Made by a program: the position numbers and the translations under genes
The notes under the pieces: generated by a model
Databases searched by the model: none
Told to the model about the DNA's origin: nothing
The model's input: the letters and a program-made list of their open reading frames with translations, nothing else
Shown: in pieces, positions 1-32,000 of the stretch
How the letters are laid out: each line of letters starts with the position of its first letter
How positions within the stretch are numbered: position 1 is the stretch's first letter
From: Acaryochloris marina S15
GTDB lineage: Bacteria > Cyanobacteriota > Cyanobacteriia > Thermosynechococcales > Thermosynechococcaceae
DNA length: 32,000 nt
Assembly (NCBI RefSeq): GCF_018336915.1
Contig: NZ_CP064923.1
Location: forward strand, 2,850,001-2,882,000
Reading direction: 5' to 3'

Positions 1-50
1 AGAGAAATTGAACCAACAACTTACATTGTTCTGTAATCACTAGGATTTCT

Positions 51-1541
51 ATGTGCGGCATCTTAAGCGTTTTTGGCCCTGATTCATCGGCCCAATTCGA
101 TCTTTCATCTATGCTATCGACCATTGTGCATCGAGGGCCAGACGATAAAGGAATCCTCCAAGGCGACAACTGGATGTTGGGACACCAGCGTCTTGCCATC
201 ATGGATGTGGATGGCGGGCACCAACCCATGCAAACGGCAGAGGAAAAACTCTACAGCATTTGTAACGGCGAGATTTACAATTTCCGAGATCTTCAAGATA
301 GCCATTGTCCTTCCTACCCTTTTCAGACTCAGGCGGACAGCGAAGTTCTTCTCCCCTTATTTCAGACCTTTGGCAATGATCTCATCCAACAATTAGATGG
401 GATGTTTAGTTTCGTGGTCAGCGATGGTCAGCAATGGTTAGCAGGCCGGGATCGTATGGGTATTAAACCCCTTTATTACGCTACAGCGGGTGAACATAAA
501 TTCTTTGCCTCGGAAGTAAAAGCATTAGTTCATTGCGCCGAACACATTCAGGAGGTTCCCAGTAGCCACTTCTACCATTCCCAAGCAGGCCTGGTTCCTT
601 ACTACAACCTTCCAAATGTGACGGTGTTTCAGAAAGATCAAGAGGCTATCCAGATCGCCCTTCGTCAAACCCTGTCTAGAAGCGTCCAGAAGCGACTCAT
701 GTCTGATGTTCCTGTTGGTGTTTTCTTGAGTGGGGGACTGGATTCCAGCATTATTGCAGCGTTAATGAAGCAGCATGTGTCTGAATTACACTCATTTTCA
801 GTTGGCTTGCCTAATTCGCCTGATTTGAAGGCTGCTCGTTTAGTCGCTGATCATGTGGGAACCATTCACCATGAATATGTGTATTCCGAAGCAGAAATGC
901 AGGCAGTGCTTGCCGATGTTATCTACTATCTAGAATCTTATGATCCAGCCTTAGTTCGGAGTGCCATCCCCTGCTACATCGTTTCTAAATTGGCTAGCCA
1001 ATATGTCAAAGTTGTCCTTTCTGGAGAGGGGGCTGACGAACTCTTTGCTGGCTATAGCTATCTTGCCGACTACGATGACCCTAGGGCACTGCATCAAGAA
1101 TCGATCTCTATTCTAGAAGGATTACATAACCTGAATTTGCAACGAGTGGACCGCATGACGATGGCCCATAGTTTAGAAGGTCGAGTTCCTTTTCTGGATA
1201 TCGATTTTATTGAGCTATGTCTACAAATTGATCCTCATCTTAAACTTTTCTCGACCTTTGGGATTGAAAAATGGTTGCTACGTAAGACTTTTGAAGATTT
1301 GCTACCCCATGAAATTGTCTGGCGAGAAAAAATGGAATTTGCTCAAGGCTGTGCTTCTTCTGAGGTCTTGGAAAAACACGCTAAAGCAGTGATCACCGAG
1401 CAAGCACTCGCAGAGGCAAAGATACAAGGATTTCCGGTCAATACCCAAGAAGAGCTATTCTATTACGGTATCTTCCACCAGCATTTCCCTCATCCAGACG
1501 CTGCTAAAGTTATGGGACGATGGGAAGGAACTTTGCATTGA
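51..1541 (+). CDS. asnB: Asparagine synthase (glutamine-hydrolysing) family amidotransferase
   Basis: The 496-aa ORF starts MCGIL, giving the N-terminal nucleophile Cys2 of class II glutamine amidotransferases. It has the PP-loop ATP-pyrophosphatase motif SGGLDSS and the asparagine-synthase C-domain block SGEGADELFAGY. At 496 aa it is shorter than E. coli AsnB, so the true substrate is uncertain. Confidence 0.85.
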   Translation: MCGILSVFGPDSSAQFDLSSMLSTIVHRGPDDKGILQGDNWMLGHQRLAIMDVDGGHQPMQTAEEKLYSICNGEIYNFRDLQDSHCPSYPFQTQADSEVLLPLFQTFGNDLIQQLDGMFSFVVSDGQQWLAGRDRMGIKPLYYATAGEHKFFASEVKALVHCAEHIQEVPSSHFYHSQAGLVPYYNLPNVTVFQKDQEAIQIALRQTLSRSVQKRLMSDVPVGVFLSGGLDSSIIAALMKQHVSELHSFSVGLPNSPDLKAARLVADHVGTIHHEYVYSEAEMQAVLADVIYYLESYDPALVRSAIPCYIVSKLASQYVKVVLSGEGADELFAGYSYLADYDDPRALHQESISILEGLHNLNLQRVDRMTMAHSLEGRVPFLDIDFIELCLQIDPHLKLFSTFGIEKWLLRKTFEDLLPHEIVWREKMEFAQGCASSEVLEKHAKAVITEQALAEAKIQGFPVNTQEELFYYGIFHQHFPHPDAAKVMGRWEGTLH

Positions 1542-1623
1542 CCTCAGCAGAAGATATCAAAAAAAGTTGCGAGGTCAAAAGAAGACATAAAGTCAGCTGT
1601 TATCCACTACAAGAGAATACTAG

Positions 1624-2871
1624 ATGCAATCGGTCGGAGAACAAACCTATACCCAAGCAGTTAGAGAAGGTAAGTACGACCTTTACGTCGGTAACTTATT
1701 TGGCAAATACGATAATGTCCGCACCTACTGGGAAGATCAGCTGACCCGTATAGCTCTTCGCCCATGTCTCACCCACCTAGTCGATCGCAAACGCGAAGCT
1801 GGGCAAAAGGTTCGCATTTGCGATCTGGGTTGTGGTGCTGGGCAAGGTTACCAAATCTTGACCAAAATAGATCGCCGTGATCTAGATTTGGGCCTTCAGC
1901 ATCAGCGAGTACTGAATGAAGATGAAATTTCCACCTATTTAGGACTGGATATCAGTCAGGCAATGGTGGAGAAAGGCTCAGTTCTGTTTGCCGACAAGCC
2001 CCAGTTGCAATTTGCCCAAGCAGACTTACGAGAGGGATTGGGCAAGATCAAGCAAGAACAGCCCTTTGATATTTATTTCTCATCCTACGGGTCTCTTTCT
2101 CACTTGGGGCGACAGGATTTAGTGAAGCTGCTAACCGATGTCTGTGAACATGGCCATGACGGTAGCCTCATCGTTCTTGATTTGATTGGGCGTTATTCGA
2201 TTGAATGGCCGGATTTTTGGTCAGCAGAATCAGAGTCAGAAAAAGTACGTCAGTACACGATGAGTTATCTCTACTCGGAAACAGCCCGACAGGAAATTGA
2301 TATTGAAAGTTTTCCACTCCGATTTTGGGCAGGCTCGGAAGTTAAACAATTAGCTGACGAATTGGCTGCTGCAACTGGAACAGGCTTGGAAGTTGTCAAT
2401 ATGATGGATCGCTCAATCCTCGTTGGCCGCCACACCGATACACACGAGTACAACCCCGCTCTCAAGCCTATTCGCCGCCTGATTAATTCCCTCCATGAAG
2501 ACTACTTGCGTACCGACCTGGGAGATTTAATCTTAGATCTCGATGTTCCTGACCACCCTCAAATTACACCTCGGTTGCAACAGTTAATGAAATCTTGGAA
2601 TACTTTAGTAGAGTATTGCCAACATCGGCTTTGCCATAACTTTTGTTTGCCAGAATTGAAAGGATGGAATGACTTTCCAAAACCACTACAGTTTTCATTG
2701 ATGACGATGGATCGCGTGATAGCTGATGTGGGTTGGATGTGGTATGGAGATCCCCGTGCTAATATCATCGAACCGCAATTGGGTTATGCTTTGCGGACCC
2801 TAGAATATGATATGCAACGAGGGAGTGGTTGTGGCCACGGTTTAGTTGCAATTTTGCAGCTTAAAAAATGA
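1624..2871 (+). CDS. Class I SAM-dependent methyltransferase with an uncharacterised C-terminal extension
   Basis: The 415-aa ORF has Rossmann motif I VRICDLGCGAGQG, post-I YLGLDIS and motif II-like FDIYFSSYGSLSHL. The roughly 150 C-terminal residues have no motif I recognise. Confidence 0.75.
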   Translation: MQSVGEQTYTQAVREGKYDLYVGNLFGKYDNVRTYWEDQLTRIALRPCLTHLVDRKREAGQKVRICDLGCGAGQGYQILTKIDRRDLDLGLQHQRVLNEDEISTYLGLDISQAMVEKGSVLFADKPQLQFAQADLREGLGKIKQEQPFDIYFSSYGSLSHLGRQDLVKLLTDVCEHGHDGSLIVLDLIGRYSIEWPDFWSAESESEKVRQYTMSYLYSETARQEIDIESFPLRFWAGSEVKQLADELAAATGTGLEVVNMMDRSILVGRHTDTHEYNPALKPIRRLINSLHEDYLRTDLGDLILDLDVPDHPQITPRLQQLMKSWNTLVEYCQHRLCHNFCLPELKGWNDFPKPLQFSLMTMDRVIADVGWMWYGDPRANIIEPQLGYALRTLEYDMQRGSGCGHGLVAILQLKK

Positions 2872-2914
2872 TTTCTGCGATGAGATCAACGTAATCTGCA
2901 AGGAGAATCATAGG

Positions 2915-2947
2915 GATACAACACTTTCTATTCGGGAGTGTTGTATC
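2915..2947. terminator. Perfect 10-bp stem-loop downstream of the methyltransferase gene (candidate terminator or RNA element)
   Basis: GATACAACAC (2915-2924) pairs perfectly with GTGTTGTATC (2938-2947) around a 13-nt loop. It lies 44 nt after the stop at 2871. No U-tract follows, so the terminator call is weak. Confidence 0.3.
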
Positions 2948-3083
2948 TGTAGTCAAAACCATTGATATATCTGGAGCAAAAGTACTTAGAGGTGAGATAG
3001 AAGACAAGTCTAGTAGGGGTAAGGGTTGAGGAAGAATTTTTTGAGTCAGAACTCCCTTCTGATGCACTGTTCAAAAGCTAAAA

Positions 3084-5048
3084 TTGGCGATTGGAACTCA
3101 ATTGATGGACTTTGAATCCTTCTCTACTTTTCTTGAACACTTACACCACCACTATCAACCCTGTAAACAGGGGGTTGTTGCTTCTTACATTCCAGAGCTG
3201 GCACAGGCAAATCCTGATTGGTTTGGGATTGTTGCTGTCGGTGTAGATGGGCAGCAGTGTCACCTAGGCGACAGCCTACAGCCATTTACAATTCAGTCCA
3301 TTTCCAAACCCTTTGTATATGGTTTGGCCTTAGAAGACTGGGGGGAAGAATATGTTCTCAGCCGTATTGGCGTAGAGCCAACGGGAGATCCGTTCAATTC
3401 TCTGATTGAAGCCGAAGAAATTTCTCGGCGTCAGTATAATCCGCTCGTGAATGCTGGGGCAATCGTTACCACGAGCATGATTGATGGGGACAGTTTGGAT
3501 GAACGATCTAGACGCTTGTTTGAGTTGTTTCATACCTTTATCGGGCGAGAGATCAATATTGATACCGCGGCCTTCCATTCCAAGAGCAGCCAAGATCATC
3601 TGAATCAAGCCCTGGCTCATATGATGTTTAATTTTGGCTTGATTGAGGGGGATATGGCTGAAATCCTCCATCTCTATTTCCAGCAGTGTTCGCTTTTGGT
3701 GACTTGCCAGGATTTAGCCGTGATGGCAGCGACGCTAGCAAACGGTGGTATCAACCCTTTGACGGGAGAGCAAGCTCTTGACCCCCGCTATGTCCAGCAT
3801 GTCCTGAGTATTATGTATACCTGTGGGCTATATGAATTTTCTGGACAGTGGGCTTATAAAGTAGGAATTCCAGCTAAGAGTAGCTTGTCTGGGGCAATTA
3901 TCGGTGTAATCCCTCAGAAAATGGGGATTGCTATTTTCTCTCCACCTTTAGGAAGCCATAGGAAAAGCTGGCGGGGTGTTAAGGTCTTTGAGGAGATTTC
4001 CCAAAAATTTCAACTCCATATGTTCGAAACAGGTGTTCGAAAAACACCAGATGCACGGGTAAAACCCGAGAGTTCTTCTTCGTCTTTCCTAGTCGGCTCT
4101 GCTTCAGAGATAGACATTATTGGAGAAGAAGCATGGAAAGAGTGTTTACAAGAGCTATACGAACAGTTTCTGCCTGATCGGGAGGGAACGATTTACACTA
4201 GCGAACCGGACTTGATGCAACACCATCACGATTCCTTTGCCATTAGTGTAGCAACGGTGTCAGGCCAGGTTTATTCCGTTGGAGATTGGCAGGTTCCTTT
4301 TTTAATTCAATCGATTTCCAAAATCTTTGCCTATGGCTTGGCTTTGGAAGACTGGGGACGGGATGCTGTTCTTGAGAAAGTAGATGTGGAGCCGACCGGA
4401 GATGCCTATGATTCGATTATTAAACTAAAAAGCAAAACTAAGCGACCCTACAATCCGATGATCAATGCCGGGGCCATTGCCACGACTAGTTTAATTAAAG
4501 GCAAGGGACCTGCGACTCGCCTGAATCGCCTGTTGGAGATGTATCGTCGTTACGTTGGCCACCAGGTGTTTGTCGATACGCCAACCTTCATCTCCGAACG
4601 GATGAACGGAGATCGCAACTGGGCTATTTCCTATCTATTACGTAATTTTGGCATGATTGATGGAGATATCAGCCAAATTCTTGACCTCTATCTTCAACAA
4701 TGTTCGGTGCTACTCAACTGTCGCGATTTGGCTGTAATGGGGGCTACGCTGGCGAATAATGGCACTCATCCCATCACTGGGGAAAAAGCGATTCAGCCTG
4801 ACTATGTACGTGATCTTCTCAGTGTTATGTATAGCTGTGGCATGTATGATTTTGCTGGTGAGTGGGTCTATCAAGTCGGATTCCCTGCCAAGAGCGGTGT
4901 GGGCGGTGGCATTATTGGGGTGGTTCCTGGGAAATTGGGTATTGCTGTTTTCTCACCTCCTCTGGATGAGCGAGGAAATAGTATTCGAGGTATTAAAGTT
5001 TGCGAAGAACTGGCGCGCCGTTTTCAGTTGCATATTCTCGGTAAATAG
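3084..5048 (+). CDS. glsA: Tandem (double-domain) glutaminase
   Basis: The 654-aa ORF holds two complete serine-glutaminase domains. Paired motifs are [14 protein letters not shown] / [14 protein letters not shown] (S-x-x-K), [10 protein letters not shown] / [22 protein letters not shown] / [12 protein letters not shown] and [10 protein letters not shown] / [11 protein letters not shown] Ser-rich linker (KPESSSSSF) joins them. The ORF-track start at 3084 is TTG; an in-frame ATG lies at 3105. Confidence 0.85.
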
Positions 5049-5235
5049 AAGTGACCGCTGCCGTTGCTGGCAAATTGGGTAATAGTTCCCGTTGAATGTA
5101 GTATTTTGCCCTCGGACCGATATTATCGAACTACAATTGGTCTACCCTTTATTGACCCTAGAATATATCAAACAATAAAGGGGTGGGTAAGGGTCGGAGA
5201 GCATCGAAGCCAAGTAATAATGCTGAGAATACACA

Positions 5236-6213
5236 ATGATTGAAGTCCTCGAACTAACCAAGTACTACAACAACGTTTCGGCCGTGAATGCGATCTCGTT
5301 CCGGGTTGCCGAAGGGGAAACGTTGGGCTTGATTGGCACGAGTGGTTGTGGCAAGACAACGACATTAAAGATGCTCAACCGCCTAGTTAAACCAACCTCT
5401 GGGCGTATTGCGATTGGTGGTAAGGACATCCGCCAGTCGCCGCCAGAACAGTTGCGTCAACATATTGGCTATGTAATTCAGAACATCGGCCTCTTCCCCC
5501 ACTACACCGTTGCTGACAATATTGCCGTGGTACCTCGCTTGTTGCGATGGAAGGAAAAACGGATTGGTCAACGGGCCGCAGAATTACTGGAAATGGTCGG
5601 ACTGCCTCCCGATCAGTTTGCTCAGCGCTATCCCCATGAACTTAGTGGAGGCCAGCAACAGCGGGTGGGTCTGGCCCGAGCCTTAGCTGCCAATCCTCCA
5701 GTCGTTCTCCTGGACGAACCTTTTGGGGCCCTAGATCAAATCACTCGCCGCCAGATCCAGCAGGAGTTCAAGAGTCTGGGGAGCTTGTTGCAGAAAACGA
5801 TGGTTCTTGTCACCCATGATGTTTTTGAAGCCATCACCCTATGCGATCGCATTTGCCTGATGGACCAGGGTGAAATTCAACAGATTGGCACCCCAAAGGA
5901 TCTAATCTTTGCCGGACTCAATGATTTTGTACGTGATTTCTTTCAAACCAATCGCTTTCAGTTGGAATTGCAAGTGACACGGTTACAGGACCTACTCCCT
6001 TGGCTACCCCATAGCGAAGATAGAGAAAGCCAAGTGGAAGTTTATCAAACGAGTCAAAGTTTACTAGAGGTACTAGAAATTGCAGGAGCCTCTGCAGCAA
6101 AGGCTTCTCGAATTGTGATGATTGATCCTGACAACCAGTCTCGGCAAATAACAAGTTGTGAGGATCTCTTACTAGCGTTCTATCAGTACAAAAAAACATT
6201 TCAAGTAGTCTGA
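5236..6213 (+). CDS. ABC transporter ATP-binding protein, osmoprotectant (OpuC/ProV-like) importer type
   Basis: Walker [13 protein letters not shown] signature LSGGQQQRV, Walker [13 protein letters not shown] and H-loop VTHD. It lies 95 nt upstream of the matching permease gene. Confidence 0.85.
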
Positions 6214-6308
6214 GTCGATCTCAGGCTTGAAATGGTATCGATTGCTACTCAGTCCCGTAAACTGGTCAGCAAGTTTCCTAGATAAACCCTGCTTTTTTCC
6301 GAATTGAT

Positions 6309-7865
6309 ATGCAGCTTTGGCAATTTTTCATCAGTCACCAACAGGAGATTCTCCAACAAACTCTCACTCATTTAGTGTTGGCGGCCATTTCGACCACTAT
6401 AGCTATTCTGATTGGGGTGAGTACAGGTTTAATCTTGACTCGCTATCCAAAAGCAGCGAATCAAGTGATTGGTGTTGTCAGCGTTATCCAAACTATTCCC
6501 AGTGTGGCCTTGTTGGGTTTTCTTTTGCCCCTATTAGGGATTGGCTCTACGCCTGCCATTGTCGCTCTATTCTTATATGCTCTGCTTCCGATTCTTCGCA
6601 ATACCTATACGGGGATTGAGGAGGTGGATAGTTCGGTGACAGAGGCAGCTAAAGGTATGGGTATGCCGAACCGACAAATTTTGTTGAAGGTAGAATTGCC
6701 CCTCGCTATGCCCGTCATTTTTGCTGGGATTCGAACGGCAACAGTGGCAACAGTAGGCATTGCCACGCTCTCTGCTCTGATTGGTTCTGGGGGATTAGGA
6801 ACCTTTATCTTTCGGGGAATTGCCCTCAACAACGTAGACATGATTTTGGCAGGGGCTATTCCTGCTGCGGCCTTGGCCATACTGTTGGATTTCGGTTTGG
6901 GTCTTCTACAGCCCAGGGTTTTACGATTACTCAAACCTATCTTGGTGAGTGTCACCATTGTTTTCCTGTTGTTGCTGTCCCAAATCGTTTTTTCAAGCCT
7001 GCGTCCTCAACCTCTCAAGGCAGGGTTTACCTCTGAATTTGTAGAACGTGCAGATGGTTATCCAGGTTTGCAACAGCACTATGATCTGAGCTTAGACTCG
7101 GTCGAACTTGATCCGGGTCTCATGTATGAAGCCATTCGGGAGAAAAAGGTAGATGTCGTCAGTGGCTTTACGACGGATGGCAGAATTGATGCGTATAATC
7201 TCACTGTCTTGGAAGATGACCAACAGTATTTTCCGCCCTACTATGCTGCGCCCCTAGTGCGGGGGGCAACCTTACGGAAGTATCCCCAATTGCAGCCTGC
7301 GTTAGCAAAATTAGCCGAAGCCTTGTCGGATGAAACGATGATCAAATTAAATGATCGGGTTGATCGGCTCAAGGAACCCTCTCAAAAAGTGGTACAGGAT
7401 TTTCTCAAACAGTCAGGTTTCAAAACAACGATAGATCGCCAGGGAAAACCAGATATTGTCATTGGGTCTAAGAATTTTACTGAACAATATCTTCTAGCAG
7501 AAATGATGGGTATTGTAATTGAAAATTCAACTGACCTTGATGTGGAATTAAAAACTGGGTTAGCAGGTACAAAAATCTGTTTTGATGCTCTCAAGAAGGG
7601 CGCGATTGATCTTTATCCTGAGTATACTGGAACTGGTTTGTTGGTCATTTTACAAGCAGACGAAACAACCCTCAAAAACATGGGGCAAGATCGAGAAGAA
7701 GTATTCAAGTATGTTCAGAAGGTATCAAAAGAACGCCATGATGTAGAGTGGCTGGCGTCTTTCGGATTTAATAATAGTTATGCTTTAATGATGCGTACTG
7801 AAGATACTAAGAAACTGAATATTACATCTATCTCGGATTTAAAGCGCCATCTCGAATCACTTTAG
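6309..7865 (+). CDS. ABC osmoprotectant transporter, fused permease plus substrate-binding domain
   Basis: The N-terminal ~210 aa is polytopic and carries the permease EAA loop (EAAKGMGMPNRQILLKVELPLAMPVIFAGIRTA). After a further hydrophobic helix, the C-terminal ~290 aa resembles OpuAC/OpuCC glycine betaine/choline-binding proteins (YPEYTGTGL block). Confidence 0.85.
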   Translation: MQLWQFFISHQQEILQQTLTHLVLAAISTTIAILIGVSTGLILTRYPKAANQVIGVVSVIQTIPSVALLGFLLPLLGIGSTPAIVALFLYALLPILRNTYTGIEEVDSSVTEAAKGMGMPNRQILLKVELPLAMPVIFAGIRTATVATVGIATLSALIGSGGLGTFIFRGIALNNVDMILAGAIPAAALAILLDFGLGLLQPRVLRLLKPILVSVTIVFLLLLSQIVFSSLRPQPLKAGFTSEFVERADGYPGLQQHYDLSLDSVELDPGLMYEAIREKKVDVVSGFTTDGRIDAYNLTVLEDDQQYFPPYYAAPLVRGATLRKYPQLQPALAKLAEALSDETMIKLNDRVDRLKEPSQKVVQDFLKQSGFKTTIDRQGKPDIVIGSKNFTEQYLLAEMMGIVIENSTDLDVELKTGLAGTKICFDALKKGAIDLYPEYTGTGLLVILQADETTLKNMGQDREEVFKYVQKVSKERHDVEWLASFGFNNSYALMMRTEDTKKLNITSISDLKRHLESL

Positions 7866-8061
7866 TACCTTTCGGTGTTCGTAAATCGCAAATTGAGTCA
7901 TCATTTTGCCAAAAGTTGGCTCATGTGTAGCTAGATGTTGCCTGGAAACTGATTTCGGGTTTTTATCCAGTTAACCTGAAATATTGGCCATTAAATCTAA
8001 TATGAATAGTTGCTTAACGGGTGACAAGGTCGTCCAAGGCTTTGTACAGGACCACAAGGAA

Positions 8062-8090
8062 CCCCTGAAGTACCGCAGTAGATTCAGGGG
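8062..8090. terminator. GC-rich 8-bp hairpin in the convergent intergenic region (candidate terminator)
   Basis: CCCCTGAA (8062-8069) pairs with TTCAGGGG (8083-8090) around a 13-nt loop. It sits between the convergent 3' ends of the ABC permease gene (7865) and the 462-aa gene (8275). Flanking T content is modest. Confidence 0.25.
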
Positions 8091-8274
8091 TGTGAGCTGT
8101 TTATCTTAGCTAATAGGTAGATGAAGTTAACCCAATAACTCCATCACAAACCTATCACTCAAATCTAAAAAAATCAGGAAGATGAATAGCCAGAGTGAAT
8201 ATTATTCTGAGGTTCTATAGAGTATTGAATCTATCAAATTACATACTGAACTTCAGCTTGCTCGAAGCTACTAC

Positions 8275-9663
8275 TTAATTATTTGTAATTGGAAAATCTT
8301 CCTGAGAATAGTGGTTGCTAACATATTGCATGGCTGATTGTAATGATTTTATATGCCAAGGTATAAATACAGCATGAATCTTGTCAGAACCTAACCTAGT
8401 TTTTCTCAAAATATAGGTCTCTTTAGGGCCTGAGTTTTCGATCTTAAAAAGAGTGTAATTATTTTGAGTATCTACCTCGAAGAGAGAGAGTTCTTGGCAT
8501 AAACGTACCGCTCCAATTGTCTGCATTAGAACTTTTTTTAAGTTTGTGTTTTTTTCATCTAAAATCCATTGAGCTTGCCATTGATTAGGATGGATATTTC
8601 CGTAATGTTTTGGTAGAGGTGTCCCATGATGGGCATATATTGTAAATCCATCTGCAAATTGAAGTGCAGGTTCACCCTCACCATGAAGCTGATTAGCTTC
8701 ATCCAGAAGGATCTTTGTCGGGCGATCGCAAACGATACAGACATTATCCATCGCAAAAATCCATCCGCAGTGATTTGCAAGAACTTGTAAAGCAGCCCAT
8801 TTTTTGGATAAATGTGGATAATTTAGAACCGAAATAGCAAAATCGAGCCAAGAACAATTAAATCCTAGGTCTGAGGTAATGGTAAGAGGGTTCTCTAAAA
8901 CAATTTTTTGCTCTTCGGACGATAAAGAACAAAGAAAAGCCTCTTGTAATTGCGGATGTTCTATTCCAGAGATTTTTGCTATCAGGGTCCCCTGCAGCAT
9001 CTTTACAAGCCAAGATCGAAAGAGGAATTTTTTCCCTGGTAACCAGGCTAGCTGGGTCTCGACAGCGGCAGCTGTCACACTGAATGACTGCTGCCAATTT
9101 TCCGGCTGCAGTCCTTGAAGATTTTTTGAGAGGCTGGGGTCTCCTCCAAGAGCCATTTGCTTACCTAAGGCATCAAACAGTGGCGAAGAACCTAGAAATG
9201 CCTGTTCCACAATATCTTGTGTAGTTAAGTCTTTAGGCAGTTTATTTTTAATATGATTTTTGAGTTGATTTGTTGGTTTCTTAGAAACTTCAGTTAGTAA
9301 CTCTAGAATTGGCCCAGTGCCTGACTGTTTCTGTTTTCGGTTGAGTTGAATAATGTGACATGCTGTCTTGAGGAAAAACCATAAGAAGTTTTTTCTGATA
9401 TCTTCTTGTGAGAATCCAACATTCTTTTGAGAGGTTTCTTCATTGGATGTAAATGCTTGAATTTTCTCTAGTGCTGATTTAGGGCTAGTACAGAAGATGA
9501 CCTCAGGTTCTTGCTGACCCATGACAGCGTAAGCACCTTTGACTGCAGCTTTTGCTCGAATTTTCTCAATGGGTTGTGTCGACAAGCAAATTTTTTTCCA
9601 TTTTTTTTTGTATGTGTCAATCAAAAATTCTTGTTCAAGCGTCAAAAACTGTATTTGGGACAT
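8275..9663 (-). CDS. Hypothetical protein (my recollection: resembles the multi-copy cyanobacterial DUF6745-type family)
   Basis: A long uninterrupted 462-aa ORF in a visibly AT-richer segment (T-runs at 9591-9609). The N-terminus is LTLEQEFLIDTYKKKWKKICLSTQPIEKIRAKAAVKGAY. The C-terminal block is NVCIVCDRPTKILLDE...LHGEGEPALQFADGFTIYAHHGTPLP. Both match a conserved hypothetical family I remember only loosely, and its function is unknown. Confidence 0.6.
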   Translation of the reverse strand: MSQIQFLTLEQEFLIDTYKKKWKKICLSTQPIEKIRAKAAVKGAYAVMGQQEPEVIFCTSPKSALEKIQAFTSNEETSQKNVGFSQEDIRKNFLWFFLKTACHIIQLNRKQKQSGTGPILELLTEVSKKPTNQLKNHIKNKLPKDLTTQDIVEQAFLGSSPLFDALGKQMALGGDPSLSKNLQGLQPENWQQSFSVTAAAVETQLAWLPGKKFLFRSWLVKMLQGTLIAKISGIEHPQLQEAFLCSLSSEEQKIVLENPLTITSDLGFNCSWLDFAISVLNYPHLSKKWAALQVLANHCGWIFAMDNVCIVCDRPTKILLDEANQLHGEGEPALQFADGFTIYAHHGTPLPKHYGNIHPNQWQAQWILDEKNTNLKKVLMQTIGAVRLCQELSLFEVDTQNNYTLFKIENSGPKETYILRKTRLGSDKIHAVFIPWHIKSLQSAMQYVSNHYSQEDFPITNN

Positions 9664-10460
9664 GCTCTGATTATTTGATTTTGTTTAGCTATAGTAATTA
9701 TTCCCGAAAGAAATTTTAAATATTATGAATGCTGAAAAAAATTCTCATAGAGCTTTCGGCTCTATCGCAAAAATAGAGACTGGATGGCGAATTAATAAAA
9801 TTGGCCCGAGAGGAGATGTCTATAAATAGAGTGCTGATGGACTCTGAATAATGATCATTCGCTACCACATCAAACCGATACCCATGATGGTTGACCCAGG
9901 AAAACATCATCCCAGATATGAGCGTGATTTACTCTTGGGTTGGATCTGCGAGGGGCATTGCAAAAGACCCGTACTACGAAAATTCCTTAAAGCTAAGATT
10001 GTGGCTAAGGGATGAGGATAATATTGCGATCGCAACCAATATCAGCCACACTCCGCGAAGCCGAAACTATCCTCGGCTGACCCCTCGGCGTATTTCTTAG
10101 GAGTTTTTGGAGTTTGCCTTTGGCACTTCACTAGGCCCGCAGTTCCCCTATGGTTATTCGGGTGGTGTAGGTGTGAGGGATGGCGATATTGCGTGGAGAT
10201 CGCAACGCAATCGATACTGATAATGAGGTTAGTTACGAGATACACAACAGACTGGACAAGAGAAAACCTTAAAACTCAAGAAGAATGGGTTAAATAGTTG
10301 AGTTCTCTAAGAAATGACGATAAATGTGTTGTACAAGAATTCATCAAAAAGGCAGTTCCTGCTTGGATGGTCAAGTTGAGTGCTGTCTTGGGTCAGGTGC
10401 TCGCAGGTCATACGCGAAATGCTGCTATGTTATGAACAGCCACTTCTCCAAACAGTAACG

Positions 10461-10685
10461 ATGAATTCCAACCAAAAACGGACGCCGCCGAACCGGCATT
10501 TGGTGGCGTTCTTCACCTTTATTTCACTACTTCCTTTGGTCTACTACGTGCCACCATGGATTTCGCAAAACGTATCTTCTAATCGGCTCGTCGTCACTTT
10601 CATTACTGTAGCGGTTATCGTGCCAATCATCTCTTACATAGCGCTTCCCGGATTGTTCTGGCTGCTTCACATCATCAAGCGCTGA
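10461..10685 (+). CDS. Small hypothetical two-helix membrane protein
   Basis: 74 aa counted from the ATG at 10461 (the ORF track begins at 10380). Two hydrophobic segments: VAFFTFISLLPLVYYV and VVTFITVAVIVPIISYIALPGLFWLL. No other support. Confidence 0.3.
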   Translation: MNSNQKRTPPNRHLVAFFTFISLLPLVYYVPPWISQNVSSNRLVVTFITVAVIVPIISYIALPGLFWLLHIIKR

Positions 10686-10806
10686 TCGTCCGCTCTTGAG
10701 TGTTTTCCTGAACAGTAATTCTCTTTCAAATTGCCTGAATGAGGATATCCCACTGGTAGTCCACCAGATGTAAGGATAGAGATAGTTCAGCATTCCACCA
10801 TCAATA

Positions 10807-11068
10807 ATGACAACGCGACCTTGCCATAGTTGTAGTTCCCTAAACATTGTTAAAAACGGTCGTATCCATAATGGTAAGCAAAACCACAAATGCAGAGACT
10901 GTGGTCGTCCGTTTGTCGAAGACCTCCAACAAAAGCGCATCGCCCCAACGACCAAAGGCGAGGTCATACCCTCTGTGCAAAGGTTTAAACAATGGGCAAA
11001 TCATAGAAGACGTAAAATTAACAGTTTCAGAGATTGCTTGTCCCAAACTCAGGTTACATATCTACTAG
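10807..11068 (+). pseudogene. Remnant of an IS1-family transposase (InsA-like zinc-ribbon N-terminus only)
   Basis: The first ~50 aa, CHSCSSLNIVKNGRIHNGKQNHKCRDCGRPFVE, match the CxxC...CxxC zinc ribbon that opens cyanobacterial IS1-family transposases. Similarity is lost after about nt 10965. The reading frame then runs into the 3' end of the convergent aquaporin gene. No catalytic DDE region is present. The 3' boundary is uncertain. Confidence 0.45.
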
Positions 11069-11071
11069 CAG

Positions 11072-11938
11072 TTAGGAGGTTGATTCAACCTTCTGTCGCC
11101 AGGGCCGAATCAACTTATCACATTCACCACAACAGATTGGACTGATACAGAACGTATCCCCGTTGGGGCATAGTTTACTGCAGATGGAACGAGCTCGAAC
11201 CTTCGAAATTCTCTGATAGAGTTCTGCCGCTAGCAGCATCCCTAAAGGTGGAGCCAAATAGTAGATCCAAAATGCAGTCCAGGTTTGGGCAGGCAGTGCT
11301 GAGCCAAAGGTACGAGCTGGATTCATGCCAAAGCCAGAAATGGGTGCAGAAAAAATAACGTAGAGGGTCACGAGGATGCCTGAGAAACATCCTGTCAGCT
11401 TTGCCAACCGAGGTGTGTTGCTCACCCAGAGCACCATCGTCATTAAAACAAAGGAAATTGTAACCTCCGTGACCAGTGCTGCAGGCCATCCCCATTGCCC
11501 AGGTACTGTTACCACATAATTGACCGGAGGCTGTTGAAACGGAACTCCTAGGACAAGGGTCACTAACAAGACCCCGACGAGTGCCCCGACAAACTGAGCA
11601 AGAATATAGAATAATGCATCCCAGGCTGTAATTTTTTGAAGTCGGAAAAATGTCAGGGTTACTGCCGGATTGATATGTGCCCCCGATCGCTTGCCCCAGG
11701 GCGAGTAGATAATGCCCATAGCTGTCCCGCCCATGCCAAGACCCATCACAACATCTCGCCATAGGGGATGGGAAAAGGCAAGTGGTGAATTTGAGGCGTA
11801 GAGAAGTGTTGCAAACACCCCGGCTGACACCATGAAAGTCCCTAATCCCCAGGCTTCGATTAAATAGTTCGGCCAATGGTTTTGAAGGCTTTTGAGCATA
11901 GTAGTGCTTTTGCGATCAATTGCTGTCTCCGTTTTCAT
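11072..11938 (-). CDS. MIP/aquaporin-family channel with a Cys-rich C-terminal tail
   Basis: Two NPA boxes (HINPAVT and GMNPART) and six hydrophobic segments. An alternative ATG start lies at 11899 (MLKSLQ). The C-terminal tail is RSICSKLCPNGDTFCISPICCGECDK. Confidence 0.85.
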   Translation of the reverse strand: MKTETAIDRKSTTMLKSLQNHWPNYLIEAWGLGTFMVSAGVFATLLYASNSPLAFSHPLWRDVVMGLGMGGTAMGIIYSPWGKRSGAHINPAVTLTFFRLQKITAWDALFYILAQFVGALVGVLLVTLVLGVPFQQPPVNYVVTVPGQWGWPAALVTEVTISFVLMTMVLWVSNTPRLAKLTGCFSGILVTLYVIFSAPISGFGMNPARTFGSALPAQTWTAFWIYYLAPPLGMLLAAELYQRISKVRARSICSKLCPNGDTFCISPICCGECDKLIRPWRQKVESTS

Positions 11939-12099
11939 TTGAAAGAGTCTCGCAACTTTTGTAGATGATAGTCATCTCTATTGGGGGGATGTCTAATGTC
12001 TCAAGTGATGGTTTACCCGGGGGGCTAGGATGCTTAAAACGATAGTTAAACATTGCCTGCTGAGGCCGCTCTGCCAGTACCCCATATTCAGCCAGAATC

Positions 12100-14790
12100 T
12101 TACAGGTCTTCACCCATTGTTTCTCCCGTCTGCTGGATTAACTTGGCAATTAACCCCGTCCAACCCGTTTGGTGGCTGGCTCCAATCCCAGCGCCGTTAT
12201 CTCCATGGAAGTATTCATAAAACTGGATGTAGTTCTTCCATTGGGGATTGGACTGGAAAGTTTCCGTTGCACCATAGACCGGACGATGTCCAGATGATTC
12301 CTGGGTGAAAATCCGCATCAACCGCCGAGAAATTTCAGCGGCTACCTCCCATAAGGTCATCAGGTTGCCAGACCCTGTTGGGCATTCCACTTTGAAATCA
12401 TCCCCAACGTAGTGATGAAATTTTTGTAGAGATTCAATCAGCAAATAATTGACTGGAAACCAGACTGGACCCCGCCAGTTTGAATTCCCCCCAAACAAGC
12501 CACTGCTGGATTCTGCGGGTTCATAATCAACGCGATGTTCTTGCCCATCCACATAAAAAATATAAGGATGATCTACATGGTGACGAGACAAGGCTCGAAT
12601 CCCATAGTCACTGAAAAATTCCTGTTCATCCAGCAGACGACTGAGAATACGACGAAACCGGTCGGATGGCACCATCCGGCCGGGGGTCAAATAACACAGT
12701 GCTAATAACCGGCGCGCTTCCGTGCCTTGGGTCTCCATACAGGCGACGTTCTGTTTGAGGTCGGTGCGATGCTCAATAAACCACTCTAAGCGCTCTTTGA
12801 AGGCAGGTACTTTGGCCAACATATCAGGCTCTAGAACGGTCGCCGCAAATAGTGGAATCAGGCCCACCATGGATCTCACTTTGAGGGGGAGCCGATCGTT
12901 ATTCGGTAAGTGCAAGACGTCATAGAAAAAGCCATCTTCTTCATCCCAAAGCTGGGTGCCATCCCCACCCACATGGTTCATCGCCTCTGCAATATAGAGA
13001 AAATGCTCAAAAAATTTGGTTGCCATGTCCTCATACACTGGGTTCTCTTGGGCTAGCTCCAGGGCGATGGCCAGCATATTTAGGCAATACATGCCCATCC
13101 AACTGGTGCCATCTGCTTGCTCAATAAAGCCACCTGTTGGTAAGGGGGAACTGCGGTCAAAGACCCCAATATTATCTAACCCGAGGAACCCACCTTCAAA
13201 GACGTTATTGCCTTCGACATCTTTCCGGTTTACCCACCAGGTGAAGTTCAGCATCAGTTTCTGAAAAACTCGCTCCAGAAACTGGCGATCGCCTTTCCCC
13301 TTTCTTTTTTGCTCAATTTTGTATACCCGCCAAGTTGCCCAGGCATGGACCGGGGGATTGACATCCCCAAAAGCCCACTCATAGGCCGGGAGCTGACCAT
13401 TGGGGTGCATGTACCATTCTCGCGTCATAATATCGAGCTGGTTTTTGGCAAACTCCGAATCCACTAATGCGATAGGAATGGTATGGAAGGCCAAGTCCCA
13501 GGCTGCAAACCAGGGATATTCCCACTTGTCTGGCATGGAGATAATGTCGTCAGAGTGGAGATGTTTCCATTGATGATTGCGCCCCTGCTGATGAGTCTCA
13601 GGTGGCGGCGGATTGTTGGCATCTCCTTTGAGCCAGTCCTCGACAATAAAGTGGTAGTACTGCTTGGTCCATAACATGCCTGCAAAGGCCTGTCTCTGGA
13701 TATTACACAGATCTGCTGTTAGACAGTTCGGGGTGACAGTGGCATAGAATTCGTCGGCTTCGGAGATGCGATCGCAAAACACTTGCTCAAAATCAGACCC
13801 GTCATGCTCGGGCCGATCACTGAGCCGCAGATGAACCACCTGAGTTTCCCCAGACTCCAGAGTCAAGGGATAATACGCAGCCGCTTTGGTGCCGACTTGC
13901 TCAGGATTGATGGCCTGTTTATGACCCTGGACAATGTAGTTATGAATCCCATCTTTGACATAGGGTTGCGAATTATCAACCTGGAACAGCCGCTCAAAAT
14001 TCGTTTCGTTCTGGGTGAAGAGCAGTTCAGTTGCCCCTGGACAGGTCCACCACCGTTCCCCTAATTCAGGGTGAGATGCCTGAGCTGTATACTGATTAAC
14101 CGCCTTTAAGGAAGGTGCTGAAGTTCCTTTGTCCCAGGTCCAGGTATTACGAAACCAGAGAGTTGGCAGTAGGTGCAGCGTTTTTGTCTCAGGGCCATGA
14201 TTGGTAACGCTGATCCGAATCAGAATGTCCTCGGGCGATGCTTTGGCATACTCCACCCCGACATCAAAGTAGCGATCGCCCTCAAATACTCCTGTATCCA
14301 GCAGCTCAAATTCTGGATCCCCTCGACCCCGGCGACGATTTTCCGACTCCAACCATTCGTAGGGAAATGCCGCCTGGGGATATTTATATAGCCCTTTCAT
14401 ATAGGAATGAGTCGGAGTGCTATCTAGGTAGAAGTAGTATTCTTTAACATCTTCGCCATGATTTCCCTGGCTGCCCGTCAAGCCATACAAACGCTCCTTC
14501 AAAATAGGGTCTTCCCCATTCCATAGGGATAGAGCAAAACACAAACGCTGATGGTCATCAGAGATGCCTAACAGGCCATCTTCACCCCATCGATAGGCCC
14601 TTGATCGGGCCTGATCATGAGAGAAATAATCCCAGGCTTCGCCATAGGCACTATAGTCCTCACGGACGGTGCCCCATTGACGCTCGCTAAGGTAAGGTCC
14701 CCAACGTTTCCAATGAGACTGGCGATGGTCTTTCCCTGGTCTGCGGCCATCGTGATTTTCTAGTAGTCGTTGTTCTTCGGGAGTAGTCAT
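12100..14790 (-). CDS. GH63-like / MGH1-like glycoside hydrolase (glucosidase)
   Basis: 896 aa counted from the ATG at 14790. The ORF-track start at 14883 is a TTG that adds 31 poorly supported residues. The conserved N-terminal block is [22 protein letters not shown]...[21 protein letters not shown]. The C-terminal region ([23 protein letters not shown]) looks like an (alpha/alpha)6 barrel. I recall both from the ~890-aa bacterial glucosidase family related to GH63. Confidence 0.8.
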
Positions 14791-14926
14791 AGGGCATCTC
14801 TCAAAAGTCAAATCAGGGAACTTGGAGGGGAGTCTAGGCGGCAAGTGCGGCCTGATGCTGTCCACCTTTCTCTTTGCAAGCAAAACCTTTAATCACAGTT
14901 ATTTCTCCGTTTAAAATAGCGGCGAT

Positions 14927-14964
14927 GGGATCTATCTGGGATCTATCTGGGATCTATCTGGGAT
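14927..14964. repeat. 11-bp perfect tandem repeat, about 3.5 copies (GGGATCTATCT)
   Basis: Unit copies at 14927-14937, 14938-14948 and 14949-14959, plus a partial GGGAT at 14960-14964. It lies between the debranching-enzyme stop (15072) and the GH63-like start (14790). Confidence 0.9.
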
Positions 14965-15071
14965 TCAGAGCATTTCGTTGTTTTTGTTCGTCCCTAGATT
15001 CAAAAGCAAAGTTTCTGAGATGATGTTCTCAAGTTCAGAGCGAGACCCTGCCGAACAGAGAGATGCACCCC

Positions 15072-17096
15072 TCATGGATATCTCTCATTTGGATTTTTGA
15101 ACTGTTCGACTGCCACCCAGGCCCGTAAGATTTCCGCTACCGACCAAGCCTGAGCAAAACAGCCCCTTGGCGTAAACGGCGCATCACCATCCAAAATTTC
15201 GCTAACATTCCCCAGTCCATGAGCCAATAAATGGTCCGCCATCGGTTCTAGCAGGGAGCGAGCCTGATCTGGATTTCGGTACACCTGCAGATGAGCTTGC
15301 ACATATGGACCGAGTAGCCAAGCCCAGGTAGTGCCCTGGTGGTAAACCCCATCCCGTTGCAGTGGATTACCACCGTAATGCCCTTGATAGCTAGGATGTT
15401 CTGGAGAGAGCGATCGCAATCCATAGGGCGTCACCAGGGATTGTCCACAGACCTCCACAATTGCTCGCTGTTGTGCCAAAGATAGTAGGGCTGGAGAGCC
15501 AGTTTGCCCCGAAGCCATGGGTAAAGAGACGGCGAAAATCTGATTGGGACGTAATGCAGGATCATCCCCATTCGGTCCATCCAGTACGTCGTAGCAGCAC
15601 CCTAAATTTTTGGCCCAAAACCGCTGAAATCCAGCTTTAGCATGGTCAGCCATATCCTGAAAAGCTTGATGAGGTTCTCCCAATCGCTGGGCAAAAGATG
15701 TCATCAATCTGAGCGCGCTGTACCAAAGGGCATTAATTTCAATTGGCTTACCTACCCGTGGGGTGACCACCCAATCCCCCACCTTGGCATCCATCCAGGT
15801 GAGCTGTGTGCTCGCTTCTCCAGCGTAGATTAAGCCATCCTGATCGAGATGAATCCCATAGCGCGTTCCTGTTTGGTGCCAAGCAATGATGTCCTTTAGC
15901 TTCGGGAAAATTTCTTGTAAAAAGTCATTATCTTGGGTGGCAGCATGGTAACAGCGGATGGACTCGAAGTACCAAAGAATGGCATCAACGGTGTTGTAGT
16001 CAGGCTGCTCCCCCACTTCAGGGAAAATATTGGGCAACATGCCCTGATCCAAGTACCGAACAAAGGTACGGATAATGGTGCGGGCAATCTCCGTTCGCCC
16101 TGTGGTCACAGTGATTCCAGGCAAACTAATCATCGTGTCTCTGCCCCAATCACCAAACCAAGGATAGCCAGCGATGATTGTTTTTCCTTCTGGCTCTTCG
16201 GTTAGGGGCCGATCAACCACAAACTGATCGGCAGCCAACACCAACTGTTGAATCCAAGGGGGAGTGGTCTGGGTTGGAGAGACGGACTGCCAGTTTTCTA
16301 GAAGCTGTTGCTCATGAGCACGGCGTTCTATGAGAGCGGTCTTGCCATTCAGATTGGGATGATGTTCAGTACTAGCTACGACCGTCAAACTCTCTCCAGG
16401 CTTCAAGGTGACTTCAAGGGTGGCAGCGTGAAGGTTATCATCACGATTTCCTAGTCCTCGATATCCCTCAATATCTAGATTGAAGTTCCTGTACCAAATA
16501 TGTTCAGGATTGATGTCTCCTTGATCCGCTAACAAGGAGAAAGAGGTTGCCCCATCGAAGGGAGAGATACATACTCCCTGAGGAATAGGGGTTACCTGCA
16601 TTTGCCAATTTTGCCCTCGCGTCTCACTATGGTGGTCGCGATAGTTGACCAACGCTTTAATAGACAAGGTCAAGGCTGAACTCGCCTGTTTGAGGGTATA
16701 GCTAACATAGGTGGTGTTGGCCCCTGGCTGCATCCATACTCGCTTTTCGATTTGTGCTTCTCCACAGGTATAGTTCCACAACGGGATACTCCCTTCTATC
16801 TGAAACCGTTGAAGATTTTGATATCCCTGGGGGGCAACGGTGCCATCTGCCCAACGGTTGACTGCCAGTTCGTAGGTTTTTCCCTGGTACTGGACGGTTT
16901 CGTCAAGCTTGGCCAGTAGGAGCGTACGCTGCAATGGTGGCTTGAGAGCCGCGATTAGAAGACCGTGATAGCGGCGAGTGAGGAGTCCTGCAACGGTTCC
17001 TGCACCATAGCCACCGATACCGTTGGTAATCAGCCACTCTTTTTTCTCGGCCGACGGTAGATCTCCACAAACTGCTCGGTCAAACAGAACAACCAT
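15072..17096 (-). CDS. Glycogen debranching enzyme (amylo-alpha-1,6-glucosidase family)
   Basis: Conserved blocks GYPWFGDWGRDTMISLPG, LTWMDAKVGDWVVTPRVGKPIEINALWY and GNPLQRDGVYHQGTTWAWLLGPY are typical of the GDE_C (alpha/alpha)6 domain. I prefer the ATG at 17096 (MVVLFDR). The ORF-track start at 17147 would overlap the upstream gdh stop. Confidence 0.85.
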   Translation of the reverse strand: MVVLFDRAVCGDLPSAEKKEWLITNGIGGYGAGTVAGLLTRRYHGLLIAALKPPLQRTLLLAKLDETVQYQGKTYELAVNRWADGTVAPQGYQNLQRFQIEGSIPLWNYTCGEAQIEKRVWMQPGANTTYVSYTLKQASSALTLSIKALVNYRDHHSETRGQNWQMQVTPIPQGVCISPFDGATSFSLLADQGDINPEHIWYRNFNLDIEGYRGLGNRDDNLHAATLEVTLKPGESLTVVASTEHHPNLNGKTALIERRAHEQQLLENWQSVSPTQTTPPWIQQLVLAADQFVVDRPLTEEPEGKTIIAGYPWFGDWGRDTMISLPGITVTTGRTEIARTIIRTFVRYLDQGMLPNIFPEVGEQPDYNTVDAILWYFESIRCYHAATQDNDFLQEIFPKLKDIIAWHQTGTRYGIHLDQDGLIYAGEASTQLTWMDAKVGDWVVTPRVGKPIEINALWYSALRLMTSFAQRLGEPHQAFQDMADHAKAGFQRFWAKNLGCCYDVLDGPNGDDPALRPNQIFAVSLPMASGQTGSPALLSLAQQRAIVEVCGQSLVTPYGLRSLSPEHPSYQGHYGGNPLQRDGVYHQGTTWAWLLGPYVQAHLQVYRNPDQARSLLEPMADHLLAHGLGNVSEILDGDAPFTPRGCFAQAWSVAEILRAWVAVEQFKNPNERYP

Positions 17097-17130
17097 AAAT
17101 AGATTCCCACTATTGATTAAAATGGAGTGT

Positions 17131-17955
17131 CTAGCCGCCCGTTGCAAATCCGGGGTAAAGGGTCATGCCGCCATCCACGAATAGCGTCACCCCATGGACA
17201 TACTCTGACTCATCAGATGCCAGCCATACCGCAGCTTTACCAATGTCACTCGATTCACCCACCCGGTTATAGGGGATCAGACTGAGCAAACTTTCTTCTG
17301 CTGCTGGTGTATCCCAGGCGTCTTTATTAATAGGCGTTTTAATCGCTCCAGGGCCGATACTATTGACCCGAATTTTATAGGGTGCTAGCTCTTGAGCCAT
17401 GCTCTTCATCAGCAGCATTACCCCCCCTTTGGAAGCTGCATAGTTACAGTGTCCTGCCCAAGGAATCACCTCATGGACTGAACTCATACAAATGATTTTT
17501 CCAGCCGAACAAGAGCGTCCTGGGACAACCCCCCGCTTTTTGAATTCTTTGGCCGCTTCCCGTGCACAGAGAAATTGTCCCGTTAAATTGACGTCAATGA
17601 CCTTGTTCCAGGCCTCCAGTGTCATCTCGGTAAAGGGCTGATCTTTTTGTAGTCCGGCGTTGTTAACGAGGATATCGACTGTCCCAAAGGCTTCGTAGGT
17701 TTTAGCAAAGAGATTGAAGACTTGGTCTTCTTGGCTAACATCGGCTTGGATTGCGATCGCATCTCCGCCTTGCGCTTTAATCTCAGCAACGACTGCATCA
17801 GCCCCTTTCGGGCTACTTGCATAGTTGACAATAACTTTTGCCCCTGCTTGAGCTAGGCAGAGTGCAACCCCTGACCCTATGCCAGAACTGGCCCCTGTTA
17901 CCAAGGCCACTTGATCTAGTAAACGTTTCACATCAAAGCCCTCTGCATAAATCAA
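17131..17955 (-). CDS. gdh: Glucose 1-dehydrogenase (SDR family)
   Basis: TGASSGIG cofactor motif, NNAG, and catalytic Y-x-x-x-K in NYAASKGG. The blocks MSSVHEVIPW, IGPGAIKTPIN and the C-terminal FVDGGMTLYPGFATGG closely parallel my recollection of Bacillus megaterium glucose 1-dehydrogenase. The start codon at 17955 is TTG. Confidence 0.75.
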   Translation of the reverse strand: MIYAEGFDVKRLLDQVALVTGASSGIGSGVALCLAQAGAKVIVNYASSPKGADAVVAEIKAQGGDAIAIQADVSQEDQVFNLFAKTYEAFGTVDILVNNAGLQKDQPFTEMTLEAWNKVIDVNLTGQFLCAREAAKEFKKRGVVPGRSCSAGKIICMSSVHEVIPWAGHCNYAASKGGVMLLMKSMAQELAPYKIRVNSIGPGAIKTPINKDAWDTPAAEESLLSLIPYNRVGESSDIGKAAVWLASDESEYVHGVTLFVDGGMTLYPGFATGG

Positions 17956-18472
17956 AGACTTCCTTCACATCAAGGAACAGGCATCAAAGATCCTCTGCTG
18001 ACCTTAAGAACGACGTGGAAGGGAATAACACTGGGTTCAAGTTAAATCGGTAACATTAAAATCTACTGAAAATTTCGCTAGAATTTCTGGAGTTATTAGC
18101 AATCTGGCGTTTGCACCACTACTTTGCCTCTCCGGCAACGGTTGAGCACTTTCACAAACAGCCCTAGTAGTGGGTATAGATCTGACCCAGGCTGAACGGT
18201 GCTGACGACAGTCGTAAGAATTGTAGGGCCATTTTTAATCGAGGCAGGGTGCTGAATATCAATGAGAATCCTCGTGGTAGAAAGACTCCAAAGCGATGGC
18301 CAGAGTGTTTAACCTGTCCATATTCCAGGAAAGATTTTGTACCCAGTCAAAGTAGTAAAGCAGTTCTATTGACAAAGGATTAGGGACCCTCATCCTGATA
18401 GGTACGACTTTTGGCCAATAGTCTCTCTTGTTCCTGGCCTTTATAGTGAGCTCTACTAGATGGGTTAGGGGT

Positions 18473-18877
18473 ATGGTGGACAGTCAAACTGCTCATTTGG
18501 GTACGGGTTGGGCATTCCCCATTGAGGTGAATACCCAGGGAAACTTACGGTTTAGTGCCCATGCTGTTCGCAATATTGAAGAATCTATTGCAATTATTCT
18601 AGGGACCAAACTGGGGGAGCGGGTCTATCGGCCTGAGTTTGGTTCCCGTCTCTCCGAATTGACCTTTGCCCCTATGAATACCCAGACGTTGTTGTTGGTT
18701 CGATTGTATGTGACGGAAGCATTGCAACGGTGGGAACCCCGCATTGTCCTGGATGGCGTCTATACAGAGCCAGACCCGATTGAAGGGCGGGTTGAAATTA
18801 CCCTTGAATACCATCCCAAACAGACCCACGATTACCGGAGTTTAGTCTATCCGTTTTATCTAACCCCCATTACCTAG
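18473..18877 (+). CDS. GPW/gp25-family baseplate wedge protein (TssE/Afp9 equivalent)
   Basis: GTGWAFP near the N-terminus, then IEESIAIILGTKLGERVYRPEFGSRLSELTFAPMN and ALQRWEPRI, which are the gp25 lysozyme-like fold signature blocks. I prefer the ATG at 18473; the ORF track begins at a TTG at 18428. Confidence 0.9.
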   Translation: MVDSQTAHLGTGWAFPIEVNTQGNLRFSAHAVRNIEESIAIILGTKLGERVYRPEFGSRLSELTFAPMNTQTLLLVRLYVTEALQRWEPRIVLDGVYTEPDPIEGRVEITLEYHPKQTHDYRSLVYPFYLTPIT

Positions 18878-18884
18878 GCAAGAC

Positions 18885-21062
18885 ATGGAGTTTGATTTCT
18901 TACCCAAGCTACCCAAGTCGGATCTCGATGACCGCAGTTTCGATGATCTCGTGCAAGAATGCCTACTCCGCATCCCTCGTTATTGTCCTGAATGGACCCA
19001 CCATAACCCCAGCGATCCAGGCATCACCTTAGTCGAGCTATTTAGCTGGCTAACGGACCAAATGTTGCTGCGATTTAATCAGGTGCCCCGTCGCAACTAT
19101 GTCACCTTTTTAGAGTTAATGGGGGTAAGGCTGCAGCCCCCCTCCCCAGCAAAGACTCCGGTGACCTTCTACCTCAGTGCAGGTTTATCGGAGAACTACA
19201 CGATTCCGATGGATACGGAAGTGGCAACCCTACGCACGGAAACAGAAGAAGCGATTGTCTTTAGTACCGATCGCCCTGTCACCATTGGACAACCGCGACT
19301 CCGCCATTTACTCACGGCTGATATTGCCGAAATGGAACCGCAGTTCGTGCGAGATCGCTTTGCCGAATCCTGGAGTTTGAACCCTGACGGAGAATGGCAA
19401 GGGTCTGCCTTAAGCTGCTTCAATCCTCAGCCTCAAACGGGCAATTGTTTTTATCTCGTTTTTGAGCCAGAGCAGCTAGCCGGGAATGTCATCTCCGTGA
19501 CCTTTAAGGGGGAAGCGGCTACTCCCACAGGGATTAATCCTGAATGTCCACCCCGCCAATGGCAAGCTTGGAATGGTGTCTATTGGCAGCCAATTTTATT
19601 AAACGAAGCCGATGACCATACGGATGGCTTTAGCTTTGCCCGATTAACCCGCCAAAATGGTAATCCCCTCCAAGGGGCAGATGTAGTCTTGCACTTGCCC
19701 CAACATTGGCCTGTTACCAATTTTGCTAGCTATCAAGGTCGCTGGATTCGGTGTGTCTATGAGACGGAGCAAACCACCCAATGGGGCTATCGCTGTTCGC
19801 CAGAAATTGTAGGGGTGTCGGTACAAGCGATAGGAGCGACAGTTGATACGACTCAATCCTTACAAATCCACAATGAAATTTTAGGAGCCAGTGACGGCAC
19901 TCCCGGCCAAACCTTTCAACTTCAGTCCGCACCGATTCTGCCTCGCCGAGATCCTGAATACCTGTTGGTGACCGCCGTTGGTGGTATTCCTCAGCGATGG
20001 ATGGAGATCACGGATTTTGCGGACTCTGGACCAGAAGACCTGCATTACACCATTGATGCTCTCACTGGGACGTTACAGTTTGGACCTTTGATTCGAGAAC
20101 CGGCTCAAATTAAGGCACAAACGCAACAGCGGATGGCCCAATCCAATGCCAATCTTGTAGCCTTAGCCCCGGAGCAGCAGACTCTGAAGCGTCAATATGG
20201 CAAGGTGCCTCCTAAGGGAGCTGAACTGCGGATGGCCACCTATCGAACGGGCGGGGGGCTGAAAGGCAATGTGCAAAGCGGGATGATTCGGATCCTGAAA
20301 ACTGCGGTGCCCTATGTCGCCAATGTGATCAATCATCAGCCTGCCCAGAATGGAACGGATGCTGAATCCTTAGATGCTGCCGTGATTCGCGTACCGCAAA
20401 TGTTGCGAACCCGAGATCGCGCCGTCACCCAGGAAGATTTTGAGACCTTAGCCTTAACGGCAGGTCAAGGGGCAGTGGCACGAGTCCTCTGCTTGCCTGC
20501 GGATCAAACGGGCACCCCAGGACAGGTCCGCCTCCTGTTGGTCCCCCAGGTGAGGACGGATGCGATTGAGCGGGGCGAGGGCCTTCATCCTGATGTTCTC
20601 AGTCTGACTCCCCAGCTACAAACCCAGGTCAGCGACTACTTGGATGATCGTCGTCTCTTGGGTATGGCGATTCGCTATGACCAACCTCACTATGTGGGGG
20701 TCACGGTTCAAGCAGAGGTTGCCCTAGAACCGGACTACAACAATGCAGAAGCCCAAACCGAGATGCGGCATCAGCTTCAAGTGGCCCTATATCGATTTCT
20801 AAACCCGATTACTGGCGGTCCTGATGGCCGAGGTTGGCCCTTTGGCCGTCCTGTATATCCCTCTGATATTGTCACGCTGTTTCAGCCCATGCCGGGGGTG
20901 CGGCATTTGGGAACCGTTCAATTGTTTGAACTCCGTCGTCAGGAATCTCGTTGGCAGCGGATCTTGCCTAAGGAGCCGGTGATCGATCCGGGGCCTTTAG
21001 GGGTGCTCTGTTCCTGGCAGAATGCTCAACTTCGCTCTAGTCACGCTATCAGTTTGCTGTAA
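18885..21062 (+). CDS. Baseplate J-like / gp6-like putative baseplate assembly protein (TssF/Afp11 equivalent)
   Basis: The N-terminal block DDRSFDDLVQECLLRIPRYCPEWTHHNPSDPGITLVELFSWLTDQMLLRFNQVPRRNYVTFLELMGVRLQPPSPAKTPVTF matches the characteristic opening of the putative baseplate assembly protein family (TIGR02243-type, as I recall). It starts 7 nt after the gp25-like stop. Confidence 0.9.
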   Translation: MEFDFLPKLPKSDLDDRSFDDLVQECLLRIPRYCPEWTHHNPSDPGITLVELFSWLTDQMLLRFNQVPRRNYVTFLELMGVRLQPPSPAKTPVTFYLSAGLSENYTIPMDTEVATLRTETEEAIVFSTDRPVTIGQPRLRHLLTADIAEMEPQFVRDRFAESWSLNPDGEWQGSALSCFNPQPQTGNCFYLVFEPEQLAGNVISVTFKGEAATPTGINPECPPRQWQAWNGVYWQPILLNEADDHTDGFSFARLTRQNGNPLQGADVVLHLPQHWPVTNFASYQGRWIRCVYETEQTTQWGYRCSPEIVGVSVQAIGATVDTTQSLQIHNEILGASDGTPGQTFQLQSAPILPRRDPEYLLVTAVGGIPQRWMEITDFADSGPEDLHYTIDALTGTLQFGPLIREPAQIKAQTQQRMAQSNANLVALAPEQQTLKRQYGKVPPKGAELRMATYRTGGGLKGNVQSGMIRILKTAVPYVANVINHQPAQNGTDAESLDAAVIRVPQMLRTRDRAVTQEDFETLALTAGQGAVARVLCLPADQTGTPGQVRLLLVPQVRTDAIERGEGLHPDVLSLTPQLQTQVSDYLDDRRLLGMAIRYDQPHYVGVTVQAEVALEPDYNNAEAQTEMRHQLQVALYRFLNPITGGPDGRGWPFGRPVYPSDIVTLFQPMPGVRHLGTVQLFELRRQESRWQRILPKEPVIDPGPLGVLCSWQNAQLRSSHAISLL

Positions 21063-21092
21063 CAGGAGATTGCCCATTTCTCGGTAACCGCC

Positions 21093-22139
21093 ATGACGAC
21101 CTCCCCTGATCTACTGCCCTTAAGACTGCAATTGGCCCCCATGTCCGTGGCGGCGACGATGCCCCAACCCATTGTGAGAAAGGCGTCACAGGCAGAGATG
21201 GCTCCTTTTGCTTGGCAGCAGACCCATCTCTGCCAACAAGTGCTGCATCCGGGGGAACCGAGCGAGATTGTTGTGCAGTTGGAGAATAGGTGCGATCGCA
21301 CCCTCCGTATCCGCTTAGAAACAGAAGGGACCTTTCCGTTGGACTGGTGTCGGATTGGTCAAGAAGGGCAAACGTTGCCCCCAGGTAGCAAAATGGAAGC
21401 GGTTTTGTACTTCCAGCTCCCGGAAGATTTTTTTGAAGCCGAATCCAGTCCAGCCTTTATTCAAACTCAGGGACTAGATTTTCGAGGACGACTCTGTGTA
21501 TATTTCGGCACTGTCGATACCGAAACTAGCGAAGCCACCGGCGGCTTGACCTTAGAGACAGCGGAGTTTTTACTGTTTGTTCGCCCCCGCAGTCTCTATC
21601 CCACTTTTTTGCCCGACATCTATAAAGAAGTGGATTTTATTGGCCGCTTCCTCCATATTTTTGAGCAAGCCTTTGAACCTGCAGTCCAGACCCTCGATAC
21701 CCTTTGGGCCTATCTCGATCCCCTGACGGCACCTGAAACCATGCTTCCTTTTCTAGCCCATTGGGTGGGCTGGCAGCTGGCCTCTGAATTGCCATTATCC
21801 CGGCAGCGGTCCCTTATTCGTCAGGCGATTCAGCTCTATCAGTGGCGAGGCACGCGGAAAGGGCTGCGGCTCTATCTGCATTTATATACCGGGCTGCCCT
21901 TGGAAGAGTTTGTCCCCGAAGACCAGAAGCAAATCTCGATTCAAGATTCCTTTAATCGTGGATTAGTCCTAGGAGAAGCCTGTCTGGGCCAAGAATCTAC
22001 CGTCGGGGGAGGTAAGCCTTTCCATTTCTCCGTTTGTTTACGCTCCCAACAACCCCTTTCTGAATCCCTTATCCATAAAATCATCCAGCAGGAGAAGCCT
22101 GCTTTTTGCACCTATGACTTGTGTCTTGAGTCATCCTGA
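21093..22139 (+). CDS. Phage tail protein I / gp7-like wedge protein with an extra N-terminal beta-sandwich-like module
   Basis: The C-terminal ~180 aa (FLPDIYKEVDFIGRFLHIFEQAFEP...LDPLTAPETMLPFLAHWVGWQL...RQAIQLYQWRGTRKGLRLYL) matches the P2 gpI-like phage tail protein domain (TIGR02242-type, as I recall). The N-terminal ~160 aa contains the module LHPGEPSEIVVQLENRCDRTLRIRLETEG..W..LPPGSKMEAVLYFQLP. Confidence 0.8.
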   Translation: MTTSPDLLPLRLQLAPMSVAATMPQPIVRKASQAEMAPFAWQQTHLCQQVLHPGEPSEIVVQLENRCDRTLRIRLETEGTFPLDWCRIGQEGQTLPPGSKMEAVLYFQLPEDFFEAESSPAFIQTQGLDFRGRLCVYFGTVDTETSEATGGLTLETAEFLLFVRPRSLYPTFLPDIYKEVDFIGRFLHIFEQAFEPAVQTLDTLWAYLDPLTAPETMLPFLAHWVGWQLASELPLSRQRSLIRQAIQLYQWRGTRKGLRLYLHLYTGLPLEEFVPEDQKQISIQDSFNRGLVLGEACLGQESTVGGGKPFHFSVCLRSQQPLSESLIHKIIQQEKPAFCTYDLCLESS

Positions 22140-22148
22140 TTTTATTGC

Positions 22149-22214
22149 ACACCTATTTATTCTTATGTCTTGACATTACACCTATTTATTTCTGCCTATC
22201 TACACCTATTTATT
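22149..22214 (+). promoter_or_regulatory. Three perfect 13-bp direct repeats (ACACCTATTTATT) in the 97-nt spacer inside the gene array
   Basis: Copies at 22149-22161, 22178-22190 and 22202-22214, with start-to-start spacing of 29 and 24 nt. A TTGACA hexamer at 22170-22175 lies between copies 1 and 2. The next ORF starts at 22237. Confidence 0.6.
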
Positions 22215-22236
22215 CCCATCGCACCCTAGATCCTCC

Positions 22237-23613
22237 ATGACCTACTCGCCACCTACTCCCCCTGTTCAGCCCCTGCAACGTCTGCGGGTGACTGATGGGC
22301 TGTTGATTAATGCTGAGCGTTGGCGGCTGGCCTATGACTACCACCGTCAACGCCAGAGTCTGTATTACCAATCCCTCCATCAGCCAGGGATTGTCTGTGG
22401 GTTAGGCATTCATCCGATTGCCCCACCGGAGAAAATTGCCCAAGCCTATCAGGACCAGCGGTGGCTGCAGATTCAGCCGGGCATGGCCATCGATGATCAA
22501 GGCAATTGCATCGTGGTTCCTGAGCCCATCGACTTCAGGCTTGCCTCTCGGGTCGAACAGCCAACATCTGTCTATTTGGTGCTCCAATACGTCGATCCAG
22601 AACAGCTCCAGCAGGCTGAGGATAACCCTGTTCTCACAGAAGTATTTCGGATTGATGAAAAGACCCATCCCCCCGGACCTGGAGAAGTCGAGATTTGTCG
22701 GCTCATTCTTGATGCTGATGCCCAGCTGCAGTTACCAACAGATCCCTTCTTCCCCCAAATCAACCAGGTGGATTTGCGGTATCGGCTGCAGCCGAAATCT
22801 CGCCCTCAAGCTGTGCTCCAAGTCGCTCAAGTAAGCCTTAGCTCCCCATCTCCTCAACTCCAGCAGTCGGCGGTCAATTTTCAAGCTTTCCTCAGATCTA
22901 TTGAGGTTCTGTATCCCAACCTACTAGCAGTGTCTGCCCCTGATCCAATTGAACTGGTGGATCAAAACCCAGCCGTCGTTCTCGGGGACTACGATGTCCT
23001 GTACCTGCAGACGCAAACGGTCCAAGCTTTGTCCGATGTGCAGATGCGATCGCTTCAGTCTTTCCTCATGCAAGGGGGATATTTATGGGTCGAGATTTCA
23101 GTTCGGGGAACCCAGTTGGCAGAGCTATTGACGGTCAGAGCTCAATTACAGGCAGCACTGGCCCAAATGGAGGGTTCACAGACTGTGGGGGCATCTGCAG
23201 CGACTCAAAATGTACAGCCCTTGCGTCAAGAAATTACCCAGGAATTGACCGCTGTGCAAACGGCCCTCAATACCAAGCTTGATGAAACAGGACGGCCCTT
23301 TCGGGCTTTAGCGGAGCAAATGGGCCAGCCCTTGCAAGTCCTGCCAGCAGATCATCCCATTGGCTGTCAGCCCTTTCAGTTTGGGGCCTTACCGACTGTG
23401 AATCAACGGCCTATTGAACTGTTCCTCAGCGAACATCTCCTGATGGTAGTCGGTGATTTGTCCGTGGTTTGGGGAGGGGGGAGTAAAGAGGGCTTTGCCC
23501 GAGACCAGATTCGCACCGCTCAGGAGTTTGGCATCAATCTCCTTCACTATGTTTGGCAGCACCAGAATTATCGTCAGCTTCTAGCCACATCCACTACAGC
23601 GTCTACCCCTTAG
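22237..23613 (+). CDS. Hypothetical protein occupying the tail-fibre position; C-terminal half is DUF4159-like (tentative)
   Basis: 458-aa ORF. The C-terminal half has YDVLYLQTQTVQALSDVQMRSLQSFLMQGGYLWVE, then HPIGCQPFQFGALP, LLMVVGDLSVVWGGG and QIRTAQEFGINLLHYV. This pattern resembles the DUF4159 (GATase1-like fold) layout as I recall it. It is interrupted by a Q/A-rich, probably helical insert. The N-terminal half (RLRVTDGLLINAERWRLAYDYH...) is unassigned. Confidence 0.65.
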   Translation: MTYSPPTPPVQPLQRLRVTDGLLINAERWRLAYDYHRQRQSLYYQSLHQPGIVCGLGIHPIAPPEKIAQAYQDQRWLQIQPGMAIDDQGNCIVVPEPIDFRLASRVEQPTSVYLVLQYVDPEQLQQAEDNPVLTEVFRIDEKTHPPGPGEVEICRLILDADAQLQLPTDPFFPQINQVDLRYRLQPKSRPQAVLQVAQVSLSSPSPQLQQSAVNFQAFLRSIEVLYPNLLAVSAPDPIELVDQNPAVVLGDYDVLYLQTQTVQALSDVQMRSLQSFLMQGGYLWVEISVRGTQLAELLTVRAQLQAALAQMEGSQTVGASAATQNVQPLRQEITQELTAVQTALNTKLDETGRPFRALAEQMGQPLQVLPADHPIGCQPFQFGALPTVNQRPIELFLSEHLLMVVGDLSVVWGGGSKEGFARDQIRTAQEFGINLLHYVWQHQNYRQLLATSTTASTP

Positions 23614-23617
23614 TGCC

Positions 23618-25357
23618 ATGCCTTATTTTGCCAGTGCGTTTCAACATCAGTGGCGGCGGTTAAAACTAACCACCAAGTTTGGCTTTGTTCTATCGACGGT
23701 CTTTGTGGCCACGACGGGGATTGCCGGGGTAATCATTCATCAATCCGTGCATCAACAGGCAGATCATGAGCTGGAGTCACGGGGCCAACTGCTAATGGCA
23801 TTAGTGGATCAGCTAGAACAGGAAGATTCTGCTTCAGAAGCCTACCCCGTGGTCTCTTCATTGTGTGAGACTCAACCCTCCTTGTGCTCCAAAGTCTTGG
23901 TGCCCGAGTCTGGCTCGGCCATCCAGGATACCGATCAGCTAGCCGAGACTCTCAAAACGCAATTTCAGAATCAACCCGATCAAGAAACCCTATCGGGCTA
24001 TATCACCCATGCCGATCAGGAAAACTATTATCTAGCCCGACGTCAGGAGCAGGAGGGTTCCCTGCAGGTTCAGGCTATTTTTATTCCGGCCGCTCCAGCG
24101 AAGAAATTAGCTAAAGCCAACTTTTGGATGGAGATGGGGACCTTTGTGGTGTTTTTGGGGCTGACCCTGTTGTTGGTGAATGACCTAGTCCGGCGGACAG
24201 TCTTAAAACCCCTTCAACCGATGACCCAATTGGCCCATCGCCTCAGGCACAATCCAACTCGTCTCCTGGATGAATCCAGTTCAGAGATTCAGCATCTGCA
24301 CCATCATGCCCAGCAAGGCGATGAAATCGGTCAGTTGGCTGGCGCTTTACACCATCTTTTCACCACCTTCCACCACCATCCGTCTAGCCCTGCACCCATT
24401 CCGGCTGCCAACCCCGCCACTGTTCCCAATTCGGTCCAGGCGTTATTGAGTCAAACTCAGATGACGTATACCCACGAACTATTAGAGAAGGCCCGTCAAG
24501 TCCGGCAGCAACTCGGACAAACCCAAGACTTTGATTTACTCCGGTGTCTGCAAAGCGTAGACTTTCTCCAAGACTTTACTGAGCCCCAACTTCAGGATTT
24601 AATCGCCTGTGGCTATCAACGCCAGTACGAGCCGGGAGAAATTATCTTCCGTGAAGGAGAGTGGGGCCAGATATTCTATATCGTTCTGAATGGGGTGATT
24701 CAGTCTCAGGTTGATCACCCTGAACGGCAAGGCAACAAGTTGGTCTCGGGGGATGCCTTTGGTGAAACTGCCTTGTTGTCTGGGGTCACCCGACAGAGCA
24801 CTATCCAAGCTGTGGAACGGACGACGCTATTTCTAATTGAGGACCAGGCTTTTCAACGATTGCTGCGCCAATATCCTCAATGGGGCAACCGCCTTGTTCA
24901 ACGCCAATCGCAGCTAGCTGAAATCCTCAGGCAGGTGGACTATTTTCAGAATTGGTCAGAAATCCAATTCCAGCAGCTCTTGGATCGAGGCTATCGCCAA
25001 AATCTGGCAGCGGAGGCATCCTTTACCCCTGAACTAGCCAAGGTCTATGTCGTTATCTCCGGTGGCATTCACATCCAAGACCAGGACATTACCTTATCCC
25101 CCGGAGACTGTTGGGGGGATCTGAGTTTACTGTTTGAGGATCTCCCTCCGATTCACAGTCAAACCCTTGCTCAAACTAGTCTGTTCCTTTTAGAAGCGTC
25201 GGATTTATTTAGCTTACTCAAACGCTATCCCCATTTAGTCGACGTCATGGCCAATGTTTTATGGCAACGACAGCCCCAAGAGCAGAGATATCGACTGCCC
25301 GCTAATGGCTTGAGTTGGATTCGAGACCGCCTGCAATCCCAGTTACCCCCTATCTAA
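23618..25357 (+). CDS. Membrane sensor-like protein: TM, extracytoplasmic loop, TM, HAMP, then two cyclic-nucleotide-binding domains
   Basis: Hydrophobic helices FGFVLSTVFVATTGIAGVII and MGTFVVFLGLTLLLV. A HAMP-like segment follows (RRTVLKPLQPMTQLAHRL...GDEIGQLAGALHHLF). The first cNMP-binding domain is canonical (FREGEWGQIFYIVLNGVI...GDAFGETALLSGVTRQSTIQA). The second is degenerate (GDCWGDLSLLF). I could not recognise any enzymatic output domain. It starts 4 nt after the previous stop. Confidence 0.8.
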   Translation: MPYFASAFQHQWRRLKLTTKFGFVLSTVFVATTGIAGVIIHQSVHQQADHELESRGQLLMALVDQLEQEDSASEAYPVVSSLCETQPSLCSKVLVPESGSAIQDTDQLAETLKTQFQNQPDQETLSGYITHADQENYYLARRQEQEGSLQVQAIFIPAAPAKKLAKANFWMEMGTFVVFLGLTLLLVNDLVRRTVLKPLQPMTQLAHRLRHNPTRLLDESSSEIQHLHHHAQQGDEIGQLAGALHHLFTTFHHHPSSPAPIPAANPATVPNSVQALLSQTQMTYTHELLEKARQVRQQLGQTQDFDLLRCLQSVDFLQDFTEPQLQDLIACGYQRQYEPGEIIFREGEWGQIFYIVLNGVIQSQVDHPERQGNKLVSGDAFGETALLSGVTRQSTIQAVERTTLFLIEDQAFQRLLRQYPQWGNRLVQRQSQLAEILRQVDYFQNWSEIQFQQLLDRGYRQNLAAEASFTPELAKVYVVISGGIHIQDQDITLSPGDCWGDLSLLFEDLPPIHSQTLAQTSLFLLEASDLFSLLKRYPHLVDVMANVLWQRQPQEQRYRLPANGLSWIRDRLQSQLPPI

Positions 25358-25360
25358 TCT

Positions 25361-27601
25361 ATGGAAAAGCAGATTGCCACTCAAGTCTTACCCAAACAGC
25401 TAGCGTTTACACCTGGTGGTCCTCCTTCTGCCTTTGCCGTAGAGGTGGTTAACCACAGTAATCGCTACGCGAGTTTCCAGCTCGAAGTCTCTGCAGCTGG
25501 CACGAATAGCCTTTCGGAGCGCAAGTGGTACCAAGTTTTCCCCGATATTAGTACTAAAAATCCCCCCGGAGATACGACCCAATTCCAAATTGCGATTACG
25601 GATAGTCCGGTACCGGGGTTCGTGGGGTTAATGAGCTTGGCGGTGCGAGTGTTCTCCATCGAACTAGAGGAAGAAGAGCGGGAGTCTCTCAAGTTAACCC
25701 TGGAGCAAGGAACGGGATCAGTTCCCTTGGGACTTAACTTGCCCGTCGAACATTTTGATGCGGATCCAGGAGAGGAAATTCAAATTCCTGTGTTGGTGAA
25801 TAATCCTAGTCAGCTGAAAACGAAAGCGGTTGTCAGCATTAAGGGGATTGATTCGAGCTGGTTCTCCGCAGGCCATGAGCAAACGATTAACTTGGCCCCT
25901 GGGGCAACGGTGCCCACCACCTTTAGCTGTCAATTGCCTCTTGATCCGGTGCAAGCCCCTAGTCATGGCTATCAGTTTCAGATTGAAGCTAGCCATGCCT
26001 ACGGGCCGCCCACGCATATAGAGGGGAGTTTAAAAATAGATCCTCTGGGGTTTGTCGCCTTTCAGGCCCAACCCGAGGAACTCTGTATTCCCGAACAGTT
26101 TCAGTTGAAATTTTGGCAATCTCATCCAGTGACCTATGAATTGCTGTTTGAAAACAGCAGCAATCTGTATCAGCATGTGCAAATAGAGCTGGTCGATCCG
26201 CCTCCCCACTGTACCTTTGAGGTACTACCAGAAAGTACTAAATTGGGGCTTGGAGATTCTGGCAAACTTTCCCTCGTTGCCCATGCCCATCGCCCCTGGC
26301 TAGGGTTATCCAAGCGGCATTCATTGCAAGTCGATGCGGTCTGGTCAAATGTCGACCGCATTGATAGTCGCGATGAAACTCAAGTTCTGCAGTTAGAGAT
26401 TAAACCCCGTATCCCCTTGTGGTTAGTGATTTTACTGACTCTGCTGGGAGGTACTTGGTTGTGGTTCCTTTCTCCCTTTAATCAATACAATGACCGCTAT
26501 GGTCATCGTGGAGCTGTCACTTCTGTTGCCTTTAATGGCATCGCCGATCAGGCGGTGTCCAGTTCGAATGATACGACGGCCATTCGTTGGAATGTAGAGG
26601 GCCTCAGTACTTGGTGGGCTTTTCCCTATTTGGAAAATATTATTCAGCCGGGCAAACAGCTGACCCAACAGCAAAAAGCCATCCGCGTGATCACCTATCG
26701 CCCTGTCAATAACGATTTGGTGGCTGTGGGCTTGGAGAATGGCCAAATTCAACTGTGGGATTTAAACACCGACCATACGGAACCCCTGCAAACCTTTAGT
26801 TATGAAAAATCCGATCGCGTGTTGGATGTGGAGTTTAGTCAGGACTCTCGCTATCTGTTCAGTAGTCATGGCAGCGGTACAACGGTGGTCTGGTCGACCC
26901 AACGCACGGTCCAGCAGCAAAAGATCTTCAAAGAACAGAAAATGCCCTTTGCGATCTATGACTCGGTCCTGTTGGGCAATACGGATCAGTGGCTTGCGAT
27001 CGCAGGTCAACACAACCAGTTGGTCCTGTGGAATTGGCAATCAAAACAGCCCCCAAAACCGCTCCCTTATCCTCAATCTGGCACCAATCACTATATCCAA
27101 AGCATCGATACGGCCCGGGATACGCCCAACCTTTTGACCACAGCTGATACCCAAGGCAATATCACCCTGTGGAATCTATCCGCCTGTCTAAAAGATGCAA
27201 CCTCTTGCAAAACTCTACAACCTCAAGTCTGGTCCCATGGTCCAGACAATCAGCCGGTACGTTCTGTCTCCTTAAGTGACGATGGTTGCTACCTAGCGAG
27301 CGGCGGGGATGATGGTCGATTGATACTGTGGCCGCTACTCCCCAATGGGCAGCGAGATCCAGAGTTTCCCACCGGTAAACCACTTTATGAACCCCATACT
27401 TTCAGTCCGGAAAATTTATTCCAATCTATTTTTCATCCCAAATCTTCTGATCGCATTAATAGTGTGGATTTGAAGGTAATTGGCGACAAGATTCTCGTGT
27501 TGAGCGGTAGTGACGATACCCAAGTGCGTTTATATCCGACCACGGTCAAAGACGTTCAGGCCAAAATAAAACGACAAACTCCCGCTTGTGGCAAACCCTA
27601 A
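25361..27601 (+). CDS. Bitopic membrane protein: N-terminal beta-sandwich modules, one TM helix, C-terminal WD40 repeats
   Basis: The TM helix IPLWLVILLTLLGGTWLWFLSPF is encoded at 26411-26479. WD-type repeats follow: GHRGAVTSVAF...SSSNDTTAIRWNV, ENGQIQLWDL, TTVVWS, NQLVLWNW, GNITLWNL, GGDDGRLILWPL and GSDDTQVRLYP. There is no N-terminal signal peptide. It starts 3 nt after the previous stop. Confidence 0.8.
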   Translation: MEKQIATQVLPKQLAFTPGGPPSAFAVEVVNHSNRYASFQLEVSAAGTNSLSERKWYQVFPDISTKNPPGDTTQFQIAITDSPVPGFVGLMSLAVRVFSIELEEEERESLKLTLEQGTGSVPLGLNLPVEHFDADPGEEIQIPVLVNNPSQLKTKAVVSIKGIDSSWFSAGHEQTINLAPGATVPTTFSCQLPLDPVQAPSHGYQFQIEASHAYGPPTHIEGSLKIDPLGFVAFQAQPEELCIPEQFQLKFWQSHPVTYELLFENSSNLYQHVQIELVDPPPHCTFEVLPESTKLGLGDSGKLSLVAHAHRPWLGLSKRHSLQVDAVWSNVDRIDSRDETQVLQLEIKPRIPLWLVILLTLLGGTWLWFLSPFNQYNDRYGHRGAVTSVAFNGIADQAVSSSNDTTAIRWNVEGLSTWWAFPYLENIIQPGKQLTQQQKAIRVITYRPVNNDLVAVGLENGQIQLWDLNTDHTEPLQTFSYEKSDRVLDVEFSQDSRYLFSSHGSGTTVVWSTQRTVQQQKIFKEQKMPFAIYDSVLLGNTDQWLAIAGQHNQLVLWNWQSKQPPKPLPYPQSGTNHYIQSIDTARDTPNLLTTADTQGNITLWNLSACLKDATSCKTLQPQVWSHGPDNQPVRSVSLSDDGCYLASGGDDGRLILWPLLPNGQRDPEFPTGKPLYEPHTFSPENLFQSIFHPKSSDRINSVDLKVIGDKILVLSGSDDTQVRLYPTTVKDVQAKIKRQTPACGKP

Positions 27602-27617
27602 CGGATGATTTCAGCTC

Positions 27618-30095
27618 ATGACAGACCTCACTCGTGTTGATCAACTCGGCTTACAGGCCCAGAAAGTGGGTAATCCCTTGGGCATTATCCGCAATCCTTC
27701 GGGGGATGTAGCGGTTCAGGCGGGGGAAATTTTTGAACTTAGCGTCACCGTTACCAATGATGGCATTCACAGTGCCATCATCAACATCGATATTACGGAC
27801 TCTACAGATATCGTGAGCCAATGGTGTACTTCCTCCCGGGAGAGCCTTGCCCTCAATCCGGGGGAAAGCAGTGAGGTCTTCTTCCGCATTCAGGTGCCAA
27901 CCGAAACCCTACCGGGCTTCTATCCCTATACCCTGGTCATTGATGCGCCAAAGCACTATCCCGAAGAAACCCCCATCCGCTATCCCGCTCGGCTACAGGT
28001 GCTGTCCTACGTGCGGGAAACAGCAGAAGTTAGTAATCCGGTCTTAGGGATTGCCCCTGCCACCACCGCTGCGTCACCCATGCCGTTGCAAGCAGGGGAT
28101 GCTTTAGCCTTAACGGTGCTCGTGGATAACCGATGCGATCGCGTCGATCGATTCCGGTTAATCTGTCCCGATTTGCCAGCCGAATGGGTAAAAATTATTT
28201 ATCCCGAAGGGCCCCAGACGGGAGTTGTGATTGCCAGTGAAGCTCTAGAACTCAACCCAGGGGATACGGGCCAGATTCAGGTTCTGATTCAGCCACCCCT
28301 CGATACGGATGCAGGTATTTACACCCCCACCATTCGTCTGTTTTCCATCAATAACCCCGAACTGGTGTTGTTGGAAGCGGTTTATCTGCACATCCTGCCC
28401 ATTTACCAGGTCGATATTGAGCTAATTTCCCTGGTTAGTCGGGTCAAAAATCAGTCGGGATGGTTTGAGCTGCGGCTCCATAATGCCGGAAATACCCCAC
28501 GAACCCTGAATCTACAGGTCCAGAATCTAGATGCAGAAGAACTCTGTGACTATACCCTTAGTCCCACCCAGGTCCATTTATTACCCCATGCCTCGACCAA
28601 GGTCAGCCTAGAAGTTCAGCCCACTCAATGGTGGAAACGTCCTTTTTATGGTCGTCCCCTCAATTTTGCTCTGGAGTTGGAGGATACTCAGCAACTTCCC
28701 CTGGTCAATAATCGCTTTCAAGGGGCATTGATTTGGGAACCCAGACCTTGGTGGCAATTGCTGCTGGTGATTTTGACCCTGTTTGGCACCTTGGTGGGGA
28801 TTGCTTTAATCGTATGGTGGTTACTGACCCGTCCCCCAGCCAGAGCTGAGATTATCAGCTTTGCCCCAGCGACTTACAACCTCAAAGAGGCGGATGGTCG
28901 TCCCATTGAACTGAGCTGGACCATCAAAAATCCTCATAAATTCAAGCAGCTTCAAATTAAAGGGGTTTCTCCTGACGGTGTTGTGATGAGTGGTCCCTTT
29001 GTCTACGATTTCCAAGGGGGAATGCCCCCAGAACTCAGCCATTTTTGTACCCTCGCCGAGGTGCTGCGGTGTCAGCAGGTGCCTACGGATGCACGCAAGC
29101 CAGGCACCTATCGATTTGATTTATCTCTCTCACCTCAACCTGAAGGCGTTCCTCAGCCCATTGCTGCTAAAACAGAGGCAATCGTAGTCCAACCCTTCCC
29201 ACCCCCTCAAATTCAACAATTTGAACCCACACAGACAACCTATACAGAACCCATTGGTCAGATCACCCCGAAGCAGTCATCAGGGATTTATCTGAATTGG
29301 CAAATTACCCAGAGCAAAGGGACTAAGGTGACGCTAATCGGTCGAGGAGCGGATAATGCCCCCGTTACGGCCCCCAAAATATTTGACTTCAATCAAGGTA
29401 TTCCTAAGTCTCTGCAAAAAAATTGTCGTTTGAACTCCCAAACCCTGGTTTGTCTGAATGTACCAACCGGGGTTCAGGACTCTGGGACCTATATCTTCGA
29501 ACTCCAGGTCACCCCAAAACCAACCCAGACCAACCCTCCTGCTGACCCATCTCCCATTATTCAGAAAACCGAGCCAATCCAGATTAAGCCAGGGCCAGTG
29601 CAAATTCAGGAATTCACAATTAATGGCAAGATTGCGAAACCCAAATATGTATTTGTCCTTAAAGATCAAAATCCATTAATGGTAAATGTGTCCTGGAAAG
29701 TTAAAGGCAGCAAAAATACTAAAGTCAATTTACTACCGGCACCAGGGACTGTTCCCCTCCAGGGCAAGGCGAATTTATCCTTTGGACCCACATCTGCCAC
29801 CCAAACTCTCACTCTGCAAGTCACGAATACCAAAGGCGAACAACAAAATCGATCCGTCGTGATTGAAACCGTAGCCCCTCCTGCTCCAGTGGCTCAAGCC
29901 CCCAAGGCCCCTGCAAGTTCTGCAGCCAATAGTTCTAATATTCCGGCGGCAGCTCCCAGCGTAGATCCCAACTCAGCGGCAACGCCTGCTCCACCGTTGC
30001 CGGATCCACCGTTGCCGGATCCACCAGGAGGCATTCAGCCCGTACCGCGCGATCGCAACTCGCCACCCCCAGCAGAATTACCTCCCCAGTTTTAG
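27618..30095 (+). CDS. Bitopic membrane protein: three N-terminal beta-sandwich modules, one TM helix, three Ig-like repeats, Pro/Ala-rich tail
   Basis: The TM helix WWQLLLVILTLFGTLVGIALIVWWLL is encoded at 28749-28826. C-terminal internal repeats begin near 28845, 29205 and 29598. The first two each carry a conserved Cys pair (SHFCTLAEVLRCQQVP / KNCRLNSQTLVCLNVP, followed by GTYRFDL / GTYIFEL). The tail is PAPPLPDPPLPDPPGG. There is no N-terminal signal peptide. Confidence 0.8.
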   Translation: MTDLTRVDQLGLQAQKVGNPLGIIRNPSGDVAVQAGEIFELSVTVTNDGIHSAIINIDITDSTDIVSQWCTSSRESLALNPGESSEVFFRIQVPTETLPGFYPYTLVIDAPKHYPEETPIRYPARLQVLSYVRETAEVSNPVLGIAPATTAASPMPLQAGDALALTVLVDNRCDRVDRFRLICPDLPAEWVKIIYPEGPQTGVVIASEALELNPGDTGQIQVLIQPPLDTDAGIYTPTIRLFSINNPELVLLEAVYLHILPIYQVDIELISLVSRVKNQSGWFELRLHNAGNTPRTLNLQVQNLDAEELCDYTLSPTQVHLLPHASTKVSLEVQPTQWWKRPFYGRPLNFALELEDTQQLPLVNNRFQGALIWEPRPWWQLLLVILTLFGTLVGIALIVWWLLTRPPARAEIISFAPATYNLKEADGRPIELSWTIKNPHKFKQLQIKGVSPDGVVMSGPFVYDFQGGMPPELSHFCTLAEVLRCQQVPTDARKPGTYRFDLSLSPQPEGVPQPIAAKTEAIVVQPFPPPQIQQFEPTQTTYTEPIGQITPKQSSGIYLNWQITQSKGTKVTLIGRGADNAPVTAPKIFDFNQGIPKSLQKNCRLNSQTLVCLNVPTGVQDSGTYIFELQVTPKPTQTNPPADPSPIIQKTEPIQIKPGPVQIQEFTINGKIAKPKYVFVLKDQNPLMVNVSWKVKGSKNTKVNLLPAPGTVPLQGKANLSFGPTSATQTLTLQVTNTKGEQQNRSVVIETVAPPAPVAQAPKAPASSAANSSNIPAAAPSVDPNSAATPAPPLPDPPLPDPPGGIQPVPRDRNSPPPAELPPQF
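29991..30020 (+). repeat. Perfect 15-bp in-frame tandem duplication (CCACCGTTGCCGGAT x2) encoding PPLPD-PPLPD
   Basis: Copies at 29991-30005 and 30006-30020, followed by a partial CCACC at 30021-30025. It lies inside the Pro-rich tail of the 825-aa ORF. Confidence 0.9.
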
Positions 30096-30170
30096 TTCAC
30101 GAATAATTACAACCCAGTCTTTTATGAGGGGCTCCTCTAAACTGTTAGCAACAAGAAAGGTAATACCATC

Positions 30171-30737
30171 ATGTTGCCCAACTGGCAGAAACTGTCTCAG
30201 ATCAAAGAACTCAGCCAATATTTTGAGGCTGATTTTGCCAGTTTCCAGCAGCAAGTTGAGCATCATATTCTGACGTTAGAGCAGTTCGACTCCAAAGAGC
30301 TGGATAAACTGGCCCTATTGCGAGTGCTTGAAGTCACCAATGGTTGCACTCAATGGGGATTGCGCCGACACGACCCGCATTGCTTATCGGTAGAACAGAC
30401 CCGTGACTGTATGAGGACTGTAATTGGATTTATTCTGGCTAAGCAGATTGATCTACCCAGTGGAGACTCTATTCGCTTCTCTCCGCCGATTGAACAGCTT
30501 ATGAATGAGGTCCGCGAACTCTATCATGCTGCCTTCAAAAAGCATGTTGAGGGCGCGGAACGAGAATACTATGCTTCTTCTGCAGCACAGTTCTTGGTCT
30601 ATGGCCGCCCGCGGCTAGAATCTGCAATACAGGTCGTAGCACAAGAGTTTGAGCCTCTCTTTACTCCCTATTATCTTGAACAGGGCCAAAACTATATCGC
30701 ACCCTATCTAGAGGCAATCCTGTCTGAAGAATCATAA
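30171..30737 (+). CDS. Hypothetical protein
   Basis: A 188-aa ORF, 75 nt downstream of and co-directional with the array. It has no recognisable motif, hydrophobic segment or signal peptide. Confidence 0.5.
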   Translation: MLPNWQKLSQIKELSQYFEADFASFQQQVEHHILTLEQFDSKELDKLALLRVLEVTNGCTQWGLRRHDPHCLSVEQTRDCMRTVIGFILAKQIDLPSGDSIRFSPPIEQLMNEVRELYHAAFKKHVEGAEREYYASSAAQFLVYGRPRLESAIQVVAQEFEPLFTPYYLEQGQNYIAPYLEAILSEES

Positions 30738-30971
30738 TGTTGTGCTTTGCATTAGTAGCAGTGCATAAACAAAAGCCATTTAGTAAATGGAGACCATTGC
30801 CAAACTTTCTCCTGCTGGGGTTCCTTTTTGGCAACAAGAAAAAATTTTCCACTATAGCGGGCAAGGTCTTTTTCATCCTTAGAGTCAGAATTGGTCAAAT
30901 CTACAAAACCTTATTTCTAAATGGGCATCCTTGTTCCATAACTAGAACAAGTCCACCATTAGAGATTAGAG

Positions 30972-31922
30972 ATGAACCATAAACAATCTTTCTTGAAGAT
31001 ATTGACGGGGATTGGATTATTATCTCTAACCAGTTGTAACAGCGTTTCTGGTAAAGGATCTGAACATGCATTCAATCAAGCAATTTGGCCCCAGCATTGT
31101 CAGAAACTCAGAAAAGAACTATCTCAACAACCTGGGGTCAAGATTACCTATCAACCCCTGCCGAAAGATATGGCCAGTCAGCCCAGCTGGAAGTTGAATT
31201 GGTATGGACGACAAATTCCTATCCCTGCTATCCAATACACTGATGTGTTGGTTATTCGAGATAAGGATGACAGTTCTGTGTTGCTCAAAGGCCAAATAGC
31301 CGACCAAACAGCTTCAGTTGTATTGAGCAGATCCCCAAAGATTGAGCCAATGGTAGATATTTTTGCTGAGATCGCAGACTCTGGTACCGCACAAAACTCA
31401 TCAGAAGGGATTGCTCTGACTCAAAAACTGTTCGGTGGCCCAGTCAGTGTCGAGCAACTATCGGACCTAGGATATCGCCACACCTTGGCTGACATAACCT
31501 GTGATAAGGCGAATTGGCAAGAGGAAGTTCCGATTGCTCTAGCATTCATCATCAAAGACATCGCAGCACCGATAGGTCCTAGTACATCGGCCTATAACCT
31601 CAATCCCGGCGTTTTACTCGCCAGCCAAAGTGAGTCCAAGGATAAGTGGTGGTCTAAATGGCATGATGAGCAATACGATGTCGAGGTGATATTGACTTTG
31701 CCAAAAGACCATCAGCAGGGCGATTTGGGGTTTGCTTTAGGGCAAGCCGATGGACCAGTTGCACCCAATGTACCTGTTTGGTTGGGGCAGTTAGAAACTG
31801 CGATCGCAAACCAAACACAACAAAATTGGCAGGCATTACGCATGGCCTTTAAGCAAGCCAAAATGTCAGATAAAAGTATTCAAAAAATTGAAGAGTTACT
31901 GGAGGCTTCCCAAGAAAGGTAA
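30972..31922 (+). CDS. Putative lipoprotein, function unknown
   Basis: A 316-aa ORF. The N-terminus MNHKQSFLKILTGIGLLSLTSC carries a lipobox (L-T-S-C) after a hydrophobic signal segment. Confidence 0.6.
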   Translation: MNHKQSFLKILTGIGLLSLTSCNSVSGKGSEHAFNQAIWPQHCQKLRKELSQQPGVKITYQPLPKDMASQPSWKLNWYGRQIPIPAIQYTDVLVIRDKDDSSVLLKGQIADQTASVVLSRSPKIEPMVDIFAEIADSGTAQNSSEGIALTQKLFGGPVSVEQLSDLGYRHTLADITCDKANWQEEVPIALAFIIKDIAAPIGPSTSAYNLNPGVLLASQSESKDKWWSKWHDEQYDVEVILTLPKDHQQGDLGFALGQADGPVAPNVPVWLGQLETAIANQTQQNWQALRMAFKQAKMSDKSIQKIEELLEASQER

Positions 31923-32000
31923 TATCAGACCCTGGGAATGGCCCTGTTCTAGCTTGTCTCACAACCGGTATAGAGTTGAAGGCAAAGCTTGAACATAGCC

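What the first reader, a model, noticed from the sequence alone, without database searches (positions are those of the whole stretch)
18473..30095. Orphan baseplate-wedge module (gp25, J/gp6, I/gp7) with no sheath, tube or spike, arrayed with a cNMP sensor and two bitopic membrane proteins
Seen in the sequence:
- Seven co-directional ORFs are separated by only 7, 30, 97, 4, 3 and 16 nt.
- The first three follow the phage P2 W-J-I order and carry clear gp25, baseplate-J and tail-protein-I blocks.
- No ORF on either strand of the 32 kb resembles a sheath, tube/Hcp, VgrG/gp27-gp5 spike, PAAR protein, tape measure, tail terminator/cap or AAA+ ATPase.
- Upstream lies a 517-nt ORF-free gap and a divergent sugar-catabolism cluster. 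The wedge genes therefore start the array rather than sitting in the middle of a tail cluster.
- Composition and HIP1 density look like the rest of the chromosome, so this is not an obvious prophage.

Established knowledge: gp25, (gp6)2 and gp7 form the conserved wedge core of all contractile injection systems (T4, P2, T6SS TssE/F/G, eCIS Afp9/11/12). They are normally encoded beside the sheath and tube genes.

Inference, two alternatives:
(a) The wedge trimer has been co-opted as a ring or scaffold anchored to a membrane by the two bitopic proteins and controlled by cyclic nucleotide. That would be an undescribed, non-contractile use of CIS parts.
(b) This is the baseplate/anchor half of a split CIS whose sheath and tube genes lie elsewhere. 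A membrane-complex analogue made of WD40 and Ig-like proteins would still be new.
Basis: partly seen in the sequence, partly recalled or inferred. Interest (0 to 1): 0.92.

Follow-up and report, generated by a model that had tools for sequence, protein, structure and literature searches.

The report
Baseplate-and-anchor operon of a split injection system
This seven-gene array is not an orphan: it is the baseplate, connector and membrane-protein part of a phage-tail-like injection machine whose sheath, tube and spike genes lie at two other places in the Acaryochloris chromosome, and only its membrane and sensor proteins are undescribed.

Summary
Seven co-directional ORFs (18473-30095) have the stated gaps and solid gp25, baseplate-J and tail-protein-I assignments. 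No sheath, tube or spike gene lies in the 32 kb.

The "orphan" reading fails. The window comes from an Acaryochloris strain. Other strains of the genus carry a sheath/tube/cap/ATPase locus. A. marina MBIC11017 also has a spike locus, annotated in a paper's tables. Sarris et al. (2014) already listed this system as split. Published RNA-seq shows all three loci, including all seven array genes, induced together in low far-red light. In other cyanobacteria the same gene order (gp25, J, I, gene 4, sensor, gene 6, gene 7) follows tube, tape-measure-like, VgrG and PAAR genes directly.

What I found no description of:
- Gene 4 is a TssK/receptor-binding-protein-type connector with a DUF4159 head.
- Genes 6 and 7 are conserved single-pass membrane proteins with homologous Ig-like N-terminal arrays.
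- Between gene 4 and gene 6 lies a slot that is empty or holds an interchangeable HAMP sensor. It is dCache or haem-c Tll0287-like elsewhere. Here it is a Tll0287-derived sensor fused to a cyclic-nucleotide-binding domain.

The parts
18345..18472 (+). Conserved upstream control region (promoter / 5' leader) that travels with the array
   Evidence: Similarity between three Acaryochloris strains starts at window 18345 (L002) or 18361 (L005). Sequence farther upstream is unrelated. The last ~100 nt are nearly invariant. No sigma-70 consensus or HLR1 element was found there.
18473..18877 (+). gp25 / Cis9 / TssE-like baseplate protein (134 aa), orthologue of AM1_6406
   Evidence: PF04965 E 2e-19. 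phrog_43 baseplate wedge subunit 4.6e-23. dN/dS 0.06. AM1_6406 is annotated 'GPW/gp25 family', log2 -2.29 in low far-red light.
18885..21062 (+). Baseplate J / Cis11 / TssF-like wedge protein (725 aa), AM1_6405
   Evidence: TIGR02243 659 bits, full length. Closest solved structure is Streptomyces CIS-Sc Cis11, 9gtp, E 4.7e-114. 96% identical to A. marina MBIC11017. dN/dS 0.04.
21093..22139 (+). Tail_P2_I / Cis12 / TssG-like wedge protein (348 aa) with an extra N-terminal Ig-like domain, AM1_6404
   Evidence: TIGR02242 130 bits and PF09684. Matches 9gtp_E, CIS-Sc Cis12, E 1.7e-6. N-terminal residues 46-113 are related to the Ig repeats of genes 6 and 7 (hhalign prob. 94% and 88%).
22237..23613 (+). 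Gene 4: connector in the tail-fibre (Cis13/Afp13) position, AM1_6403. It has an N-terminal RBP-shoulder/TssK-like docking domain (~1-200), a DUF4159 (ThuA-like) head and a coiled-coil insert.
   Evidence: All 61 family members match the first ~100 positions of NCBIfam CIS13_fam. AF2 model pLDDT 90.8. Best PDB folds are TssK N-domain 5mwn and 6n38_F (prob. 0.82-0.97) and ThuA-like 4jqs. BFVD hits are phage tail-fibre and receptor-binding proteins, E down to 1.6e-6. It follows I in every locus where both genes were detected.
23618..25357 (+). Gene 5: membrane sensor, AM1_6402. Order of parts: TM1 (22-40), reduced Tll0287-like loop, TM2 (169-191), HAMP, cNMP-binding domain (335-419), then a possible degenerate second one.
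   Evidence: PF00027 1.5e-22 and HAMP. Hydropathy. Residues 15-241 are homologous to the Tll0287-like+HAMP protein in the same slot of L024 (BLASTP 6e-25), with deletions that remove the CXXCH haem motif. Seen only in Acaryochloris loci. dN/dS 0.11.
25361..27601 (+). Gene 6: single-pass membrane protein, AM1_6401. It has three N-terminal Ig-like repeats, a TM helix (353-371) and a C-terminal WD40 beta-propeller.
   Evidence: WD40 families. A single hydrophobic helix at the same place in 27 of 29 homologues. The N-terminal region is homologous to that of gene 7 (hhalign prob. 97.9%, E 5e-13). Syntenic after gene 4 or the sensor in 27 of 48 classifiable metagenome loci.
27618..30095 (+). Gene 7: single-pass membrane protein, AM1_6400. 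It has N-terminal Ig-like (NPCBM_assoc/NEW3) repeats, a TM helix (381-399) and a C-terminal region with no family match that ends in a Pro-rich tail.
   Evidence: PF10633 5.7e-9. A strong single TM helix in 13 of 13 homologues. Orthologue of the 933-aa protein that ends the Cylindrospermum cluster (42% identity). The block of similarity to L002 ends at 30099.

Best explanation
The array is one of three chromosomal loci that together encode a contractile injection system (CIS) in Acaryochloris. By sequence the system belongs to the Afp/PVC-type superfamily. Its wedge proteins are closest to those of the cytoplasmic Streptomyces system (CIS-Sc).

Shown:
- gp25, J and I are the wedge proteins.
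- Gene 4 sits where the tail fibre (Cis13/Afp13) normally sits. It has the receptor-binding-protein shoulder / TssK-type N-terminal docking fold and a DUF4159 head.
- Genes 6 and 7 are conserved single-pass membrane proteins with homologous Ig-like N-terminal arrays.
- Gene 5 is a two-TM HAMP protein with a cNMP-binding domain.
- Sheath, tube, cap and ATPase genes lie at a second locus. Tube-initiator, tape-measure-like, VgrG and PAAR-type genes lie at a third.
- All three loci rise together in low far-red light.

Inferred:
- (J)2-I-gp25 wedges assemble around the spike.
- Gene 4 trimers dock on the TssG-like I protein.
- The cytoplasmic Ig arrays of genes 6 and 7 bind the baseplate periphery or the gene 4 head. 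Their TM helices tie the particle to a membrane, with the WD40 and C-terminal domains outside the cytoplasm (periplasm or thylakoid lumen).
- Gene 5 sits in the same membrane and passes a signal, here cAMP or cGMP, through its HAMP domain to permit or trigger anchoring or firing.
For: Organism: J is 96% identical to A. marina MBIC11017, at the end of the chromosome record.

Second locus: Acaryochloris-series assemblies (SRR12447953, SRR12447959; the same run series as the window's J, SRR12447961) carry an eCIS_core protein, an AAA ATPase, a Pvc16_N cap, a response regulator and histidine kinase, a second Pvc16_N protein, a sheath and three gp19 tube genes.

Published record:
- Sarris 2014 lists AM1_6406-6403 plus AM1_0270-0276.
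- AM1_0271 is annotated as sheath and AM1_5911 as 'Rhs element Vgr protein'.
- AM1_6400 to AM1_6406, AM1_5907 to AM1_5912 and AM1_0267 to AM1_0278 are all induced in low far-red light.

Synteny:
- Cylindrospermum and Pseudanabaena have tube, tape-measure-like, CIS_tube, VgrG, PAAR, gp25, J, I, gene 4, (sensor), gene 6, (gene 7) in one run.
- Of 42 metagenome loci classifiable upstream, 31 are contiguous with spike genes and 11 are not.

Wedge type: J and I match CIS-Sc Cis11 and Cis12 in 9gtp, where the wedge is (Cis11)2-Cis12.

Gene 4 fold.

Membrane proteins: TM conservation and Ig-repeat homology.

Sensor slot: dCache+HAMP, Tll0287-like+HAMP, or HAMP+cNMP.

Selection: dN/dS 0.04-0.12 for all seven genes across three strains.
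Against: - The sheath and spike loci were not seen in the window's own genome, only in congeners and in MBIC11017.
- VgrG in Acaryochloris rests on a paper's annotation, not on a sequence I examined. Two look-ups aimed at it hit other organisms.
- No particle has been imaged in Acaryochloris.
- The Foldseek matches of gene 4 to TssK are weak by E-value (about 0.01).
- Membrane orientation is inferred only from the absence of signal peptides. Charges flanking the TM helices are ambiguous.
- No interaction between genes 4-7 and the wedge has been tested.
- 21 of 48 classifiable loci lack gene 6 within 4 kb, so the anchors are not universal in the lineage.
Confidence: 0.8

Rival explanations
1. 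Extracellular system. The particle is released by lysis like Afp/PVC. Gene 4 is simply its tail fibre or receptor-binding protein. Genes 5-7 are co-transcribed helpers (regulation, assembly platform, release) rather than anchors.
For: - Gene 4's N-domain is the same fold as phage receptor-binding and tail-fibre proteins.
- A 2026 catalogue describes TssK-like fibres in Tail_P2_I-type extracellular systems.
- The second locus has an eCIS_core protein and an Afp15-like ATPase.
Against: - The gene 4 head is a DUF4159/ThuA-like domain, not a fibre or lectin-type binding domain.
- Two single-pass membrane proteins with Ig arrays related to the extra domain of the wedge protein I are conserved directly downstream.
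- J and I are closest to the cytoplasmic CIS-Sc.
- The only cyanobacterial system studied so far is intracellular.
Confidence: 0.12
2. The wedge proteins have been co-opted into a non-contractile membrane-bound ring or scaffold that works without sheath, tube or spike.
For: Locally the array starts with gp25, has its own conserved upstream region, and moves as a discrete 11.75-kb block between unrelated contexts in three strains.
Against: - Sheath, tube, cap and ATPase genes exist in congeners, and a Vgr gene in MBIC11017.
- They are co-induced with the array.
- Orthologues are contiguous with spike genes in 31 of 42 classifiable loci.
- gp25 and J are the most constrained genes (dN/dS about 0.04-0.06).
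Confidence: 0.03
3. Decaying remnant of a broken-up gene cluster, with no current function.
For: The cluster is fragmented into three loci.
Against: - All seven ORFs are intact in three strains that differ by 16-19% at the nucleotide level, with dN/dS 0.04-0.12.
- All seven are transcribed and light-regulated in MBIC11017.
Confidence: 0.02

Closest known systems
Streptomyces coelicolor cytoplasmic CIS (CIS-Sc) with the membrane protein CisA (PDB 9GTP; eLife 2025, PMC12237407)
   Same: - J and I are the closest sequence relatives of CIS-Sc Cis11 and Cis12 among solved structures (E 4.7e-114 and 1.7e-6). That structure has a (Cis11)2-Cis12 wedge.
- CIS-Sc also depends on a single-pass membrane protein encoded with the system, with a cytoplasmic N-terminus predicted to contact Cis11.
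   Different: - CisA has a disordered N-terminal region and a substrate-binding-like periplasmic domain. Here there are two proteins with Ig-repeat N-termini and a WD40 or uncharacterised C-terminus.
- CIS-Sc has no fibre-position protein. Here gene 4 fills it.
- CIS-Sc is one contiguous cluster.
- Sequence similarity to CisA was not tested.
Anabaena thylakoid-anchored CIS (tCIS; Weiss et al. 2022, PMC8894136)
   Same: - A cyanobacterial, intracellular, membrane-tethered CIS.
- The fibre-position protein Cis13 docks on the baseplate through an N-terminal domain. Gene 4 shares that domain (CIS13_fam, first ~100 positions).
   Different: - tCIS is anchored by a TM helix in Cis13 itself, a ~500-aa Cis12 extension and a Cis19 crown, and Cis11 carries a cage domain.
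- Here gene 4 has no TM helix, I is only 348 aa, and J is a plain 725-aa TIGR02243 protein that did not match the Anabaena Cis11 chain in the PDB search.
- Anchoring, if any, is delegated to separate proteins.
- The tCIS genes form one cluster.
Type VI secretion baseplate TssE-TssF-TssG-TssK docked on the TssJLM membrane complex
   Same: - The gene order gp25, J, I, gene 4 matches TssE, F, G, K.
- The gene 4 N-domain has the TssK/RBP shoulder fold.
- A connector followed by membrane proteins mirrors TssK bridging the wedge to TssL/M.
- Ser/Thr kinase and FHA genes next to related loci recall the PpkA/Fha pathway.
   Different: - No Pfam match to TssJ, TssL or TssM families in the array proteins.
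- The companion loci have tape-measure-like, Pvc16-type cap and Afp15-like ATPase genes, not TssA or ClpV.
- The gene 4 head is DUF4159, not the TssK head.
Phage-like protein translocation structures / extracellular CIS of cyanobacteria (Sarris et al. 2014; later catalogues)
   Same: The very genes are listed there: A. marina AM1_6406-6403 plus AM1_0270-0276. Cyanothece PCC 7822 and Gloeobacter violaceus are likewise listed with two or three loci.
   Different: That list stops at the fourth gene. It omits the spike locus (AM1_5907-5912) and says nothing about genes 5-7 or the sensor slot.

Membership tests
Afp/PVC-type contractile injection system superfamily (eCIS / CIS-Sc / tCIS) | gp25-like Cis9, TIGR02243 Cis11 and TIGR02242 Cis12 wedge proteins | tested here: met
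   PF04965 2e-19. TIGR02243 659 bits against a cut-off of 156. TIGR02242 130 bits against a cut-off of 52.
Afp/PVC-type contractile injection system superfamily (eCIS / CIS-Sc / tCIS) | Sheath, tube, Pvc16-type cap and AAA ATPase encoded in the same genome | tested here: met
   Seen in Acaryochloris-series assemblies L020 and L103 and, by published annotation, in MBIC11017, which holds the same array. Not seen for the window's own strain, whose genome could not be searched.
Afp/PVC-type contractile injection system superfamily (eCIS / CIS-Sc / tCIS) | VgrG spike, PAAR-type tip and tape-measure protein in the same genome | tested here: inconclusive
   AM1_5911 is annotated 'Rhs element Vgr protein', and AM1_5907-5912 are co-induced. 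I did not obtain the sequences. Orthologous clusters elsewhere do have these genes.
Afp/PVC-type contractile injection system superfamily (eCIS / CIS-Sc / tCIS) | Assembly of a contractile particle | not testable with these tools
   Needs electron microscopy or cryo-ET of Acaryochloris.
Anabaena-type thylakoid-anchored CIS (tCIS) | Cis13 with a C-terminal transmembrane helix | tested here: not met
   Gene 4 has no segment above 1.54 mean hydropathy. CIS13_fam scores 36 bits against a cut-off of 370, N-terminal ~100 aa only.
Anabaena-type thylakoid-anchored CIS (tCIS) | Extended Cis12 (membrane-contacting extension) and Cis11 with cage domain | tested here: not met
   I is 348 aa, and CIS12_fam scores 71 bits against a cut-off of 860. 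J is 725 aa and covers TIGR02243 end to end with no large insert. The PDB search returned CIS-Sc, not the Anabaena chain.
Anabaena-type thylakoid-anchored CIS (tCIS) | Cis19 crown protein | not tested
   No Cis19 sequence or model was at hand.
Type VI secretion system | TssJ/TssL/TssM membrane complex, TssA, and ClpV-recycled TssBC sheath | tested here: not met
   No such Pfam or NCBIfam families in the array. Companion loci are of the eCIS type: Pvc16_N, eCIS_core and an AAA ATPase with a winged-helix domain.
Type VI secretion system | TssK connector (shoulder N-domain on TssG, head on the membrane complex) | tested here: inconclusive
   The fold of gene 4's N-domain matches the TssK N-domain (prob. 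0.82-0.97, E about 0.01). The head differs, and no interaction was tested.
Streptomyces CIS-Sc type | CisA-like single-pass membrane protein required for firing | not tested
   Genes 6 and 7 share the single-pass architecture. No CisA sequence was available for comparison, and function is untested.

The most novel reading that the evidence does not exclude
A lineage of cyanobacterial injection systems has built its own T6SS-like docking station from unrelated parts. A TssK/RBP-type connector (gene 4) couples the wedge to a membrane complex made of two single-pass Ig-repeat proteins, one with an extracytoplasmic WD40 propeller. An interchangeable output-less HAMP sensor (dCache, haem-c Tll0287-like, or cNMP-binding as here) gates anchoring or firing, so contraction is under direct small-molecule or redox control.
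Probability: 0.3. Interest if true: 0.75.

Novelty: new variant of a known kind. Interest (0 to 1): 0.45.

Why it matters
How intracellular contractile injection systems are tethered and triggered is an open question. Only two solutions are described: baseplate and fibre extensions in Anabaena, and CisA in Streptomyces.

This lineage is widespread. The gene 4 family alone has 529 clusters at 50% identity. It offers a third candidate solution with a built-in sensor whose input domain is swapped between genomes, which makes the trigger experimentally approachable: cyclic nucleotides in Acaryochloris, Cache ligands or haem-sensed signals elsewhere.

It also shows that surveys which require contiguous clusters will miss or mis-score modular systems. 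About a quarter of the classifiable loci here (11 of 42) lack spike genes next to the wedge.

The co-induction in far-red light gives a growth condition in which to look for particles.

Tried and rejected
- Genome-collection scan with J as a single protein returned only 7 loci.
- Sheath search with the Kovacikia sheath. The first candidate, P0188, was another organism. The tight Logan-only group P0160-P0167 proved to be the Acaryochloris series.
- VgrG search. Candidates P0313 and P0311 came from unrelated samples, so the Acaryochloris VgrG sequence was not recovered.
- tblastn of VgrG against plasmids found no Acaryochloris plasmid copy. The array itself has no plasmid match.
- Single-sequence AlphaFold of gene 4 was useless (pLDDT 37.6). 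The run with a 61-sequence alignment replaced it.
- A search for 10-mers shared between the upstream regions of the wedge and sheath loci found none.
- No HLR1 (RpaB) element lies upstream of gp25. The sigma-70 and terminator scans were not above chance.
- PADLOC hits to gene 5 reflect only the cNMP-binding domain shared with Pycsar effectors. A defence-system reading was rejected.
- Prophage reading rejected: no integrase or tRNA, HIP1 density equal to the flanks, and phage J proteins at most 29% identical over half the length.
- Literature searches for WD40, DUF4159 or cyclic-nucleotide binding together with contractile injection systems found nothing relevant. The Weiss et al. supplements do not mention Acaryochloris or these domains.


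Full report
**1. The observation**

The seven + strand ORFs exist at the stated coordinates, with gaps of 7, 30, 97, 4, 3 and 16 nt. The first three are securely assigned:
- gp25: PF04965, E 2e-19.
- J: PF04865, plus a full-length match to TIGR02243 at 659 bits against a cut-off of 156.
- I: PF09684, plus TIGR02242 at 130 bits against a cut-off of 52.

Upstream lie 517 ORF-free bases, then a divergent short-chain dehydrogenase, a glycogen-debranching enzyme, a GH63-like hydrolase and an aquaporin.

Nothing in the 32 kb resembles a sheath, tube, VgrG, PAAR/DUF4280, cap, tape-measure C-terminus or ATPase. I tested this with Pfam on the large ORFs and with tblastn using this lineage's own versions of those proteins.

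HIP1 density is the same inside and outside the array (5 sites in 11.6 kb against 9 in 20.4 kb). There is no tRNA and no Rfam match. No plasmid matches, and phage J proteins are distant and partial.

**2. Where the window comes from, and the missing half**

The J protein is 96% identical to a gene at the very end of the Acaryochloris marina MBIC11017 chromosome record. It is 100% identical to a gene in a Logan assembly of run SRR12447961.

Two papers bear directly on the locus:
- Sarris et al. 2014 list the A. marina "phage-like protein translocation structure" as two loci, AM1_6406-6403 and AM1_0270-0276. They also list split systems in Cyanothece PCC 7822 and Gloeobacter violaceus.
- An RNA-seq study of A. 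marina (mBio 2024) annotates AM1_0271 as tail sheath, AM1_6406 as GPW/gp25 and AM1_5911 as an Rhs-element Vgr protein. In low-intensity far-red light, compared with high-intensity white light, it finds all of the following induced:
 - AM1_6406 to AM1_6400, the seven genes of this array. The sensor AM1_6402 is at log2 -1.86.
 - AM1_5907 to AM1_5912.
 - AM1_0267 to AM1_0278.

I checked the sheath locus directly. A search with the Kovacikia sheath returned a tight group of Logan-only proteins. They come from runs SRR12447953 and SRR12447959, the same series as the window's J. On 14-15 kb contigs they sit with:
- an eCIS_core protein, an AAA ATPase and a Pvc16_N cap protein;
- a LuxR-type response regulator and a histidine kinase;
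- a second Pvc16_N protein and three gp19 tube genes.

A related contig continues into a kinase/PBP protein, a Nif11 peptide and a peroxidase. This matches MBIC11017, where AM1_0279 is annotated as a peroxidase.

I did not recover the Acaryochloris VgrG sequence itself.

**3. The same genes in one piece elsewhere**

In Cylindrospermum stagnale PCC 7417 the J orthologue (62% identity) lies in an uninterrupted run: tube, a 1136-aa repetitive tape-measure-like protein, CIS_tube, VgrG, PAAR, gp25, J, I, gene 4, gene 6, gene 7.

A Pseudanabaena plasmid has the same run with a Cache protein between gene 4 and gene 6.

A metagenome scan with a gene 4 alignment gave 80 loci.
- gp25, J, I and gene 4 are always in this order.
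- Of 42 loci with enough upstream sequence, 31 have spike genes just before gp25 and 11 do not.
- Kovacikia shows the complementary break: sheath through VgrG and DUF4280, with no wedge genes after them within the stretch fetched.

So the system is modular. A break before gp25 recurs, and the Acaryochloris arrangement is one instance of it.

Within Acaryochloris the array behaves as a discrete block. Similarity to two other strains (81-84% nucleotide identity) begins 112-128 nt upstream of the gp25 ATG. For one strain it ends 4 nt past the gene 7 stop codon. For MBIC11017 it ends after the next small gene. The flanks are unrelated. All seven genes are under purifying selection, with dN/dS 0.04-0.12.

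**4. What the four downstream genes are**

Gene 4
- It occupies the tail-fibre position.
- Every one of 61 family members matches the first ~100 positions of NCBIfam CIS13_fam, far below that model's cut-off.
- A high-confidence model (pLDDT 90.8, pTM 0.85) has an N-terminal beta domain. Its best PDB matches are the T6SS TssK N-terminal domain and TssK in the TssKFG subcomplex (prob. 0.82-0.97, E about 0.01).
- Its best viral matches are tail-fibre, minor-tail and receptor-binding proteins (seven hits at E 1e-3 or better).
- The C-terminal half is DUF4159, with a ThuA-like fold and a coiled-coil insert.
- A 2026 catalogue already notes TssK-like fibres in systems with Tail_P2_I-type baseplates, so this part is not new in principle.

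Genes 6 and 7
- Each has one strong hydrophobic helix, at residues 353-371 and 381-399. It is conserved in 27 of 29 and 13 of 13 homologues.
- Neither has a signal peptide.
- Their ~350-aa N-terminal regions are homologous to each other (hhalign prob. 97.9%). They are related to the extra N-terminal domain of the wedge protein I (prob. 94% and 88%).
- Gene 6 ends in a WD40 propeller. The C-terminal half of gene 7 has no family match and ends in a proline-rich tail.

Gene 5
- It has two TM helices around a 130-aa loop, then HAMP, then a cNMP-binding domain (E 1.5e-22). By eye this domain keeps the Glu and Arg of the phosphate-binding cassette, and a possible degenerate second domain follows.

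**5. The sensor slot**

The position between gene 4 and gene 6 varies among loci:
- empty in 11 metagenome loci;
- a dCache_1 + HAMP protein in 13 metagenome loci;
- a Tll0287-like (CXXCH haem-c) + HAMP protein in 2 metagenome loci;
- gene 5 in the Acaryochloris loci examined, and nowhere else in the loci I examined.

Gene 5 residues 15-241 align with the Tll0287-like slot protein (BLASTP E 6e-25), but deletions remove the haem motif. Gene 5 is therefore a derivative of the slot sensor. It lost its extracytoplasmic cofactor site and gained a cytoplasmic cyclic-nucleotide module.

None of these sensors has an enzymatic or DNA-binding output. This suggests, as an inference, that they act through contact with neighbouring proteins.

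**6. Mechanism: shown and inferred**

Shown:
- wedge identity and the existence of the companion loci;
- co-expression of all three loci;
- synteny and purifying selection;
- domain architecture.

Inferred:
- A (J)2-I-gp25 wedge, as in the closest solved relative, CIS-Sc (9gtp).
- Gene 4 trimers docked on I, as TssK docks on TssG and Cis13 on the Anabaena baseplate.
- The Ig arrays of genes 6 and 7 in the cytoplasm at the baseplate periphery, with their TM helices fixing the particle to a membrane.
- Gene 5 modulating this in response to cAMP or cGMP.

Which membrane is involved, and what the system does (self-lysis as in Anabaena and Streptomyces, or injection into neighbours), is unknown.

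From memory, and not checked here: cyanobacterial cAMP levels respond to light quality. That would fit the far-red induction, but it is speculation.

**7. Comparison with known systems**

The array belongs to the Afp/PVC-type superfamily. By sequence its wedge is nearest to CIS-Sc.

It is not an Anabaena-type tCIS. Gene 4 has no TM helix, I has no extension, J has no cage domain, and the CIS12 and CIS13 models score far below their cut-offs.

It is not a T6SS. There are no TssJLM families, and the companion loci have eCIS-type cap, ATPase and tape-measure-like genes.

It may nevertheless work like a hybrid of the three: an eCIS-type particle, a TssK-like connector, and CisA-like single-pass membrane partners.

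**8. Verdict**

The headline claim of an orphan wedge without sheath, tube or spike holds only locally. At genome level it is refuted, and the split was published in 2014.

What remains is a conserved, expressed and, as far as I could find, undescribed accessory module with an interchangeable sensor. That is a new variant of a known kind. It is of moderate interest and readily testable.

Noticed in passing
L003 2947-6357; L012 6462-14057; L013 12421-19371: The gene in the tape-measure position is huge and highly repetitive, with a short conserved C-terminus. It is 1136 aa in Cylindrospermum (dozens of ~25-aa Ser/Pro/Glu-rich repeats), 2531 aa in Pseudanabaena and 2316 aa in Kovacikia. If it really sets tube length, these particles would be unusually long.
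   Followed up: partly
L003 141-2141; L012 3070-5481; L014 9208-14275; L020 13724-15139; L050, L052, L053: A Ser/Thr kinase fused to a periplasmic-binding-protein domain recurs next to these loci. It is often accompanied by an FHA protein and a histidine kinase / LuxR-type regulator pair. This recalls the PpkA/Fha threonine-phosphorylation control of type VI secretion.
   Followed up: partly
L013 24457-27324: In Kovacikia minuta a 955-aa protein with a C-terminal cNMP-binding domain (and a weak Fer4_5 match) lies about 2 kb downstream of VgrG and DUF4280. This is a second, independent association of a cyclic-nucleotide-binding protein with this lineage.
   Followed up: no
L020 407-2143; L103 196-2184; L104 492-1988; L017 1-2700: The eCIS_core (PF13699) protein beside the ATPase in the Acaryochloris sheath locus varies greatly in length between strains (498 to over 1000 aa). 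That is the pattern expected of a polymorphic effector or toxin.
   Followed up: no
window 30171-30737: A 188-aa ORF directly after the array matches phrog_3318 (unknown function, E 1e-32). MBIC11017 also has it downstream of the array, but the third strain does not. It has no Pfam or NCBIfam family.
   Followed up: partly
window 8000-10000 (ORF 8275-9663, minus strand): G+C drops to 0.38-0.39 against 0.45-0.55 elsewhere. The drop surrounds a 462-aa DUF6745 protein and about 700 nt without a long ORF, which may be a recently acquired patch.
   Followed up: no
window 3084-5048: A 654-aa ORF gives two matched stretches to the glutaminase family (757 bits in all), so it looks like a tandem or extended glutaminase. 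It lies next to asparagine synthase, a methyltransferase and a glycine-betaine-type ABC transporter.
   Followed up: no
L014 5341-6792 and 7233-8156; L081, L089, L090, L093: A Nostocales-type sublineage lacks genes 6 and 7. After gene 4 it has a Ser/Thr kinase with MORN repeats and a DUF1388-repeat protein instead, which may be an alternative accessory set.
   Followed up: no

Follow-up and report, generated by a model that had tools for sequence, protein, structure and literature searches.

The question of how contractile injection systems (CIS) attach to membranes is raised by nt 18428-30095 of the 32,000-nucleotide stretch of DNA analysed here (the window), which, judging from its genes, is the distal half (baseplate and anchor) of a CIS cluster in an Acaryochloris-like cyanobacterium. 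A module that occurs seven times in this region, in one wedge protein and two membrane proteins, suggests how such an attachment may be made. No sheath, tube or spike genes were found in the window, and expression of a complete machine in this organism is putative; in other cyanobacteria, genes for VgrG, CIS_tube, a gp19-like tube protein and DUF4280 were located directly upstream of gp25.

Gene content and order of the cluster

The genes described here all lie on the forward strand. The operon opens within the window with a gp25-like baseplate wedge protein (Cis9 equivalent, 18428..18877; Pfam GPW_gp25, E 2e-19), whose position was kept in related loci, followed by a gp6/Baseplate_J-like wedge protein (Cis11 equivalent, 18885..21062; Pfam Baseplate_J, E 1.9e-14; TIGR02243, 659 bits) and gpI, a Tail_P2_I/Cis12-like wedge protein of 348 aa (21093..22139; Pfam Tail_P2_I). 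The wedge identity of gpI is sound, as it matched TIGR02242 (E 5.5e-38) and, in both Foldseek and HMM searches, a small baseplate subunit from the S. coelicolor CIS (9GTP); its score against CIS12_fam was 71 bits, the cut-off being 860 bits. From its N-terminus, the protein comprises a conserved peptide (aa 1-18), a disordered linker, an Ig-like module (I_N) and a helical plus alpha/beta wedge domain (aa 169-348). Directly 3' of gpI in nearly all loci is p458 (22237..23613), which contained no Ig module and has a Cis13-like N-terminus (CIS13_fam, E 3.4e-9), probably of the baseplate-attachment type, and a DUF4159-like C-terminus (Pfam DUF4159, E 1.9e-7). The sensor-like p579 (23618..25357) carries two TM helices (hydrophobic stretches aa 21-40 and aa 169-190), a HAMP domain (Pfam HAMP) and two cNMP-binding domains (Pfam cNMP_binding, E 1.5e-22); its slot is variable and was occupied by a dCache-HAMP protein in 18 loci. 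The 746-aa p746 (25361-27601) and the 825-aa p825 (27618-30095) follow.

The order gp25-gp6-gpI-p458-(sensor)-p746-p825 was kept in 80 genome loci, including those of the Gloeobacterales (which lack thylakoids), Pseudanabaena and Nostoc. Of 56 loci, 54 had p746, and of 49, 31 had p825; in roughly one lineage in three, p746 has no p825 beside it. In a reverse search of metagenome loci starting from p746, gpI was located upstream in 31/34 and p825 downstream in 24/31. These results showed that the cluster order is conserved across the cyanobacterial phylum and that p746 is essentially confined to the CIS context. Two divergent loci (L082 and L083) carried gpI with its Ig domain and had no adjacent p746 or p825.

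The Ig-like module family

A sequence-only reading of this DNA had located the three ORFs and the motifs correctly and had proposed that one module recurs about seven times across them. Profiles built from 33-81 orthologues for each module connected all seven segments, with HHalign probabilities of 88-97% and P-values of about 5e-11 to 3e-6 for the nine listed pairs. Comparisons of the modules with control segments (the gpI C-domain, WD40, gp6, p458 and the p825 C-terminal repeats) all gave 18.5% or less, and reversed-profile controls 16.4% or less. The seven segments are thus confirmed as one homologous Ig-like beta-sandwich module, present once in gpI and three times each in p746 and p825. 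The module is longer than first described, with about 110-125 aa and 7-8 strands instead of 60-75 aa. In gpI, where it had been placed at 21240-21422, the module was indeed present, but its end had been misjudged, the domain running from nt ~21231 to 21581.

I_N (gpI aa 44-168, sandwich core aa 47-163; 21222..21596) aligned with A2 (95.1%), B1 (94.2%) and B2 (95.7%). In p746, A1 (aa 8-118; 25382..25714) aligned with A3 (94.9%) and B2 (91.3%) and is collinear with B1; A2 (aa 119-228; 25715..26044) aligned with B1 (96.1%) and B2 (95.8%); and the membrane-adjacent A3 (aa 229-352; 26045..26416) aligned with its membrane-adjacent counterpart B3 (97.1%, E 4.9e-11). The p825 modules are B1 (aa 18-132; 27669..28013), B2 (aa 140-262; 28035..28403) and B3 (aa 263-375; 28404..28742), with 88.5% between B1 and B2. 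AlphaFold2 gave confident beta-sandwiches wherever it was run (gpI and p825): I_N has seven strands, with pLDDT >90 across most of the sandwich, and in p825 three sandwiches cover aa 20-375 ahead of the TM helix (mean pLDDT 90; B1 core 89-96, B3 >90).

Both membrane proteins have a single TM helix after the third module, at aa ~351-373 of p746 (26411..26479; hydropathy scan, kept in the family alignment) and at aa 378-403 of p825 (28749..28826; AlphaFold2 helix and hydropathy scan). Their N-terminal regions aligned collinearly over 326 columns (98.4%, E 7e-15), by which comparison these regions (three Ig modules plus TM helix) were shown to be collinear paralogues. The two proteins share one plan up to the membrane and differ only beyond it. 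On the far membrane side p746 has a WD40 beta-propeller (26498..27601; Pfam WD40 and several beta-propeller families, E about 1e-20), whereas p825 has repeats B4-B6 and a Pro-rich tail (28830..30095; HHalign and HMM matches). B4-B6 form a second repeat family (B4 with B5, 100%; B5 with B6, 90.3%), which showed no relation to the seven Ig modules (HHalign at most 2.9%).

Searches with the module HMMs gave cross-family matches only in the gpI, p746 and p825 families, both in the window (241 six-frame segments) and in 80 related loci (3222 ORFs); locally the module is highly enriched. The A2 HMM matched gpI in 27 loci and p825 in 30, the A3 HMM matched p825 in 32, and the B3 HMM matched p746 in 41. 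The proposed CARDB/NEW3-type Ig identity was also upheld, the modules being of the E-set kind, with Pfam NPCBM_assoc/NEW3 matching p825 (B1, aa 34-108) above the gathering score (36.5 vs 24.4 bits). The I_N profile reached multi-NEW3/FixG_C proteins at library-wide significance, the I_N, A2, B1 and B2 HMMs each matched repeat units of such proteins, and for the gpI and p825 models Foldseek returned Ig domains of the ASH/MSP/PapD-like and macroglobulin types. The same fold was found in unrelated multi-repeat proteins, including one at a non-CIS locus. The module is therefore not unique, because its fold is of a widespread NEW3/FixG_C/ASH-like Ig type; what sets this neighbourhood apart is a clear enrichment of a generic fold. 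The subfamily attached to gpI is small, with 88 representatives among 1.84 billion proteins. Module sharing is most simply explained by duplication and shuffling of one domain inside the operon.

The pentapeptide NRCDR, common to I_N and B2, is best read from its codons and homologues as coincidence plus HIP1, and carries no evidence of homology. The HIP1 sites at 21292-21299 (gpI) and 28135-28142 (p825 B2) are both real; the HIP1 octamer GCGATCGC lies inside TGCGATCGC, the coding sequence of CDR, and the codons for N and R differ between the two genes (AAT AGG vs AAC CGA). The gpI homologues have N-L/R/Q-x-x-x at this position, so that NRCDR is not kept, and the p825 homologues have NRSDR, the ancestral form in that family. 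The caution about HIP1 in the sequence-only reading is correct, and stronger than had been thought. A reading in which a loose beta-strand pattern and this HIP1-driven, lineage-specific identity only mimic homology could also draw on the marginal, though in-register, pairwise BLASTP matches and on the literal regular expression of the sequence-only reading, which, as transcribed for the present analysis, matched 0/7 tested proteins. Such chance resemblance is very improbable, and is refuted by the in-register profile-profile alignments with their low controls, the cross-family HMM matches arising independently in dozens of loci, the collinear N-terminal alignment and the common fold of both AlphaFold2 models.

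Topology and possible docking

No signal peptide was detected on p746 or p825, and 17/33 p825 orthologues carried an extra N-terminal extension of ~100 aa, a MarR-like winged helix in all three that were checked; both findings support cytoplasm-facing modules as the most likely topology; the positive-inside rule was ambiguous for p746 and mildly favoured the opposite orientation for p825. I_N was kept in 25/25 aligned gpI homologues, with invariant residues, some of them charged (P53, E58, F81, P82, W85, E91, G92 and E115). Conservation was higher in A1 (0.61, the best of the A modules), B1 (0.58) and B2 (0.62) than in the membrane-proximal A3 (0.41) and B3 (0.51), the least conserved of the seven.

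The best reading, to which we assign a probability of about 0.55, is that p746 and p825 are bitopic proteins dedicated to the CIS, serving as membrane anchors or transducers, and that their cytoplasmic Ig arrays meet the wedge Ig domain. Contact between homologous Ig domains would be a plausible docking route, and such homotypic docking, as the sequence-only reading proposed it, is a hypothesis drawn from shared ancestry and gene order. The N-terminal Ig arrays would share the cytoplasm with the baseplate, and p746 and p825 may form a dedicated membrane complex. The best conserved, membrane-distal A1, B1 and B2 would touch the wedge periphery, where I_N and the Cis13-like p458 are expected, and thereby tether the baseplate to a membrane, with A3 and B3 as spacers. 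Beyond the membrane, the WD40, Ig and Pro-rich parts may act with the HAMP/cNMP sensor to link assembly or firing to external or second-messenger signals. CIS-encoded membrane anchors have precedents in Cis13/Cis12 of Anabaena (PMC8894136), CisA of Streptomyces (PMC12237407) and Hbor_38620 of haloarchaea (PMC11566945).

Since the module is a common fold present in unrelated proteins, a common domain need not mean contact. A less probable alternative is that all seven modules are homologous only through duplication and shuffling of a single Ig domain in the operon, with no wedge-to-membrane Ig contact, the gpI domain being a rigid spacer or wedge decoration and the membrane arrays being stalks that bind the Cis13-like p458, Cis11, effectors or lipids. 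Many tandem-repeat proteins use the Ig fold as a spacer, p825 is dispensable in some lineages, L082 and L083 have I_N with neither membrane protein adjacent, and the CIS anchors described to date work through Cis11 contacts or Cis13, with no shared domain. However, the strong conservation of I_N with its invariant charged residues exceeds what is expected of a passive spacer, conservation of A1, B1 and B2 equals that of some core baseplate segments, and I_N distances correlated best with B1 (0.47) and B2 (0.41), a weak residual signal that is confounded by phylogeny.

An unlikely reading is that p746, p825 and the HAMP/cNMP protein form a transmembrane signalling module rather than anchors holding the baseplate, with WD40 and Ig sensors outside and Ig arrays, often with a winged helix, inside, which would control CIS expression, assembly or firing. 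A sensor gene, HAMP-cNMP or dCache-HAMP, always lies between p458 and p746; WD40 is a typical interaction or sensor platform; the N-terminal extensions of p825 orthologues had a MarR-like winged helix in 3/3 tested; and some orthologues are annotated 'transcriptional regulator'. But the window's own p825 has no winged-helix domain, neither membrane protein has a catalytic signalling output domain, and the tight phylum-wide position directly 3' of wedge and fibre genes is typical for structural components. Anchor and regulator roles are not mutually exclusive.

Comparison with known systems

In the thylakoid-anchored tCIS of Anabaena sp. PCC 7120 (Weiss et al. 2022), the baseplate periphery is tied to the membrane by cluster-encoded elements, namely an extension (aa 610-1,100) of a very large Cis12, a Cis13 TM helix and a Cis19 crown (PMC8894136). 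The present cluster shares the Cis9/Cis11/Cis12/Cis13 gene logic, and the p458 N-terminus resembles the baseplate-binding Cis13 N-terminus. Unlike in the tCIS, Cis12 here has 348 aa with a single Ig domain, the Cis13-like p458 ends in a DUF4159-like domain with no strongly hydrophobic segment apparent on informal inspection, and the cluster also occurs in Gloeobacterales. The TM segments here are on the separate p746 and p825, neither of which is named in the tCIS description (PMC8894136).

The cluster-encoded, bitopic CisA of S. coelicolor has a cytoplasmic N-terminus and is needed for membrane engagement and firing; its cytoplasmic part is largely unstructured, its outer domain is substrate-binding-protein-like, and contact with Cis11 is predicted (PMC12237407). 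In contrast to p746 and p825, CisA has no domain in common with the wedge. Among solved structures, the S. coelicolor baseplate subunit in PDB 9GTP is closest to the gpI C-domain; it is probably Cis12 and has no room for an extra Ig domain because it has just 179-190 aa. The T6SS TssJ-TssL-TssM proteins and Hbor_38620 (six TM helices, cytoplasmic domain of ~150 residues), the anchor of a haloarchaeal T6SS-like CIS (PMC11566945), are likewise dedicated membrane proteins; they hold a contractile baseplate at the cytoplasmic membrane, much as is proposed for p746 and p825. We found no sequence or fold relationship between either of them and p746/p825, and tandem Ig arrays or a domain shared with the wedge are reported for neither. 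The modules have the same fold as NEW3 (NPCBM_assoc, PF10633), FixG_C, CARDB, ASH-MSP-PapD and COG1470-type membrane proteins, with B1 in the NEW3 Pfam family; one p825 homologue carries the annotation 'COG1470 family'. Whereas generic NEW3-type members are usually extracytoplasmic or surface repeats, the modules here are most likely cytoplasmic and sit on a phage-tail wedge protein and CIS-specific membrane proteins.

The wedge and membrane protein operon

Seven closely packed ORFs were found on the + strand at 18428–30095. The first three encode a gp25-like protein (18428–18877; Pfam GPW_gp25), a gp6/Baseplate_J-like protein (18885–21062; Pfam Baseplate_J; TIGR02243, 659 bits) and gpI, a Tail_P2_I/Cis12-like wedge protein of 348 aa (21093–22139; Pfam Tail_P2_I; TIGR02242, E 5.5e-38). 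By Pfam and NCBIfam, these adjacent gp25-like, gp6/Baseplate_J-like and P2 gpI/Cis12-like wedge genes constitute the baseplate module of a contractile injection system (CIS). The remaining ORFs, named by their length in aa, are p458 (22237–23613), with a Cis13-like N-terminus and a DUF4159-like C-terminus, p579 (23618–25357), in which two cNMP-binding domains accompany a HAMP domain and two hydrophobic segments, and two further ORF calls, p746 (25361–27601) and p825 (27618–30095). The N-terminal part of p458 is similar to the N-terminal stretch by which Cis13-family proteins bind the baseplate (NCBIfam CIS13_fam, E 3.4e-9), and its combination with the DUF4159-like C-terminal domain is a substitute for a conventional tail fibre. 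The hydrophobic segments of p579 were read as transmembrane (TM) segments, and no output domain was recognisable in this protein. The gpI of the window shares 94% identity with its counterpart in Acaryochloris marina MBIC11017. Its first 18 aa (21093–21146) are conserved across cyanobacteria, with the consensus MTQ.....PL.LQLTPMQ.PE and a beta-strand predicted at aa 10–17 (block pLDDT ~79), and a variable and disordered linker of ~25 aa connects them to the Ig domain; this peptide looks like a tethered strand or a short binding motif.

A pattern scan with one genome per species returned 451 stretches encoding a gpI relative. The best 80 of these 451 loci were all from cyanobacteria or unclassified metagenome-assembled genomes, with Gloeobacterales, Pseudanabaena, Nostoc and Coleofasciculus among them. 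The order gp25-gp6-gpI-p458-(sensor)-p746-p825 recurred throughout the 80 loci; the synteny of the operon is phylum-wide. Among loci with enough downstream sequence, p746 was present in 54/56 and p825 in 31/49. When metagenomes were searched in reverse, from p746 N-terminal motifs, 31 of 34 informative loci had gpI upstream and 24 of 31 had p825 downstream; the p746 family thus hardly occurs outside the CIS cluster. The sensor slot between p458 and p746 held a HAMP-cNMP protein or, as at L034 (12586–13962) and in 18 loci altogether, a dCache-HAMP protein, and was empty in many Nostocales loci, and this variable slot suggests a lineage-specific input to the system. Divergent CIS clusters (L082 and L083/L084) kept the gpI Ig domain with none of p746 or p825 nearby. 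This domain was interrupted by an insertion in L082, and in L083/L084 the DUF4159 gene was inverted, with an IS605-family OrfB transposase gene alongside.

No sheath, tube or spike gene was found in the 32,000-nt window. Upstream of gp25 (12100–18427), ~470 nt of intergenic sequence are followed by divergently oriented metabolic genes on the opposite strand, encoding an SDR, a glycogen debranching enzyme and a GH63-like protein. In related loci, a VgrG-like spike gene (34 loci) and a CIS_tube gene (32 loci) were located directly upstream of gp25, and genes for a gp19-like tube protein and DUF4280 were upstream of it in 12 and 10 loci; no sheath gene was seen in the flanks examined. The spike and tube genes found there elsewhere indicate that a complete CIS cluster has this operon as its distal half, and since the window lacks them, the cluster of this genome appears to be split. 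Metagenome loci were also observed with p458-p746-p825 and no gp25, gp6 or gpI upstream (L123, L128 and L130), or with the wedge genes inverted and downstream (L119), so the cluster can break at differing points by lineage.

Seven homologous modules in gpI, p746 and p825

We drew orthologues of the three proteins from the 80 related loci and cut the family alignments into modules: I_N of gpI (aa 44–168), A1 (aa 8–118), A2 (aa 119–228) and A3 (aa 229–352) of p746, and B1 (aa 18–132), B2 (aa 140–262) and B3 (aa 263–375) of p825. Pairwise HHalign comparison of the module profiles linked I_N to A2, B1 and B2 with probabilities of 95.1%, 94.2% and 95.7%, A1 to A3 and B2 (94.9% and 91.3%), A2 to B1 and B2 (96.1% and 95.8%), A3 to B3 (97.1%) and B1 to B2 (88.5%). 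The seven modules thus form one connected homology graph at 88–97%, in which not all pairs are directly significant (I_N to B3, 3.8%; A1 to A2, 0.8%). Ten control segments (the gpI C-domain, two WD40, two p458 and two gp6 pieces, and the three C-terminal repeats of p825) reached at most 18.5% and mostly <3% against the modules, and forward-versus-reversed profile controls peaked at 16.4%. The sequence-only reading had claimed that one module recurs about seven times in gpI, p746 and p825, and the HMM-HMM comparison of the excised modules bears this out, with significant links joining all seven. The alignments were also in register with the motif given there, PG...hxhxhxN...W...L.PG...hxhxxP. 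Its literal pattern, as transcribed, matched none of the seven proteins tested, so it was too strict or too loose to serve as a test, and its module size of 60–75 aa was an underestimate: the domain is really ~110–125 aa, of which the pattern spans just the first five strands.

Single-module pairwise BLASTP gave marginal E-values in a tiny database, yet in-register alignments, so family profiles were used instead. A word-indexed homologue search with the p746 N-terminus returned 2 proteins only, and orthologues were taken from the genomic loci. HMM searches of 3222 ORFs from the 80 loci, and of the window cut into 241 six-frame segments, gave cross-family matches at i-E <0.01 to 0.05 only in gpI, p746 and p825. 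The A2 HMM matched gpI in 27 loci, the A3 HMM matched p825 in 32, and the B3 HMM matched p746 in 41. Aligned as entire N-terminal regions, p746 aa 20–371 and p825 aa 36–403 were collinear over 326 columns (98.4%, E 7e-15); p746 and p825 are therefore paralogues with a common body of three Ig modules and a TM helix. Seven homologous Ig modules are thus distributed over three adjacent CIS-cluster proteins, two of which are paralogous bitopic membrane proteins.

The pentapeptide NRCDR, shared by gpI and p825, was rejected as a homology marker. The sequence-only reading had cautioned that its identity might partly reflect HIP1 pressure, and the caution was well placed: both named sites are real, among 14 HIP1 octamers in the window. 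The codons are AAT AGG TGC GAT CGC in gpI and AAC CGA TGC GAT CGC in p825. In gpI homologues the position reads N-L/R/Q-x-x-x and the pentapeptide is not conserved; p825 homologues have a conserved NRSDR, and the Cys of p825 in the lineage of the window coincides with the HIP1 octamer. The Asn is the sole family feature of NRCDR, and the pentapeptide identity is to be discounted entirely.

Fold and wider family of the module

An AlphaFold2 model of gpI from a 25-sequence alignment contained a seven-strand beta-sandwich at aa 47–163, with pLDDT >90 over most of it, followed by a helical and alpha/beta domain. The model of p825 aa 1–411 (31 sequences; mean pLDDT 90.3) contained three successive beta-sandwiches and a TM helix at aa 378–403. 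The modelled I_N and B1–B3 are all seven- to eight-stranded beta-sandwiches, mostly at pLDDT >90, and A1–A3 probably share this fold, given their homology to B1–B3. In Foldseek searches the gpI C-domain matched the S. coelicolor CIS baseplate (9gtp_A, E 5.6e-8) and a phage baseplate, and the gpI N-domain matched ASH/MSP/PapD-like, FixG-related and sialidase Ig domains. The p825 model matched tandem ASH-domain proteins of the ciliary central apparatus, the Cep192 SPD-2 domain and macroglobulin domains; 7sqc, 9ijj, 9fh8 and bacterial alpha-2-macroglobulins were in both lists. Sequence searches of solved structures with the profiles of I_N and the p825 N-terminus gave no matches, and 9GTP was found by the gpI C-domain only. 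Pfam NEW3 (NPCBM_assoc, PF10633) matched p825 with 36.5 bits, against a gathering score of 24.4, in two stretches, the best at aa 34–108 (B1), and Cep192_D3, FixG_C, Ig_VWA7, CARDB and DUF11 matched more weakly. As single sequences, gpI and p746 fell below every Pfam Ig threshold, so their NEW3/E-set membership rests on the profile links. The NEW3 score of p825, the modelled beta-sandwiches and the Foldseek Ig matches together support the CARDB/NEW3-type Ig fold first proposed from sequence.

Against 1.84 billion representative proteins, the I_N profile matched 88 proteins at E up to 1e-3. The gpI C-domain was present in 52 of these 88, most others were gpI fragments, and about ten were long multi-repeat proteins. 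A Pfam scan of seven long relatives found Ig families of the NEW3/FixG_C type in six and a TPR/CHAT protein in one, and the I_N, A2, B1 and B2 HMMs matched identical units in six long multi-repeat proteins. In the search of the 1.84 billion representatives with the I_N profile, p746 and p825 stayed below library-wide significance, so the link of I_N to them needs profile-profile or small-database HMM searches. As to whether the module is confined to such arrays, within the 80 loci its cross-family matches lie only in gpI, p746 and p825, and beyond them it also occurs in the long multi-repeat proteins. The module belongs to a widespread Ig superfamily, and it stands out here by how densely it clusters at this locus and by being joined to a wedge protein. 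One of the long multi-repeat proteins has a second tandem-module protein beside it, on a metagenome contig where no CIS genes could be detected (L081, 575–6462). These neighbours, of 825 and 1099 aa, consist of tandem copies of this module type, and the 1099-aa protein matched the B2-B3-TM part of p825 (phmmer E 5.5e-16). Membrane proteins of this COG1470-like kind may be the origin of p746 and p825.

Membrane topology and a possible docking interface

Both p746 and p825 lack an N-terminal signal peptide and contain one TM helix each. An extra extension of ~100 aa precedes B1 in 17/33 p825 orthologues and is missing from the p825 of the window; in the three tested orthologues it was MarR-like winged-helix at a borderline Pfam score (best 26.9 versus 27 bits). 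The lack of a signal peptide and these winged-helix-like extensions argue for cytoplasmic N-termini of p746 and p825, and we infer that their Ig arrays are cytoplasmic. Charges at the TM flanks were ambiguous or mildly contrary to this orientation under the positive-inside rule, and that analysis was set aside as topology support. Extended p825 proteins are encoded, for example, at L042 14879–17764 and L024 14627–17356 and include protein P0123; some of the extended genes are annotated 'transcriptional regulator'. Beyond the TM helix, p825 (28830–30095) carries three repeats of a second family, B4–B6 (B4 to B5, 100%; B5 to B6, 90% by HHalign), which are unrelated to the seven modules at the sequence level (at most 2.9%) and are followed by a Pro-rich tail (PPLPDPPLPDPP...).

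Among CIS that are neither classical T6SS nor released eCIS, each solved lineage has its own way of attaching to membranes and firing through them. The Anabaena tCIS is anchored by the long extension of its Cis12 and by the TM helix of its Cis13 (PMC8894136), the Streptomyces CIS by CisA, the disordered cytoplasmic part of which is predicted to bind Cis11 (PMC12237407), and the haloarchaeal CIS by a protein with six TM helices (PMC11566945). A domain shared by wedge and anchor is unmentioned in these three descriptions. Membership of the Anabaena tCIS family was rejected, with the equivalog cut-offs of NCBIfam CIS12_fam and CIS13_fam missed by gpI (71 bits; cut-off 860) and by p458 (36 bits; cut-off 370; N-terminus only). 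Unlike Cis13 of Anabaena, p458 showed no strongly hydrophobic stretch by eye, and instead of a long membrane-contacting Cis12 extension, gpI has only 348 aa. Judged from these comparisons, the window CIS is of a different lineage from the Anabaena tCIS, with a Cis12 core probably closest to the Streptomyces type. No published description of p746 or p825 was found in the CIS literature searched; on that search, the Ig-based membrane module of this CIS has no earlier description.

We infer a role for p746 and p825 as membrane anchors or transducers dedicated to the CIS, with distal modules that would touch the periphery of the wedge, the site of I_N and the Cis13-like p458. The homotypic docking proposed in the sequence-only reading, with direct contact between homologous Ig domains of the wedge and of the membrane proteins, is a plausible but hypothetical mechanism. 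What speaks for it is indirect: the Ig arrays and the wedge probably share a compartment, the synteny is conserved, and there are weak residual distance correlations. The mean pairwise identity was 0.61, 0.58 and 0.62 in the membrane-distal A1, B1 and B2, 0.55 in I_N, and 0.41 and 0.51 in the membrane-proximal A3 and B3. Mirror-tree style residual distance correlations, computed after regressing out background divergence, were weak and non-independent (the best for I_N were 0.47 with B1 and 0.41 with B2), and the gpI C-domain also gave 0.45 with B2. The main rival explanation is shared descent without contact, the modules being spacers or binders of other partners, and in two divergent loci gpI has I_N with no adjacent p746 or p825. 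The fold in itself is ordinary, and were there no contact, the finding would reduce to a tidy case of domain shuffling within an operon. A regulatory role of p746 and p825 is possible and compatible with anchoring. Under the docking reading, the domain shared by wedge and membrane proteins is a concrete, testable guess at the docking interface, and I_N, A1 and B1-B2 are defined as minimal constructs for interaction work.

In its fullest form, to which we tentatively give a probability of about 0.3, the docking reading describes a cyanobacteria-wide CIS lineage held at the cytoplasmic membrane by a trans-membrane complex of its own, evolved independently of the T6SS TssJLM, with Ig-to-wedge co-assembly and sensor-gated firing. 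The cytoplasmic triple-Ig arrays of the two paralogous bitopic proteins would co-assemble with the homologous Ig on each of six wedges, and the outer WD40, Ig and Pro-rich domains together with the cNMP/HAMP or dCache sensor would make firing depend on signals from the envelope or from second messengers, in a lineage that would include the thylakoid-less Gloeobacterales. If true, CIS would have in it a new architecture for membrane anchoring and triggering, and it offers a specific, testable attachment model for a very widespread but unstudied cyanobacterial CIS lineage.

Elsewhere in the window, an unrelated ORF at 3084–5048 (654 aa, TTG start) matched Pfam Glutaminase over two stretches that together score 757 bits and may be a tandem or fused glutaminase, with a start call that is perhaps too long.
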